A stretch of 64,000 nt of DNA. It comes from a virus. The stretch spans positions 1 through 64,000 of the IMG/VR virus record IMGVR_UViG_3300049491_000419. One strand, 5' to 3'. The position numbers and the translations under genes are program-made. The notes under the pieces were generated by a model. It ran no database searches. It was not told the DNA's origin and saw only the letters and a list, made by a program, of their open reading frames with translations. Below, in pieces: positions 1 through 64,000 of this stretch. The stretch's first letter is position 1; each line of letters begins with the position of its first letter.

Positions 1-14
1 AACTTACTGTAACT

Positions 15-257
15 ATGGAACACAACTATAAAAATTTTGAAAATGAGTTATGTGTATCCTATAACTGTAAACTATTGTTCTGGCAAGATGGGGCTAATGA
101 TAAGATAAAAAATATAGAGACTTGGCTTAGGGACTTAGTGGGAGAAGATAATTTTATTTTCGGCTTCGAGGATTATGGGCAGCACGGTGAATATATGCTG
201 TACACACGGTCAAGGGCGGACTTGCTTGCATTTAAGATACGGTGGTGTGATGCGTGA
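15..257 (+). CDS. small array-family protein
   Basis: ETWLRDLVG ... ADLLAFKIRW. Confidence 0.8.
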   Translation: MEHNYKNFENELCVSYNCKLLFWQDGANDKIKNIETWLRDLVGEDNFIFGFEDYGQHGEYMLYTRSRADLLAFKIRWCDA

Positions 258-450
258 ACATTCAAGTACAGATGGTGGTAACTATTCCCCTTACAGCATA
301 GCACTTCAACGCCCACATTATACAACTGAAATGGCATTATGGTGTCAAGCATTACCTGATGTACATTGGGTATATGGGCAGGGATGGATGACTATTCATT
401 TTGCACAGGAAGAAGATGTAACTGCCTTCAAGATTACATTCAAGATATGA
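250..450 (+). CDS. small array-family protein
   Basis: Start moved to ATG 250, overlapping the previous stop; LWCQ ... EEDVTAFKITFKI. Confidence 0.8.
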   Translation: MREHSSTDGGNYSPYSIALQRPHYTTEMALWCQALPDVHWVYGQGWMTIHFAQEEDVTAFKITFKI

Positions 451-623
451 AGTTGTTCTATATAAGAAGACATTTCGGGGAAGAACTTCAGAAGTCTGCC
501 TTAGAATGGCTAAGAGATAATGTAGTTGGCTTTGTAGTGTATAGATGTGACAATGGAGATATTTCTATACACAATTTGAAAGATGAAGAGTTAATTATTC
601 TTAAATTGAAATTTGGTTTATGA
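447..623 (+). CDS. small array-family protein
   Basis: ATGA overlap at 447-450; EWLRDN ... DEELIILKLKFGL. Confidence 0.8.
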   Translation: MKLFYIRRHFGEELQKSALEWLRDNVVGFVVYRCDNGDISIHNLKDEELIILKLKFGL

Positions 624-820
624 AATTTAATCTAGCATATACACAAGGTGGAGAGATACAGCAGTACCGCAACTTGAGAGAATGGTTGGAGCACAAAGGT
701 ATTGCACACAGCTTTGAATGGAACAATGGAAAGTATGTTGCTGATACTGTTGTGATTGAAGATGAAGAGGATGCTACTTTGTTTTCTCTAACAATGGGAT
801 ATGGACCTAAGAAGGTATAG
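620..820 (+). CDS. small array-family protein
   Basis: EWLEH ... EEDATLFSLTMG; ends in TAG. Confidence 0.8.
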   Translation: MKFNLAYTQGGEIQQYRNLREWLEHKGIAHSFEWNNGKYVADTVVIEDEEDATLFSLTMGYGPKKV

Positions 821-822
821 GG

Positions 823-1011
823 ATGAGATTCTCTAATAAGATTTTAGTAGATGGAACAGGTATGTTAACCTACTATAAAATGTGGTTGAAGGAATCTATG
901 GGTCCTAGAGGAAATGATTGGACTTGTTTTTGGGATGAGGCACAATGGTATGAATTTTCTTTTAGATACAAAGAAGATATGTTGATGTTTAAATTGAAGT
1001 ACGGATTATGA
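823..1011 (+). CDS. small array-family protein
   Basis: MWLKESMG ... KEDMLMFKLKYGL. Confidence 0.8.
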   Translation: MRFSNKILVDGTGMLTYYKMWLKESMGPRGNDWTCFWDEAQWYEFSFRYKEDMLMFKLKYGL

Positions 1012-1382
1012 AACAAGAACAATTAGTATTAGGTGAAGAATATACTGCCGGTGTGTTGCAGGGCATACCTATTTTCTGCATAAACAGATTGTACAACGTG
1101 CATAACGAAACTGTGTCTTTGCTATGCACTAGATATGTTTTTAAGTTTGATAATGGTTTTGGTGCAAGTATTGTTGATTTTAAAGATAAGATGTTCTCCG
1201 GTGGTGCTGATTATGAACTTGCTGTTATAGAGTGTATGCCGAATGGTAAGCATAAGATAACTTACGAAACAGAAGTGTGTGAAGATATTGAGCGTGGTGA
1301 TGCAAAATATATGCATGAATTGTTAACTAAGATTGAAGCATTGCGGATGCTTACTGTAAGCCGATTACAATTAAAAGGGTAG
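1008..1382 (+). CDS. hypothetical phage protein, not an array member
   Basis: FKFDNGFGASIV ... YELAVI motif typical of a phage hypothetical family; ATGA-coupled. Confidence 0.75.
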   Translation: MKQEQLVLGEEYTAGVLQGIPIFCINRLYNVHNETVSLLCTRYVFKFDNGFGASIVDFKDKMFSGGADYELAVIECMPNGKHKITYETEVCEDIERGDAKYMHELLTKIEALRMLTVSRLQLKG

Positions 1383-1464
1383 ATAACGTGTGTAGAGAAA
1401 TTTGCGTTTTACGCGCTTCGGCTTCGCCGTCGCACAGGATCCAACCCTAACCAGGCTTCCTAAA

Positions 1465-1662
1465 ATGATCATTGAATTTGGCCATCTAGCAGATAAAGAA
1501 GAGTACGAGATCTGGGAGGTGTGGTTGAATGGACATAATTGTTGTTGGCATTGGATAACAGATACGTTTGATCTTGGCAATGGAATGAAAGTAGAATGGA
1601 AGTCTGCTATAGAGATTGATGATGAAGACTGTACTGCCTTCATGTTAAAGTTTAAACTATGA
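1465..1662 (+). CDS. small array-family protein
   Basis: ATG 1465; VWLNGH ... DEDCTAFMLKFKL. Confidence 0.8.
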   Translation: MIIEFGHLADKEEYEIWEVWLNGHNCCWHWITDTFDLGNGMKVEWKSAIEIDDEDCTAFMLKFKL

Positions 1663-1853
1663 CTTTTATTGACTTGAAGGGTAAGGAACTAACATTAGAA
1701 ATGCGTATGTGGATACATCGCAACACTACCTCTAGATGGAAGTATGGAGAGAAGATGGCCAGGAATGGTGTATGGAGACAACGTAGGGAAGTGTTAGGGA
1801 TTTGGATGGATCAAGAAGATGCTAGTGTGTTTAGACTAAAGTTTATGTTATGA
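1659..1853 (+). CDS. small array-family protein
   Basis: MWIHRN ... QEDASVFRLKFML. Confidence 0.8.
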   Translation: MTFIDLKGKELTLEMRMWIHRNTTSRWKYGEKMARNGVWRQRREVLGIWMDQEDASVFRLKFML

Positions 1854-2080
1854 AGAAGATATATTTGTTTCCTAAAGATCCATTGCCACGAGCAATACTG
1901 GCAATGCTTGATATTGACAAGATTGATCGGATTGGAAAATGGTTAGCTGCTTTACCTCCAACTAAAAGAGGTAGTTTGGCTTATAGGATGACAAGTGGCA
2001 TTGGCGGTGGGAAGGTCCCGGCCGTCGTATTTGTTAGACGTGATGATGCTATCGCATTTAGATTAAAGTTTGGACTATGA
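1850..2080 (+). CDS. small array-family protein
   Basis: KWLAA ... RDDAIAFRLKFGL. Confidence 0.8.
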   Translation: MKKIYLFPKDPLPRAILAMLDIDKIDRIGKWLAALPPTKRGSLAYRMTSGIGGGKVPAVVFVRRDDAIAFRLKFGL

Positions 2081-2271
2081 AAATAATTTATCCAGTTGCA
2101 AGAATTGAACCATTACAAGAAGTGATTGATGATTGGTGTAATGAGAACTCGGTGTATTATGATTTCGCTTGGGATGAGAATAGCGGAGAAGAATATAATG
2201 AACACAACTATGAGTTTGAATTCCAAGATGACGATCAGTACATTGACTTTGTTTTGAAGTTCGGCCTATGA
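2077..2271 (+). CDS. small array-family protein (acidic)
   Basis: DWCNEN ... DDQYIDFVLKFGL. Confidence 0.8.
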   Translation: MKIIYPVARIEPLQEVIDDWCNENSVYYDFAWDENSGEEYNEHNYEFEFQDDDQYIDFVLKFGL

Positions 2272-2543
2272 TGGGCGTAACAATGGCGGCCCCGATTGAA
2301 TACGAGGGCCCTATGAAAAGCGAACGGTTTGTTAGCTGCTGGCCGGCAATGAAGCTAATTGAAAAATGTGTCGATCGTTCCGAGCTTGGAAACTCGTACA
2401 TATCTTGGTTGCAAGATCGCGGGATTCCTTATACCACAAGCAGGGTAAGTGGATACTCTGGTGTCTGTAAAAATGAGCTGGTTGGCCTCTACATAGACGA
2501 CGATGCAGATAGGAATGCATTCAAGCTAACATTTGGATTATGA
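2268..2543 (+). CDS. small array-family protein
   Basis: SWLQDRG ... DADRNAFKLTFGL. Confidence 0.8.
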   Translation: MMGVTMAAPIEYEGPMKSERFVSCWPAMKLIEKCVDRSELGNSYISWLQDRGIPYTTSRVSGYSGVCKNELVGLYIDDDADRNAFKLTFGL

Positions 2544-2752
2544 AATATTACACAGCAATCCCGGAATGGTATCGACTTGTTAGTATCAGCGAACAGCATA
2601 AGATCTTCGGCGAGTATCGTACATGGTTGGAAGAGAATATAGGAGTTGAACATAAGGATTGGGAATATAACACAGGCGATATACATGCTCGTGGAGTAAG
2701 TGTTCCTACAAAGGGAGACTTGATAGCATTCAAGCTAAAGTTTAAGATATGA
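2540..2752 (+). CDS. small array-family protein
   Basis: TWLEENIG ... KGDLIAFKLKFKI. Confidence 0.8.
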   Translation: MKYYTAIPEWYRLVSISEQHKIFGEYRTWLEENIGVEHKDWEYNTGDIHARGVSVPTKGDLIAFKLKFKI

Positions 2753-2943
2753 AACGTATACAGTTGCGGAAGAATGAAATACTTAAGGTGCCGTTGCGAG
2801 ATTGGCTCTTAACTAATATAGGTGGATATGATGTTCAGTGGTCACATGATCACTGCACAAACCATATTATATTCTTTCGTGATGAAGATGCTTCTTACTT
2901 TGTTTTAGCTCATAAAGAACATGGCGTACAGAATCACTCTTGA
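2749..2943 (+). CDS. small array-family protein
   Basis: DWLLTNIG ... DEDASYFVL. Confidence 0.75.
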   Translation: MKRIQLRKNEILKVPLRDWLLTNIGGYDVQWSHDHCTNHIIFFRDEDASYFVLAHKEHGVQNHS

Positions 2944-3148
2944 CATCTCAGGCCAATCCTATACAGAACTTGCCGATGTTTTGATTTGGTGCCATAATAA
3001 TATGTGCATTGATAAGGATTGGCAATACTCTGACGAGGTAGTAAATATACACGGGGTGGAGGTTAATCGTCCGACTTACCTTTTCCTAAATAATGAGGAA
3101 GACCTTTTAGCTCTAACATTGGCGGTTCCATTTGTACATAAACGATAA
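2921..3148 (+). CDS. small array-family protein
   Basis: IWCHNN ... EEDLLALTL. Confidence 0.75.
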   Translation: MAYRITLDISGQSYTELADVLIWCHNNMCIDKDWQYSDEVVNIHGVEVNRPTYLFLNNEEDLLALTLAVPFVHKR

Positions 3149-3341
3149 CATCAATGTAAAGATTCCTCTTCTATTGAACAGTAAGAAGTCAGCAGTTCAA
3201 TTAAGAGAATATGAGACGTGGTTAAAGGAAAGAAACATTAAATACACTCTAGTGTATGTGCCGATCTGGGACACTGCACCTGCATCCATAAACATGCGTA
3301 ATGAGGATGCATTAGTCTTCAAAATGGTGTTTGGATTATGA
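3132..3341 (+). CDS. small array-family protein
   Basis: TTG start; TWLKERN ... NEDALVFKMVFGL. Confidence 0.75.
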   Translation: MYINDNINVKIPLLLNSKKSAVQLREYETWLKERNIKYTLVYVPIWDTAPASINMRNEDALVFKMVFGL

Positions 3342-3619
3342 GCCGTAATAAGTTTCTATTAGATTTTGATTTGGGTGTTCCGGAAACAATACATTCTCCG
3401 TATTGGGTTACCTGGAGATTGGAAATAGAGAAGAGAATGAGAGATTGGTGTGTTGAACGACTTGGGGAAGAGGGATTCCCGAATTGGCAGTTCAGTACAC
3501 GATATATTCATACTGATGATTTGACTTCACCGAGACCAGTAGACATCATGATGGCTGACGGCATATTCATATTTGACGAAGCATCACGAGCAGCATTTAA
3601 ACTAACATTCGAACTATGA
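3338..3619 (+). CDS. small array-family protein
   Basis: DWCVERLG ... EASRAAFKLTFEL. Confidence 0.8.
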   Translation: MSRNKFLLDFDLGVPETIHSPYWVTWRLEIEKRMRDWCVERLGEEGFPNWQFSTRYIHTDDLTSPRPVDIMMADGIFIFDEASRAAFKLTFEL

Positions 3620-3837
3620 TTTATATTCCAATTCCACTTGAAGACATCCGCGGCGGCAAGCTTCAGTGGATTAGAGATAATGTCCAGAGGACTGATTACA
3701 AGTTACGTGTTCACAGAAAGCACTGCAATTTTTATGCTGGCGTACATATGAATGAACAAGATGCCTTATTCTTTATGATTAAGTTTGGTATTACAATGCA
3801 AAACGGAAGAGTAGTCTTTAATGAGTTTGCAGAATAG
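3616..3837 (+). CDS. small array-family protein
   Basis: QWIRDN ... EQDALFFMIKFGI. Confidence 0.8.
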   Translation: MIYIPIPLEDIRGGKLQWIRDNVQRTDYKLRVHRKHCNFYAGVHMNEQDALFFMIKFGITMQNGRVVFNEFAE

Positions 3838-4084
3838 AATCGCACTTAATGTTAAGTGGAGTAAGAACTCGTGGACTGATAAGGATCAATGGCCACCGGT
3901 ATGGCCTTCACAGGCACACATAGATGAATACAAGACTTGGTGCAAGAGTAACATTGGTACCAATGGTTGGAACTATTACGGGTACTATAGAAAGATTCCA
4001 TGTGAGTTTAGATTCAAGCGCTCTGAAGACCTACTAGCATTCAAATTAACATTTGGCTTCCATCATGATAAAATACATGTTTAA
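3821..4084 (+). CDS. small array-family protein
   Basis: TWCKSNIG ... SEDLLAFKLTFGF. Confidence 0.8.
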   Translation: MSLQNRIALNVKWSKNSWTDKDQWPPVWPSQAHIDEYKTWCKSNIGTNGWNYYGYYRKIPCEFRFKRSEDLLAFKLTFGFHHDKIHV

Positions 4085-4292
4085 GGATCTGATGAAGTCG
4101 TGGGATAAGGCTGCGTGGATTGAGTCTTGGTCAATAGTTGGTGATGTACGAGACCTTTGTGAGAAGAATGTCGGAAGAGAAAATGGACATTGGCATTTTA
4201 TTGATGTAGATGGCAACAAGACAACAGCACTTCCACATGGTATAGTGTTCTATGAAGATTGTGATGCCACTCGATTTAAGTTAGTTCTATGA
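4065..4292 (+). CDS. small array-family protein
   Basis: ATG 4065; LCEKNVG ... DCDATRFKLVL. Confidence 0.75.
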   Translation: MIKYMFKDLMKSWDKAAWIESWSIVGDVRDLCEKNVGRENGHWHFIDVDGNKTTALPHGIVFYEDCDATRFKLVL

Positions 4293-4492
4293 GTCAAGTT
4301 ACTGTTATACTTAAATATTCGGGTGGATATTTTGATAAGCTAGGTCAACATAGGATCCTAGAAAATTGGTTGACCTCCCGGGAGATAGCTCATACATTTA
4401 TGTTAATGGATTCATATGAGCCAGAGATACCGCATGTGGTATTGTTACAAGCTAGAGATGCAACAGCCTTTAAACTGAGATTTGGATTATGA
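4289..4492 (+). CDS. small array-family protein
   Basis: NWLTSRE ... ARDATAFKLRFGL. Confidence 0.8.
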   Translation: MSQVTVILKYSGGYFDKLGQHRILENWLTSREIAHTFMLMDSYEPEIPHVVLLQARDATAFKLRFGL

Positions 4493-4755
4493 GCGACAAA
4501 ATTACAGTTTCCTTCTTTCCGCGTCACCGTGAATACACAACCGAGCAGCACGAAGAAGCCATCGTGAAGTATCGTGAATGGTTGGACGAACACGGCCGTT
4601 ACGGTAAGCTTTACATGATGAACATTGGTAAGGTGCCGAAAGATATGAAGGCTGATGGTGAAGAAGACAAGCCCACCATCCAGTCTACAATGATCGGCAT
4701 CAATATCTACGATGGAGAGATTGCGCTACTGTTCCGCATTATGTTCAACCTGTGA
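4489..4755 (+). CDS. small array-family protein
   Basis: EWLDEHG ... GEIALLFRIMFNL. Confidence 0.75.
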   Translation: MSDKITVSFFPRHREYTTEQHEEAIVKYREWLDEHGRYGKLYMMNIGKVPKDMKADGEEDKPTIQSTMIGINIYDGEIALLFRIMFNL

Positions 4756-5015
4756 TGCACTTCCAATACATTACCGAACTCTATAAAGACAATAAGGGTT
4801 CGGTTACCACAGCCCGTATTATTGGCGAATGGTTACGTGTAAATGTTGGCGAGGAAGGATCTGCCAGAGAACCTAGCAACAAATTTGACTGGGCTTGGAG
4901 CTTAACTTCGCACTCACACGGATCTGCACCAGTTGGTATATATTTTGTTCGCCCCGAAGATAAGACACGATTCAGATTAAGCTTTGGAATACGACAAGGG
5001 CGATCAGAAAGATAA
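4752..5015 (+). CDS. small array-family protein
   Basis: EWLRVNVG ... PEDKTRFRLSFGI. Confidence 0.8.
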   Translation: MMHFQYITELYKDNKGSVTTARIIGEWLRVNVGEEGSAREPSNKFDWAWSLTSHSHGSAPVGIYFVRPEDKTRFRLSFGIRQGRSER

Positions 5016-5043
5016 ATACTCTCAATTAACTTGAGGGAATGGT

Positions 5044-5289
5044 ATGAAGTCATACAGGTTGCAGGACATACTTCCAAGCTTAGAAACCGTAGATGCCTAC
5101 CTCACTTATCGTTATATAGAAGAATGGTGTCACACCAATCTATCAAAGGAGAGGTGGCGATTTGACTACTCCTCAACGATATGCGCTCATGGTGTTGATA
5201 TACCTGGTCGTATATTTTTTTGGAAGGATGAAGATGCTGTTGCCTTCCGCCTGCAATACCGTGTGATTAGTCCTGGATCATCCACTTGA
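5044..5289 (+). CDS. small array-family protein (last member)
   Basis: EWCHTN ... DEDAVAFRLQY; GATAAATA at 5011-5018 and a GAGGG RBS upstream. Confidence 0.8.
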   Translation: MKSYRLQDILPSLETVDAYLTYRYIEEWCHTNLSKERWRFDYSSTICAHGVDIPGRIFFWKDEDAVAFRLQYRVISPGSST

Positions 5290-5314
5290 CCGTGTGCTAA
5301 CATCCTAATACAAT
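5286..5314 (+). promoter_or_regulatory. sigma70-type early/middle promoter
   Basis: TTGACC-N17-TACAAT just upstream of 5339. Confidence 0.75.
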
Positions 5315-5338
5315 TGCGACACACAGACAGGACTACAC

Positions 5339-5815
5339 ATGGAACCTACTACACTTATTCTGGTGCTTTCTATCCCTGCATTGATTGCGGGTGTGGCGTT
5401 GGCAGTACAAAATCGCAAGGCAACTGATACACATATCATTGATGCTGCTCGCGAACGTGCGAAGCAACGGACCCATGAACGTGCCTTTGCCGATACCGAA
5501 CCCGAAGACGACCCTTATCGCACCGGCCTTAACTTTGTTATGGAGTCTGGTGTGGCAGTTACCGAGGATGCATTCACCAGTCACGGGCAACCATTGTCGG
5601 CTGAGCAAGCTCACACCATTGGGATGATCTTTGAGGGTTACCGCCCCGAGGTGAAGCATCGTGCCTCCAACAGTCTTGGTAAGACTCCAATGATGGCTGC
5701 TGGTGTTCCGTTGAACCTTACCGCTCTGGACAGCCGTAATAGCGTGTTGTCGGATTTGAGCGGTCCGGAATACCTGGCACCCGAAGTTGTTTGGCCGGAT
5801 CATATCCGTGGCTAA
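5339..5815 (+). CDS. hypothetical protein with N-terminal membrane anchor
   Basis: Hydrophobic residues 6-22; promoter and AGGA RBS upstream. Confidence 0.7.
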   Translation: MEPTTLILVLSIPALIAGVALAVQNRKATDTHIIDAARERAKQRTHERAFADTEPEDDPYRTGLNFVMESGVAVTEDAFTSHGQPLSAEQAHTIGMIFEGYRPEVKHRASNSLGKTPMMAAGVPLNLTALDSRNSVLSDLSGPEYLAPEVVWPDHIRG

Positions 5816-6026
5816 AGACGACATCGTTGCTGCTCGCTTGGATTTGATTGCTGCTAAAGCACGAATCCTTGCTGAGCAATATAAGAATAATCAACATTGG
5901 GATGGCGATCTTCGCCGCGGTCTCGATGAGATTGAAAGGGAAATTGCTTCCATAAGAGGTGGCAGCAACGAGCGTGGCGGATGGGCCACTACGGGCGGTG
6001 GTAACTGGTACCCCGACGATAAGTAA
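5808..6026 (+). CDS. hypothetical helical protein
   Basis: GTG 5808 overlapping the previous stop. Confidence 0.6.
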   Translation: MAKDDIVAARLDLIAAKARILAEQYKNNQHWDGDLRRGLDEIEREIASIRGGSNERGGWATTGGGNWYPDDK

Positions 6027-6045
6027 CATTTTATAAGGACATACC

Positions 6046-6306
6046 ATGAAGTAGGTTGACATTATCGCTAAGGAAGCTATCTTTCACTTTAATAAGGGCC
6101 ATTTGGCTGATCCAACGATCCCCATGTGGGTTATTAAGGCAAAGGGTGAGACGCATTACATTAATCACATTACTGCGGATTGCCCGTGGAGTACGAAAGA
6201 GTCTCCCGATAATCCATCTACCAAGGGTAGTCTTAAGTTTAAGAACTGTCGAATCATCATCGACGAAAATCTCGAAGCCACAATCACAAAGGCCGAAATA
6301 TGTTAA
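6046..6306 (+). CDS. hypothetical phage protein with in-frame TAG at codon 3 (otherwise TTG start at 6103)
   Basis: AAGGA RBS then ATG AAG TAG GTT..., in frame with IFHFNKGHLADPTIPMWVIKAKGETHY. Confidence 0.6.
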
Positions 6307-6479
6307 TGAAAGAAGACGTTGAACGCATTATCGAAAATGTGTTATCTGAATTACAGATTAATGTCTACAGCGGTGGCTTCACCGATCCCAATCGCCGTGA
6401 AGTTAAACTGACACTTGGCAATAGGGTTATCTCCACAGCATATTTTGATGTAGTACAAACTCCGGAATACGAGGATTGA
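6300..6479 (+). CDS. hypothetical protein, 59 aa (not in ORF track)
   Basis: MLMKEDVERIIENVLSEL...YED*; fills the gap between flanking genes. Confidence 0.65.
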   Translation: MLMKEDVERIIENVLSELQINVYSGGFTDPNRREVKLTLGNRVISTAYFDVVQTPEYED

Positions 6480-6480
6480 T

Positions 6481-6678
6481 ATGGGACTAGATCTGTTGAT
6501 GGTACTGTTCAGTCTTCTGATCATGTTTGTCCCGACAATGATTGCGTTCAATCGCAATCTTAAGCGTCGTTGGGCATGCTTCTGGGTTAACTTGTTATTT
6601 GGATGGACAATCATCCTGTGGGTTCCATTGGTTGTCTGGAGCTTGCTAACAAGTGCGATCGAAACAACTACTCCATAG
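6481..6678 (+). CDS. imm: superinfection immunity protein (T4 Imm family)
   Basis: FVPTMIA..R......FWVNLLFGWTIILWV..VWS matches the Imm pattern. Confidence 0.8.
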   Translation: MGLDLLMVLFSLLIMFVPTMIAFNRNLKRRWACFWVNLLFGWTIILWVPLVVWSLLTSAIETTTP

Positions 6679-6753
6679 GATAGGTTGGGAAATTGGTTTC
6701 GCAATAGGCGCGATAATCAAACTCCTAAAGCTCATCATTAATCCCTTTTCAAA

Positions 6754-6837
6754 ATGACAATCCTAATCATTATTGGTGTTGTCCTCCTGATAGGATTTGC
6801 TGTCTCTTGTTTCCTTGCTTGGTGGAACTCGTACTAA
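6754..6837 (+). CDS. 27-aa single-TM peptide
   Basis: MTILIIIGVVLLIGFAVSCFLAWWNSY*. Confidence 0.45.
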   Translation: MTILIIIGVVLLIGFAVSCFLAWWNSY

Positions 6838-6844
6838 ATAGTAC

Positions 6845-7540
6845 GTGAATCGATTTCAAATGACATTAGGTACAAGCTCAATTGGGTTCAACGAGGTTGT
6901 ACGTTTAAATCTCCGAAACCCTGTAGCTGATCAACTCCGCCGCAGAAAACTCTTCGCTCGACGCAGCAGAGAAGAGGGTGATCCAAATGCACTCAAAAAG
7001 ATTATAGAAAACAATGCTTCATTGCGTGTTGATTTCGGTTGGGCATTTGAATCGGAGCACTTCTACAAACAGGTTATAAATGATTGCATAAGGGAAGTTC
7101 TCCCTAAGTACATGGATCAGGCTGGGCTAATGACTGCCGACGGAACCTGCAGCTGGATTGGGTTTGTTCCACACAATGCTTACGATAGGGAAGTCTATAA
7201 AGACATGCCCGTCTATAGTCTGATACAATTCAATAACGAGCTTATTGGCTTTCAGATAGAGGTTGTTGAATTTATTTCTAATCATCATCTGTTTAGGCAA
7301 CATGCATTTATGCGTGATGACCAATATAGATTTTCAAAGTTTAAGAGTATTAGAAAAGATAGATTGGCGATGACTGAAGCCTATCACTATTACATGACTG
7401 CCCTGCATGAGGTAAGCTTGATTCCTGCAATCTCTAGAGATATCATTGAGGAACAGATTGGTTGTCATTTTCTGTATCAGCCAGATTTGTTTTTCGAGTT
7501 ACTAGAGTTCTCTATACTCAAGGGAGAGATATATGGATAA
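6845..7540 (+). CDS. hypothetical protein
   Basis: 231-aa ORF; start uncertain. Confidence 0.65.
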   Translation: MNRFQMTLGTSSIGFNEVVRLNLRNPVADQLRRRKLFARRSREEGDPNALKKIIENNASLRVDFGWAFESEHFYKQVINDCIREVLPKYMDQAGLMTADGTCSWIGFVPHNAYDREVYKDMPVYSLIQFNNELIGFQIEVVEFISNHHLFRQHAFMRDDQYRFSKFKSIRKDRLAMTEAYHYYMTALHEVSLIPAISRDIIEEQIGCHFLYQPDLFFELLEFSILKGEIYG

Positions 7541-7793
7541 ATCTGAATTGTTTAAAAAGATTGATGGCATGAACATGGATGAGCTCTGTGATTACCACAG
7601 GGCAGCTACAAGCTCATCCAGGATTATTGATGTGCTTGGTGTTGCTATTCTCTTCTCAATGATACTCTTCTACAACGGAATTGTATTACTTGCTGGAACC
7701 TTTATCGTCTACGGGCTTGCAAACATTGCAGCATCTATGGGTAGAACAATTGATTTCATTGAAGAGAGGATTGTTAATCTGTCTGATAAATAA
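7533..7793 (+). CDS. membrane protein (two TM segments)
   Basis: Hydrophobic central region; GGGAGA RBS. Confidence 0.7.
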   Translation: MDKSELFKKIDGMNMDELCDYHRAATSSSRIIDVLGVAILFSMILFYNGIVLLAGTFIVYGLANIAASMGRTIDFIEERIVNLSDK

Positions 7794-7796
7794 CAG

Positions 7797-8159
7797 ATGC
7801 AATATCCATATCCAAGTTACGCAGTCTGCACACCGCAAGGCACAGTGGCACTCGATGCAAGTGTGCAAGCGGTAATCAACGCAATTAACACAAAATCAGT
7901 CATTCCCTACGGTGACTACGGTGGTCCATCGGTCTACTACTTCCAGACATTTGACAACGGTCTTGGTAATTTGGTTTACACGATTTTTGACAAGAACACC
8001 ACTCTTGGTCTAGCAAGCTTCATGGTTCGCTATGGTGCAGCAGCAACAATCCGCCAAGTCCTATTCCAACCCTTCCCGCGTAGTCAGATTGATCTACAGT
8101 TTCTAATCCTTCCTACTGTTCCAGTAGCAAGCTATACAAACGGCACAGTCACCCCTTGA
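7797..8159 (+). CDS. hypothetical protein, probably late-expressed
   Basis: TGATAAATA at 7784-7792 directly upstream. Confidence 0.7.
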   Translation: MQYPYPSYAVCTPQGTVALDASVQAVINAINTKSVIPYGDYGGPSVYYFQTFDNGLGNLVYTIFDKNTTLGLASFMVRYGAAATIRQVLFQPFPRSQIDLQFLILPTVPVASYTNGTVTP

Positions 8160-8184
8160 CATATTCATCTTGTTAGTGTATACT
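8156..8184 (+). promoter_or_regulatory. sigma70-type promoter
   Basis: TTGACA-N17-TATACT, followed by an AGGAG RBS. Confidence 0.85.
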
Positions 8185-8201
8185 ACTAACAGGAGAATAA
8201 T

Positions 8202-8720
8202 ATGACACAACAAAATGTAATGGTAGACGTCGAATCCGACGGTCCCTGCCCCGGTATGCACAGCATGATTTGTTTCGGCGCTGTGATTGTTGAACCCGGA
8301 CTTCAGCGTACATTCTACGCACAACTTAAACCTATTTCGGAAATCTATATTCCCGAAGCACTCGCTATTAGTGGATTTAGTCGCGAAGACTGTATGAAGT
8401 TTCCTGAGCCACGCGATGCTATGCAGAACTTTGAAGCATGGCTTGAGAAGAATATTCCTGGCAAGCGCCCGATCTTCTGGTCTGATAATAATGGATACGA
8501 TTTCGCATTCATGAACTATTACTTCTGGCAGCAACTTAATCGTAATCCATTTGGTTGGTCATCATCCAACCTCGGTTCCTTCTACAAGGGATTGAACAAG
8601 GATTTGTACAGTACATTCAAGCACCTACGTGAAACAAAGCACACCCACAACCCTGTGGATGATGCAAAGGGCAATGCCGAAGCATTGCTGAAGATGTTTT
8701 CTATGTTGAGGACAAAGTGA
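8202..8720 (+). CDS. DEDD-family 3'-5' exonuclease
   Basis: VDVESDGP (ExoI), YDF (ExoII), HNPVDDA (ExoIII). Confidence 0.85.
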   Translation: MTQQNVMVDVESDGPCPGMHSMICFGAVIVEPGLQRTFYAQLKPISEIYIPEALAISGFSREDCMKFPEPRDAMQNFEAWLEKNIPGKRPIFWSDNNGYDFAFMNYYFWQQLNRNPFGWSSSNLGSFYKGLNKDLYSTFKHLRETKHTHNPVDDAKGNAEALLKMFSMLRTK

Positions 8721-8950
8721 AGAAGGTACATGTAAAATGGATTGGACCCAATGATCCGATGATTAGAGTTGCCAGAAATGATGCTCGTTTATATCTTACC
8801 AAGAGAGAACTTCTTGATTTAAGAAACGAGATCACTGAGTTCCTTAAATACTACCCGGATGATTTTAGTGCCGGGAGAATTGATGATGAAACTCCGCCAG
8901 AGGATATTTCGGTTTGGGCAATAGACTATGACAAAAAAGTTACCGGGTAA
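8717..8950 (+). CDS. hypothetical protein
   Basis: GTGA overlap. Confidence 0.65.
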   Translation: MKKVHVKWIGPNDPMIRVARNDARLYLTKRELLDLRNEITEFLKYYPDDFSAGRIDDETPPEDISVWAIDYDKKVTG

Positions 8951-9071
8951 GACACATTCACATCGTTCAGCACAAAGTATGTTGAAGGAGATTGAAGACT
9001 TAAAGATTATGAATGAGAAGTTGAAGTCTCTCATTAAGGATATTTTGGATATGCTGGAGAAGAAGTTATGA
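8928..9071 (+). CDS. 47-aa coiled-coil peptide (not in ORF track)
   Basis: MTKKLPGK...LKEIEDLKIMNEKLKSLIKDILDMLEKKL*; ATGA overlap with the next gene. Confidence 0.55.
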   Translation: MTKKLPGKTHSHRSAQSMLKEIEDLKIMNEKLKSLIKDILDMLEKKL

Positions 9072-9541
9072 CTATGCACCTAGAGCGTGGGCTTACCACA
9101 ACTTCAACAAAGAAGCGTAAGACAAAAGTAACCAAGGCACAACAAGAAGAACTTGAGCGTGGTTGGAGAGAAAGGAATGTGCGGCTGAAACAAATGCATC
9201 TTCCTAAAGAAACATTTGAACAGTACCTGGAGTGGGTATATGGCACGGGCAAAAAAACGAAGAGACAAGAGGCTTATGAACCAAAGGCTTCGAAAGCCAC
9301 TACCACGACGTATCCTGGCCGAAAACAAGAAGTATCCAAGGAAGGGACCGCGCCCGGGAGGCTTACCGGCACTGAAGTTTCCCAACCGGCCCGTATTTGG
9401 GTCACTGGACCCTGTGCGTCTAAACCGTCGCCAATCTATACGGGGACCAAGGTGGTAGGAATTTCGCAGATGGCTAAATCAAATGCTGTTCCTGTTTTTA
9501 GCTCAGATGAAATACTTGATATTGCAAGAATGCGCCGATAA
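9068..9541 (+). CDS. basic hypothetical phage protein
   Basis: C-terminal YTGTKVVGISQMAKSNAVPVF...MRR motif seen in T4-like phage hypotheticals. Confidence 0.75.
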   Translation: MTMHLERGLTTTSTKKRKTKVTKAQQEELERGWRERNVRLKQMHLPKETFEQYLEWVYGTGKKTKRQEAYEPKASKATTTTYPGRKQEVSKEGTAPGRLTGTEVSQPARIWVTGPCASKPSPIYTGTKVVGISQMAKSNAVPVFSSDEILDIARMRR

Positions 9542-9789
9542 TGTTAGGAATATATTATCTAGATTATTCGGAAGTAACATTCCCGAGGTCTCGTAGAAAA
9601 ATGATTATCGGATATACTAGATCCGACCTATTACAAAAGATACTAGAGAAAAATATTCCTGATAACTATTTCTGTTGGTTACAGGAATGTAGAACACCGG
9701 GTTACCTAGTAGAGGGTAACCTAGAAACAGTAAGGGCATGGATCGATACACACATGCCCGAAACATTTGGAGAACCATGGAAGACTTAG
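9541..9789 (+). CDS. hypothetical protein
   Basis: TAATG coupling. Confidence 0.6.
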   Translation: MLGIYYLDYSEVTFPRSRRKMIIGYTRSDLLQKILEKNIPDNYFCWLQECRTPGYLVEGNLETVRAWIDTHMPETFGEPWKT

Positions 9790-10043
9790 AACTTTTCAGA
9801 GACGAGGACTTTGATGACAAACATATTCCCACCAAGTGGGATTACTTTGAGGCAATGGATAGGTCTTCTATTGCATTTGCTCAGCTGGAGGGGCTACTCT
9901 ATAATCATCCAGGACTAGACAAGGAACAGGCCAAAATGGCTGCACAGGCCTTTGGGTTACTGTTTGAGATATATCAACGGGCCGGTTCTAGGTTCTTTGA
10001 TCTAACAAGGGGAGAGGATGATAAAGATAGCTCACAGGGGTAA
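9777..10043 (+). CDS. hypothetical protein
   Basis: GGAG RBS before ATG 9777. Confidence 0.6.
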   Translation: MEDLELFRDEDFDDKHIPTKWDYFEAMDRSSIAFAQLEGLLYNHPGLDKEQAKMAAQAFGLLFEIYQRAGSRFFDLTRGEDDKDSSQG

Positions 10044-10464
10044 CTTCGCTGGCCGCGTCGAGGAACGCGAAAACACAGTTTCTTATATCGAAGAAGCTAT
10101 TGCATTAGGTTACGACGTTGAGGTTGACGTATGGTTGATTGACAGGCAATGGCACCTTGGGCATGACTTTCCCGGGGAAAAGATTGAACGAGAGTTCCTA
10201 CAACAACCGATGATTTGGACTCATGCTAAGAATCTAGTTGGTTACGTTAGCCTCTATAACAATCCATTAGTACATACCTTCTGGCACAATAAGGACGATT
10301 TTGTATTCACCTCTAAGGGCATTAAATGGTGCAAGACCCATGTCCTAACTTATGATGGTGTTATGGTAATGCCCGAGTTCAATGATTATCATACCGATAT
10401 ATTGAAGAACGGGCATTCACCTTTGGGCGTATGTTCAGACGACTTTAGGAAGTTTGAGCGTTAG
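10018..10464 (+). CDS. GDPD/PI-PLC-like phosphodiesterase
   Basis: IAHRGN...ENT...VEVDVW...LGHD...HAKN...GVCSD. Confidence 0.85.
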   Translation: MIKIAHRGNFAGRVEERENTVSYIEEAIALGYDVEVDVWLIDRQWHLGHDFPGEKIEREFLQQPMIWTHAKNLVGYVSLYNNPLVHTFWHNKDDFVFTSKGIKWCKTHVLTYDGVMVMPEFNDYHTDILKNGHSPLGVCSDDFRKFER

Positions 10465-11173
10465 CCAGATAGTAATCTAGGTCTTCTGGTGTCCCTACAG
10501 ACCAGAACTTATTTGCATGACGAGTGTAGATTTTCATCCCTTGCTCAATCGCAATGTTATAGACGGGCGCAATATAGAATTCATTCTTGAATCTTATATT
10601 GCGCTTTATCATTTCCTCTGCACACTTTACAAAGTCACTACCTCTGCGCCAGTAGTAATGCCCGGTTGTTGCATGCGTAGATATCTGTATTTTTTCTGCA
10701 ATTTCTGTGGCAAAACCCTTGGTGTCTACCGCAGCATAGGACCACTTAGGCCCATCAGCCTCAATGAGAACAATACCACCATCTTTGTCCTCAAAGCTCT
10801 TCATCACGTCAATGTTTCCCCATTCGATAAGGTTATCGGAATTGACAATAAGTAACGGATCGAAACTGTTGATAATGTTCTTTGCAAATAGAAGTGACCG
10901 AGCTGCGCCGTCTGTGACTTCCGTAAGTGTTACAATATTGCAATTTGGAACAATGCTACGAAGTATTCTATAGGCATCGAATTTCTCTAGATGTTCCTGT
11001 TGAACGATGAATGTATACTTGGCATCAATGTTTAGATTGTCGACTACATGCTCAATCATTGTTTTACCATTAAACATTATCAACGGCTTAGGAACTTTGT
11101 AACCCTGTTCGACAAATCTGGATCCAGCACCAGCCATAGGGATTACTACGTTTAGATTTTTTCTGATATACAT
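10445..11173 (-). CDS. sugar-phosphate nucleotidyltransferase (BcbE-like GT-A fold)
   Basis: IPMAGAGSRF...PKPLI...NSD...EK...EFYIAPVYN...GTPEDL. Confidence 0.9.
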   Translation of the reverse strand: MYIRKNLNVVIPMAGAGSRFVEQGYKVPKPLIMFNGKTMIEHVVDNLNIDAKYTFIVQQEHLEKFDAYRILRSIVPNCNIVTLTEVTDGAARSLLFAKNIINSFDPLLIVNSDNLIEWGNIDVMKSFEDKDGGIVLIEADGPKWSYAAVDTKGFATEIAEKIQISTHATTGHYYWRRGSDFVKCAEEMIKRNIRFKNEFYIAPVYNIAIEQGMKIYTRHANKFWSVGTPEDLDYYLANAQTS

Positions 11174-11778
11174 TATTCAATCCATTTCTTAAATAGGTCG
11201 AGCGTTAGGTCTGCTGGGCTATTTATTTTGATAACCGTAGACAATGAGTTATAGCCAGCAGCAGCACCTTCGTCTGTATCATCAATAAATAATGTATTCT
11301 TTCCATCAACATTTAATCTTTTGTAAATCTCAAATAGCATGTCGGGTGCAGGTTTTCTATTTGGTACATCTTCGCACGATACAATGGTATCAAAATACTT
11401 TCGAAGATTAGTTATATCTAAGATGTGATTCATATTCATCAACCTGCTATTTGATGCAATGGCTGTTTTGATATTCTTAGAGATTATATACTCAAGACAT
11501 TCTATAACATTAGTTGGTGCTGTTAAGTTCTTAATCTTATCGTAAAAGATATTGTCCTTCAATGTAAGTATGGTATGACAGGCATCAATATGAAACTGGA
11601 AAACAGATTGAATTAACCTAATCTTCTCCGCTGTCGACGCCATGCTGTGCTCAGAAACTTCTGGGCGACCCGTAGTATCTATGCCGGTGACTATTTGAAT
11701 GGCAGAGATTAGAGAATCCCTATGAATAATATTTGTTGAAACTAATACCCCATCTAGATCAAAAATAATTGCCTTCAT
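11173..11778 (-). CDS. HAD-family phosphatase
   Basis: FDLDGVL, ASNS, KPAPD, IDD. Confidence 0.9.
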   Translation of the reverse strand: MKAIIFDLDGVLVSTNIIHRDSLISAIQIVTGIDTTGRPEVSEHSMASTAEKIRLIQSVFQFHIDACHTILTLKDNIFYDKIKNLTAPTNVIECLEYIISKNIKTAIASNSRLMNMNHILDITNLRKYFDTIVSCEDVPNRKPAPDMLFEIYKRLNVDGKNTLFIDDTDEGAAAGYNSLSTVIKINSPADLTLDLFKKWIE

Positions 11779-12581
11779 AGGTATTTGTTAAAGTATCCAT
11801 TAATCCATTTTTGTTGTGCAGCCTCAACCACCTCGGACGGCCACACTCTAAGCATAGGCTCTTTACCCCAAAGATCAATTTCGTGAAGTAATCTTAGATC
11901 ACGCCAATCATGCTGAGTATCTAGAATTTCCATAAAGTTGTCTGTAGGTTTAGCCCAATATCTACAGAAAGTCAGATAACTTAATTCTCCAATATGTTGT
12001 ATTGGTAAAATATCATTGACATATTTATACCACCATAAATGCCAGTTTGTTTCATTATCATTTGCCCATACGTCAACAGATAATGCATTCATTAATATAG
12101 CCATATTTTCAGTGGATGACATAAAAAGAACATCGGGAAGAAGATTCTTGTCTAGTGAAGTAGCCCAGGCAAAACCAATAGAGTTGTTAAATCTTTCTAA
12201 ATTAATTAACTCTGGAGTCGGTATAGGTGTGAAGAAAATATCTGGCCGCATAATAATGATATAATCATATTCTATTCCGCTACTTATAATTAGTTCAAAT
12301 CCGGCCTTCCATCGATTAATCATCTTAGAGTTATATTTAACCTCCTTAAAAGATTCATGAAAGTCAATTCTTATAGTTGCCGCTCGGCCCAAGTCTGTGA
12401 TAATCTTCTCCGCAGAGACATGTTCGGTTCTACTAAAATTTATTTTTGGAGATAGGTATTCCGTTTTATCCCACGTACTAAAATAAATGTCAATCCCTGG
12501 GCTATCAAGGAAAGGCATAGTTTTTCGAGTGACATCAAATTTACGATATTCTCCACTTAATAGAATTGCAATTCTCTTCAT
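11775..12581 (-). CDS. putative glycosyltransferase-like protein
   Basis: IAILLSG.YR, DIYFSTWD, YDYIIIMRPD pattern seen in polysaccharide-locus proteins. Confidence 0.55.
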   Translation of the reverse strand: MKRIAILLSGEYRKFDVTRKTMPFLDSPGIDIYFSTWDKTEYLSPKINFSRTEHVSAEKIITDLGRAATIRIDFHESFKEVKYNSKMINRWKAGFELIISSGIEYDYIIIMRPDIFFTPIPTPELINLERFNNSIGFAWATSLDKNLLPDVLFMSSTENMAILMNALSVDVWANDNETNWHLWWYKYVNDILPIQHIGELSYLTFCRYWAKPTDNFMEILDTQHDWRDLRLLHEIDLWGKEPMLRVWPSEVVEAAQQKWINGYFNKYL

Positions 12582-13159
12582 TAGAGTCTAATACTCCAAA
12601 CACAACTATTCTTATGCAGAATCATTTTTTTGTTTAGCATTTTTTCTAACCTGGCCACATTCTCTACAACATCCGGATAATGAATGATTGGACTGTTAAA
12701 TTCATTGTAGTAATCATGCCCACAAATAATTCCGTGAGGCTTGATTTTAGGCAACCAAAATTCAATACAATTCCAGTCGTCGGGATTTGTATGAGCAGCA
12801 TCAATGAATACCATATCAACAGGTTCCTCCCAGGCCGGTATAACTTTTTCAATCATCGACAAATGTATTGGTGTTATATTCGAACAGTCCTTTGTGAATG
12901 ACTTAAACACATCTATTGAATTCGGCCTCTCAATGTCGTCATCGGTTTTAACTATCCATCCCGACCAATAATCTAAACAATAAATTTTCGATGTCGGTGA
13001 TGATACAGAGAGGCAATAAGATGACTTACCATGCATCGATCCTAATTCTATAATAGTCCCATTTGTTACAGTCCGTGCTAGTGCGGCCAGACCCCTCATA
13101 TCATTTTCAGTGAACCATCCGGGTATATTTAAATTGTGTTTAATCTGTTCTGGTGTCAC
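12581..13159 (-). CDS. class I SAM-dependent methyltransferase (Methyltransf_24-like)
   Basis: IIELGSMHGKS, DMVFIDAAH, GIICGHDY. Confidence 0.85.
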   Translation of the reverse strand: MTPEQIKHNLNIPGWFTENDMRGLAALARTVTNGTIIELGSMHGKSSYCLSVSSPTSKIYCLDYWSGWIVKTDDDIERPNSIDVFKSFTKDCSNITPIHLSMIEKVIPAWEEPVDMVFIDAAHTNPDDWNCIEFWLPKIKPHGIICGHDYYNEFNSPIIHYPDVVENVARLEKMLNKKMILHKNSCVWSIRL

Positions 13160-14529
13160 ATCTGTTCCTTGATTGTAATATAAAAATCAAACAACTCCGG
13201 GAATGTTTCTAGGAAATCTGTCCCACGACGTTTATCATGTTCATCAACAAATCTAACAAAATCTTTTTGTTCCTCAGTAACTTCAGTTGGATCTTCTCTA
13301 TCAACAAGCATCTGATAAATTCTTGTGAACTTATCTGCTTCCCATTCAAAGAAACCTTGATGCGGATTTTCTGGGCCTTGCAAATTTGCGTACATAAATT
13401 CGGCCTGAGCCTTCATTCCCTCTATTAGATTTTTCGGAAGTATGAATACTGCCTGATGAGCTGGCCAACGAAGATATGGAGTATCTAATATAAGTGCCGA
13501 GTATGGCATACCTTTCTTATAAAACTCCTTCTTAATTGCTAGTACGTCAATGAGAAACCTATCATATTGAAACACACTTAGAGCATTATAGGTACTCATA
13601 ATAGTGAATGTACAATTCGGCACTTCTGTTAGTACACGTCGAATATTGGACAACCATTTATCGTAATCTAACCCGTTTCTAATATATTCTGCTTGCTTGC
13701 CATATGTGTCGGCACTGGTAAAGATCTTGAACTGTTTTACCTTATTCTCAGTACATACTATCTTAATCTTCTCGATAAACTTATCTAATAGTACATCGGG
13801 AACACACATATTACTGTTAATAGACAGATGCAGATTTGGGTGCGGAGTCTCAATAACATAATCTAGAATCTTCAATGTATCCTTAGTCATTAATGGTTCA
13901 CCACCAGTAATTCTGAAATGGTCAAGTTGCTGAGATACTGTTGGCCACCATTTCCAGAATGCGTCAACATAGGGATTTTCATCCTTGTGTGGGATAGGCA
14001 TTGCATCCTGCTGTTTTAGCCATTGAATGTTTCCAAAGTTTGTCGAGGTTGGATAAGGTCCAAATCTTTCAATTTCTTCCATCCACTTACTGCTTACTTG
14101 AGGAGAACAATAACTGCATTTGAAATTACAAACACTACTAAAGGACACCTCTACATACGATGGTACTACGTCAGCATCCCACGGCATATCTTTGATTAAA
14201 TCGATATGCGGAGTAGCCCAGGGTTCTGCTGATTTATATGATCGATCGCTGATGGAACCTGTATCTTCTACCCTCCAACAATAATCACATTCATCTGGTC
14301 GTATACCATTAAGCATCTTTTGACGCTGAAGCTTTTTGAAATGCGTATTGTGCAATGCACTTGGATTATTCTTTAATTCAAGCAATGGTACTTTATGTGG
14401 CCTAGGGTGGTGACAACTATGAGTATGCCCAGTCTGAAGGTGCATAGTTACCTGCTGCCATTTCGCAGCACAGAAGGACGGACTAATAGCATTAAGCTTA
14501 TCTCTAATGAATATAATCTTTTCGCTCAT
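13156..14529 (-). CDS. radical SAM protein with N-terminal twitch/SPASM-like Cys cluster
   Basis: CNFKCSYC, TGGEP; N-terminal CAAKW...SCHH...CDYCW. Confidence 0.9.
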   Translation of the reverse strand: MSEKIIFIRDKLNAISPSFCAAKWQQVTMHLQTGHTHSCHHPRPHKVPLLELKNNPSALHNTHFKKLQRQKMLNGIRPDECDYCWRVEDTGSISDRSYKSAEPWATPHIDLIKDMPWDADVVPSYVEVSFSSVCNFKCSYCSPQVSSKWMEEIERFGPYPTSTNFGNIQWLKQQDAMPIPHKDENPYVDAFWKWWPTVSQQLDHFRITGGEPLMTKDTLKILDYVIETPHPNLHLSINSNMCVPDVLLDKFIEKIKIVCTENKVKQFKIFTSADTYGKQAEYIRNGLDYDKWLSNIRRVLTEVPNCTFTIMSTYNALSVFQYDRFLIDVLAIKKEFYKKGMPYSALILDTPYLRWPAHQAVFILPKNLIEGMKAQAEFMYANLQGPENPHQGFFEWEADKFTRIYQMLVDREDPTEVTEEQKDFVRFVDEHDKRRGTDFLETFPELFDFYITIKEQM

Positions 14530-15122
14530 GTTGTCCCTATAACCATATATCGTGTGTACATGGGCATTGTTAATTTACCCTTGTACAGAATTTTAGATAG
14601 ACCAGATTGCTGATCTAATTCCTCTTCGCTGTCAACACAGTTAACGTGACCATTGCCTTCTCTGTAATTATTTGATTGAAGGATAACTGTTCTGCCTCGG
14701 GGAATAATATTTACCCACTCTCTTAAGTCGAGAATGTGTTCGCAACTTGTGTTGATAATGATGTCTTCGGTGTAATGATATTCGTACATATCAGCAGTGA
14801 TATATCGCATTGCGGTATTATCATAGATTAAGTTATGGACAAACTTTTCGCATCGTGGATCAATGTCAATCATGTTGATTCTGACACTTGGCAGGCGATA
14901 CTTAATCATCATGCCGAGCGTACCATACCACGCGCCGGCAATTGCAAAACTCTTATTTTGGTGAATAGCATCTATTTTGACGAGCTCCCTTATAAGCCAT
15001 TCCTTACTCCTAATCTGCCCGGAGCTAAACATGTCTCTAAATTCATTATAGCGAGGTGCATACTCCTCTGGTGTGGAGTACAGTGCATCTGTATACTGTA
15101 TCATGAATTGAGAATTAATCAC
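14526..15122 (-). CDS. putative class I methyltransferase
   Basis: AIAGAWYG, IDIDP, INTSCEH, LQSNN. Confidence 0.7.
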   Translation of the reverse strand: MINSQFMIQYTDALYSTPEEYAPRYNEFRDMFSSGQIRSKEWLIRELVKIDAIHQNKSFAIAGAWYGTLGMMIKYRLPSVRINMIDIDPRCEKFVHNLIYDNTAMRYITADMYEYHYTEDIIINTSCEHILDLREWVNIIPRGRTVILQSNNYREGNGHVNCVDSEEELDQQSGLSKILYKGKLTMPMYTRYMVIGTT

Positions 15123-16120
15123 TTGTTTGTTTTCCTTAGTTCATTCAGTTCGGCTTCTGTGAACAGCTTATTCATACGTGGAACATTAACGTATGCAGCC
15201 TTATAGAATCTACTTTGAGTTTCATCAAGCTCGGCAACTTCTACCCCTAATCCTTTTCTTAGCTTAACTCCGAGATCCTTAACGTCAGCCCAGAGTTCTT
15301 CTTTGTTCCATGTAAAGTTTGTCTTGTAACATTTCTCAATATCACGTGCATCGGGCATTGCAACAAATTTCACTTTAACTTTGTCATCAAACATTCGATT
15401 TAGATAATCAAAGTCACGAACATTAACATAATCCCAGTCCGTTAAATTGGTCTTGTAGCATCCTAGTCGTGCTCCGTACATAGCCCACAACCCATTTTCC
15501 ACGTCAGCACCTACACTACACCAAGTAATAAGCCTCTTATAGTTTCCCCACCAAATACTCTTCTTGAAATTATCTGGATCTACCTTGCCACCCTGACTTA
15601 GACCCATCTTAACACCCTCTCGAAAACCTGCACGGAAAGCTTGTCGAGGACTACCATTTGGAAAGGTAACACTATATTGGTTGGTCATTTGAACGTAACT
15701 ATCTTCCCAGCAGAAATCAACTTGGTTGCGTTCGTCACCGGTATCGGCATTCTCATGAGTACGCATGTTGAGTACATATTCCTTTGGCCAGCACTTAAGG
15801 CCACCATTACCGTATTCCAATCCGTTAATATGGTTTGACGCTGCCCAGCTTACTGCCTTACCTTGCAATTTTGGATGTTCAAAATCAAGTTCTAAATCAA
15901 AGAAACTAGGATCAATAATATTATCAGCATCAATGGAAATAAATCTGTCAGTTGCTGATAACTCGGCTGCTGCTTTGTGCGCTGCATCGGATCCCTTAAC
16001 GCCATGAACACGCTGGGCCCACGGAACCTTAGCCTGTAGGTCGTGCCAATGCTCTTCACAGTTATCCTCATCGTAACTGATAAAGATAACATCGAGTTCG
16101 TTAAGAAGTTTGAACGCCAT
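15119..16120 (-). CDS. glycosyltransferase-like protein (GT-A, DxD)
   Basis: DVIFISYDE, VHGVKG..AAH, FISIDADN. Confidence 0.7.
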   Translation of the reverse strand: MAFKLLNELDVIFISYDEDNCEEHWHDLQAKVPWAQRVHGVKGSDAAHKAAAELSATDRFISIDADNIIDPSFFDLELDFEHPKLQGKAVSWAASNHINGLEYGNGGLKCWPKEYVLNMRTHENADTGDERNQVDFCWEDSYVQMTNQYSVTFPNGSPRQAFRAGFREGVKMGLSQGGKVDPDNFKKSIWWGNYKRLITWCSVGADVENGLWAMYGARLGCYKTNLTDWDYVNVRDFDYLNRMFDDKVKVKFVAMPDARDIEKCYKTNFTWNKEELWADVKDLGVKLRKGLGVEVAELDETQSRFYKAAYVNVPRMNKLFTEAELNELRKTNK

Positions 16121-16725
16121 TAAATCTTTTCCTTATATCCGTATCCACTAATGATTTTCTTAGTGTATGCGCTTGTGTTCTCGCATTCGCCTGTATAGTT
16201 AAAATACATCAAGCCCTTATGAAATAGATCATTAGGTGAAAAGGTAACACTAAAAAGAAGATGATACGGATCGTGCTTCTTAGTAATATGCACTGATGTT
16301 TTTCCTAATTTTAGGAATTCGTCAACATCATCTTTTTGCTCGCCTGTACCGTAAGCATATATGTCTTTGAACTCCGGCGCGATCTCTACCAAAATTGTTT
16401 TACTGGATTTCTGATTGACAATAGAGATAATTGTTTCGCCTGAACGTGGAGGACCAATTTCAGTTAGATAGTTATCAAGCGTTCTGACGTAATCAACTTC
16501 AACAATCTTTTTTGTTATTGTAAATTTCTCACCCGACAGTGTTCTCTGTTTCTTAACCGAGTAATCCGATGGATTTCGTTTACCGGAGATAAACATTTCA
16601 ACATCCGATAATCTCATCGTTGCAACTGAGCACGACTTATCGATAAAATCATTTAGGGATGGTGCAATAGCTTTGATGTCTCCATTTTCGTCGTAGAACA
16701 CATACATCATTAGAAGTACATTCAT
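16120..16725 (-). CDS. hypothetical protein
   Basis: Start at ATGA overlap 16725. Confidence 0.7.
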   Translation of the reverse strand: MNVLLMMYVFYDENGDIKAIAPSLNDFIDKSCSVATMRLSDVEMFISGKRNPSDYSVKKQRTLSGEKFTITKKIVEVDYVRTLDNYLTEIGPPRSGETIISIVNQKSSKTILVEIAPEFKDIYAYGTGEQKDDVDEFLKLGKTSVHITKKHDPYHLLFSVTFSPNDLFHKGLMYFNYTGECENTSAYTKKIISGYGYKEKI

Positions 16726-17567
16726 AGACCTAACCTCACTTCTAACTTGCGAAGGATATCGTCCGTAAGCCATTCTTTAACTTGATAGTGGAATGGTAGA
16801 TACTGTTCGTAGTTGCCAATCTTAAACTTGCATTCATCGTTGAAGTATGTAGGAATACTCTTTGTCCAAATTTCGTCGATGAGTTTCTTGTCAACGTTCT
16901 GTACATGTGATTTCATATGTACAAAGGTGGGAATAGAATCAATATCAAAGCATTCGTCTTCCATGCCTAGGATTTTAATAGCAAGTGCATATGCAACATC
17001 GCCCGACAAGTTCTTTGGGCGTGTCTCATCCATAAACTCATAGAAGAATCTTTCCCAGTTCTCAAAGATAATCTGGGTCATCTTAAATACTTCAAGTGCA
17101 ATGTCTGTCTTCTTGAAATACATAAAGGCAGTATAGGCATTTGGTAATTGATTGGAGGCAAAGGATGGTCGGTAGTCTTGGGCTGTAATAATTTCACCCT
17201 TAAAGGTTCTGGGCTTATCTGTAATCCAGATATCCTTCTGTGCTAATGTGTCCCACCAGTAACTAATGTCTGTTGGAAAGATCATATCTGCATCTAGTAC
17301 AACAGTCTCATCAAACGGAGTCATGTAATAATACTTCCATTTGTTTTCGATCTTCCAACGAGATGTTTGCGCCTGATCGTTCCACGGAATAGGAATAACA
17401 TGGTCGATGACTGTTCTATATTTTTCAGGAACTTCATCATTGGTAGCAATGGCTACTTGGTTAACTGTGCTCTGTGTTCCCTTGATACTTAGAGCAAGGG
17501 CGTAGGCAAGTTTGACGTAATCGTCCTTCTTTGTATTCTGCGCGAGAATTAAATAGCCTTTGCTCAT
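16722..17567 (-). CDS. glycosyltransferase (GT8-like, DxD)
   Basis: TPFDETVVLDADM, DVAYALA, FVHMK. Confidence 0.75.
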   Translation of the reverse strand: MSKGYLILAQNTKKDDYVKLAYALALSIKGTQSTVNQVAIATNDEVPEKYRTVIDHVIPIPWNDQAQTSRWKIENKWKYYYMTPFDETVVLDADMIFPTDISYWWDTLAQKDIWITDKPRTFKGEIITAQDYRPSFASNQLPNAYTAFMYFKKTDIALEVFKMTQIIFENWERFFYEFMDETRPKNLSGDVAYALAIKILGMEDECFDIDSIPTFVHMKSHVQNVDKKLIDEIWTKSIPTYFNDECKFKIGNYEQYLPFHYQVKEWLTDDILRKLEVRLGL

Positions 17568-18445
17568 TTTCTGTATAGGGAAATTAGTTTGTCAGAATGA
17601 CGATTGATTGCCCATTTATTCATAATATGGACATCTTGTTTCTTGAGGCGTGTTAGGATATAGTTTCCCTTCGCCTTATCTTTTTCAACGTAAAGAATAA
17701 TATCGTCAACTCCCGGAACGGAATGAATATCATTTACGTCCCACGACATGAGCATGCCATTAATGGGCAACTCTTTAATGACAGATTCAAAGTCGTTGAA
17801 TCCATTGAGCATATGAATGGCAATGCTTACCGCATGATCATTTCTAAACATGCCGTTAGAGAAATAATACAGATCCCTATAATAGGCATAGTTTTCTTGG
17901 ATGTGTCTCATCAGGGAAAACAAATGTTCAGCCATAGATGATTTTCTAAAATAGATTACTGTTGCCCAATATAGCTTGATACCCATGTCGTCAATATTCT
18001 TACTATACGGTGCAACTTGGTCAACGGGAGAATAAATTCTATGGTTGACCATTACATCGTGTATACTATCCCAGCAGGCGCTTAATGCTGAACTCATAAT
18101 CAAATAATCAACATCAATAAACAATGTTTCTTCGTAGGGTGATAGTTCGTATGCAGCCCAGTGGTTAGCATTATAGAATTGCAATGTTTGTGTATTGTAA
18201 GAGGTATCTCCGAAATGTCTTTTATTGTTAAAAGAATAATCTCTATCTACAACAACAATATTATCAAAGCATTCGTCAACAAGATCACCTAGGGCTTTTC
18301 TACCCCAGTCGACGGTACCCGAATCAGTGACCAGTGTTACCGGTACCTTCAGGTTTTTCTTAACCATTAACGCATTAGCGCACGCAATCTTAAAATAATC
18401 AATCTCAGTATTGTTGTGAGCATACATTAGAACTCCACGACTCAT
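17564..18445 (-). CDS. glycosyltransferase (GT8-like), paralogue of the adjacent gene
   Basis: SPYEETLFIDVDY, FRND.AVSIA, HIMNK. Confidence 0.75.
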   Translation of the reverse strand: MSRGVLMYAHNNTEIDYFKIACANALMVKKNLKVPVTLVTDSGTVDWGRKALGDLVDECFDNIVVVDRDYSFNNKRHFGDTSYNTQTLQFYNANHWAAYELSPYEETLFIDVDYLIMSSALSACWDSIHDVMVNHRIYSPVDQVAPYSKNIDDMGIKLYWATVIYFRKSSMAEHLFSLMRHIQENYAYYRDLYYFSNGMFRNDHAVSIAIHMLNGFNDFESVIKELPINGMLMSWDVNDIHSVPGVDDIILYVEKDKAKGNYILTRLKKQDVHIMNKWAINRHSDKLISLYRK

Positions 18446-18801
18446 TCATCATCCTTTATGTCTAGGATTGATTTTACATTACGTGCTTTTCTAACTTGTT
18501 GATATTCTTGCAAGTAATCATTTGCAACTTCAAAATATCTTGCTGTGACTTCTGTTAGGAAGTCGGGAACGCTTGCAATTTGCACAGGAACATTGTTCCT
18601 GTCAAACAATGTTGCTTGTGACATGCCAGTTCTATTTAGATAATCAAGGAAGCAAATTAGTTCTTGCGTAACTTGAAAGCTTCCCCCATTCTTTGCAAGG
18701 ATAAGCAGACCCTCGGTCTTTGCTTTCATCCTGTGTAATTGGGTGTTTAGAGTTTGCCTGTAGTTTGCAAACTCAAGAGCCTTAGTTAACCTTTCATCCA
18801 T
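18442..18801 (-). CDS. hypothetical protein, first gene of the modification operon
   Basis: GGAGG RBS and late promoter upstream. Confidence 0.75.
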   Translation of the reverse strand: MDERLTKALEFANYRQTLNTQLHRMKAKTEGLLILAKNGGSFQVTQELICFLDYLNRTGMSQATLFDRNNVPVQIASVPDFLTEVTARYFEVANDYLQEYQQVRKARNVKSILDIKDDE

Positions 18802-18803
18802 AG

Positions 18804-18850
18804 AAAAACCTCCGTTACGCTATTTATCTACAGCTTTAACGGAGGTTTTT
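18804..18850 (-). promoter_or_regulatory. 14-bp inverted repeat (terminator-like) with a late promoter in the loop and the RBS in the 3' arm
   Basis: AAAAACCTCCGTTA-[..AGATAAATA..]-TAACGGAGGTTTTT-CT-ATG. Confidence 0.8.
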
Positions 18851-18862
18851 AGTTATGAACTT

Positions 18863-19786
18863 TTACGTTGCTAGGTATCCGTTATTGATGATTGTAACGG
18901 TTCCCGGGTAAACAATTGCGCCGGATGACTTAAGATTGTCAACACGGAATGTTGTTGTTGATGTCTTTACATCTGGAGTTGGATCGGCATCAGTCATGAT
19001 AACTCGGAAATCAACAAGTCCGTTTGTTCCAGCCGCTGCATTGAGTTTTGCCTGAAGTGTGATAGAACTATTTACATAGTAATATCCACTACCAAATGTC
19101 TTAAAGTAAACATTCTGGTATGATGTTGTCAATCCATAGAAACCAATACCGGTACCGCCCGAACCAGAGTTAGGACTGGTTGATGCATACAAGAAAGATA
19201 GCGGACTCATTGTAGCAAACATAGAAATCCATTGTGCATCTTCGGGTGTTGTATTCGGAGTATAGGTTCCGTTTAGTCTTAGACTACCACCGGAGTTGAA
19301 GAAATACCTAGCATTGTTCCAGCTGCCGAAATCGGCCTGATAGTGCCAAGTTAATGTATTTGTCCAGTTCGGTACGCTCTGCGGATAAGATGTTCCAGCA
19401 GTTAGAAAACTCTGACCCGGGGCCAATGCAAATCGGTTTGTTCTTAGAACTGAAACAATTGATGCAAGCGTTGATGGAGTATTATACGCAGTAATAGAAT
19501 TACCTGCAACAGGATTTGGTCCTGGAACAGGAGGGCTTACCGGAGTACCTTGGTGTGTACCGCAGTTTCTCATGGAGTTGTACAATGCAGCCCATTCGGA
19601 TGCCAGAACTGAATTACCGGCAACAACCGATGTTAATGCCGGCGTCTGCCCGTATCCATATGCTGCGGTGGGTAAAGTTGTTGCGCCCGGATACAGGTCT
19701 GCAAATACTTCGTTCATGCTGGCAGCTAACGTCGAAAACGTATTGTAATCTGTTGCCTGAACATTTCCGCCGGTGATGTAAGTCAT
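18863..19786 (-). CDS. virion structural protein (tail/baseplate associated)
   Basis: Gly/Thr/Ser-rich; GYGQ, ARYFFNSGG motifs; located in the tail gene block. Confidence 0.65.
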   Translation of the reverse strand: MTYITGGNVQATDYNTFSTLAASMNEVFADLYPGATTLPTAAYGYGQTPALTSVVAGNSVLASEWAALYNSMRNCGTHQGTPVSPPVPGPNPVAGNSITAYNTPSTLASIVSVLRTNRFALAPGQSFLTAGTSYPQSVPNWTNTLTWHYQADFGSWNNARYFFNSGGSLRLNGTYTPNTTPEDAQWISMFATMSPLSFLYASTSPNSGSGGTGIGFYGLTTSYQNVYFKTFGSGYYYVNSSITLQAKLNAAAGTNGLVDFRVIMTDADPTPDVKTSTTTFRVDNLKSSGAIVYPGTVTIINNGYLAT

Positions 19787-19805
19787 CTGTTATCCCCTTT
19801 GCAGA

Positions 19806-20258
19806 TTAGCTGTATACTGCTGGGAATACTTGTTGCCACGCACCATTAGCCCAGATATTGATTCTGGTAGGACCTGTTAGAACTTGAATGTCTCCATCGC
19901 CTGGAGAGACAGGATTCAGTACAGGAATCTTTCTCCAGTTAGTTGCCAAATTATCTGCACCCGAAATGCCCGGTGTAACTCTAACGTACAAGGTCGACAG
20001 TGTCTTGTCGTACCAAAGTTGGCCTTGTAGTGCCTTTGCACCAACTGGCTGAGTACCAGTTGCACTTGAGAAGTTTTCTGTTAGTTGCAGGAAGGATTGA
20101 GCCACAGCAGCACCGTAGTCAATCGCATTTCTGCCAATAAGCTGAATACCCATGCCCAGGCCGGTGCTACCACCAGTTGGATTGTAGAAGTCTGTATCAA
20201 TTGCGTTATCTGCAACTGAGACTGACGTTCCGTCTGCTTTATGAATTAAGTATGCCAT
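19806..20258 (-). CDS. virion structural protein (baseplate wedge/fibre-base domain)
   Basis: MAY.I...G, LIGRN..YG....Q.F..L.ENF, GQLWYD. Confidence 0.7.
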   Translation of the reverse strand: MAYLIHKADGTSVSVADNAIDTDFYNPTGGSTGLGMGIQLIGRNAIDYGAAVAQSFLQLTENFSSATGTQPVGAKALQGQLWYDKTLSTLYVRVTPGISGADNLATNWRKIPVLNPVSPGDGDIQVLTGPTRINIWANGAWQQVFPAVYS

Positions 20259-20289
20259 GTGAGCTAAATTCCTTAGTTTTTGTTATTTA

Positions 20290-21066
20290 TCAAGATACGC
20301 CCATTTGAATACGGAGAGTATAGATGATCTCAAGAGATCTGTTCGCTGATTTCTGGACAGGGTGAAAAATAACGTGTGTGAGCATTAACTTTGACTTTGC
20401 TCCTGGTGAATTTGAAAAGTTCGGAGTTTGTATGATAAAGTTATCAACATCTGTAATTGTTTGAGTGAAACCACCACTAAACAAATTATCAGATCCTGCA
20501 AATAAACCAATCTCGTTGAATACCAATGTATTGGGATCAAATGCTGTTGCCGTACCATCGTTTGTTGTAATACTTGTTCCGACAAAATTTGAATTGTCAA
20601 GTACAAGCTGAGTTACATTTGAGGATGATGTAATTCCGACTGGCGGTTCTGTGTAACCAATTGTCACATCGACAATAATGTCTTCGTAATTAGTTGCATA
20701 GTTTTCAGATGGAATATAAGCACGAGATAGCGGATCATAACTTGGAGTATCAGTAGCATCATTAGAAAGTTTCTTAACGTACACTGTGTTATATAAGTTG
20801 GCGGTTGGATTCTTAATCAAGCTGCCAGCGCCGCCCAAGGATGGCTTATATGAAATGGTACCTGTTGGTCCAACGTATGCACCACCGTTACCGAACGCCA
20901 TGTAATACAAGAAGCTATCTGCATTGCCGATTAGTGCGTGTGCAAGGGCAACAGACATATTACCGTATAGAACATCATTATGAGTATCAACTAATACTTC
21001 ACCTGTGTCCTTATCGATAATCTTTACGAAGCCCTGTATAGAGCCACGGATTAAGTCTTTCAACAT
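20290..21066 (-). CDS. baseplate/tail structural protein
   Basis: MAFGNGG, FNEIGL, THVIFHPVQKS.NR. Confidence 0.7.
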   Translation of the reverse strand: MLKDLIRGSIQGFVKIIDKDTGEVLVDTHNDVLYGNMSVALAHALIGNADSFLYYMAFGNGGAYVGPTGTISYKPSLGGAGSLIKNPTANLYNTVYVKKLSNDATDTPSYDPLSRAYIPSENYATNYEDIIVDVTIGYTEPPVGITSSSNVTQLVLDNSNFVGTSITTNDGTATAFDPNTLVFNEIGLFAGSDNLFSGGFTQTITDVDNFIIQTPNFSNSPGAKSKLMLTHVIFHPVQKSANRSLEIIYTLRIQMGVS

Positions 21067-21067
21067 C

Positions 21068-21211
21068 TTATCCCCTCTTGTTCACTAGCACTTCGCCAGT
21101 ATCTTTATCTTTTATAAGCAAGTGGCATTGAACCTCCATTCTTGCTACATCAACAAAGCTAGGCTCTTTTGGAGGCTCGAGCTTTTTGTCTTCATTTTCT
21201 TTATTTATCAC
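21068..21211 (-). CDS. 47-aa protein resembling the N-terminus of the downstream gene (not in ORF track)
   Basis: ...HLLIKDKDTGEVLVNKRG* versus FVKIIDKDTGEVLVDTHN; start uncertain. Confidence 0.6.
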   Translation of the reverse strand: MINKENEDKKLEPPKEPSFVDVARMEVQCHLLIKDKDTGEVLVNKRG

Positions 21212-21233
21212 AATAATTATCTACCTATATTAT

Positions 21234-24200
21234 TTAGGGAATACTCTTACCTTCTTTAGACTTTAGGAAGTTAGCTTCAGGGGTGTATGAATACCATAAA
21301 CCACCAACTGGAACATTTGTAACGCTTGTGTACACGCTAGGTGCCTGAATTGTTGACAAATCAGGAATTCCTGGCAATGTATCGACGTTCCAAACTTCTT
21401 CATTTGGGAGTCCTGGAATGTAATTAAATTTCTCTATCCATACCTTATTTGGAACATAAACAGGTGGATCAACAAGAATTGTTTGACCACCTGGGCCTGT
21501 ATTTACTTCATCAACCTCTGGTACCAGCGCCAAATGTTCTGCAGGTGCTGTGCCCATTGTTCCGCGACGAACAAGTCTCAATTCCCATGTGTTGATAGCA
21601 ATAATTTGTTTGTCTTTGTATTCAATTCTTTCACCATTAATCCAAATAACACCAGGTAGTTCGCCCGGGTTAGGAAGAATATCGGCTGCTGCGGTAACTG
21701 TGATTACATCAATGTTATCCTGAAGCAATGATGGTGCAGGCAAGTCAATTGCAAGGTCGCCGGCATACTCAAATGCATTTCTGGTAAAGTTAGCACCATC
21801 ATATGCGTTTGTATTTTCTCTAGAGCTGATTGTGTTAGGGAACAATTCCAATACAAGAGTTGCATCCCATGGGACTGAATCATCACCACCGGCATCAATT
21901 AGGATCTGTGCAACAGGATCAGGAACAGTATCCCACACATCTCCGTATAATACATACGGTGTTGGAATACCTGTTGAAATGTCCACAGGCAGCTTAGTAT
22001 CAACGTTGATAACTAGATCATCTGTTGCTGTACCAGCAGCGAGTTCATTCCTGTATCCATTGATAAAGGAGTTCTGAATTGGACCGCCGTCGAGCCACAC
22101 AAAGACTGCCAATATTGTGTAGATACCGGGATCATTAAAGAAGTAGATAGTATAGTTTTCATCTATCTCGTTATATTCAACATAGTAATCTTGTCCGTAA
22201 TACAATGTATCACTGTCAGCCTTAACTGCCACAATATTGTATGGTGTAATAAACGTTTGTGGATTATCAAGGTTAATACTGTTGAAATCAAATGTGTACG
22301 GGAACAACTGCGAATAACCAACCTTAGTTGCATCGAAGAAAGTCAATGGTACTTGAATTGTATTTTCATCAAATCCTGGCCACGGACTAAATCCCGGATT
22401 GTAAGTTGGTGTTACAGCATTGCGAGAGATATATTGATTAATGATTAATGAAATATTTGTAATATCCCACGGCATAGTAATATCAAGCGAGGCACCGACC
22501 AGTGGTACTAGGACAGGTGGATTAACCAAAGGAATTGTAGCAACGGTAAATGTTGTTAGACTGTTAACTGCCACAATGAACGTCATTGAGTCTAAGATTC
22601 CAATACCGCCTGTAACTGCAACTCTCATACCAGCATACAGACCTGTGGTGTCTGAAATGGTAATAACATTTCCGGATGACGATGCTCCGACAAATTGTGC
22701 TAAGAAGTCCCAAGGAATGCTGTACGGACCCTGATGGAAGTCCCAGCCAATCATTGGATCGAAGGCCGGCGAATTTGCATAAGGATCAATATCTTCAGCA
22801 CCACTTGGACCAAATTGCAATTTGATAACCCATTTGAAGAAATCAGACGCTGTACCCGGTGCGATATCGGTTGTGTAATATGTGCTTGAGTAATCACGGA
22901 TCTGTGTGTGATATGGTTTCACATCTGTGATGTAATCGATAATATTTCCGATCTGGTCGGGAATAAACAACTGATCTTGTGTCAATGGTAAATTATCTTC
23001 CTTGATGAAGATGTACGATGATTTGAAGACCCAATTTGGATTCTTCTGTTCACTTACAACATAATTCAGCAACGAGAAGAACAATTCATTTTGATCAACA
23101 ACGTATGCATCAATCATGACTTGGGTTCTAAATGCATTCAACAATTCTCTTAGTTCAACTGACAATCCGTATTTGTTACGTGAAGTAAAGATTGTGTCGA
23201 GTAACTTGATTGCACTATTTTCGATTGCAACTTCGTTCAAACTTAGTGTTGGAACGTTTGGATTCAATTGTACCACAGCGTATAGAACATAACGGCCATC
23301 AATGGTTCCATCTACAACTTGTAGAATTGTTCCCTTGGTCAATTGTCCTGCAACTAGGGCAATGTTGGCATCTGCTAGGGTTTGATAGACAACTGTTGGT
23401 ACAGCATCTTCGTATCCTAATTCATACCAATTTGTGTATGTCCAATAATCATCTGTTGCTACATCAGCATTCCAGCTTGGATTGTTATCCCTAATAGGAA
23501 TATGCTTTAGCAATTCATTGCCTGCTTGTACAAAGATTTTTCTTGCTGAGTAAAGCTTAACAAACATGCCCTGGCGTGGGCGATATGTAATACCGTACTT
23601 CTCGGACTCACTAAGTGTTGGGTCAGGTACAGGTAAAATTTCGCCGTATTCTGGTGAAGTAAGCGGTGTAGCATCATCCCACGGTGCAACGTCCCAGCCA
23701 TAGATGTCCCATGGCAAGAAGTTAGCCACAACGATGCCATCACTGAATTCTCCAGTGACCGGAAGTACCTTTGTATATCCGCACAAGCTATCAACCATCT
23801 TGTTCCAGAACTGATCCGTAACTAGGGAGTTAGGGTCACCTTCTCGGAAGAATGCCCATTGTGCGTGCTCTTGGTCATCGCGTTCCGAGATTCTATATTG
23901 TACCTGAATGTTGTCGCCTTGGTATGCAAGAATTTCTTGCACGTTATAGAACATGTAAGAATTGTTGGTAGCAGTCTGTTGAACTGGGCTAAAGAATGCA
24001 AATCCTTGTCTCTTAGGACTTTGCAGTAATCTCCCAACCTCAAGGGCAGGCAATGTTCTATTTTCAACATTTGGCAAATCTGTAGCACCAAGTACCCAGA
24101 AATAATATTTGATTTCAGTTACACTTGTGAACCTATTTGAAGTTTCAAGCTGAACATATGATGTGACATCTCTAGGTACGCCGGTGCCTGTATATTGTTC

Positions 24201-27200
24201 CGGCGGAACATCACTCTGTACCCATTCGTAGATATCAATAGTCGAACCCGGGAAGATTTGCGCCCAGCGGTCACGCCTGTAAACTAAGTTATCAACTTCC
24301 GTTTCGCTGCCATCAAGGGCAATAGGTTGTTCGTAATAAACAAATCTTGTGCTTGATAGATCCCACCATAGTTGTCCAACCTGGGCTACACCGAATGTAA
24401 TATTTTCACTAAACAATCTTGTATCACCGGAGACATTGTATCTTGCTGGATCCTGTAAAGATAGATATTTCAGATTCTGTTTTGCAGGTCCCGGTAGAAT
24501 GAACTTGAATGGATCATAGATTGGCAACTGAACTAATTCAGTTCCAGCAGTGTTGAACACACTAGCACTTTCAAATAGGTGCGTGTTGATTAATGGCTCT
24601 TGTACTCTAAACGGATTCAAATATAATGGTCCGGTAACGTCCCAACCATAATTTGGACTCCAGAAATCAATAATCTCTGGATCCCATATTGCAATGTCCC
24701 AGAAACCAGGATCAGCCTGAATATTAAATACTGTCCATTTTTCATCAACATCGTCGATCCAGATGTTATCACCAATGCCAACATATGTTGGTAGATATGG
24801 TTCAGCAGGAACATTGTGCCAACGCATTATCTTGAACAGAAGTAATGTATTAAGATCTTCATAGTTGGCCATATCTGTAGCAGCAATTGGATTGCCATCA
24901 ACAGTGACTAATGAGTATGCATTATAATTAACCAAGTCGGTTGGGTTTAGATATAGACCGGGAACAGCATAATCTTCTGTTGAGTATGGAATAAATCCCA
25001 CAGTTTGATTATTATCGCCAATAATAACATTATCTGTTACTTGTTGTAGAACAAGAAGATTTCCGAAATCATTTCGGTTACTACCAATTGCCTCAGTCCA
25101 TAATTGCGGAACAATTGTTACATTATCAGCCGGTACCAATGAATAGTTTGTTAATAGGAGCAGATTGCCAGCTTCATCAGTAACTACTTTCCATGTTAAT
25201 GGATCCATAGGTGCCGGCATGATATTCATTAACTTATAAACACACCAATCTTCGGTGAATGTTTTAGCGACCCAGATTGTGTCAAACATACCTGGATTAA
25301 GGGCAACAGATCCCCATAATGCTATTGTCTGAGTAACATCAAACACGCTGAAATCGACATCGTTGAAATTTACATAACCGGCATTAGGAATTGGATAATC
25401 TATAATGTTTGTTAATGGGAATTCGAGTGCAACAGACGGGTCCGTAGGACGAACTACCCACACATCTGTTTCATCAATGTCAATGTTGACAATGTTGTCG
25501 AGTGTAGGATCACTAATGATTTCACCCTGCCATACACTGTAAAGCTTGTCAAGGTTATGCGGTTCGGCACCAGAGTCAATGCTTACAAGAGGTGCCTCTA
25601 GGTAACCGATGCCCGGGTCTGTAATGTCAACACGTGAAATTCTATTTGTTGAATCTAGTACAACATAGGCACGGCAAATTCTCGTTGCGAGAACCACAGT
25701 CCAGTTAGCAGCAATAAATGCAGTTGATGATTGTGTCCAGCCAATTGGAGTAACACCAATTGTAATTGGTGGTTGTGTTGTTTGTACCCATGTAGTATCA
25801 GTACCCAACAACCCCTCTTGTACAAAAGCAGTCAGCCCAGTAAGTTCAAGACTTGTATCAGCATATAGAGAGCGTGTCCAGGCACCTGCACGAACAACAT
25901 AAATGCCATTCTGTGATTGTGTTGTTTGATTCTTAACAAGAACGCGATCACCCACAACAACTGCAACACCGTCGATAACCTGTGGGCCAGCCAGAACAAT
26001 GTTTGCTGTAGTTGCTGCACGAACAGTTATCTGAAGTACATTGCTAGAATAGTAAACTGGATTTCCAAATTGATCTGGATACTTTACAACGTTTCCAACT
26101 TGGTAAGTTAGTTCTGAAGAGAAGTCCGACCATGCAACATCTGGTTCAGCATCCGGTAACGGGAATACCAATTTCGGAATGTTGATGTAAGTATTTTCAG
26201 CATTTAGAATATTAATTTGCCTTACAAAACCAATCGTTGATGGGACAAAATTCAAACGTGCAACAATAACTTCGCCAGTGTTCTGTTCCGGAATCAATCT
26301 AAACTCAGTCGATACCTGTTCAATTGTATTACCGAAGTCGCCGAGCTTAAGAGCCCATTCTTCGTATACCTTAATGATTTCGTTGCTCTGTACCTTGGTA
26401 GATCTGAACAACTTTTCAAAGGCTTGCTTTGTACCCTTCTGACGAATTGCACCTTGATAGAATAGATACTGAACATCATTGGAGACAGATAGGTTGTCGA
26501 GGTAACCCTTGCTCTCGTAACCAATTAGGTGACGACCAAGATCTTCAAGGCTCGGGTTATCAATGGTTACGTTAGGATCGTAGAAGTAACGCATGGACTC
26601 AACGATTGTGTCGTAGTTAGGAACAAGTTGATCATCGATAATCAAATATCCCGGAGCTTCCATCTTACCGTACCAGCCGTTGCTGCGGAATCCATTGAAG
26701 CGAAGACGTTGCTGTCTTGCACGCAGAAGTGGATCGTAAAGCACGTCGCTGAAATTTGTAACATTATCGAAGATCAGAATGTGTTCAGTTTCAGCTGCAT
26801 TAATCTGGATAAAGAAAATACCACCTGTTGATAGATCTGTAGGAGCAACGGAAATCATTGGTCCTTCTCTATCCGTAGATGTATTGTTTGGAGCAATTGC
26901 TACTCCAAACTTATCTAGAATACTGTATACGCCATTGGAGAGTGATTCCACATCGTTCGGGTAACCACGCTTCACAATTAGTGTCGCTGTGTTGGCAAGT
27001 GGGCTCAACTGAATGGATGCATCAGGTGCCCAGTTTGTATTCAGCCAGAACAAAAACTGTTTAGCAGAAGACAGCCAGTCATTTAGAATATTTGTATCTT
27101 GATTTACTTCAGTGAACTGCCATCCTTGCTTTTCAAGGTAGGCGCCCCATCCGATCATAAGATCGAAAACTTCTTGTGCATTCTTAAGGATAGAACCGTA

Positions 27201-30200
27201 AGGATATTTTGTAGTTGTTTCTAACGAAATTGGTTTGTAGGTAACAGTTATGCCACCCTCTGTTGGCAAGCCTTTAAGCTTCTGCCAGTCTGTAGCGATA
27301 AATTTAGAAACAGTTTGGGTTGCTAGACTTTCGTAGTATACACCGTTGTATCTAACAATTTCTCCCTGGTTGTAAGTTGCGCCAACTTCGAAGTATCTAA
27401 ACTCTGCGGGTGTGCCGCCAACAGAAACTTCAACAGTCTTTTCATTTGCTCTGTCTAGAGTGATGAATTCCGCATTGAACAAATCGTAACCGTAGACAAC
27501 AAATGTACCATCGGCTAGTGCTCGAACAATAACACCGCTGTATGAATAGGTATCGACAACCGGGCTCTTATGTAGGAATACATCAAAGTTTGTTGACGGA
27601 ATGATTAGGGTGTTGGTATTTGCACCAGGTGATACTGATGAAATATAAGTGTTGGTTGTGTCCTTGTTAATGAAACCCGCAACCTTGTTTGCAAGATTGA
27701 CATCAAGTGTTCTGATTTTCTGTCCAAAGGTGTCGGCAATATTTTTTCCTAGGAAAAGAATTCTATCACTGATCCAGCACTGATATCCAAATCTAACTTC
27801 GGTTACACTATCAACAATTTCGGCGTGAACATACTGATCCTTATTCTTTGGGCGGAACCATGCAAAGAACGGATCATCAAATGCGAATATATCATTCTGT
27901 ACATATTGCCAATTCTTGTTTGACATTACTGGGGTTGCAGATGCAGGTACAGTAATCATGCCAGGAGACAATTCGGTTCCTAGTGTGTCCCACAGAAGTT
28001 CACCAAATGGGCCTGGACGCATTAAATATAGGAATTCCTGTGCGCTGTATGCGTATGCAGAAGTAGACATCCAAGCTTGCTCAACTGGGGAACCATCGCC
28101 ATACACCCACGCATCATCGAAATGATCAAATGGTGCGTAAGGATTTCCACTGTAGGCTAGACCAAACAGTGTAATGATAGGAATAATTTCGCCGGCGCCA
28201 TCAACGGGAATCAATGAAGATAATCCCGGACGTACCCACATTTCCTGTGGTTGAACAATCTGGGTATCTGGGTTGTAAATTGCACACGGACCCTGACGGA
28301 TAATACCAGCCTCGAGATCGGTATACATGATGTGTAAGCCAGCAGAAGTTGAAGTCCACACTTCTTGGCCTGCAAGGTTTAGGACTGGAGGACCATACTC
28401 TGTCTCCCACCATTCTGGCTTTGTACTGAATCCCAACATTTCCCATGGGCGTGTATCTGGGTAATAGGTATCATAGTAATATTGGAAAATGCCTTTCCAG
28501 TTACCAGGCAAGTCAGTTTGACCACCTGTCGGAGTTACTGCGAGACGATAGTTATAAAGTTTCCACAACTGGTTAAGCGGAGTTGTCAGACTGGCAGTTG
28601 GCCAATCATTGACTCTGTAATTTGCTCTGTTCTTGGCAGACCACTTGTTTAGATATGACTCTGTAATCTCTAGATACTCATCACGTGAGTAACGAGTTTG
28701 TCTAAAGTATCCAGTCTTTACAGATTCAATACGTAGAGGAATATAGTATTCGTTACGATACTTTGTCTGCAAGAAGTTATAGATTCTTGTTTCAAGATCT
28801 AGAAGTAATTGATCTCTGTAATCACCGTAAGAAATTGTCTTTGAACCATCGTGCCCAATAACAACGTCAGTAGGAATTGCATATGTTGCGTCTAGTTCAA
28901 TTCTAGGAATATATGCACCCCACGCACCAACCTTTGTTGGTGTTGATGGAATATAGGTTGGCAACGGGTTCTTGTATAGGTAGACAAGAATATCTTTAAC
29001 ACCCACACCTAGGTTCAGCTGAATATCGATTGCAAGGTTTGTATTAACAATTTCGTAATCAACGCCAACAGTTAGAATTCGTTCTGTTGTTGGATTTGTA
29101 ACGTCGTAGAGGTATACAACATTTCGCGGATCTGTAAGGTCGACGTAGTTTGCAAGAGTAATTAATGTGTTACCCGGAACATTAAATGTTTCTGATGCAA
29201 ATGGTGTTCCTTGTGCTGCCATGAAGGAATACGCAAATGCATTTGAGAATTCCTTAGAGACATTGAGGATACGTAGGATTTCTCCAACCCATGCTGCAAT
29301 GTCAACAGTGCCAGTGAATACCTGTACAGGATCAAATCCTTGGTTGATTAATTGTAGAGCAGTTGTTAGGAACTTGTTCTTAAACTTCGTGTACTCATCG
29401 GAACTAAAGCGGACACCTTTGATAAAATCTAGATCGTCGGAAGACGATACAAGCATTGATTTTAGTGCAGGAGCAAGGTTTTGTAGAATATATAAACCGA
29501 CAGATCTATTCTTTAGGGAATCCCTGTAGTTGTTAATACCACCAAAGGATGATCCAGTAAAGCCTACTTGGTTTTCAATGATGGAGGCAAAGTGTTGAAT
29601 TAGATTACTTGCACTAATTTCAGAAACTTCAAGTTGTGTTGGGTTAGCCTCAAGCTGTTGAGGAATCTCAAAGTATCCCGGATAAGCCGGATCTAGCAAT
29701 CCTCTTGTATATGTTTGTGCCTCAACAACTGGTGGAATTGTTTGAGTTGTGGTTAACAAATTAGTTAGGTAAGCGGTAAGATCAATATAGATTCTGTTGT
29801 TTAGTTCGAAGAACTCAAACCCGCCAATTTCGTTTTTAATTTCAGTACCGTTGACATTGACGCTAATATCAGCATCAGTTTGAATTGCACCTCCACCGAG
29901 AATATAACCGTATGGTGTGACGCTTAGTCTAAAATTGAATTCGGACCCATAGCCAACAACATACTTGTCAATAACTCTTTGCTTGCTATAATTTGGGCAT
30001 GCACCGGCAGCAATAGCATCTTCGCCGAAGATAACCACATCACTGTTTAGGATTAGGCCGGTATTGAACGTGATTTGATTTGGGCCGGTTACTGTGAAGT
30101 TCTTTGTCGCACCCTCAAGTTGGTAGACGCCGTTAACAAATACTTGTAGGTATGAGTTTTCAGTTGTGCCTGCAAGTACAGGGAAGAGAGTAGTGAAGAC

Positions 30201-32348
30201 TGTCTGGCTAGAAGTTGCAACAAGGCTTGCATAGCTAGGAGGAGTTGTAACCGTCGAATATCCGACAATAACTACATCGCTGTTTAGAGCCAGGCCAGTA
30301 TTGAATGTAATCTGATTTGCACCAGTAACTGTGAAGTTCTTTGTAAGTCCTTCGACTTGGAATACACCGTTAACATACACCTGAATCTGTGTAGCTACTG
30401 TGGGAATCGCAGTGTTGAAAACTGTCTGGGCAGCTAAGGATACAAATTCTTCATAGTCAGGAATATCTGTAACAGCAGAATAATCATAGATAACCACATC
30501 GCTGCTTAATGGAACACCGACGTTAAAGGTAATCTGGCTTGCACCAGTTACTTGATAATTCTTAGTTACACCCTCTTGTTGGTAGACACCATTTACAAAT
30601 ACCTGTAGGTATGTCTTACCAGCAGCATTTGCAACTGTAGGAATGTTAGTGTTAAAAACTGTCTGGGCAGCAGTAGCGGAAAACTTTTCAAAGTTTGGAT
30701 TAATACCGTCATCGCAGCCGCAAACATCATATAGATTCCAGTTGTTGAATGTAACTTCACTGGTTGTGATATTGTAGTAATAATATCCGTCGATTGGTGT
30801 TAATACATTTCCGTTATAGGTGTATCGATTTGTTATTAGATCGTTTTGGAATACAATATCGGTTGCCTGACCAAGTGAGGTATAGACGATAGGAAACTTC
30901 AACACTGGGTCAACAGTTGCACCTGCGGTTGTGTTTACCTTGTAAGAGAAAATCTCACTACCACGGAAAGTGCTGTCTGGGTAGGTAACTGGATCATCTA
31001 ATTCAACGCCGTTGTGATCAAGCAAAACAAACAATGGAGGCTGATTTGTAGAAATTTTTTCGTTGTATGCCTCTTGCCATACACCTGCTTCATAGTACCA
31101 GGTTTGTCCGCGCTGGGCTGAATTGTATGGACCATCTTCTGCAACAAATACAATATCACCGTTAAGGGCAGGAGTAACTACAGAAGTCCATTCTGTGAAT
31201 GTAACGATACCAAATCCGTCTACGTTTGCTTCATAGATATAGCCATTTGACAAAGGATCATCAAACCAGCAAACCAAGTCCAGGTCTGCCATTTCAATGT
31301 TGTAAGTTAGATTGATTGTTGCAAGTGGCTGACCCTGGAACTGTGCAAGTGTAAGAGGTTGTGCAGCCAAGTCTGTGCCGAAGCCGAAACTAATTGTTTC
31401 TCTAAACTGTGTTCCCGATTTGTACAGAGGAATGTTAGCAACAAATTGGATGATTGGGCGCAATGCGCGTGTAGCATTTGTTGGGAATGAACTTCCGGTT
31501 GCAGCAATCGATGCATTAATGGTTTCAATATGAAACCATTTGTTAGTTCTCGACCATGCGTTTCTGTCAATTGCGCCGCGCTCAATTGTAATGTAATCTC
31601 CATTACCTGGTTGTGCTTGAACTTCCCATGTGTTCATGTCCCAGAATTCGTTTTCGATAATTCTACCAGTGGACAACTCGATTGTACCGTCCCATGGCAA
31701 GAATTCAAAGATTGTACCGGCAGTTAGGTCTGTGAACTTTTCAATTAAGTCAAAGCCAATACAACCGCCAAAGTTTTCAAGTACATGCGGATCCGAAAAT
31801 GTAGGATCATCAAGCAATGCGATTGTCATGCCCGATGTTAATGTTAGATTAGGTGGGGTTGCGGTAATAGGTGTTGTGTAAGACGACTGGCCGATAATAT
31901 CGGAAGCCAAAACACCAGTAATAGAAATTACAGGTAGGCCTTGCTCAACCCAATAGTAATTCTGATAGTTAATAAACATATCATAATCAATTGGAGGGCC
32001 AAAGCTGTAGTATTCAGATTCAAACAGTCTATCCTGATTAAGAGTGTTGCCACCGTAATATTCGATGTTCTCTAGAAGATCTTCATAGAAGAATACATTA
32101 CTCTTTGTTGTGTCTGCATCACGTGCGTATGCAGTAGCTTCAAGTTGCCACCATGTTCTATTCTTAGAAGGCTCTGGTAGGTAGAAATCAGTAATAGGAT
32201 TGTAACTACCAGGATCTCTGCGTCCCAAATAACCAGCAAGCAAGTCGCTGTCTTTCTTTGAAAAGACTTGATCGAATGTTGCATCAAAGAATTTCTTTTC
32301 AGTTACGGTTTGAAAAACCGCCGGTAGTTTCTTGATATACTGGGTCAT
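21234..32348 (-). CDS. giant (3704 aa) baseplate wedge / virion structural protein
   Basis: Follows the gp6-like gene; VKPYHTQIR motif, fibre-type inserted modules, late promoter. Confidence 0.8.
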   Translation of the reverse strand: MTQYIKKLPAVFQTVTEKKFFDATFDQVFSKKDSDLLAGYLGRRDPGSYNPITDFYLPEPSKNRTWWQLEATAYARDADTTKSNVFFYEDLLENIEYYGGNTLNQDRLFESEYYSFGPPIDYDMFINYQNYYWVEQGLPVISITGVLASDIIGQSSYTTPITATPPNLTLTSGMTIALLDDPTFSDPHVLENFGGCIGFDLIEKFTDLTAGTIFEFLPWDGTIELSTGRIIENEFWDMNTWEVQAQPGNGDYITIERGAIDRNAWSRTNKWFHIETINASIAATGSSFPTNATRALRPIIQFVANIPLYKSGTQFRETISFGFGTDLAAQPLTLAQFQGQPLATINLTYNIEMADLDLVCWFDDPLSNGYIYEANVDGFGIVTFTEWTSVVTPALNGDIVFVAEDGPYNSAQRGQTWYYEAGVWQEAYNEKISTNQPPLFVLLDHNGVELDDPVTYPDSTFRGSEIFSYKVNTTAGATVDPVLKFPIVYTSLGQATDIVFQNDLITNRYTYNGNVLTPIDGYYYYNITTSEVTFNNWNLYDVCGCDDGINPNFEKFSATAAQTVFNTNIPTVANAAGKTYLQVFVNGVYQQEGVTKNYQVTGASQITFNVGVPLSSDVVIYDYSAVTDIPDYEEFVSLAAQTVFNTAIPTVATQIQVYVNGVFQVEGLTKNFTVTGANQITFNTGLALNSDVVIVGYSTVTTPPSYASLVATSSQTVFTTLFPVLAGTTENSYLQVFVNGVYQLEGATKNFTVTGPNQITFNTGLILNSDVVIFGEDAIAAGACPNYSKQRVIDKYVVGYGSEFNFRLSVTPYGYILGGGAIQTDADISVNVNGTEIKNEIGGFEFFELNNRIYIDLTAYLTNLLTTTQTIPPVVEAQTYTRGLLDPAYPGYFEIPQQLEANPTQLEVSEISASNLIQHFASIIENQVGFTGSSFGGINNYRDSLKNRSVGLYILQNLAPALKSMLVSSSDDLDFIKGVRFSSDEYTKFKNKFLTTALQLINQGFDPVQVFTGTVDIAAWVGEILRILNVSKEFSNAFAYSFMAAQGTPFASETFNVPGNTLITLANYVDLTDPRNVVYLYDVTNPTTERILTVGVDYEIVNTNLAIDIQLNLGVGVKDILVYLYKNPLPTYIPSTPTKVGAWGAYIPRIELDATYAIPTDVVIGHDGSKTISYGDYRDQLLLDLETRIYNFLQTKYRNEYYIPLRIESVKTGYFRQTRYSRDEYLEITESYLNKWSAKNRANYRVNDWPTASLTTPLNQLWKLYNYRLAVTPTGGQTDLPGNWKGIFQYYYDTYYPDTRPWEMLGFSTKPEWWETEYGPPVLNLAGQEVWTSTSAGLHIMYTDLEAGIIRQGPCAIYNPDTQIVQPQEMWVRPGLSSLIPVDGAGEIIPIITLFGLAYSGNPYAPFDHFDDAWVYGDGSPVEQAWMSTSAYAYSAQEFLYLMRPGPFGELLWDTLGTELSPGMITVPASATPVMSNKNWQYVQNDIFAFDDPFFAWFRPKNKDQYVHAEIVDSVTEVRFGYQCWISDRILFLGKNIADTFGQKIRTLDVNLANKVAGFINKDTTNTYISSVSPGANTNTLIIPSTNFDVFLHKSPVVDTYSYSGVIVRALADGTFVVYGYDLFNAEFITLDRANEKTVEVSVGGTPAEFRYFEVGATYNQGEIVRYNGVYYESLATQTVSKFIATDWQKLKGLPTEGGITVTYKPISLETTTKYPYGSILKNAQEVFDLMIGWGAYLEKQGWQFTEVNQDTNILNDWLSSAKQFLFWLNTNWAPDASIQLSPLANTATLIVKRGYPNDVESLSNGVYSILDKFGVAIAPNNTSTDREGPMISVAPTDLSTGGIFFIQINAAETEHILIFDNVTNFSDVLYDPLLRARQQRLRFNGFRSNGWYGKMEAPGYLIIDDQLVPNYDTIVESMRYFYDPNVTIDNPSLEDLGRHLIGYESKGYLDNLSVSNDVQYLFYQGAIRQKGTKQAFEKLFRSTKVQSNEIIKVYEEWALKLGDFGNTIEQVSTEFRLIPEQNTGEVIVARLNFVPSTIGFVRQINILNAENTYINIPKLVFPLPDAEPDVAWSDFSSELTYQVGNVVKYPDQFGNPVYYSSNVLQITVRAATTANIVLAGPQVIDGVAVVVGDRVLVKNQTTQSQNGIYVVRAGAWTRSLYADTSLELTGLTAFVQEGLLGTDTTWVQTTQPPITIGVTPIGWTQSSTAFIAANWTVVLATRICRAYVVLDSTNRISRVDITDPGIGYLEAPLVSIDSGAEPHNLDKLYSVWQGEIISDPTLDNIVNIDIDETDVWVVRPTDPSVALEFPLTNIIDYPIPNAGYVNFNDVDFSVFDVTQTIALWGSVALNPGMFDTIWVAKTFTEDWCVYKLMNIMPAPMDPLTWKVVTDEAGNLLLLTNYSLVPADNVTIVPQLWTEAIGSNRNDFGNLLVLQQVTDNVIIGDNNQTVGFIPYSTEDYAVPGLYLNPTDLVNYNAYSLVTVDGNPIAATDMANYEDLNTLLLFKIMRWHNVPAEPYLPTYVGIGDNIWIDDVDEKWTVFNIQADPGFWDIAIWDPEIIDFWSPNYGWDVTGPLYLNPFRVQEPLINTHLFESASVFNTAGTELVQLPIYDPFKFILPGPAKQNLKYLSLQDPARYNVSGDTRLFSENITFGVAQVGQLWWDLSSTRFVYYEQPIALDGSETEVDNLVYRRDRWAQIFPGSTIDIYEWVQSDVPPEQYTGTGVPRDVTSYVQLETSNRFTSVTEIKYYFWVLGATDLPNVENRTLPALEVGRLLQSPKRQGFAFFSPVQQTATNNSYMFYNVQEILAYQGDNIQVQYRISERDDQEHAQWAFFREGDPNSLVTDQFWNKMVDSLCGYTKVLPVTGEFSDGIVVANFLPWDIYGWDVAPWDDATPLTSPEYGEILPVPDPTLSESEKYGITYRPRQGMFVKLYSARKIFVQAGNELLKHIPIRDNNPSWNADVATDDYWTYTNWYELGYEDAVPTVVYQTLADANIALVAGQLTKGTILQVVDGTIDGRYVLYAVVQLNPNVPTLSLNEVAIENSAIKLLDTIFTSRNKYGLSVELRELLNAFRTQVMIDAYVVDQNELFFSLLNYVVSEQKNPNWVFKSSYIFIKEDNLPLTQDQLFIPDQIGNIIDYITDVKPYHTQIRDYSSTYYTTDIAPGTASDFFKWVIKLQFGPSGAEDIDPYANSPAFDPMIGWDFHQGPYSIPWDFLAQFVGASSSGNVITISDTTGLYAGMRVAVTGGIGILDSMTFIVAVNSLTTFTVATIPLVNPPVLVPLVGASLDITMPWDITNISLIINQYISRNAVTPTYNPGFSPWPGFDENTIQVPLTFFDATKVGYSQLFPYTFDFNSINLDNPQTFITPYNIVAVKADSDTLYYGQDYYVEYNEIDENYTIYFFNDPGIYTILAVFVWLDGGPIQNSFINGYRNELAAGTATDDLVINVDTKLPVDISTGIPTPYVLYGDVWDTVPDPVAQILIDAGGDDSVPWDATLVLELFPNTISSRENTNAYDGANFTRNAFEYAGDLAIDLPAPSLLQDNIDVITVTAAADILPNPGELPGVIWINGERIEYKDKQIIAINTWELRLVRRGTMGTAPAEHLALVPEVDEVNTGPGGQTILVDPPVYVPNKVWIEKFNYIPGLPNEEVWNVDTLPGIPDLSTIQAPSVYTSVTNVPVGGLWYSYTPEANFLKSKEGKSIP
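30025..30690 (-). repeat. three tandem about 65-aa beta modules inside the giant protein
   Basis: QTVF.T...QV(F/Y)VNGV.Q.EG.TKN(Y/F).VTG.(N/S)QITFN.G..L.SDVVI x3. Confidence 0.9.
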
Positions 32349-32412
32349 GTAGGGTTCCGAATAGTAGGTAGTGTTATCTACCTACTATTTATCAGCGAAA
32401 TTATCTACCCAG

Positions 32413-35400
32413 TTAAACTCGGAGATTTTGGTCTGTCAAGTTCGCCACAATCTGAACATTGTTCACTGTAGCTGTAGACATGAAAAGTTCTGTAGGACTT
32501 GCGATGATTTCAAACAAATTACCGAACTGTGAGTTGGCATTTGTTGGGACAATAACAACTGAGCTAATAATTCTAGATAGTTGTTGGTGAATGAATGCTG
32601 ACAGTTCTGACCAGAAGAATTTTTCACCAAAGTCCCAGTTTCTAATATCAAAGTAAACATCGATTGCTTGAATAACCTTTGTCTTAACTTCGTTATCGCT
32701 AATACTGGTTGATGGTGCCTTAACGACTTTAATTGTTGCCTGCAATTCAGATGATGCTTGTGTACCAAACAGAATCTTAAATGACCCCGAATTCCAAATC
32801 ATAGAATCACTGACCATTTTATATTGATCCAGACTTTGGAACTGAATACGAAGTTCTTCGGTGGTTGGTGCTTCCGGCATTGCAGAAATGCTGCCATTAC
32901 TATTTTTCCAGATTAACATATCTCTGTAGAAACTATCAGTAATAACAACCATATCGATAATGTTTGTAGGCGACGGATCAACACGTTGATCCAATGGTGA
33001 ATAGTGTGCCCACTTGAAATACAAAGGTAATCTATCGTCATCGGGCACAGATGTATTTTGCGTGAATACCTTACCATTCTTATCAAAGTGGTATTTGTCT
33101 AGCAATGAAACAAATGTTTGTCCGGACGGATATGTTGACAGGTCTGCAGACGTTGAGCTTTCGATTCCATAATATACACCAAAGCCCGGAGGACTAATGC
33201 CGTATACTAGGAACGATTTACTTAAGAAGTATGCGGTAAGAATATCTGTCTTGTCCACAACTGTTTGAGTTCCAGCTAACCAAGGGAACAGCAATAGTTG
33301 AGATGCAATCGGTCCGTTAAAGAATGCAGTAATCTGATTAGTGATAGAACGTGTTGACGGGATCATCGAGTTGAACAATAGTTGTTCGACATTATTTACA
33401 AACACAAGATCCGGGCTATCTAGATAGACTGTTGTTGCAGGTGGTGGGTCATATTGACTTCCCGGACCAATACCGCCAGGTAGTAATACACTAGAAAGAA
33501 ATGGCGGGCTGAATAACTTTGTATTATCGATTAGGTCGACGGGGAAATAAACATACAAATCGGATTCGACGCCCTGCATAGTTGTATCCCAGTTTGCGAT
33601 CCACGGACGTGTGCTCTGATATCCTGTAACTTCATTGTCATAGAATTCAAATACAACTCTGTCCTGTGGGGAAACAATCTGATCAAATCCTGTGGGATTA
33701 TCTGGAATACCGTCCTCATTCTCATCGAGCAAAGATACTTCTACCTTTGATGTATCGACATAACCGTCGGGTTGTGTAAACACTCCGGTAATATTAAACG
33801 GAACCTGTCTACGCAAAAATACATCCTGCGGATTAAGAATGGGTGTCGGTGGTTCATTATTATCAACAAGACTGTTTGTATTTACAAACGGCATAATCTC
33901 AATGGTATCTTGCAATGCCTGCCCAGACGAATTGTCAATAACAATTTGGTTTGGCTCCCAGAAGAATCTAACATCTCTATAAGATTCAAAAACGTATACA
34001 CGACCGCGTGCAGTTAGGTCGAATGTTGTGATACCCAATTCATTGTTGCTCGCAATGTTTACATATAACAGACCGCCTGGTGGATAAGGTGCCCAATTAG
34101 AATAAATTTGAGCCACGCCAGCAATAAGAACTGTGGTCGGTCCAAATGGAATAATAGGTTCTTCAGAAACAGTAAATGTGGTTGGTGTAATACCGCCAGT
34201 AACGTAAACATTACCACCAAACAGACCCGGCGTTCCGTACTGAACTTGAATTGAATCTCCAACTGAAAGACCTGCGGTCGACGAGACAGTAACTATCAGA
34301 TTATTGTTTGTTGCGCCAGCTGCTGATGTATATGTCGGTGTCACTGTAGGTGGTGCATATCTAAATGGTTGATCGGATTGATCGGACAGCCCCGGGGTTG
34401 CAGTAGTTGATGTATGCCATTCGTCAATTAGCAAATCATAATACATCCAGAAAGAAATACCATCATTAATACGCTGAACAATTTCCGCAATTTCAGTTGA
34501 GTTTAGATCATTTCTAAACTTAGGATACACTTTAAGTGCTTGGAAATTAATCTGCTCTTCAACGCCCAATTCAATCGGGCCCACGTTTGCATAAGGATTT
34601 AACGGGTTAATAATTAAAGGAATACCGTTCTGAATTACACTTCGAACTGCAGAGGTATTGATTGTGATCGGACTTAATGGATTACCAATTTCAATAACAG
34701 ATCCACCTGTGATAAATTCCCAAGGCTGATATAGGCTTGTGTTGAGAGAATTTGGGTTATTTGAAGTTAAGGTATTAACAAGTGCCACTGCGGTAGTTGA
34801 CACTGTTGAATTAGTAAAGAAGCCTGTATCGTTTTTAAACTTTTGTGGACTTGTTTTCCAAATCAATGGAAGTTGATAAGGATTACCGATATTCAACAGT
34901 GAGTACCCTGAAGCACCAAGAACCTGCTTGTTGACACGAATTGTACTTTCAAACTGTGGCAAATATTCATCGTAAAAGAATTGAGATACTTGCTGATCTC
35001 TTAACATTTCTTGAATAGTGTTAATCAAGATGTTTTCAATGGTCCCGGAGTTTGATGAATCTTCGATAACCTCAACAAGCACGTTTTGATTATCGCGATA
35101 CAACGCACCGTCTTCGCCAAAGATGATTAGGTCACGGTGGAAACCAGTTGGGTCGTTAAGATCGATGTAACGGCTTTGACCACTGTATGTTCTGTCGAGT
35201 GCTTGAATCTTAGCAATTTGATTTCCGAATACAAGTGGTAGGACGTTATAGTCGCTTCCGTTGACCATGCGCGACTGTGTTGAAAAGACTTCTGGGGCAC
35301 GTAATCTAATCTGTTCGTCTGTTTCTGCGGCCGCAGCATTACCGATTGTTTGCTCGAGGTTGAACACAATACGCAATACATATTCTTGTTGGTCTACACC

Positions 35401-36558
35401 AATGTAAGGGATGTTGATTTGTAATCCTTGTGCATCATCGGGACGAATTACAAGTGCTTGATTTGCGCTAACACGAACCCAGAATCTAAACAAGCCAGTC
35501 GGCACATTACCGAAGTTACCATCAGCAAAGCGAACTGATACTGTATTATTTGCACCGGAGATAACATCAAAAATGTTTCTTTCAGCAAACTGAATACTGT
35601 TGTAAATGATATTCTCACCCGACAATGCAGGTACCTTCAACCACTTGTTGACAACAGTACCGTCATCAGTTGTTTCCTGCACATAGACGTCTTCCTGGTT
35701 GATGTTTTGGATATCAATTGGGAATACACGGTTAGGTACAGGGAATTCAAAGTTGGTATCAATGTTAATCAGATTACCTTGTTTGAAGTATAGGAAGAAG
35801 CCAGTATTTGCAGATGCAACACCTAAGCTATCATTTCGATAGATGAAATTAAATGCATCAGCAGGGTCTGGATCGCGTTCGAAGATTGTTTCATTTGTAA
35901 CAAAATCCGGGTTGCAAACGTCAATTGGATATTCTTGTCCGCTAATGATAACTGATGTAGGATATGTAACGTTCAGACGCGGGATGCTGTTTAGCTGATA
36001 TAGGTCGGTCGGAATTGAGCCAATTGTGCCACTCTTTGTTGGGCGCCCAAACGGGTTAAGCGTACTAAATGCGGCATTGCAAACTTGCACAAATTGATCG
36101 AACCAATCAGGATTGTTTGGATCATTCCAGAAGATAGCAGTGTCGTTAATGTTTACGCCATTGGCATCTGTTAGTGGCTGGTTAGTTTGAACTGCGGCGA
36201 TCTTAAATAAACCGCTTGATGGAATATTTCTACGTGGAACATAGTTAACCATCTGTGCAAGACGTATAATACTTTCACGACGTTCGGCTGTGTCAATAAA
36301 GTTTTCACGGCTATTAAGGTCTGTTCTAAATGCCAAGCTTGTACCAAAATACGCAAGCAATTCAATGATTGCAATAAATTCAGAACTTTCAATATAGTCG
36401 TTGAAGTCTTCTGGGTAGTAAGTCTGAATGTAATTGATTAGGGCTTGCTTTAGAGTATCGAAGTCATAAGCAGTATAATCAATAAATTGGAAAGCTTTAA
36501 AGACCTTCTTGTAGTCTTCGGCGGCAAATAGATTCGATTGGCGAATTGATTCTGACAT
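32413..36558 (-). CDS. gp6: baseplate wedge protein (gp6-like)
   Basis: YDFDTLK..LI.YI...YPE.FNDY.ESSE, ENFIDTA, FADG.FG..P, ET.EQIR..AP, RMV...DY. Confidence 0.85.
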   Translation of the reverse strand: MSESIRQSNLFAAEDYKKVFKAFQFIDYTAYDFDTLKQALINYIQTYYPEDFNDYIESSEFIAIIELLAYFGTSLAFRTDLNSRENFIDTAERRESIIRLAQMVNYVPRRNIPSSGLFKIAAVQTNQPLTDANGVNINDTAIFWNDPNNPDWFDQFVQVCNAAFSTLNPFGRPTKSGTIGSIPTDLYQLNSIPRLNVTYPTSVIISGQEYPIDVCNPDFVTNETIFERDPDPADAFNFIYRNDSLGVASANTGFFLYFKQGNLINIDTNFEFPVPNRVFPIDIQNINQEDVYVQETTDDGTVVNKWLKVPALSGENIIYNSIQFAERNIFDVISGANNTVSVRFADGNFGNVPTGLFRFWVRVSANQALVIRPDDAQGLQINIPYIGVDQQEYVLRIVFNLEQTIGNAAAAETDEQIRLRAPEVFSTQSRMVNGSDYNVLPLVFGNQIAKIQALDRTYSGQSRYIDLNDPTGFHRDLIIFGEDGALYRDNQNVLVEVIEDSSNSGTIENILINTIQEMLRDQQVSQFFYDEYLPQFESTIRVNKQVLGASGYSLLNIGNPYQLPLIWKTSPQKFKNDTGFFTNSTVSTTAVALVNTLTSNNPNSLNTSLYQPWEFITGGSVIEIGNPLSPITINTSAVRSVIQNGIPLIINPLNPYANVGPIELGVEEQINFQALKVYPKFRNDLNSTEIAEIVQRINDGISFWMYYDLLIDEWHTSTTATPGLSDQSDQPFRYAPPTVTPTYTSAAGATNNNLIVTVSSTAGLSVGDSIQVQYGTPGLFGGNVYVTGGITPTTFTVSEEPIIPFGPTTVLIAGVAQIYSNWAPYPPGGLLYVNIASNNELGITTFDLTARGRVYVFESYRDVRFFWEPNQIVIDNSSGQALQDTIEIMPFVNTNSLVDNNEPPTPILNPQDVFLRRQVPFNITGVFTQPDGYVDTSKVEVSLLDENEDGIPDNPTGFDQIVSPQDRVVFEFYDNEVTGYQSTRPWIANWDTTMQGVESDLYVYFPVDLIDNTKLFSPPFLSSVLLPGGIGPGSQYDPPPATTVYLDSPDLVFVNNVEQLLFNSMIPSTRSITNQITAFFNGPIASQLLLFPWLAGTQTVVDKTDILTAYFLSKSFLVYGISPPGFGVYYGIESSTSADLSTYPSGQTFVSLLDKYHFDKNGKVFTQNTSVPDDDRLPLYFKWAHYSPLDQRVDPSPTNIIDMVVITDSFYRDMLIWKNSNGSISAMPEAPTTEELRIQFQSLDQYKMVSDSMIWNSGSFKILFGTQASSELQATIKVVKAPSTSISDNEVKTKVIQAIDVYFDIRNWDFGEKFFWSELSAFIHQQLSRIISSVVIVPTNANSQFGNLFEIIASPTELFMSTATVNNVQIVANLTDQNLRV

Positions 36559-36980
36559 TAGAATGTATCCCTGTCTTTGAGAGAGAACGAAACAAATAGA
36601 TTATCTGTTATAGATTCGGGTTTGAATAGCAATACCATAATAATGTTCAGTGCTTGGTCTTCTTGGTTTACGTCAATTGACACAAGATCAACTCTTGGTT
36701 CGGATTGTATAACATTAACGGCATCGGCAATGATTGCATTCTTTGTGTATTCATCAAATGGATCAAAAAGATAATCATAAATGCGTGTGCCGAAGTTTGG
36801 CAACATGACTCTTGTGCCCATTGGAGTTGCAAACGTATTTTCGATGTCTCTCTTAACCAATTCAATATTATTGAGGTTATAGGGAGGCGCAGGCTGATTT
36901 ACAGTGTTGAATCCAACAAAGTAAGGCTTCCTTGTTATGCGTTTAGGTTGAACTAACCCTCGTTGATTTGCTGCGGCCAT
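36558..36980 (-). CDS. gp25: baseplate wedge subunit (gp25-like)
   Basis: T..G.RVM.PNFG.RIYDYLFDP ... EPRV. Confidence 0.9.
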   Translation of the reverse strand: MAAANQRGLVQPKRITRKPYFVGFNTVNQPAPPYNLNNIELVKRDIENTFATPMGTRVMLPNFGTRIYDYLFDPFDEYTKNAIIADAVNVIQSEPRVDLVSIDVNQEDQALNIIMVLLFKPESITDNLFVSFSLKDRDTF

Positions 36981-37026
36981 AAAATTCTCTTTTTGTTATT
37001 TATCAAGAGAATTAAGCAGGGTTATA

Positions 37027-39393
37027 TTAAGCGGGGAATTTTTTATCACATCCATTAGGATCAACATTATTCACAATCATTGTGATAATGTTTGGACCAC
37101 GACGTGCAACTTGTGTAAACCATTTTGAATCTCTCAACGACTGGCCTGCAAGATTATAGTCACCAGTTTTCATGCCGGCAATAAATCTTTTGAATTTAGA
37201 AAGTCTTCCTTCGCCAAGGTTGTAACAAAGATCAGCGCATGCACGTTTACGGATATCGGTTAGGTCACCCCAGACATCTGTACCGATAAGTCGCATTGCA
37301 CCCGAGATAGAAATAGCCGCATCTTGTTCAAACCATTGTGACACTTGATCAGCTGTGATCGCAGTCGGTATTGGATATTTTGTTATTTCGTTTGAACGCA
37401 ATAGGTGGCCAATACCACCTGTCGGTAAACCAACGCTATCAAGATATGAAACATATTTAACACCCTCGTGTATCTTAAGCTGGCATTGATATGCTGACAT
37501 GTTGAAGTCTTTTGTAACTGCACTCTCAATTGCCGGTGTTGGTGGAATGTCGGTATTGTTTGCACCCGGCGTTGTATTTGTAGGTGGAGATGCTGCTGGT
37601 TCATTACCTGCACCACCCGAACCTTCATAGGTTTTCGAACCTTCATTTTGTGTTGGTGTGTACCCTGTGATAGATTTGAATGAGAATGTTTCGTGTTCCG
37701 GACATGGCTCATACGTAGGTAAGGTGCTAACAGTAGTATTCAATGATTGAGAATTTCTTTTGAATTTAGATTCAGCATCGGCCCAGGTTGCTAGAATATT
37801 AATCTTTTCGGTTACTTGTTTAATTTCAGCGGCTGTTGCAGCGGTTGCATCAGTCGCAGGTGAAGCTGAATTAGCAGTCTTTGGAGGCCCAACTGGGCCT
37901 GGTGCACCAAGGCTAACAGAAGTACCAATAATCGCGCCACCTGCAACACCCAACAATCCGTTAATACCGGCATCACCCTGGATGTTTGCTGCACCAGAGA
38001 TATCAACATCTCCCTGCACAACTAAGTCCGAAGTAGTGATGTTTACGGTACCGGAGATTGTCTCCTTAACAGTATCAGCGGTAAGGTTGTATTCAGCAGC
38101 TTGCAATACAATATTGCCTGTTGCGTGATAGTTTTGATTTCCTGTAGTGGTTACGTCATAATCGCCGGTAACAAGGACATCGCCATTTCCGGATACAGTG
38201 ATAAACATATTACGACCGACAGTCAGATTATAATCTCGCTTCACAGAGTTAAATGAATCTTGAGTTACTGTGGTGTGCATATTATTCAACGCTTGCATAA
38301 CAATATTGCCGCCTTGACCTGCACCTTCGCCTACATACTTGTAATATGGCAGGTTAGTTACTGGCTTAGGAACATTATTCACATCATATGTAAACGATGT
38401 TGTTGATGCTGTTGTATCCTTGGCTGCCTTCATATAGATATTTTGGCCGGCCTCAATATTGATGTTTCTGTCTGCACGCAAGTTAATGTCTTGTTGTGCT
38501 CTCATAGAAATATTTGTTGCGCCAAAAATATCAATATTTCCCTTTTGGTCCATCTGTACCCATGCAGAACCATCGCGGTTGATTAGATATACAAAGCCAT
38601 TGGTTTCATCCAATCTAATCTGCGCACCAGTCTTGGTAGTCAATTGAACATATTCAGAACCTGTCTCATCATCCATAATAAATGATGATCCGCCTTTTCT
38701 TCTAATATTCGCCGGTGATACATTTTCATCAATGACTGGCCCAGGAGTGATAATACCGAACACACGGCTCGGCGATTCTCTTCTTGCACTTGCAGAAGTT
38801 GTACCACGACCCTGATCATTAATGAGGCCTTGATTTCCTAAACCTTTAAATTTAGTTGCCTCATATGGTTTGATAGTTCGGTCCGGGTTGGTAACCTTTA
38901 GATCCCACTTATTGTATTCGGCAACAGGAATAATTTTTCCGGCATACTGGTAGTTACTAGGGCTTGCAGCCATACCGGGAACCATATTATTCATGAATTG
39001 GTTATATAGGCAACCGATCCAAAAACCTCTTGCTGGGTCACCGTTGACAAATACAACAAGAACTTGATTATTAATGTCTGGAGGAACCATCCACATTCCG
39101 TAGGAGGTTTGTGTGCCTTCGAAGGTTTGTTGATTCGCTTTACTAATTGTTTCAACATTAGTTGCGCCCGCAAATGGAGAACAATAGCTAACAATCATCC
39201 AGCCCTGTTCTTCTTCTGGGGCAGAACCTAGTTCCGGGATCCATACACGTAATCTACCGTTACGCTGAACGTCCGAAACATCCTTAACGAAGCCGACCAT
39301 AACCCCATTGAGCAGAGACATTCTGCCAATAGGTTTTTGTAGTTCATTTGATGTAGGAGAAACTGTTCTCGTATTTGTGTCAATATATGGCAT
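37027..39393 (-). CDS. gp5: baseplate central spike (gp5-like): OB-fold, beta-helix and C-terminal T4-type (GH24) lysozyme
   Basis: D...GRLRVWIP, GMWMVPPD; beta-helix repeats; HEG....YLDSVGLPTGGIGHL...SKWF.QV..R. Confidence 0.85.
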   Translation of the reverse strand: MPYIDTNTRTVSPTSNELQKPIGRMSLLNGVMVGFVKDVSDVQRNGRLRVWIPELGSAPEEEQGWMIVSYCSPFAGATNVETISKANQQTFEGTQTSYGMWMVPPDINNQVLVVFVNGDPARGFWIGCLYNQFMNNMVPGMAASPSNYQYAGKIIPVAEYNKWDLKVTNPDRTIKPYEATKFKGLGNQGLINDQGRGTTSASARRESPSRVFGIITPGPVIDENVSPANIRRKGGSSFIMDDETGSEYVQLTTKTGAQIRLDETNGFVYLINRDGSAWVQMDQKGNIDIFGATNISMRAQQDINLRADRNINIEAGQNIYMKAAKDTTASTTSFTYDVNNVPKPVTNLPYYKYVGEGAGQGGNIVMQALNNMHTTVTQDSFNSVKRDYNLTVGRNMFITVSGNGDVLVTGDYDVTTTGNQNYHATGNIVLQAAEYNLTADTVKETISGTVNITTSDLVVQGDVDISGAANIQGDAGINGLLGVAGGAIIGTSVSLGAPGPVGPPKTANSASPATDATAATAAEIKQVTEKINILATWADAESKFKRNSQSLNTTVSTLPTYEPCPEHETFSFKSITGYTPTQNEGSKTYEGSGGAGNEPAASPPTNTTPGANNTDIPPTPAIESAVTKDFNMSAYQCQLKIHEGVKYVSYLDSVGLPTGGIGHLLRSNEITKYPIPTAITADQVSQWFEQDAAISISGAMRLIGTDVWGDLTDIRKRACADLCYNLGEGRLSKFKRFIAGMKTGDYNLAGQSLRDSKWFTQVARRGPNIITMIVNNVDPNGCDKKFPA

Positions 39394-39396
39394 TCA

Positions 39397-42066
39397 TTAT
39401 CCGCCGGTAAATTTTGATGGTAGGCCTGCCAAAATACTAGGTACAGATGTTGGAATGTTAGAACCTAAGTTCGGTCCCTTAAATTGTACACCCTGTCTAA
39501 TTGCAATTTCGGCAGCGTTTAATTGTGGATTCAAATAGCTCTGCACACCCGGAATATCAACCTTACCCATAATTCTCGGCTTGATGCTGAAATCCTTAAC
39601 TAATGATGTATCAGCAACCAGGGATTCCGGAGATGCAGGTATGTCTCGTGTCTTATTATTTGTTTCAATTTCTTCCATGAAGTTTAGGATATTGATATTA
39701 TAATCCATTAAGCATTGCAATTCTTGGTGGAACTTACCTGCCTCAAACTTACTGGTAATACTTACCACCTTGAAGACTCCGCTAAATGTTTCAACATCAG
39801 TTAGTGCATTTGTATCATCAGGCAATGTGCTGCCAATATCAAATACTCTAGGAGTTCTAAATCTAACAATAATGAAGTTATCTGTGCCGGTAATGTTAAC
39901 AGCATCTTTCAATTGGAAATGGGCGCGCTTGATCCACTCAAAAGCTTCTGCATCGGGTTTTAGAGAATTGTAAAGTCTTGCGGTACCGTCAATTGTGGGC
40001 TGTGGGAATAACCAAAACGGATCACCCTTGATATTCAAACTAATCTTGGCAAATGATACATCTTGCGTGCTGTGCATCGCTACAGAGAAAATGCTAGAGA
40101 GTTTCTGAATACCGGAGTTACTGCTCGATTCAATGCCTGCTCCAATCTGGCGTTGTTGCATACTATCAATCCTTGCAACCGGTCTTAGTTTACCCTTAAT
40201 ACCCTTAACATAATCATTATATGCTTGTTTGGCATCTGCACCGCCGGGATTTACATCAGAAATAAATCTAAGATTTTGATCTGTAGTTTTATCCTTAATT
40301 GGTGTTGCAATACTCTGGGCCCTTAGACGTTGTCTTGCCAGAACACCATCCTGGTCAATGCCACCCACTGCTTGGGCGGATTTTGCAAAATTTGTCCAAC
40401 TTTCTGGCTTAGCATTTTCTAATAGCTTTGTATATCTTTCTTTTGCACCAGGTGGCAAGGTGGCAGTATTAATAGCCTCCTGAGCTTCTTTATATGCTGC
40501 CTTACTTGCAACCGACCCAGAATCATTGCTGTGTTGAAACTTAATAGCACTAGAAAGTTTTTCTGTTACAGAACCCTCATCATAGGAATGGTTGTGAGTT
40601 ACAACACCCTTATCTGCCATTGCAGCATTATAATAAATTCCACCCATGCGTGCTGTAGCAGATGCAAATGCATTATTAATTCTAATATCGAAATTAATAA
40701 TCTGATCATTAAGTCCGGTAAAGATATAATTGTACTTCTTCTTCAGAATTGCCTTCTTAACATAAGTTTCAAGTCTGCGTCTCTCAGCCTCAATTGTCTT
40801 GTCTCCCGCACTATCCTGGAATGTATTTGTATCGAGAACACCAATATCGTACTGCACAACAAAGATAGTAAATTCGCGTGCGTAATTGTTTTGTCTTGGG
40901 TCAAATTTTATTGGGCGCGATTCAGTAATAATTCTCCAGAATTTTTTCATCTGGCTTACTTGATCATTCATTGTCTTGCCATTGGCCCCGGGGGTATTGG
41001 AGTTTTTAATCAACTCTTGATACTCTGGTGTTTGAGCTAATAATGTATCGATAATCTTGTCTACTGATGTTCCTGAGACAAACGATGCATTCTTACCATC
41101 AAATTTAACAGTGTCATCATTACGCACTGAGTCTGTATTGTGATCCGACGGAGTAACTCTGTATTTTGCAATAATTGGATCTACCTTAATCTGGTACGTA
41201 TCCGGAATACTTGCATTATCGATTAATCTATAGATTTGGTCTTCGTTAATACGTTGCTGCAATTTTGCCATTGCATCGTCAACTGTTGATAAGCCTTCAA
41301 GAACTGTTGTATGTTGCAATGTGAAGTATGCATTACTTTGTGCCAATTCATTATAGACAATTGCAGAAACTTCATACTTTGTACCGACCATTGTTACATT
41401 AGCCTTCATGTCGTTAAGCTTCAATGCCCACAGCCAACGGAGGTTTCCAATTGCACCAGGGGTGCCGGTATCTGCAGATGAATTTACTGGATCTCTGCCC
41501 TTAAACTGCAATTGCAGGTAGAATGGCATAACATTCCAGTTACCAATGCCTAGTGCCAAAGACTCGTAGAAAATCTTGTCAATAAGGCCTGCGCCAGCAG
41601 GTTCTGTAATATTGAATTTTACGTTTGTTGATGTTCCTGTTCCGCTGTCGACAGATGGAGTTGTAAGACTTTCAATAACCACACCATCGATAGTTAAGTC
41701 AGACACACCGGATTCAGCAATGATAATTTGCTTGTCTAAATTAAACACATCACCTGTGGCAGATGCATCAGGAGTAACAATGAATAGTTTCCAATGATAG
41801 GTTACAACATCATAGTTGTCTAGCAGATTTGGTATAAACGCTTCGTTGAGTTTGATTGGTCCAACATCAGTGTCTTGCGGTTTCTGTCCCGAAACAACAT
41901 AGTTGTTACCTTCGTGCGAATAGTTATTATCAGATCGTGCAAACGCAGAAGCAGCTAGTGCAGGTGCCGATGGCACTGTAGGCAGGTTTGCAATGTGGGG
42001 TTTTGGTCCTAGGACCTTACCACCACTTTCAAACACCTGTTTTGTAAATTGTCCTCCACCCGGCAT
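39397..42066 (-). CDS. baseplate hub / tail protein
   Basis: Lies between gp53-like and gp5-like genes; IKGDPFWL, FSGVFKV..I.SKF..GKF.Q.L motifs. Confidence 0.65.
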   Translation of the reverse strand: MPGGGQFTKQVFESGGKVLGPKPHIANLPTVPSAPALAASAFARSDNNYSHEGNNYVVSGQKPQDTDVGPIKLNEAFIPNLLDNYDVVTYHWKLFIVTPDASATGDVFNLDKQIIIAESGVSDLTIDGVVIESLTTPSVDSGTGTSTNVKFNITEPAGAGLIDKIFYESLALGIGNWNVMPFYLQLQFKGRDPVNSSADTGTPGAIGNLRWLWALKLNDMKANVTMVGTKYEVSAIVYNELAQSNAYFTLQHTTVLEGLSTVDDAMAKLQQRINEDQIYRLIDNASIPDTYQIKVDPIIAKYRVTPSDHNTDSVRNDDTVKFDGKNASFVSGTSVDKIIDTLLAQTPEYQELIKNSNTPGANGKTMNDQVSQMKKFWRIITESRPIKFDPRQNNYAREFTIFVVQYDIGVLDTNTFQDSAGDKTIEAERRRLETYVKKAILKKKYNYIFTGLNDQIINFDIRINNAFASATARMGGIYYNAAMADKGVVTHNHSYDEGSVTEKLSSAIKFQHSNDSGSVASKAAYKEAQEAINTATLPPGAKERYTKLLENAKPESWTNFAKSAQAVGGIDQDGVLARQRLRAQSIATPIKDKTTDQNLRFISDVNPGGADAKQAYNDYVKGIKGKLRPVARIDSMQQRQIGAGIESSSNSGIQKLSSIFSVAMHSTQDVSFAKISLNIKGDPFWLFPQPTIDGTARLYNSLKPDAEAFEWIKRAHFQLKDAVNITGTDNFIIVRFRTPRVFDIGSTLPDDTNALTDVETFSGVFKVVSITSKFEAGKFHQELQCLMDYNINILNFMEEIETNNKTRDIPASPESLVADTSLVKDFSIKPRIMGKVDIPGVQSYLNPQLNAAEIAIRQGVQFKGPNLGSNIPTSVPSILAGLPSKFTGG

Positions 42067-42067
42067 A

Positions 42068-42355
42068 TTATTGTTTCAAAATGTTAGCTGGAACAAAGAT
42101 TTCTAGTCCAGAGACAAAATCATTAATGGGGTCAATAATTAAGTCAGGGTTTCTAATGCAAAACACCCACCATAAGCGTGGTGTACCGTATTCTTGATTG
42201 CTCAGTAGATCTGGGCGTTGGTCAAATTCTGGAGGAATGATGATAATTTTATCAAAATCACTCTTTGGGACTTCTCTTGGAATCCATAGGTCTAAGTACC
42301 AATTCTTAACTGGCGTTAATAGGTATTGACTTGAGTCTTTTGAATTTGCAGCCAT
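42068..42355 (-). CDS. baseplate wedge subunit (gp53-like/LysM-like)
   Basis: RPDLLS...YG.P.LWWVF..RN. Confidence 0.75.
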   Translation of the reverse strand: MAANSKDSSQYLLTPVKNWYLDLWIPREVPKSDFDKIIIIPPEFDQRPDLLSNQEYGTPRLWWVFCIRNPDLIIDPINDFVSGLEIFVPANILKQ

Positions 42356-43035
42356 TAAATGTATCCATTATTGACAAGCTTGCCTGACCGAAAGTCATCA
42401 AGATTAAATTGATTTCTAAGTTGAATAGGAATATACTGAGTTTCTAATTCTAGGCTTACAGTCATATGTGTTGGAACCCACGTGAAGCCGCCGGAGTTTG
42501 CTGCAGGTAAACTCACACCCATATTTGCAGAATAGTTTAGGTTGTCTTTTGTATTAACTGGAACATAATCGATATTTGCTTCGTAACTATAGTCAAAATA
42601 CTTTACGACAACCGGAACGTTATTGAATTGATATTCTCCCAAGTAGTTAAACACCAGTGTTGGTGGCGGTGTACCTGCTTTGTTATACGGAGAAACACCA
42701 AAATAAGATTTCGTAACGGATCGGAAGAAGTGGATGACCGCTAATAAATATAGAGCTTCATCGTTCGACTGTGCTGTGAATTCCGCAGTAATGCTTATTG
42801 GTTTTGGATAAGACCTAACATAGGCATTGTAATTATAGTTTGAATGGATGAAGGGCGTATTGTCGTATTCAGTCACAGAACCAGTTGAAATTGCTGGAGT
42901 ATAAGGAAACAAAACACCACCCGTTTGATAAAGCGGAAATAAAATGTTTGAACTATTTCTGGGTCCAAGAATAGACAAGGACTCGGCTCTGCCGGATTTC
43001 GGTTGTAGACGGGCACGTTGATCTTGTTGTTCCAT
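42355..43035 (-). CDS. tail tube initiator / baseplate cap-like protein
   Basis: FPYTP.I, G.PPP...F...G, VPVVV; start reset to ATG 43035 after an AGGAG RBS. Confidence 0.65.
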   Translation of the reverse strand: MEQQDQRARLQPKSGRAESLSILGPRNSSNILFPLYQTGGVLFPYTPAISTGSVTEYDNTPFIHSNYNYNAYVRSYPKPISITAEFTAQSNDEALYLLAVIHFFRSVTKSYFGVSPYNKAGTPPPTLVFNYLGEYQFNNVPVVVKYFDYSYEANIDYVPVNTKDNLNYSANMGVSLPAANSGGFTWVPTHMTVSLELETQYIPIQLRNQFNLDDFRSGKLVNNGYI

Positions 43036-43097
43036 TAGAAGTTCTCCTATCTTCTTATTTATCAAGGTCATAAAGTGGGTTGTTTATCCTGATACCC

Positions 43098-43126
43098 TTG
43101 ACGAAATGCTCTGCGTGTGCTACAAT
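43098..43126 (+). promoter_or_regulatory. sigma70-type promoter for the late-sigma/gp47/gp46 operon
   Basis: TTGACG-N17-TACAAT with extended TG. Confidence 0.8.
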
Positions 43127-43155
43127 CTATGAAACCCTAACAGGAGAAGACATTA

Positions 43156-44091
43156 ATGTCCCCAAACCTAGACGAAGAAATCCTTATTGAAGACGAAGAT
43201 GGAGAAGAAGCACCGGAAGTTATTGAGGTGATTGCTCCTGTTAAGAAGATCAACTATCTTAACAATAAGGACATGCTTAAAGAGATTCACCGCAGTAAAA
43301 ATTCCTTCTGCGAATACATTGATCCAAAGTACAGTGACTACGATGTTATTGTAGAAACACTTCCGGAAATTTTTCTGCCAGAGACGCAAGAGAGGGGAAA
43401 GATTGCTCGTGCAGCAAGAATCGCTGCAATGGGTTACGAAGCTGCAATGGCTGCTAATCCAAACGTTTCAAAAGCAGACAAGCCAAAGCTTTCAGAATTC
43501 AAGATCAAGCCAGACACATTATCTGTTGATGATTTAGTGTTTCGTGTATTGACATTCGACCATATTCCACTTATGCCGGGACGTAAGAAGAATCCAAAGA
43601 GCGAAGCTGACAAGTATGTTAAGTTGAATTTCTATCCCTTCAAGCATTACATTATCGATCCTGTAGACGGCAAAGAAAAAGAAGTAGGCCGTTCACATTC
43701 AAAGGCAGGTAAGTTCAACCTAGAACGCGGCTCTATTACAAACAAGCTTGCAAAGATGTTCATCCTTATGGTGAACAAATATGCACAGCGTGGTAACTGG
43801 CGCGGTTACACATACCTAGACGAAATGAAGGGCCAGGCACTATTGCAATTAGCGCAAATGGGATTGCAATTTGACGAATACAAATCAGACAATCCATTCT
43901 CATATTACACAGCAAGCGTCTCAAACAGCTTTACCCGTGTTCTTAACTTAGAAAAGAAGAATCAAGATCTTCGTGACGACCTATTAATTGACAGTGGTGC
44001 AAGCCCAAGCTTCTCCCGTCAGCTAGCGGTAGAAGAAGAAATTCGTAGACTAAGAGAAGATGCAACGGATTCAGCGAAAGATGAACACTAA
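43156..44091 (+). CDS. gp55: late-transcription sigma factor (T4 gp55 family)
   Basis: YLNNKD, NWRGYTY.DEM, FDE.KS.NPFSYYT, EKK; upstream of gp47/gp46 as in T4-like phages. Confidence 0.85.
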   Translation: MSPNLDEEILIEDEDGEEAPEVIEVIAPVKKINYLNNKDMLKEIHRSKNSFCEYIDPKYSDYDVIVETLPEIFLPETQERGKIARAARIAAMGYEAAMAANPNVSKADKPKLSEFKIKPDTLSVDDLVFRVLTFDHIPLMPGRKKNPKSEADKYVKLNFYPFKHYIIDPVDGKEKEVGRSHSKAGKFNLERGSITNKLAKMFILMVNKYAQRGNWRGYTYLDEMKGQALLQLAQMGLQFDEYKSDNPFSYYTASVSNSFTRVLNLEKKNQDLRDDLLIDSGASPSFSRQLAVEEEIRRLREDATDSAKDEH

Positions 44092-45097
44092 TCTATTTGA
44101 TAAAACTGTAGTCTTTACAGATATTCATTTCGGCTTACGTCACAACTCTGCAGAGCACAATAAAGACTGTTTAGACTTTCTTGATTGGCTCATTGCAGAG
44201 GCGCGTAAATATGGCGCCGAAACCTGTATCTTTATGGGTGATTGGCACCACCATCGTTCGAATATTAATATTCTAACGCTTGACTACACTATGCAAGCGT
44301 TGAGGAAACTCAACGCTGCATTTAAAAAATGCTATGTCATGGTAGGCAACCACGATCTCTTCTATAGAGAAAAGCGTGATATCCACTCCATGGTTGTAGG
44401 TAGCGAATTCCCAAACATTGTGTTGGTCGATGCTCCTATGGTCGAGGGTGATGTCGGGCTAATTCCTTGGCTTGTTGAGGACGAATGGAAAGATGTAACC
44501 GACATTAAAACAAAGTACATCTTCGGCCATTTGGAGCTACCAGGCTTTAAGATGAATGCAATGGTGGAGATGCCCGACCATGGCACACTTAATGCTGATC
44601 ATTTCAGACATCAAGATATAGTGTTTTCCGGTCACTTCCACAAGCGTCAAACAAAGGGTAAGATCAATTACATTGGTAATCCCTTTGGTCACAACTATTC
44701 AGACGTATGGGATTTTGAACGTGGTGGCATGTTTTTAGAATGGGGCAAGGAACCTGTGTTTCTAGATTACACAGATGGTCCTCGTTTCATTACTATCAAC
44801 CTGACTGCATTGCTTGAGAATCCAGATCTCTATCTAAAACCAAAAACATATCTTCAAGTTACCCTTGATGCTAACATTACATACGAAGAAGCAAGCTTCT
44901 TGCGTGAGACATTTCTATCTCAATACAATGTTAGAGAATTCAAACTCGTTAAGAACCAAGACGACGAGCTATCAAAGGATTACGCCGGAGACATAACATT
45001 CAAAACAGTTGACCAAATTGTTGTCGAACAATTAACTAATATCGAAAGTGACTCATTCGATACTAAGTTGCTGATTGAAATTTATAATGGACTCTAA
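44081..45097 (+). CDS. gp47: recombination endonuclease subunit (Mre11/SbcD-like)
   Basis: TDIHFG, GDWHH, GNHD, GHLE, SGHFH. Confidence 0.92.
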   Translation: MNTNLFDKTVVFTDIHFGLRHNSAEHNKDCLDFLDWLIAEARKYGAETCIFMGDWHHHRSNINILTLDYTMQALRKLNAAFKKCYVMVGNHDLFYREKRDIHSMVVGSEFPNIVLVDAPMVEGDVGLIPWLVEDEWKDVTDIKTKYIFGHLELPGFKMNAMVEMPDHGTLNADHFRHQDIVFSGHFHKRQTKGKINYIGNPFGHNYSDVWDFERGGMFLEWGKEPVFLDYTDGPRFITINLTALLENPDLYLKPKTYLQVTLDANITYEEASFLRETFLSQYNVREFKLVKNQDDELSKDYAGDITFKTVDQIVVEQLTNIESDSFDTKLLIEIYNGL

Positions 45098-45100
45098 TAC

Positions 45101-46888
45101 ATGCTGAATCTGAAAGGTCTAACAATTAAAAACTTCATGAGTATCGGCAACGTTACTCAGTCGGTGAATTTCACTGAGAATGATCTAGTCCTTGTGCTTG
45201 GCGAAAACCTAGACTTGGGCGGAAATGATAATAGAAACGGTGTTGGTAAATCTACAATTGTGAACGCACTAAGCTATGCTTTGTATGGTGGTGCTCTAAC
45301 TAACATCAAGAAAGATAATCTAATCAATAAGACTAATATGAAACACATGTTAGTCACGTTATCCTTTGAGGTTAACAATGTTGAATACAGAGTTGAGCGT
45401 GGACGCAAGCCCGGTATCTTCAAGTTTATCAAAGATGGTGTTGAGAAAGATACCGGTGAAGATGAATCGCAGGGTGAAGGTAGACACACCCAAGAAGAAA
45501 TTGAAAGAATTATAGGAATTTCGCATGATATGTTTAAGCATATCTTGGCGTTGAATACCTATGTTGAACCATTTCTTGCTTTAAGGACAAATGATGCACG
45601 GGCCATCATTGAACAATTACTGGGCATAACAAAGCTATCAGAAAAAGCTGACAAACTTAAAGAGGAATCAAAGACTACACGTGACGAAATTAAAGAGGAA
45701 GAGTTTCGTATTTCGGCAGCCACCGAGGCAAACAAACGTATAGAACAGAATATCTTGGGCCTTGAGTCAAAGTCGTCCTTCTGGGACCGTGCTAAGGCGC
45801 AAAAAATAGAGAAGCTACAGAAGTCTATCCTAGAGATGCTTGCGGTAGATATTGATTCTGAAATTTCTCTACACAAGTCTAAGAAAGAGATTGAGGATTT
45901 AGCTGCCGAATATCGTTCCCTGACAAAAGAGCTTTCGGGGTTAGACAAAGAGGTTAGCGAAATCAATCGCATTAAGGTTCGTCTAGAAAAGAATCTTAAC
46001 AGTTATTCTGCTGACATTTGCCCTAAGTGTAATCAGCCTATGGATGCTGAGACTCATAAAAAGTTACATGACGAAGATTTAGCCGACCACGTTGACGCCA
46101 TAACAAGGCTGACTGATAAGGAAACAAAACGCAATGAAGTTAAGACTCTTGCCGAGTCGGTAGCTTCTATTATCCCAGCAGTACCAGCAACTTTCTACAG
46201 CACACTTGATGAGGCATATAACCACAAGTCGACTCTTGATACCTTAGGAAATAACCTAAGCCTTGAACTTGATTCTGTTAATCCCTTTGTTGACCAAATA
46301 GAGGCTCTAAAGAGGGACGGATTGCAGGTTATTGACTTCGCGAAGTTAAATACACTGGTGAAGTTGCGTGACCATCAGGAGTTCTTAAATAAACTTTTGA
46401 CGAGCAAGGACAGCTTCATCCGCAAGAAGATCATTGACCAGAATTTAGCATTTCTGAATCACCGACTAGCACACTATCTTGCGGATATCGGATTACCCCA
46501 TTCTGTAAAGTTCAAGTCTGACCTAGACGTTGAAATTACAATGTATGGTAAGGAGTTTGACTTTGATAATTTAAGTCGAGGTGAAAGGACAAGATTGATC
46601 TTGTCCTTGTCTTGGTCTTTTAGAGATGTTTTTGAATCCATGAATGATAAAATCAATTTGCTCTTTATCGACGAGCTTATTGATTCTGGGCTAGACTCGA
46701 GTGGTGTTGAGGCTGCCCTTGCAATCTTGAAGAAGATGGGAAGGGAGAACAAGAGAAACATTTTCTTAATTAGCCATAGAGACGAATTGATTGGGCGTGT
46801 ATCTAATGTACTAAAGGTTATCAAGGAAGGTGGATTTACAAGCCTAGAGACTAACGATACTCTTGACACGCAAAGAGTGTCAAGCTAA
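45101..46888 (+). CDS. gp46: recombination ATPase subunit (Rad50/SbcC-like)
   Basis: NGVGKS Walker A, CPKC zinc hook, LSRGE signature, LFIDE, ISH. Confidence 0.95.
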   Translation: MLNLKGLTIKNFMSIGNVTQSVNFTENDLVLVLGENLDLGGNDNRNGVGKSTIVNALSYALYGGALTNIKKDNLINKTNMKHMLVTLSFEVNNVEYRVERGRKPGIFKFIKDGVEKDTGEDESQGEGRHTQEEIERIIGISHDMFKHILALNTYVEPFLALRTNDARAIIEQLLGITKLSEKADKLKEESKTTRDEIKEEEFRISAATEANKRIEQNILGLESKSSFWDRAKAQKIEKLQKSILEMLAVDIDSEISLHKSKKEIEDLAAEYRSLTKELSGLDKEVSEINRIKVRLEKNLNSYSADICPKCNQPMDAETHKKLHDEDLADHVDAITRLTDKETKRNEVKTLAESVASIIPAVPATFYSTLDEAYNHKSTLDTLGNNLSLELDSVNPFVDQIEALKRDGLQVIDFAKLNTLVKLRDHQEFLNKLLTSKDSFIRKKIIDQNLAFLNHRLAHYLADIGLPHSVKFKSDLDVEITMYGKEFDFDNLSRGERTRLILSLSWSFRDVFESMNDKINLLFIDELIDSGLDSSGVEAALAILKKMGRENKRNIFLISHRDELIGRVSNVLKVIKEGGFTSLETNDTLDTQRVSS

Positions 46889-46891
46889 ACT
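46862..46891 (+). promoter_or_regulatory. sigma70-type promoter within an 8-bp inverted repeat
   Basis: CTTGACAC-N7-GTGTCAAG; TTGACA-N17-TAAACT. Confidence 0.65.
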
Positions 46892-46918
46892 AGAACTTCA
46901 ATAATAAGAAAGGATTTT

Positions 46919-47629
46919 ATGGCTACACAAGATGGAAATATTGCATATGATATGTTATTTGTTGATGAATTTTATCATCACGCATATCCCGATGGCACTG
47001 ATGAACATAAAAGTTTCTATGTAGATACAGTTCTTCGCGGTGAAATACAAATATCTACATTCATTGAAAATGCCATTGCAAAGGCTGGTGGCCTTGAAAG
47101 AAACAGTAAGTTTGCAATGGATTTAGATGATGGTTCGGAGGTTAAGAGCGCTGTAAGCTCATACAGAAACAATCACGTTATTAAGGGTCAATGGATGCAT
47201 ACTTATGAAATAAGTAATGTTCATACAAAGACCGGACCATTAAGAATTGTTGGGTATAACAAGATTATCAAAAAGTTTGAGTTTTATTTTATACCTAATT
47301 CTGCATTTTCACATCTAAAGGGAGTTCTAACACTGCCGATAGAAACATATAGTGGATATTATGCATCATTGGGTATGTCTCCAACTTTTACAGGGGTTCG
47401 AACTAGCGATAGCAAATGGCATCAATATCAAGTGGCTGATTTTATCACAATGTGCAAGATGCGAGCACCGACTCCACCGAATATTTCTTTACCAGTTGTT
47501 GATTCTGACATTTTGACCAAAAATGATCCCATTCCACAAAACGCCATCCCTTATAGTCAATACATCGAGTGGTTAAAAACTCGAGATTCTCAGGAAACAC
47601 CACCCACTGACCCTTGCGTGATATCTTAA
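46919..47629 (+). CDS. hypothetical protein, possible PD-(D/E)xK nuclease
   Basis: E...AK....D..DGSEVK motif, FYFIP; AAGGA RBS. Confidence 0.5.
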   Translation: MATQDGNIAYDMLFVDEFYHHAYPDGTDEHKSFYVDTVLRGEIQISTFIENAIAKAGGLERNSKFAMDLDDGSEVKSAVSSYRNNHVIKGQWMHTYEISNVHTKTGPLRIVGYNKIIKKFEFYFIPNSAFSHLKGVLTLPIETYSGYYASLGMSPTFTGVRTSDSKWHQYQVADFITMCKMRAPTPPNISLPVVDSDILTKNDPIPQNAIPYSQYIEWLKTRDSQETPPTDPCVIS

Positions 47630-47969
47630 TGAGAATAAGATTTAGATCACCCTCATCCTCGACTTCCTTTTGCTGTGCAATCCAGGAGTCGAGGATTTTC
47701 ACATCCGCATACCAGAGTTGATGAAACGGAAAATCAGCATAGGATTTACATTCTATGTTCCAATGCTTCCATGCCTCTGGTGGATGAATATCACCCTTCT
47801 TACCTTGTAGCTGTGCTGAGTCGATTTGAGATTTGCGGAATGTATTCTTCCCGCCAACAAAGGCGCCCGATGATGGAATACGAAGAAACGATTCTGAATA
47901 GGTCTCACTAAGAAACTTAGCTACTTCTAGTTCCCACGCATTACCTTTAGCTTTACTTTTTGATGGCAT
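47445..47969 (-). CDS. Holliday junction resolvase-like nuclease (Hjc/PD-(D/E)xK)
   Basis: SKAKG..WE..VA..L, R.PSSGA, GDI, IECK. Confidence 0.8.
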   Translation of the reverse strand: MPSKSKAKGNAWELEVAKFLSETYSESFLRIPSSGAFVGGKNTFRKSQIDSAQLQGKKGDIHPPEAWKHWNIECKSYADFPFHQLWYADVKILDSWIAQQKEVEDEGDLNLILIKISRKGQWVVFPENLEFLTTRCIDYKGWRFVEWDHFWSKCQNQQLVKKYSVESVLASCTL

Positions 47970-48032
47970 TATAACCCCTGTTTTCATTATTTACCACCAC
48001 TTGATAAATATAGAAAATTAATAGGAGGACAC

Positions 48033-48617
48033 ATGTTCCCAGTATCATTTGAAAAAGCTATTGATCATGCCATGCTTTACGAAGTAGGCGGATTTTGGAA
48101 GCTTACACCAGACGTAAGAGCAGGACTTATCGACACACCAGCACAAAGAAAAGCGGTAGGTTATGTCGATGATCCACTTGACCGTGGTGGTGAGACAAAA
48201 TTCGGTGTCGCTAAGAATGCTAATCCAGACCTCGATATTACAAATCTTGATTGGGAAACCGCTGAGGCTGTATATTATGACCGTTATTGGGTTGCAGGTG
48301 CTTGCGGCAGTTTGCCACCGCGAGTTGCCGTTCTACACTTTGACGGCTGTGTTAATCACGGCATTAGTAGAGCTAAGAAATTCTTGCAGGGTGCAGTTGG
48401 TGCTGAACAAGACGGAATTGTCGGGAGACAAACTCTAGCAGCAGTTTCCGCTATGGACCCAATTGCTGTATGTGAAAGTATCTGCTTACAACGTGCAAAA
48501 TTCTACCGTGACATTGTCGCAGCTAAACCAGCTCAAGAAAGATTCTTAAAGGGTTGGTTGCGTAGAATTGACGAAATGCATATCTTTACAACAGATCCAT
48601 CAGTCACTTTTGAGTAA
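48033..48617 (+). CDS. endolysin, glycoside hydrolase family 108 with peptidoglycan-binding C-terminus
   Basis: DP.DRGGETKFG, FD..VNHG, DG.VG..T, FLKGWL.R; late promoter and GGAGG RBS. Confidence 0.9.
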   Translation: MFPVSFEKAIDHAMLYEVGGFWKLTPDVRAGLIDTPAQRKAVGYVDDPLDRGGETKFGVAKNANPDLDITNLDWETAEAVYYDRYWVAGACGSLPPRVAVLHFDGCVNHGISRAKKFLQGAVGAEQDGIVGRQTLAAVSAMDPIAVCESICLQRAKFYRDIVAAKPAQERFLKGWLRRIDEMHIFTTDPSVTFE

Positions 48618-48621
48618 GGAA

Positions 48622-49285
48622 ACAGGGCTTTTTAGCCCTGTGTCAATATTGTCTGCCCACATGCGGCAGCGATGCTAAAATAGCTTAACAGTTCATACTG
48701 TTCAAGCAAATTTACATAGATAGCGGGACTGACGCGCCCCGTGAACGTACAAGGCCACAGCGTATAGGTTTTACACATCAAAACTACAAAGCACACAAAA
48801 CCCAAATCTTTTCTAACTCCCAAAGCAAAATTTCTTTTACACATTATAAGGTTAGCGAGCCTAGTTAATAATTTCGCCGGCGTGTCTTTCGGAAAGGAGA
48901 GCAACAGCCAGTGTCCGCTGAATGTGCAGTGGCAAGATTGTAAGAACGCCACCACTGTGGTAAGTAAGACGATCGATAAAGTTTGCAGCAAATATGTGAA
49001 AACAGGGTATGGTTTGCTGGTCGCGTAAACATTGGCTGAACGATGTTTGCATTGCGATGAGGACAGAAAGATGTTACAACATCCGGTCCCCCTTTCGGAA
49101 CGCTTAATAGCGTGTAGTTGACATAATCAATCCAACACTACAGAAATATTCCGATTCAGAGTCTGGTGACGCTGTCAAGTGTTCCCTATCTAAGGTTTTA
49201 GATACCCTTGGTCTGACTCCTCCGTCAAACTTATCTCTTCTACTGTAGTTTGAGCGAAGCGGCTAAGCCAGAACGAAAAACGAGC
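48622..49285 (+). ncRNA. candidate large structured non-coding RNA (or structured DNA element)
   Basis: About 670 bp with no credible ORF between convergent genes; more than ten stems; G-U pairs favour the + strand. Confidence 0.5.
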
Positions 49286-49290
49286 GTAGT

Positions 49291-49866
49291 TTACGAAGCG
49301 AGTGTTTCGTGAGTGGCGCGGTCTGTAAGACCGACAGCAGTGACATCGCTCTTCTTGTAAATGCGTTTTGCGAGTTTAACCACTTCTTGATTCGCTTCTA
49401 AGCTAATGTCTACATGTGGTCTCAACTGTATACGAAATATTTCGTTTGAATACGTTTCGACACCCACGACTCCTGTGAACTTCTGGAAATACAATGTCAC
49501 AAATGCGCTAAGACGCAACTCCACCTCTCCGATCAGTGATGGTAGTTCTTCCTTCGTTACAGGATCAATGTGACGCATGAGTTTAATCTCGCCTTTTGTG
49601 ATGTACATCTCAGTGAACATGTGACGACCTTCTGACTTTTTCATGTAGATGTAACCAGGTTGTCGAACCAATGTCTTTCTGGAAAATAATTCAATATTGA
49701 GTTCTCTATTAGGTAACGTGTCCACTTCATACGGACTCCACTTAATGCTTTGCGCATCAAGTAATCTTGACAGTTCATAAACCCAACGGTGCTTAGGATA
49801 ACGCTCCCAGCATTCGATATCATCCTTAGGGATGTCGAACTCTTGCGTGTCTGTTTTTCTGTGCAT
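49291..49866 (-). CDS. hypothetical protein
   Basis: 191-aa ORF with GAGG RBS. Confidence 0.75.
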   Translation of the reverse strand: MHRKTDTQEFDIPKDDIECWERYPKHRWVYELSRLLDAQSIKWSPYEVDTLPNRELNIELFSRKTLVRQPGYIYMKKSEGRHMFTEMYITKGEIKLMRHIDPVTKEELPSLIGEVELRLSAFVTLYFQKFTGVVGVETYSNEIFRIQLRPHVDISLEANQEVVKLAKRIYKKSDVTAVGLTDRATHETLAS

Positions 49867-49875
49867 ATGTACCTC

Positions 49876-50109
49876 TTACATGTATTCCTTGGCGTTTGGA
49901 TTTTGCGCCTTTAGTTTCCTGTTGATTACCTTAATAAAAATCTCTCTGTCTTCAAAGCTTGCACCCCATAAGCTATTCCATTCAATACCGCCACCCATGT
50001 GGAGAGCGATCTCGGCCATTTGTTCTCTAAGAGCAAACGAATCCCTGACATATGATTGAATGAGGTCACCTAATTGTTCAGGTGGTAAAAAGATTAGTGA
50101 CCTTATGAA
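49876..50109 (-). CDS. -1 frame extension of the chaperone gene (gp51/GT-like segment), 77 codons
   Basis: Open -1 frame FIRSLIFLPPEQ...MAEIALHMGGGIEW...DREIFIKVINRK...* starting at slippery A AAT TTT. Confidence 0.7.
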   Translation of the reverse strand, partial: FIRSLIFLPPEQLGDLIQSYVRDSFALREQMAEIALHMGGGIEWNSLWGASFEDREIFIKVINRKLKAQNPNAKEYM

Positions 50110-50951
50110 AAATTTACAGGATTAAAGTCAATTTCGCTTTCCCATTCGTGAGTGCATTTTTCGCACTTAGCTGTGAAGGAACGCTTAATACCAATTTGGT
50201 TAATCTCATCGATTAGGTCGCCGATCTTGTCTACACTTTTCTTATCAATATTTTGTAGAAAGTCTTTAATGAACTTTGGGTCTGAAACATTAATGCCTTG
50301 CGAATCATCAACAACCTTAACGACACCAGCAGTCATTAGTTCAAACTTAATGATTGCTACTTGCTTAAATGATGTGGTGAAAATTGCAGACCTTTGCTCA
50401 TCTGAGAGCGTCTGGCTTTCGATTGCTCTTGAAAGCTTTGTTTGTTCAAACTGTGCATGTAACGCTTTTAGCAATTCAGGGAATGAATAAGGCTTAACAA
50501 ATACTGACAATCCGTTATCCAAATTGATAACATATTCTGGCTCAAGTTCTGCCATATTGTCAAGTGCATATTGTAAGTCGAGTTTGAAGGTATTCTCGTG
50601 AGTACATTTTGGGCACTTTAATGTAGTTTCAAGCGCATCGTTGTATGTTGCATAACGAATTGCTGTAATCAGTGCGTCAATGTCGTTTGTTAATAGAGCG
50701 CGTGGCTGCTTCACAGCAGGCACGCAACTTGTAAGGACTTCGATTAAAGCCTCACCATTTAATAATGCGTCTGGATTCTTAAGGGCAAGTTCGTCCTTGC
50801 CAGTCATAGGCAGAATGCCAATTTCACCCTTATCTGTGAATTCAATGATACCCGGCTTGTAATAACTTGTGCCGCTAGGAACTTTCAAGTACATCTTGAA
50901 CTGCCTAAAATATTGCTTTAGCGGGTTGTTTTGCTGTACGGATGGTTCCAT
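50103..50951 (-). CDS. gp26: baseplate hub assembly / tail assembly chaperone (gp26-like)
   Basis: NPL..YFR, PMT.KDE, D.D.L..AIR.ATY, CPKC, CEKC, F.PVNF. Confidence 0.8.
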   Translation of the reverse strand: MEPSVQQNNPLKQYFRQFKMYLKVPSGTSYYKPGIIEFTDKGEIGILPMTGKDELALKNPDALLNGEALIEVLTSCVPAVKQPRALLTNDIDALITAIRYATYNDALETTLKCPKCTHENTFKLDLQYALDNMAELEPEYVINLDNGLSVFVKPYSFPELLKALHAQFEQTKLSRAIESQTLSDEQRSAIFTTSFKQVAIIKFELMTAGVVKVVDDSQGINVSDPKFIKDFLQNIDKKSVDKIGDLIDEINQIGIKRSFTAKCEKCTHEWESEIDFNPVNFS

Positions 50952-50973
50952 ATTAATACCTCTGAAAATGTTT

Positions 50974-51011
50974 TGATAAATAGTATTGATTGATCTTTCA
51001 CTTATTTATCA
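50974..51011. promoter_or_regulatory. face-to-face late promoters
   Basis: TGATAAATA at 50974-50982 (+) and 51003-51011 (-). Confidence 0.8.
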
Positions 51012-51032
51012 CGGGACTTAACCTGACTTTTT

Positions 51033-53153
51033 ATGGCTGATAATTCTGTCTTTATTACTGGCGCCGCAGAAGGCGCGTTTGCAGAAGCGTTAAACGGTAT
51101 CCCTCCTTGGGCTACACAGAAAACCGCTGAAGACATCGAGAAGGTTCTTAACAAATTATTAGGTGTTCAGTCTAAAGCCTTAGCACAAGCTATCAAATGC
51201 TGCAAGGGTGCAGGTGGTGATAATTCGGGTACTTCAAAGCAAGTTAATGATGAATTAGATAAGCTTGCTAAGAATCTAAAGCGTACAAACGAAGAAGATG
51301 CTAAGAAAAAGAAGCGCGATAAAGAATTAGAAAAATCCGAAAAAGATGAACTAACTCGTGGCAAGAAGAAAAAGCTACAAGACGAACTTCTAACACGAGG
51401 CCTTAACGCAGTTATTGGTGCTGGTCTAAAGATTAATGCAATTCAGAAACAGTATTTCACTACTTCTGAGGACTTGTTTAAGTCTGGTGTAAATTTACTA
51501 AATGGAAATGATACTACTACAAGTAGTATGATGTCCTTAAATCAAATTGTAACACTTACCGGCCTAAGATTAGAAACATTTCAGAAAGTTGTTGAAAAGT
51601 ATAATTCGTCAATTAATGCAGTTGGTGTAAGTAAGTTTGCAAAGACGCTTTCTCTAACATCAACAAAACTAATTGCACTAGGATACAATTCTGAGCAGCA
51701 GGCCGAATTGCTTGGTACACTTGTTGAATCAGAAAGCGAATACATGGATATTCGCAACAAATCACAGGAGCAACTTGCAGATGATGCTCAGCGTCTAGGC
51801 AAACAGATGACACGATTGTCTCTTTTAACTGGACAAACCAATGAAAAGTTACAAGAAAACTTAAAATCCCTTGCAAAAAACACCGATAGTACAGTCGTTG
51901 CGGCTGTGTACGGGGATGAGGCAGCAAAGCGTTTGAACGTTTTTGCATCGTCTTTTAAAGATGCAGACATTGGTGCAATGTTCCAGAAACTTGCGGCAGC
52001 AACACAACCTGCTATTACAAAAACATTCCAAGCATTGGCGCAAGCCGGTCAAGCACCTCTCGCTGAAGAATTTACACGAATTGCAACAGCAGCAAGAGAC
52101 GGTGCAATTTCAGCAGAACAAGCACAGAAGCAGACAACAGATTTAGCACAACGAGTAAACAGCACAACACTCCAGAGTTTAGCATTGCTTGCAGATAAGG
52201 GTGTAGAAGGTGCTGCAGAAACTCTAAGCGTAATTACAAAGCTTCGTGCTCAGGGTAATACAACATCAAAGGCAACAGAAGGACAGGTTGACGCAGCAAT
52301 TGCAGCACAATCCTCATTGTCACGATTCTCAACCGCACTTGAGAAGACACAATCTCTTGCACAAAGAGCATTTCCGTTGTTAGAAAAACAAGTCGACCTA
52401 GCGTCAGGAGCATTAGAGAAATTCAATAAGGTAGTCATGGCAGCTACCGATCTTTTCAGTGCCGAGACACGCAGTTGGATTGCTATTGGTGTTGAAGTGT
52501 TTGCAGGTCTTGCTTTCTTAGCTCGAGGTACAAAAGGATTAACGGGTGGTTTTGACCTTTTAAAGACTGGCGCAACAATGCTATGGGATGGTATTAAGTT
52601 TCTTGGAAGTGGCATTATGAGTGCAGGCCGTGCATTATTTGGATTACTAAACCCAGTTGGAAAGGTAATTGCAGCATTTGCAGCAGGCTATGCAATTGGC
52701 ACAATCATTTACGAAATGATTTCTAAATTTGATTGGTTTAATAACATGATGGATAAGATCTTTGCAGGCCTTGATCACGTCATGAAATACATTCCTGGAT
52801 TATCGGGAGATGCCAAGGAACGTATTGCAACAAGAGAAAAGATTGCAGCTCAAGCCCAGGCTCAAGCATCGGCAAAGAAATCAACAATTTCTGTACCTAA
52901 GGAACCTGCACAGACTACTATTAAGAGTCCATCAGCAGTTCCACCAAGTCCAGAAAAAACTACGGTATCTCCTAGTGGCGAACCTGTTGCAGCAACACCA
53001 TCTCTTGCCGCAACCGTACCTCCACCAAGTTCAAACGACATAAATAGCGTAATGACTTACCAAACCTCGATTTTAGTGCAGCTTCTAGAAACTTCACAAA
53101 ACTTAGTATCGGTAAACAAAGACATTCTAAGATACACTAAGGCACATTCATGA
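51033..53153 (+). CDS. tape measure protein
   Basis: Ala/Leu/Lys/Gln-rich helical protein with a hydrophobic Gly-rich segment, adjacent to the chaperone. Confidence 0.7.
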   Translation: MADNSVFITGAAEGAFAEALNGIPPWATQKTAEDIEKVLNKLLGVQSKALAQAIKCCKGAGGDNSGTSKQVNDELDKLAKNLKRTNEEDAKKKKRDKELEKSEKDELTRGKKKKLQDELLTRGLNAVIGAGLKINAIQKQYFTTSEDLFKSGVNLLNGNDTTTSSMMSLNQIVTLTGLRLETFQKVVEKYNSSINAVGVSKFAKTLSLTSTKLIALGYNSEQQAELLGTLVESESEYMDIRNKSQEQLADDAQRLGKQMTRLSLLTGQTNEKLQENLKSLAKNTDSTVVAAVYGDEAAKRLNVFASSFKDADIGAMFQKLAAATQPAITKTFQALAQAGQAPLAEEFTRIATAARDGAISAEQAQKQTTDLAQRVNSTTLQSLALLADKGVEGAAETLSVITKLRAQGNTTSKATEGQVDAAIAAQSSLSRFSTALEKTQSLAQRAFPLLEKQVDLASGALEKFNKVVMAATDLFSAETRSWIAIGVEVFAGLAFLARGTKGLTGGFDLLKTGATMLWDGIKFLGSGIMSAGRALFGLLNPVGKVIAAFAAGYAIGTIIYEMISKFDWFNNMMDKIFAGLDHVMKYIPGLSGDAKERIATREKIAAQAQAQASAKKSTISVPKEPAQTTIKSPSAVPPSPEKTTVSPSGEPVAATPSLAATVPPPSSNDINSVMTYQTSILVQLLETSQNLVSVNKDILRYTKAHS

Positions 53154-54892
53154 CCTGGAAGAAATTTTTTAAGCCCGTTAACTCTGTCCTACCGGTCACA
53201 CAGCGAGCAGTCGATTCTACATCGGCCTATGCCTCTACGTCTAAGTATAGTAACTGGCTTCCAGAAGTATATGCAGGTCCACCTGATAGATTGCAGCGTT
53301 ATGCAGTTTATGATCAGATGAACTTTGACCACGAAATTCATGCAGCCCTTGATACCATTGCAGACTTTGGTACAGAACCAGATGAAGTGACAGAATTGCC
53401 TCTAGTTCTAAAATACAACGATGATCCAACACCCTCTGAAATTCAGATTCTAGAAAAATCGTTGGGACAATGGTGCAGATTGAATAAGCTTAATAAGCGC
53501 ATCTGGTCTATGTTCCGTTCTACATTGGTTTATGGTGATCAATTTTTCTTGCGTGATCCGGAAACATTTAAACTCTATTGGATTGATCCGGCTAAGGTAG
53601 AGAAAGTCATTGTCAACGAATCCGATGGCAAGAAAATTGAATCCTATTTTATTAAGGACATCGATCTAAACATTAAGGGTCTTGTTGCAACTAATCAGTT
53701 GAACAAACTTTCTAATGAAGCATTTGGTGCCAACAGTGTTGTATTTTCACCACCTATGCAAGGTAACATGAATTATGTTTCTGGTGGCTTTGGCGGAGCA
53801 GGTACAGCAAACTATCAAGACGGCGGAGCTACGGCAGTAGATGCTGAACATATTGTGCAACTGTCCCTGACAGATGGCATGAATGCTGCTTGGCCCTTTG
53901 GTCTAAGTATCCTTGAGCAAATTTACAAGGTTTACAAACAAAAAGAACTGCTTGAAGACTCTATTCTTATCTATCGTGTACACCGCGCACCTGAGCGCCG
54001 TGTCTTCTTTATTGACGTCGGTACTATGCCACCTAACAAGGCGCAGCAGTACCTTGAGCGTGTTCGTTACGAAGTACAGCAAAAGCGTATTCCAAGTAGA
54101 ACTGGCGGCGGCGCTAATGTGGTTGATTCGACATATAATCCAATGTCTATCTTGGAAGACTATTTCTTTGCTGTAACGAGTGAAGGTCGTGGATCTAAAG
54201 TTGAAGTATTGCCCGGCGGTGAGAACTTAGGTGATATTGACGACTTGCGTTATTTCAATAACAAGATGCTACGTGCTTTGGGTGTTCCAAGTTCGTACTT
54301 GCCGACAGGTCCGGAAGATGGTACATCAACCGTTAGTGATGGGCGTGTTGGTTCGGCATTTATTCAAGAGTTTAGATTTGCAAAGGTTGTAACTCGTTAT
54401 CAACAACAGGTTATTGAACCGATTGATTTAGAATTTAAGCTTTTCCTTAAGCGTCGTGGGGTAACAATTGATAATAGCTTGTTTGAGCTTGCGTTTACAC
54501 CAGCACAATCATTCTCTGAGTATCGTCAGCTTGAACTTGATGCAGCACGTATCAATACATTTACAGCATTGACAGATATTTCGTTTGTCTCTAAGAGATT
54601 CATCTTAAAGACCTATTTGGGTTGGACAGAAGCACAGCTTGAAGAAAACGAGCGTATGTGGAAAGAAGAGCGTAGTCGCCTAACTAAGACATTTGCACCT
54701 AATGCAGGGGCAGGTGGAGCAGCAGGTGGTGGATTAGGTGGTATGGGCGGTGGCTCAGCACCAGCTGGACTTTCTGATGTTGGTATTACAAGCTCGGGCA
54801 TTGATGATATGGCACCCGATGCCGAAGGTGTCGAGGGAGAAGAAGGAGCCCCTGTATCTGATACAGAGGTAGATAGCTTCGGGGAACAATAA
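53150..54892 (+). CDS. gp20: portal protein
   Basis: LLEDS.LIYR..RAPERRVF.IDVG.MP..KA.QY, EDYF, LPGG.NLG.IDD..YF. Confidence 0.95.
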   Translation: MTWKKFFKPVNSVLPVTQRAVDSTSAYASTSKYSNWLPEVYAGPPDRLQRYAVYDQMNFDHEIHAALDTIADFGTEPDEVTELPLVLKYNDDPTPSEIQILEKSLGQWCRLNKLNKRIWSMFRSTLVYGDQFFLRDPETFKLYWIDPAKVEKVIVNESDGKKIESYFIKDIDLNIKGLVATNQLNKLSNEAFGANSVVFSPPMQGNMNYVSGGFGGAGTANYQDGGATAVDAEHIVQLSLTDGMNAAWPFGLSILEQIYKVYKQKELLEDSILIYRVHRAPERRVFFIDVGTMPPNKAQQYLERVRYEVQQKRIPSRTGGGANVVDSTYNPMSILEDYFFAVTSEGRGSKVEVLPGGENLGDIDDLRYFNNKMLRALGVPSSYLPTGPEDGTSTVSDGRVGSAFIQEFRFAKVVTRYQQQVIEPIDLEFKLFLKRRGVTIDNSLFELAFTPAQSFSEYRQLELDAARINTFTALTDISFVSKRFILKTYLGWTEAQLEENERMWKEERSRLTKTFAPNAGAGGAAGGGLGGMGGGSAPAGLSDVGITSSGIDDMAPDAEGVEGEEGAPVSDTEVDSFGEQ

Positions 54893-54906
54893 GATAAATA
54901 GGTATT

Positions 54907-55131
54907 ATGAAAGCTAAAGATTTACTTGTTGAATTCTATGACCCTGCCGATGATGAACTGGGGCAAGCAAAGATGGATGACACTCGTCGTCCACGCTTAA
55001 CTATGCTTCATTTGCAAAAACTTAGGAAATCACGCGATGCTGAAAAGTACGAAACTGCTCAGCACCTTAACTTCCTACCCGATATGTATAGTCCTCCACC
55101 CGAGGAAGCTGGCGCGCCCGCCGGCCTATAA
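54907..55131 (+). CDS. small head-assembly-region protein
   Basis: DTRRPRLT..HL.KLRK; late promoter at 54893-54900. Confidence 0.75.
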   Translation: MKAKDLLVEFYDPADDELGQAKMDDTRRPRLTMLHLQKLRKSRDAEKYETAQHLNFLPDMYSPPPEEAGAPAGL

Positions 55132-55304
55132 AGTAGTTTTTTATCTCGGCCCGACCGAGACTAAATAACTCTGCGAATCCGCACTTCTCTAAAAGTGGCT
55201 CTTTTATGGCCATTTCCTCCTATATTCCCCTTCTCCGGGTTAAATACCTAGAATACCACTCTATGTGGAATTTTGGAACTTTAACTAATCAGGGAGAGAT
55301 TGGA

Positions 55305-56306
55305 ATGTCACAACAACAAAAGCTTGAAAAGGTACTGGACCTTCTGTTATCAGAAGACTCAGACCAGGCTGCTGAACTTCTCCACCAGATCATCGTCGAA
55401 AAGGCCCGTGTAATTTATGAAAGTATCGTCGAAGAAGAAGATACAGTCGTAACCGAAGGGGAAGACGAAGTTGGTGGCGAGCCAAATAAGGACTTCACAG
55501 ACGAAATTGCATCCGACAAGGATGAAGTTGATTCTGACGAACAGAACGACGGCGAAGCCGGCGGTGGTGAAGATGATGGCGAAGGCAGCGATGATGAAGA
55601 TGAAGAAGGCGCAGCCGATGAATTCGGTGGAGATGCTGGCGGTGAAGGTACTACAGAAGAGCGCGTTGAAGACCTAGAGTCTCAACTTGCTGAACTACGT
55701 GCCGAATTCGACGCACTCATGGGCGAAGAAATGCAAGAACCACAACATGCTGATATGGGTGCTGATATGGGTGCTGAAGTTGCACCTGCAGACGATGGCA
55801 TGGGCGGAGCTCCTGATTTCGGTGGCGGCATGGGCGGCGAAGATAAGGTCGTTGGTGAAGTTGTAGCTACTATGTTCGAGAAAAAGAAGGACAAGAAGCT
55901 AGAAGTTGCCCCACAGAAGAAAGATGAAAAGAAGGACAAGAAGGTTGACGAAGAGACACAATTCTTGAGCAAGGTTGGCGATACCGGTCAAAAGGGTACT
56001 GCAAAGCTTGTCGGAACTGGTAAGAACACACCGCTAGGTGCTGAACAAACCAAGTCGTCGTTCACTAACATTCCTCCACGCAAGGATTACGGCGGAAAGC
56101 CAACAAATATCCTAGGTAGCAAGTCTACCGGCGGCGAATATGGAAAGTACAATGGTGATTCTGCAAAGGATGACACACCATCTGACAACGTAAAGGTTGA
56201 TCCTAAGAAGTCTGGCGTAAAGGCTGATACTACTGCAAAGTGGACAGGCGGCAAGGCATCCGGTGAAGGCTTTACAAAGTCTCCTCTAACCAAGAAGCCA
56301 GCTTAA
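55305..56306 (+). CDS. prohead core / internal head protein (acidic N-half, basic C-half)
   Basis: GGGAGA RBS before ATG 55305; located between portal and protease. Confidence 0.7.
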   Translation: MSQQQKLEKVLDLLLSEDSDQAAELLHQIIVEKARVIYESIVEEEDTVVTEGEDEVGGEPNKDFTDEIASDKDEVDSDEQNDGEAGGGEDDGEGSDDEDEEGAADEFGGDAGGEGTTEERVEDLESQLAELRAEFDALMGEEMQEPQHADMGADMGAEVAPADDGMGGAPDFGGGMGGEDKVVGEVVATMFEKKKDKKLEVAPQKKDEKKDKKVDEETQFLSKVGDTGQKGTAKLVGTGKNTPLGAEQTKSSFTNIPPRKDYGGKPTNILGSKSTGGEYGKYNGDSAKDDTPSDNVKVDPKKSGVKADTTAKWTGGKASGEGFTKSPLTKKPA

Positions 56307-56315
56307 GGAACGAAA

Positions 56316-56957
56316 ATGGCCATGGCAAATAAACTGTACGAGTACCTGACATTTAATCAGGCGCACGTTCAACTTCTAGAAGAAGATAACAAAATGACTG
56401 GTGGTAAGGATCTCTGTATGAAAGGGATCTTTATCCAGGGTGACGTAAGAAACCAAAACCAGCGTGTTTATCCTGTTCGTGAAATTGCTAGAGCTGTGAA
56501 TTCGATCACTGAGAAATTGAGCGGTGGCCAATCAGTAATGGGAGAACTCGACCATCCGGAAGAGTTGTCTATTAACTTGGACCGCGTAAGCCACCTTATC
56601 ACAGAAATGTGGATGGAAGGTGCAGATGGATACGGTAAGTTGAAAATTGTTCCAACCCCAATGGGCAACATAGTTAAGACATTGTTGCAATCGGGAGCAA
56701 AGTTGGGCGTTTCATCCCGTGGTTCTGGAAATGTTGGTGATGATGGTAATGTATCGGACTTCGAAATTATTACTGTTGACATCGTTGCACAACCAAGTGC
56801 TCCAAACGCATTCCCAAGAACGATATATGAAAGTCTTTTTAACATGAAGGGTGGTGCCAGTGTAATGAATACCGCAAGGTCTGCATTAACTGAAGCCGCT
56901 GCACAGAAACAGCTTGTTAAAGACCTTCACAGATTGATCAACGAGTTGAAAATTTAA
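56316..56957 (+). CDS. gp21: prohead protease
   Basis: N.N.RVYP, GELDHP, VSH, GVSSRGSG, DIVA.PS. Confidence 0.95.
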   Translation: MAMANKLYEYLTFNQAHVQLLEEDNKMTGGKDLCMKGIFIQGDVRNQNQRVYPVREIARAVNSITEKLSGGQSVMGELDHPEELSINLDRVSHLITEMWMEGADGYGKLKIVPTPMGNIVKTLLQSGAKLGVSSRGSGNVGDDGNVSDFEIITVDIVAQPSAPNAFPRTIYESLFNMKGGASVMNTARSALTEAAAQKQLVKDLHRLINELKI

Positions 56958-56969
56958 GGGGAACTCAAG

Positions 56970-58088
56970 ATGGCAAAAAAACTAGATGAGATCTTGAGCG
57001 AAAGCGTTGGACTATCAGAGGATGTCAGAAGCCAGATCGTTGGCTTGTGGGATTCAAAGCTACTCGAAGCACGTGAAGAAGTTGCTGCAACACTCCGTGA
57101 GGAATTTGCACGTAAGTTTGAACATGACAAGGGTGTCTTAACAGAAGCAATTGATCGCTTCCTATCTGACAAGGTTCGCGTCGAACTCGAAGAATTCGCC
57201 GATGACAAGAGAAAACTTGTCGCTGAACGTGTTGCTTACAAGAGCAAGCTGACAGAGCACACAGGAATGCTAAACAAATTCATCACAGAAGCAGTAGCTA
57301 AGGAAATGAAAGAGTTCCATGCTGAAAAGAAGGCCATGAAGGAAAACTTTGGTAAGCTAGAGAACTTCCTGTTGAAGCAACTTGCAGAAGAAATTCGCGA
57401 GTTCCGTGCAGACAAGAAGAGCCTAGTTGAACAAAAGGTCAAAATGGTTACCGAAGGTAAGCAGAAGCTACAAGAAACAAAGGCACAATTCATTAAGCGT
57501 GCAGCTCAAATTGTTGAGTCTAACATTGAGAAGACACTACGTACAGAAATTGGACAGTTCAAGGAAGACATTCGTGTTGCCCGTGAAAACGATTTCGGAC
57601 GCAAGATTTTCGAGAGCGTTGCCGCAGAGTTCATGACTTCGTATTTGAACGAAGGAACTGAGCTTAAGAAGCTACAAAAGGTAGTCGAATCCAAGAACAA
57701 GGAACTTGCAACACTTAACGAATCAGTTAAGAAGAGCAAGGGATTGATGGAAGGTTTGGATACCAAGTTGAAAGCTACTCAAGACCTAGTTGAAAGACAG
57801 AAAGTCATGAGTGAGTTACTAGCACCATTGTCGAAGGACAAGAAAGCTGTAATGAAAGAATTGCTTGAATCGGTTCAGACAAAGAACTTGCAAGGTCAGT
57901 ACAACAAGTATTTGCCAAGCGTTCTAAATGAGGCCGCTGCACGTAAACCTGAATCTGCAAAGACTCAGTTAACAGAGGCGACATTGTCAGCCAAGACAGG
58001 CAACAGAGCGGAGGTCGCTCAAGAGGAAGTTACTGAAGAGAGTTCAGAACTACAACACATTTTGTCCTTAGCCGGAATTAGAAAGTAA
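56970..58088 (+). CDS. gp22: prohead core scaffold protein
   Basis: Long Glu/Lys coiled coil between protease and capsid genes. Confidence 0.8.
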   Translation: MAKKLDEILSESVGLSEDVRSQIVGLWDSKLLEAREEVAATLREEFARKFEHDKGVLTEAIDRFLSDKVRVELEEFADDKRKLVAERVAYKSKLTEHTGMLNKFITEAVAKEMKEFHAEKKAMKENFGKLENFLLKQLAEEIREFRADKKSLVEQKVKMVTEGKQKLQETKAQFIKRAAQIVESNIEKTLRTEIGQFKEDIRVARENDFGRKIFESVAAEFMTSYLNEGTELKKLQKVVESKNKELATLNESVKKSKGLMEGLDTKLKATQDLVERQKVMSELLAPLSKDKKAVMKELLESVQTKNLQGQYNKYLPSVLNEAAARKPESAKTQLTEATLSAKTGNRAEVAQEEVTEESSELQHILSLAGIRK

Positions 58089-58105
58089 TCTAGGAGAATA
58101 CTACA

Positions 58106-59278
58106 ATGGCAACAAAGCTATTTGAATCAAACTGGGGCGCTACAAAAGAAGCCCTATTAGAAGGCCTAAAGGGAACCCGTCGTCAGTCCATGGACGTAGT
58201 GTTTGAAAACACTCGTAGATACTTGGCTGAATCGGCAACCGCAGGCGCAACCCAAGCAGGTAACATCGCTGTACTAAACAAGGTCATGCTACCGCTTATC
58301 CGTCGTGTTATGCCAACAGTTATTGCGAACGAAATCATGGGCGTCCAGCCAATGACCGGTCCAGTTGGACAGATCCACACTTTGCGTGTTCGTTACGCTA
58401 ACACAGCCGCTGGCGTTACAGCTGGTACTGAAGCACTTGGTCCATTCGAAATTGCTAAGGCATATTCGGGTAACGAAGTTGCAGCAGATCCAGGCGCAGC
58501 ATCAACAGCGCGTCTAGAAGGCGTACCTGGTAACAAGCTCAGCATCCAGATCTTGAAGGAAACCGTCGAAGCTAAGACACGTAAGTTGTCAGCTCGTTGG
58601 ACCTTTGAAGCCGCTCAAGATGCAAACGCTATCCACGGTATCGACATCGAAGCAGAAATCATGCAAGCACTTGCACAAGAAATCACTGTTGAAATCGACC
58701 AAGAAATGCTATTCAAGTTGGGTAGCCTAGTTCCAGTCGCACCAACAACCTTCAACCAAGCCGCTGTCTCTGGTACAGCAACATACGTTGGTGATGAAAT
58801 GGCTGCTCTTGCAGTTATGATTAACCAGCAAGCTAACCTTATTGCTGCACGTACACGTCGTGGTGCTGCTAACTGGGCAGTTGTTTCGCCAACAGCGTTG
58901 ACAATTCTTCAGTCTGCAACTACATCTTCGTTCGCACGTACAACAGAAGGTACATTCGAAGCTCCTACAAACACAAAGTTTGTTGGTACTTTGAACAGCA
59001 CAATGCGTGTGTATGTTAACCAATACGCATCTGATGGTGATCCAGTTCTTATCGGCTACAAGGGCCCTACAGAAACTGATGCCGCAGCTTACTACTGCCC
59101 ATACATTCCATTGATGAGCGTTGGTCCAGTTATGGATCCACAGACATTCGAGCCAGTCGTATCGTTCATGACACGTTACGGTTACTTGGAACTAACCAAC
59201 ACAGCTAACAGCTTCGGTAACGCAGCTGACTACCTGTCGAAGGTTGGAATCGATTCGTCGACATTGAAGTTCTATTAA
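58106..59278 (+). CDS. gp23: major capsid protein
   Basis: LIRRVMP..IA..I.GVQPM.GP, EA.TRKL.A.WT.E.AQD, FEP...FMTRYG. Confidence 0.97.
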   Translation: MATKLFESNWGATKEALLEGLKGTRRQSMDVVFENTRRYLAESATAGATQAGNIAVLNKVMLPLIRRVMPTVIANEIMGVQPMTGPVGQIHTLRVRYANTAAGVTAGTEALGPFEIAKAYSGNEVAADPGAASTARLEGVPGNKLSIQILKETVEAKTRKLSARWTFEAAQDANAIHGIDIEAEIMQALAQEITVEIDQEMLFKLGSLVPVAPTTFNQAAVSGTATYVGDEMAALAVMINQQANLIAARTRRGAANWAVVSPTALTILQSATTSSFARTTEGTFEAPTNTKFVGTLNSTMRVYVNQYASDGDPVLIGYKGPTETDAAAYYCPYIPLMSVGPVMDPQTFEPVVSFMTRYGYLELTNTANSFGNAADYLSKVGIDSSTLKFY

Positions 59279-59305
59279 TCCGACTCCAGGATTAGAAAGA
59301 AATTT

Positions 59306-59336
59306 AGGGACCCTCCGGGGTCCCTTTTTGTTTTTC
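59306..59336 (+). terminator. intrinsic terminator after the capsid gene
   Basis: AGGGACCC-TCCG-GGGTCCCT then a T-run. Confidence 0.9.
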
Positions 59337-59369
59337 TGATAAATATATCAATATTGTAAGGATATCAAA

Positions 59370-59705
59370 ATGGCAGTATCAGTGAACTCTGTAAAACTAA
59401 ATTCTGTAAAAATGGGCGCACCCCTTGTAGCACCTACAGGAACATTTACAATTATCCCCGGATCTATTGTAGCTAATGGACTTAGCACAACAACATTTAC
59501 CTGGACTTCGTCCAACGCAACATCTGCTGTCGGAACTCAGTTCTCTGGACCAGATTCTGATAATGATTGGCCGGGAACAAAATCCCTGTCAGGAAACCAA
59601 ATTATAGGAGAAGTTATTCTCCTAACAGGTTTATATGTATATGCGATTACATTTACCGGTCCCGGCGGATCTGTTACATATTATGCTAACCTAACAAGAA
59701 CATAA
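59370..59705 (+). CDS. small Ig-like virion protein (possible head decoration)
   Basis: TTFTWTSSNAT...Y.Y.IT.TGPGG; late promoter at 59337-59345. Confidence 0.6.
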   Translation: MAVSVNSVKLNSVKMGAPLVAPTGTFTIIPGSIVANGLSTTTFTWTSSNATSAVGTQFSGPDSDNDWPGTKSLSGNQIIGEVILLTGLYVYAITFTGPGGSVTYYANLTRT

Positions 59706-59718
59706 TAAGGAATTCAAC

Positions 59719-62409
59719 ATGGCAGTCAGCATTAGAGGTGCATTTCTAAAAGGTCTAAAAATTAGTAGCAGTAGTGGTGGTACTTATTTTATTCTTGATC
59801 ATTTTAATGGAACAGGAAATATTGGAGATCACACCGGTGACAGTGGTGGTACATGGTCTGATGTTGACGTCGGATATACTCAATACATTGTTTCTAATCC
59901 TGAGAACTTTGTTACTGTAGGATTGCCTATTCCTGCAACTCCTGCATTTCAAATTGGCTTAGAGGTTACTCTTGCAATAAAAAATGGTTCTAGATTGATT
60001 GCTGCCGCACGAGCATATGACACATCGGGTGGCGGTTTCTTCACAAGTGATGATAACGGAGTCACGTGGATTAAAAGATACAATCAGAAAACTAATTCGG
60101 CCGGATATCCGCCAAAGTATATTGATATTAACATCGATGGGAATAACCTTTTTGTTACCACAGATGTAACAGGAGAAGGCTTTAGAAGCACAAATAATGG
60201 TACAACTTGGTCAGTAATCGACATATTTTCTTCCTATGCGGTCTCTAATGGATACAATCTTGGGCGCATGGGCACAGATGGTACGACAATATTCTTAACT
60301 GCTGGTTATGTCCAAGATCCAAACATTCCATTCTTCACAAGCATTGATAATGGTCTAAATTGGGCACCGACTGATAATGATGCAATATATCCGCGATATG
60401 ATGTTGCTCCATCATATGTAGGAACAGAATACTCATTTGGACAATACTATACATTTGATAATCAAAATTTTGTCATGTATACCAGTCCTGATGCAGCATC
60501 AAATAACTGGACTGCATACGAAATTGACCTAACAATTAATCCGGAGTTAGCTGGCCACTATGGTGGATCTGCATTAGGGGGATTACTCACCGTCTCAGTC
60601 ACAACACCCGGTAGTGGATACGTAGACGGGACCTATACGAATGTTCCTCTAACAGGTGCAGTATATGGCGTCGGGGCAGAGGCAACAATTGTGGTATCCG
60701 GCGGTGCAGTTACATCGGTAACAGTTACCACCCCGGGAACTAATTATCAATCAAACCCATTCAATCCGGGTAATCCACCATCAGACATACTATCAGCAAA
60801 TAATGCAGACCTCGGTGGTTCGGGATCTGGATTTACGGCAACTGTTCTGACATCGGAATTTGCTGGAGTTACAGTTAACAACGTGTGGCAACTTTCTGCA
60901 GATACATGGATTATTTCTGTTCCAGTGGATTATTCGGGCGGTACAAATTATGGACTATGGAGATTATCAGTAACAACTTCTGGATCACCTGGATCACCTG
61001 GAAAAATTTCAGGGGTTCAAATTTCAGATATACAAGATGATGCACAATTTTCTGGATATGCCCCGGAAATTGATACACAAGGTTCGGGAATTCTTATTAG
61101 TGGCAATTTATTTCTTTCAAAAGGGCAGGGATACACGAATACATATTTGACAACAGCCGCAGATCCGTCAACAGCAGCATCAAACAATCAGATGGCATAC
61201 ACATTTACACCATATGAATGGTATACTGGATTGTGGCTTGCAACAGTATTTCCGGGATATATGTTTTATGATGGTACAACATTGGCTCTCTCCCCGTCCA
61301 GTAATACCACTGTCGGTGATCAAACAATTACTATCGGTACTGGCACACCGCACGGTGCACCACCGGCTGCAATACCAGTTATTCAGACCGTAGAACTTTC
61401 CGGTGGCCAGGCACAGATGCAATCTAGCTATCAGTATGGTATGTATATGCTTTCGTCACTTGTACCGCCTGCCGGGAACTTCTACGTTGAGCTCGATATT
61501 GATATGACAATCACAGCATATAATTACAATATCATATTGATGCCAGTTCAGGGTAGCACACAATACGGACCTCAACTTATCGCATTTTTTGACTCAACAG
61601 GGTATACACCGTATGATAAATATACCACTTCGATGTCATTAATAGCTGAAGATGGTGAGGCAGTATCCTTAATCCCGCTCAATGGCAGTCTGCAAAAGAC
61701 AACCGGAGTTGGTACAAATGGAATTCACACACTAAGGCTTGAAGTAACAAATAGTAATCAAACATTTACATCATTTTTTGATGGAGTTCAACAGGATCAA
61801 CAAATATTCTTAGTTAATGGCGTTGAATATTTTAATATAACTTCTGTAGGTACAGGCTATACATCTGGTACATATCTCGATGTTCCGTTAACTGGTGGAA
61901 CAGGCACAGGGGCAAGAGCAGATTTTGTTATGAGTTTTGGATCTATAGGTGTTATTAATTCTGTAGATACAGGAACAGGTTATGGTGATGGTTTTTATTA
62001 TGATGTTGTTTTAACAGGCGGAACAGGTTCCGGTGCCACAGCTAATTTTCAGGTCTCAACCGGGAATGTTGTTTCTGTAGCGATGCAAACAGCCGGGGAT
62101 GGATACACAGCCGGGGATCATTTATCTGTAAATAATATTGATTTTGGTGGTACTGGTTCCGGTTTTGATCTTCTAGTTGTAAATATTAACGAAGACATTA
62201 CTTTAAACATCACCGACCATGGATCTGGATATAATGTAGCAGATGTAATGAGTGTACTTTCCTCAAATGTCGGGGGTACCGGATCTGGATTTACTGCAAG
62301 CCCGCAACCAGGACAGATGCCAGTGATTGATTCATTTATGATTTTCTATCAACCAGGTACAGATTTCTCAAAGACAGCATTGCTTGATTTACGTGGTGGA
62401 TCATTGTAA
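59719..62409 (+). CDS. multi-domain virion surface protein (BNR/Asp-box repeats, lectin-like parts, Gly-rich modules)
   Basis: SDDNGVTW, STNNGTTW, SIDNGLNW Asp-boxes; three GxGY..G.Y..V.LTG modules. Confidence 0.7.
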   Translation: MAVSIRGAFLKGLKISSSSGGTYFILDHFNGTGNIGDHTGDSGGTWSDVDVGYTQYIVSNPENFVTVGLPIPATPAFQIGLEVTLAIKNGSRLIAAARAYDTSGGGFFTSDDNGVTWIKRYNQKTNSAGYPPKYIDINIDGNNLFVTTDVTGEGFRSTNNGTTWSVIDIFSSYAVSNGYNLGRMGTDGTTIFLTAGYVQDPNIPFFTSIDNGLNWAPTDNDAIYPRYDVAPSYVGTEYSFGQYYTFDNQNFVMYTSPDAASNNWTAYEIDLTINPELAGHYGGSALGGLLTVSVTTPGSGYVDGTYTNVPLTGAVYGVGAEATIVVSGGAVTSVTVTTPGTNYQSNPFNPGNPPSDILSANNADLGGSGSGFTATVLTSEFAGVTVNNVWQLSADTWIISVPVDYSGGTNYGLWRLSVTTSGSPGSPGKISGVQISDIQDDAQFSGYAPEIDTQGSGILISGNLFLSKGQGYTNTYLTTAADPSTAASNNQMAYTFTPYEWYTGLWLATVFPGYMFYDGTTLALSPSSNTTVGDQTITIGTGTPHGAPPAAIPVIQTVELSGGQAQMQSSYQYGMYMLSSLVPPAGNFYVELDIDMTITAYNYNIILMPVQGSTQYGPQLIAFFDSTGYTPYDKYTTSMSLIAEDGEAVSLIPLNGSLQKTTGVGTNGIHTLRLEVTNSNQTFTSFFDGVQQDQQIFLVNGVEYFNITSVGTGYTSGTYLDVPLTGGTGTGARADFVMSFGSIGVINSVDTGTGYGDGFYYDVVLTGGTGSGATANFQVSTGNVVSVAMQTAGDGYTAGDHLSVNNIDFGGTGSGFDLLVVNINEDITLNITDHGSGYNVADVMSVLSSNVGGTGSGFTASPQPGQMPVIDSFMIFYQPGTDFSKTALLDLRGGSL

Positions 62410-62424
62410 ACATAGAAGAAAAAG

Positions 62425-62450
62425 AAAAGCAGCCTTCGGGCTGCTTTTTT
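62425..62450 (+). terminator. intrinsic terminator (possibly bidirectional)
   Basis: AAAAGCAGCC-TTCG-GGCTGCTTTT. Confidence 0.9.
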
Positions 62451-62507
62451 GTGGCCAAGGATATTTGAATCATCTGATAAATATAAGAAACGGTAGGTAT
62501 ACATCTC

Positions 62508-63101
62508 ATGGCACAAAGAGTAATAGTTCAAGACGGAATAGTCTTATATACAGCAAGCGATCCATTGTCTGTCGACATGGATTTCAGTGTGGCCGGCCAA
62601 GTAAACGTCAGCAAACAAGTTAATATCGGTGATGATCTTCTTGCTCCGGGACTTATTGAAACCCCATTAACAAGTGGTGTAGATTTAATCCTAAGAACTC
62701 ACAATGATGGTGGCACCTACGGAAATATTAGACTTGACAGTGCAACCGATGGTAATAGAATTATTCTTAACAATGTTGCATGGCCCGACGGCACTGTTTC
62801 TCCTGTACCCGGTATGTATTTGGGAGTCTCGGCCCTAAATACATTGCAATTCTATACGCTACCTGCTGGATCTACACCTGCATACGAAATTCAATCGGCG
62901 GTTGCAGCACAAACAGTTTTTAATACATTAATTTCGACAATTGCAAATAGTCCGGGTGTTGCCCACCTTCAGGTTTTTGTCAACGGTGTTAAGCAGATTG
63001 AGGGGCTTTCTAAAAATTATCAAGTAACAGGCCCAAACCAAATAACTTTCAACGCAGGTTTACTATTAAGTGACGATGTTGAATTCTATGCATTCCCATA
63101 A
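62508..63101 (+). CDS. virion structural protein with a C-terminal copy of the giant-protein repeat
   Basis: QTVFNT...LQVFVNGVKQIEGLSKNYQVTGPNQITFN; late promoter at 62475-62483. Confidence 0.75.
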   Translation: MAQRVIVQDGIVLYTASDPLSVDMDFSVAGQVNVSKQVNIGDDLLAPGLIETPLTSGVDLILRTHNDGGTYGNIRLDSATDGNRIILNNVAWPDGTVSPVPGMYLGVSALNTLQFYTLPAGSTPAYEIQSAVAAQTVFNTLISTIANSPGVAHLQVFVNGVKQIEGLSKNYQVTGPNQITFNAGLLLSDDVEFYAFP

Positions 63102-63115
63102 AGTAGGATAAATTC

Positions 63116-64000
63116 ATGACACAACAAAAAATTCTAAGCAGTCAGTTGGCAGATTCGGGCGTTGTACCCGGCGCTTACACATCATCTAACGTAACTGTTG
63201 ATGCCGCCGGTAGAATTACAGCAATTGCAAACGGATCAAGTAGTCCAATAATACCATTGAACGAGATACCATATGGTACAGGTTCGGGTATTACATCGGA
63301 GCCGGCATTAACATATAATCCTACCACCAATACAGTTAACGGAACAAATATTATTCTTACAGGTGATGCATTCACACCTGGCACACTTATAGCCAGTAAC
63401 GGTATAAGTACGGTTTCTTATGGTATTCCAAACCGTGGCTATATTTACATGGCACCTAACCTCTATGTAGAGGATATTACCGGTGTTTTATATTTTAATG
63501 GATCGGACAATAATCCAAGAGCGTCAATTGGTTGGGCAGATACCGCTGGCGAATTAAGATATACCGGCACCGGAAACTCATTTGATGGTTATCTTGCAGT
63601 GGGATCAAGCGCCGGGCCCGGCGCTGGCCGAGGAGTATTTACACCTACACTTAAGATATTGAGTACAGGCGGTATTGACGCAAGTGGAGAAGGCACTGCA
63701 GGGCAGGTTCTTACATCGGGCGGTCCGGGTAACCCTCTAACCTGGACAACCGCATCCGGATCTATTTCTGCTCCTGTAAATGAGATTGTATATGGAACCG
63801 GTGCAGGAACAACTTCCGATCCGGCATTTACATATGATTCCGGAACCGATACTCTTACTATTGCGAGTGCAGGACCTGGATTGATCACAACCGATGCCGG
63901 CCAAGCCTTAACAATTCAACCCGGCGGAGCATTAAATCTTTATTCGGGAACCAATCCTACAGGAAGTAATCTAACTATCACTGCCGGTCTTGGATCTGCA
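63116..64000 (+). CDS. tail fibre-like protein, truncated by the window end (not in ORF track)
   Basis: MTQQKILSSQLADSGVVPGAYT..NVTVD..GRIT; internal repeat P.NEI.YGTG.G.TS.PA.TY x2; GTAGQVLTS.G. Confidence 0.75.
   Translation, partial: MTQQKILSSQLADSGVVPGAYTSSNVTVDAAGRITAIANGSSSPIIPLNEIPYGTGSGITSEPALTYNPTTNTVNGTNIILTGDAFTPGTLIASNGISTVSYGIPNRGYIYMAPNLYVEDITGVLYFNGSDNNPRASIGWADTAGELRYTGTGNSFDGYLAVGSSAGPGAGRGVFTPTLKILSTGGIDASGEGTAGQVLTSGGPGNPLTWTTASGSISAPVNEIVYGTGAGTTSDPAFTYDSGTDTLTIASAGPGLITTDAGQALTIQPGGALNLYSGTNPTGSNLTITAGLGSA

Follow-up and report, generated by a model that had tools for sequence, protein, structure and literature searches.

The DNA analysed here, referred to below as the window, comprises the initial 64 kb of an IMG/VR virus record with a length of 91 kb. 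CheckV assigned this record a completeness of 24%, which implies a whole genome of ~370 kb, and relatives with terminal repeats have genomes of 363-385 kb. The gene content is T4-like (baseplate hub, SbcC/D-like (gp46/47-like) nuclease, RusA-like resolvase, GH108 endolysin) and, according to the identity of the SbcC-like protein, the closest cultured phages are PA5oct (55%) and Atu_ph07 (45%). This report deals with a gap at 48618-49290 of the window, hereafter the structured-RNA gap, which is flanked by two convergent genes:

48033-48617, plus strand: endolysin gene (GH108), 5' flank of the gap
49291-49866, minus strand: gene for a 191-aa protein of no known family, 3' flank of the gap

The initial annotation, made from the letters alone, described this gap as non-coding, and comparison with relatives evidenced that it is. 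An ORF-free gap of 547-794 nt was present at the same position in 17/17 loci retrieved by means of the 191-aa neighbour protein. The sole sizeable ORF within it (48632-48991, minus strand, 119 aa) is uninterrupted only in the window and contains 1-12 stops in each of 41/41 relatives; no codon periodicity was detected in this frame, the entropy per codon position being flat, and the gap gave no match to PHROG. The absence of a conserved frame argues against a missed protein gene. BLASTN identity of the gap was 68-84% over 300-690 nt in 16/17 loci, whereas the identity of the 191-aa neighbour protein in those relatives was only 51-85%. Judged by these identities, the gap is better conserved than the gene that flanks it.

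A near-invariant 20-mer at 49120-39 was used as a query to collect homologues, and 40 viral and 85 metagenome stretches were retrieved. Filtering with an HMM left 51 unique full-length copies, and removal of pairs with ≥97% identity left 42 non-redundant homologues with a median pairwise identity of 68%. The carriers are dozens of uncultured giant phages that form one clade of ~360-385 kb. A scan of 185,579 cellular genomes with the 20-mer produced 10 hits, none of which matched the family HMM; ~17 hits were expected by chance according to our own estimate, and the 10 were discarded as chance matches. In GenBank phages there was no BLASTN match to the RNA region and no TBLASTN match to the 191-aa neighbour. 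The RNA was not found in PA5oct either by nhmmer or by R1, a covariance model of the 3' core that was used to locate copies in complete genomes; this is a weak result, as the initial screen passed no candidates.

The gap encodes a plus-strand RNA of ~545 nt (~48688-49230), the transcription of which is inferred. It is laid out as a leader (5' hairpin, H-type pseudoknot and G-poor linker) followed by a core of ~385 nt (~48849-49229) with a small pseudoknot, seven hairpin domains and a three-way junction that bears the invariant 20-mer. From 5' to 3', the following features were distinguished:

48622-48641, plus strand: terminator hairpin of the endolysin gene, outside the RNA; its arms differ among relatives yet stay complementary
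48642-48683, plus strand: promoter-like element; the blocks GTCAAnATTGT (48642-52) and GCTAAAATAG (48674-83) are conserved, the spacer is variable
48687-48702, plus strand: 5'-terminal hairpin (48687-91/48698-702), 96% paired, 3/5 pairs changed on both sides
48723-48763, plus strand: leader H-type pseudoknot (48723-27/48738-42; loop 48732-35/48760-63), main family only
48773-48843, plus strand: G-poor, A/C-rich linker, two G among its 71 nt
48849-48877, plus strand: small pseudoknot at the start of the core (48849-51/48860-62; 48855-59/48873-77), common to both families
48879-48909, plus strand: hairpin domain 1 (48879-81/48907-09 around 48886-90/48897-901), from covariation and RNAalifold
48915-48932, plus strand: hairpin domain 2 (48915-20/48927-32), from covariation and RNAalifold
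48936-48974, plus strand: hairpin domain 3 (48936-41/48969-74 around 48948-52/48957-61), from covariation and RNAalifold
48986-49019, plus strand: 8-bp hairpin, 98% paired, 7/8 pairs changed on both sides, G-U 55 against A-C 0
49002-07/49206-11, plus strand: long-range pseudoknot PK2, 97% paired
49020-49058, plus strand: hairpin (49020-26/49052-58; 49027-32/49043-48), stem G-U 65 against A-C 4
49036-40/49155-59, plus strand: long-range pseudoknot PK1, loop CTGAA with TTCAG, 84% paired, one pair CG:28, UA:9
49061-49089, plus strand: variable hairpin (49061-64/49086-89; 49070-74/49079-83), from covariation
49095-49154, plus strand: three-way junction (49095-100/49149-54; 49101-04/49109-12; 49114-18/49137-41), 94%, 72% and 100% paired
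49160-49179, plus strand: repeat unit 1 (blocks ~49160-67 and 49172-79), parallel co-variation with unit 2, 50 nt downstream
49187-49204, plus strand: inter-unit hairpin, 83% (82.7%) paired
49210-49229, plus strand: repeat unit 2, parallel co-variation with unit 1; conservation ends here
49266-49318, strand undecided: co-varying hairpin across the stop codon of the 191-aa gene (49266-70/49314-18; 49273-76/49307-10), 3-6 pair types

The start of the RNA is predicted at ~48688-90, downstream of the promoter-like element. The window contains a single copy of the two-block motif (0 expected by chance), which a sigma-70 scan missed; since no other site of the window carries it, a general phage promoter was discarded. 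An extended -10 had been proposed at 48673-81, of which the -10-like GCTAAAATAG is conserved and the TG is not. In the leader, the helices of the H-type pseudoknot are 96-99% paired, with one pair distributed as GC:27 and AU:15 and G-U exceeding A-C by 32 to 1. The linker, correctly singled out in the initial annotation as A/C-rich and almost devoid of G, contains 5% G across the homologues and varies from 43 to 130 nt; it is maintained as a composition and not as a sequence, and neither the helix scan nor RNAalifold detected conserved pairing in it. Within the core, pair 48855-48877 appears as GC, AU, CG and UA, pairs 49062-88 and 49063-87 of the variable hairpin switch from GC/AU to CG/CG, and PK2 evidences compensation at the level of clades (ACAGGG/CCTTGG to GAAAGG/CCTTTC). 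In one clade the inter-unit hairpin is longer, with GGGTATCG paired to CGATACCC. PK1 and PK2 tie two adjacent hairpin loops to the strands located just 5' of units 1 and 2, and through this docking the 3' domain acquires a pseudo-symmetric arrangement. Sequence conservation stops at the end of unit 2, which is taken as the likely 3' limit of the functional RNA; a spacer of 26-129 nt with 27% GC follows, and no intrinsic terminator was found after the unit. A motif GCGAAGC is located at 49254-60.

Helices were obtained from mutual information and a helix scan and were then tested on an independent MAFFT alignment of the 42 homologues. The resulting model contains 109 pairs in 23 helices (as split by the tool), including four pseudoknot helices. 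Standard pairs occupied 92.0% of the cells, compared to 80.2% in shuffled alignments and at most 41.9% with slid partners; pairs changed on both sides numbered 74 (45.6 shuffled, at most 35 slid) and compensatory cells 527 (143.5 shuffled, at most 110 slid), and in none of 500 shuffles was the observed value matched on any of the three measures. RNAalifold, run unaided, recovered most helices, with compensatory change in 43/68 of its pairs. The folding energy gave z = -2.68 for the plus strand and -1.28 for the minus strand with only 20 shuffles, so that it is modestly unusual by itself and lends limited support to the structure that had been expected; it is the covariation that is decisive.

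Based on this evidence, the proposal of the initial annotation that the gap holds a multi-domain structured RNA was supported, and most of its stems could be recognized in the model. Of the findings that were to overturn it, namely absent covariation, a folding energy like that of shuffled controls or a match in Rfam, none was obtained. Of the eight stems that had been drawn, five were exactly right, including CAGCAAA/TTTGCTG (48986-49019), the stem at 49021-49057 (here 49020-49058), GGAC..GATGT/ACATC..GTCC (49061-49089) and the three-way junction closed by TCGGAA/TTCCGA (49095-49154), all of them supported by covariation, while a sixth, TATCTAA/TTAGATA (49187-49204), is present but weaker. 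The stem at 48622-48641 is genuine and shows covariation, yet it forms the terminator of the endolysin gene and does not belong to the RNA. CAGTGG had been assigned the wrong partner, since it pairs with CCGCTG (48915-20) and not with CCACTG or CTGTGG, and TCAAACT/AGTTTGA (49225-49253) is not conserved.

The strand was deduced from wobble pairs. In five of the best-supported helices G-U outnumbered A-C by 55:0, 65:4, 44:0, 28:0 and 32:1 (224:5 in sum), indicating that the RNA is read from the plus strand, as had been anticipated from the G-U pairs of the window itself. This asymmetry bears on a reading in which the locus would be a DNA-only element (a structured origin, iterons or a protein-binding array), which, together with a missed protein gene, we regard as scarcely tenable. 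Direct repeats that co-vary in parallel, as units 1 and 2 do, are expected of iterons bound by one protein, and no strand is preferred in the hairpin at 49266-49318; with ~6 G-U and ~5 A-C cells (own tally) it is almost purely Watson-Crick, so its strand remains undecided. However, DNA hairpins or cruciforms would not yield a bias of the observed size, and compensatory changes span pseudoknots up to 200 nt apart. The G-U asymmetry excludes a purely DNA-level origin; the structured origin that had been offered as an alternative thus falls in its DNA-only form and is still possible as an RNA-primed origin, which receives some support from the parallel-co-varying repeats at the 3' boundary.

Comparison with known RNA classes was negative within the scope of the searches made. 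A cmscan of the whole window against Rfam 15 (4227 families) gave no match at gathering score, tmRNA and RNase P RNA included, and ARAGORN detected neither tRNA nor tmRNA in the 64-kb window. Even at E <= 10 no family match was obtained on 48400-49500, where the only models reported were SNORD98 (16.9 bits) and CRISPR-DR22 (15.3 bits), chance matches of ~30 nt each against a gathering score of 50. The unknown class assigned at the outset is in line with these results. No description was found in the literature; a survey of IMG/VR has produced ~8,500 candidate RNAs, and unnamed ones among these may overlap with the RNA described here (PMC10690425). In the searches made the family is uncatalogued, without a match in Rfam, GenBank phages, cellular genomes or the literature. 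It is nearly certain that a genuine, conserved structured RNA of an uncatalogued family is encoded in the gap, although no transcript has been observed.

The nearest likeness is to ROOL (RF03087) and GOLLD (RF01998), which also extend over several hundred nucleotides with many helices and pseudoknots, reside in phages or prophages, have no associated protein gene and are of unknown function. Unlike these, the gap RNA matches neither RF03087 nor RF01998, has no tRNA in its 64-kb window whereas tRNA genes are frequent neighbours there, is limited to one clade of uncultured phages of ~360-385 kb, and contains two units that co-vary in parallel as well as two paralogues per genome. With group I introns (RF00028) and GIR1 (RF01807) it shares the size of the core, the pseudoknotted core and hairpin-flanking strands tied upstream; on the other hand, it matches no covariance model, is not inside a gene and has its own promoter-like element. 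Two long-range pseudoknots are present in the gap RNA; a P7 pairing is not supported, the candidate GAGTC/GACTC not being kept in relatives.

The possibility was also considered that the models overlooked a diverged RNA of an established class (group I-like ribozyme, RNase P RNA, tmRNA, ROOL or GOLLD). The order of elements at the 3' end (upstream-tied strand, hairpin, conserved joining strand, second strand) may recall P7-P3-P8 of group I introns, and TTCAGAGTCT may resemble the group I 'R' element; the size and the phage setting are those of ROOL and GOLLD. Against this stand the absence of a match at gathering score in Rfam and of a tmRNA in ARAGORN, the loss of the P7-like GAGTC/GACTC in relatives, and the setting of the locus, which lies between convergent complete genes and after a terminator and its own promoter-like element, so that there are no exons to join. 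A missed known class is considered very improbable.

A second, paralogous family consists of the ~385-nt core only. In this diverged paralogue the pseudoknot, the hairpins, the junction with the 20-mer and both repeat units recur, but leader and promoter motif are missing. Its neighbours are an NT5C/HAD-like gene on one side and a PhoH gene on the other, the downstream gene being co-directional at some loci; the closing stem of its junction has been swapped for other complementary pairs. Both copies were found in 3/4 complete relatives of 363-385 kb, on the same strand and at a distance that divides the genome 47:53, and only one was found in the fourth. The two families have no regularly neighbouring protein gene in common. 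In the 91-kb record a weak R1 match at 87755-87867 (E = 0.29) was discarded for lack of HMM support, and as the fragment represents ~24% of the genome the lack of a second copy there is uninformative.

An odd trait of the RNA resides in its repeat units, which co-vary as direct repeats and not as a helix. Positions 49175 and 49225 were identical in 42/42 sequences and 49176 and 49226 in 41/41 (31.4 and 28.3 expected); six positions that are variable among sequences are identical between the units in 41-42/42, at least eight variants are mirrored in both, and 0 of 10,000 permutations reached the observed identity score of the units. At the four best positions, transitions between the units place G/U in unit 1 and A/C in unit 2 (36:0, 20:0, 21:1 and 5:0), and the differences follow the same direction, by eye, in the paralogue family. 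At 49160-61 and 49164 they run the opposite way, which was attributed in part to alignment shifts. Such one-way transitions mean that unit 1 could wobble-pair with the complement of unit 2, the reverse not being possible. As far as these patterns of variation allow, the most economical partner could be the complement of unit 2, that is, the template DNA strand or an antisense transcript. Mutual information revealed no complementary segment for the units within the RNA, and the 3' domain (49160-49229) is too conserved for its own pairing to be assessed by covariation. The cis partners TGAC (49214-17) and TTGAC (49117-21) were rejected as the variants of the units are not compensated in them; a DRT2-like template jump between the repeats was discarded by inference, since it would need the opposite wobble direction.

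An antisense partner would fit a regulatory RNA acting by pairing or sequestration, either antisense to the transcript of the 191-aa gene or as a sponge through the A/C-rich linker or the anti-Shine-Dalgarno-like CUCCUCC of unit 2. The locus is convergent with the 191-aa gene, a co-varying hairpin extends across the stop codon of that gene, and a read-through antisense transcript would be the exact complement of unit 2; in addition, CUCC (49217-20) is nearly invariant and the linker is kept as a composition. However, the paralogue retains both units in a different context, with co-directional downstream genes at some loci, a pseudoknotted core of ~385 nt is unnecessary for regulators of this kind, and the middle parts of the units differ, so that the CUCCUCC stretch is outside their co-varying portion. 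Altogether, a regulatory role of this type seems unlikely.

The reading that we favour is that the gap RNA is a free-standing folded RNA particle and not an element of an mRNA. It may act as a scaffold, as a ribozyme or as an RNA assembly of the ROOL/GOLLD kind, in which the fold would display units 1 and 2 side by side and both would engage the same partner, this being, from the one-way differences between the units, a nucleic acid complementary to unit 2. It is favoured because the complexity of the RNA, its invariant loops and the lack of a cis target resemble ROOL and GOLLD, for which RNA-only assemblies were evidenced by cryo-EM (PMC12286853). Taken as a whole, with the mechanism included, the statement that this is a structured RNA gene acting as a free-standing folded RNA stands about evenly poised between right and wrong; the function is unknown and no transcript has been observed. 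As a separate observation, the partner has not been identified, and the paralogue without leader and promoter motif also speaks against a free-standing RNA.

The parallel variation of the units is where this reading is challenged most directly. If both units shared a trans partner, three sequences would have to co-vary; two suffice if unit 1 pairs with the complement of unit 2, and on this point an RNA-primed R-loop origin has the advantage. According to this hypothesis, the RNA would be a pre-primer acting in cis: the fold would hold unit 1, which would pair with the template DNA at unit 2, and a persistent RNA:DNA hybrid at the 3' boundary would be processed and prime synthesis. An origin of this kind is the main rival reading and is possible, though we doubt it. 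It is equally tentative that the RNA is a self-targeting pre-primer whose pseudoknotted fold would bring unit 1 to invade the duplex at unit 2, with a stable R-loop that would start the replication of the ~370-kb genome and with the two paralogous copies as two origins about half a genome apart.

There are precedents with which such an origin can be compared. ColE1 RNA II hybridises near the origin, where a C-rich stretch of the template pairs with a G-rich segment from further upstream in the RNA. The gap RNA is likewise a folded RNA with a putative promoter located ~0.5 kb upstream of a defined boundary (compare ColE1/pMB1 RNA II), and an upstream segment of it equals the non-template DNA near its 3' end, so template pairing is possible. 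As ColE1-type pairing would demand, unit 1 is able to pair with the template at the 3' boundary; this is compatibility only, no hybrid having been shown. In contrast, there is no homology, the gap RNA is far more elaborate and has a conserved structure of tertiary type, it belongs to a phage and not to a plasmid, and neither RNase H processing, nor an antisense RNA I, nor a DNA start has evidence here; there are no replication data. The T4 origins oriF (uvsY) and oriG (gene 34) are R-loop origins made of a promoter plus an unwinding element. The present phage belongs to a T4-like lineage, and its locus offers a putative promoter and a predicted transcript that possibly stays hybridised beside an AT-rich stretch; the T4 origins, however, need no folded RNA, and no MotA-box-like sequence was evident at the locus.

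In favour of the R-loop origin, the units with their at least eight mirrored variants co-vary in parallel, the direction of their transitions is compatible with wobble pairing of unit 1 to the complement of unit 2, and with the DNA complement of unit 2 as the partner, co-variation is required of two sequences only. Right after unit 2 the conserved sequence gives way to a variable spacer of 27% GC, beyond which the nearly Watson-Crick-only hairpin and the GCGAAGC motif are located; the distance from promoter to boundary is ~540 nt, in three complete genomes the two copies share a strand and a 47:53 spacing, and genes for recombination nucleases (RusA-like, SbcC/D-like) are nearby. Conversely, at least 20 helices and invariant loops exceed the structure of any known pre-primer, and the genes converge on the locus instead of diverging from it. 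One complete genome has a single copy, and the 47:53 spacing was inherited once and does not represent three independent cases; a spacing as even as this has a chance of ~0.06. The cumulative GC skew of a complete 385-kb relative has no extremum at either copy; it is monotonic and tracks gene orientation, and GC skew is a weak test in phages. Finally, the wobble direction rests on ~5 positions, some of which are fixed differences.

To our knowledge, few natural classes of RNA above 300 nt with complex conserved folds are known, and those examined to date have all proved to be ribozymes, ribonucleoprotein cores or unexpected RNA-only assemblies. The gap RNA comes from a clade of giant phages that is uncultured. 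Its >100 pairs with covariation support, its four pseudoknot helices, its invariant loops and the presence of two paralogues per genome make it a strong candidate for structure determination as well as for a new function in phage biology. Repeats that co-vary in parallel are a rare signal and lead to a testable idea, namely that the RNA pairs with the DNA of its own gene and possibly primes replication. As far as we know, the origins of jumbo phages are essentially unmapped; if the pre-primer hypothesis were true, no earlier phage origin would be known that is specified by a conserved RNA with tertiary structure, and the parallel co-variation would reveal RNA:DNA pairing. Regarding the fold itself, positions 48891 and 48896 in hairpin domain 1 co-vary as G..G or A..A, a non-canonical combination.

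The structured RNA of the window (~48688-49230, + strand) appears in altered form at the equivalent locus of one relative, L012 (IMGVR_UViG_3300012964_000021, positions 4574-5367), in which everything from the promoter-like element through the 5' hairpin to the leader pseudoknot is retained, as is the 3' flank, but the core has been exchanged for a different middle of ~530 nt. This middle segment was matched neither by the HMM of the main family, to which the window RNA belongs, nor by that of the second family, the core-only paralogue. The arrangement suggests a modular leader fused to another, unknown RNA.

Copy number was examined in G003, a complete relative genome of 362,810 bp, which carries the main-family copy only. 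The second family was not found in this genome even when 3 mismatches were tolerated in the near-invariant 20-mer of the core (49120-39 in the window), and since it is absent there, the paralogue is dispensable in at least one lineage. In Pseudomonas phage PA5oct, the nearest cultured jumbo phage, the syntenic stretch (L183:12000-13530; 75.7-77.2 kb of the record) spans ~1.4 kb in which the sole annotation consists of four ORFs of 117-153 nt. Neither a match to Rfam nor similarity to the window RNA was detected in this stretch, and it may hide an unannotated RNA. Transcriptome data for PA5oct have reportedly been published.

Within the RNA and in the region 3' of it, the following features were recorded (window coordinates):

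48891/48896, covarying purines in the hexaloop of the hairpin 48886-48901
49254-60, GCGAAGC motif
49266-49318, covarying hairpin, almost purely Watson-Crick, enclosing the 191-aa gene's stop codon
49320-32, conserved hairpin GGTCT-GTA-AGACC within the coding region of the 191-aa gene

The two hexaloop positions covary as G..G or A..A, with canonical pairs in 0 of 42 cases and a mutual-information rank of 14, and this looks like a conserved non-Watson-Crick contact between purines. Downstream of the RNA, the GGTCTG of repeat unit 2 (49210-29, the likely 3' boundary) recurs in an arm of the hairpin at 49320-32. Among the metagenome loci L026/L064, L136 and L118, two contigs stop ~5-10 nt past repeat unit 2 and the third locus ends ~30 nt past it, these distances being estimates from motif coordinates. 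Such ends could mean that assembly broke off at the AT-rich spacer or that the DNA itself physically ends there; for L118, the locus end was possibly cut in the stored data and is not necessarily the true end of the contig.

Elsewhere in the window, the tail/baseplate block includes two giant ORFs on the minus strand, of 3704 aa (21234-32348) and 1381 aa (32413-36558). The RusA-like resolvase ORF (47445-47987, minus strand) overlaps the 3' end of a 236-aa ORF (46919-47629, plus strand) by ~185 nt, and the start of one of the pair was probably miscalled.
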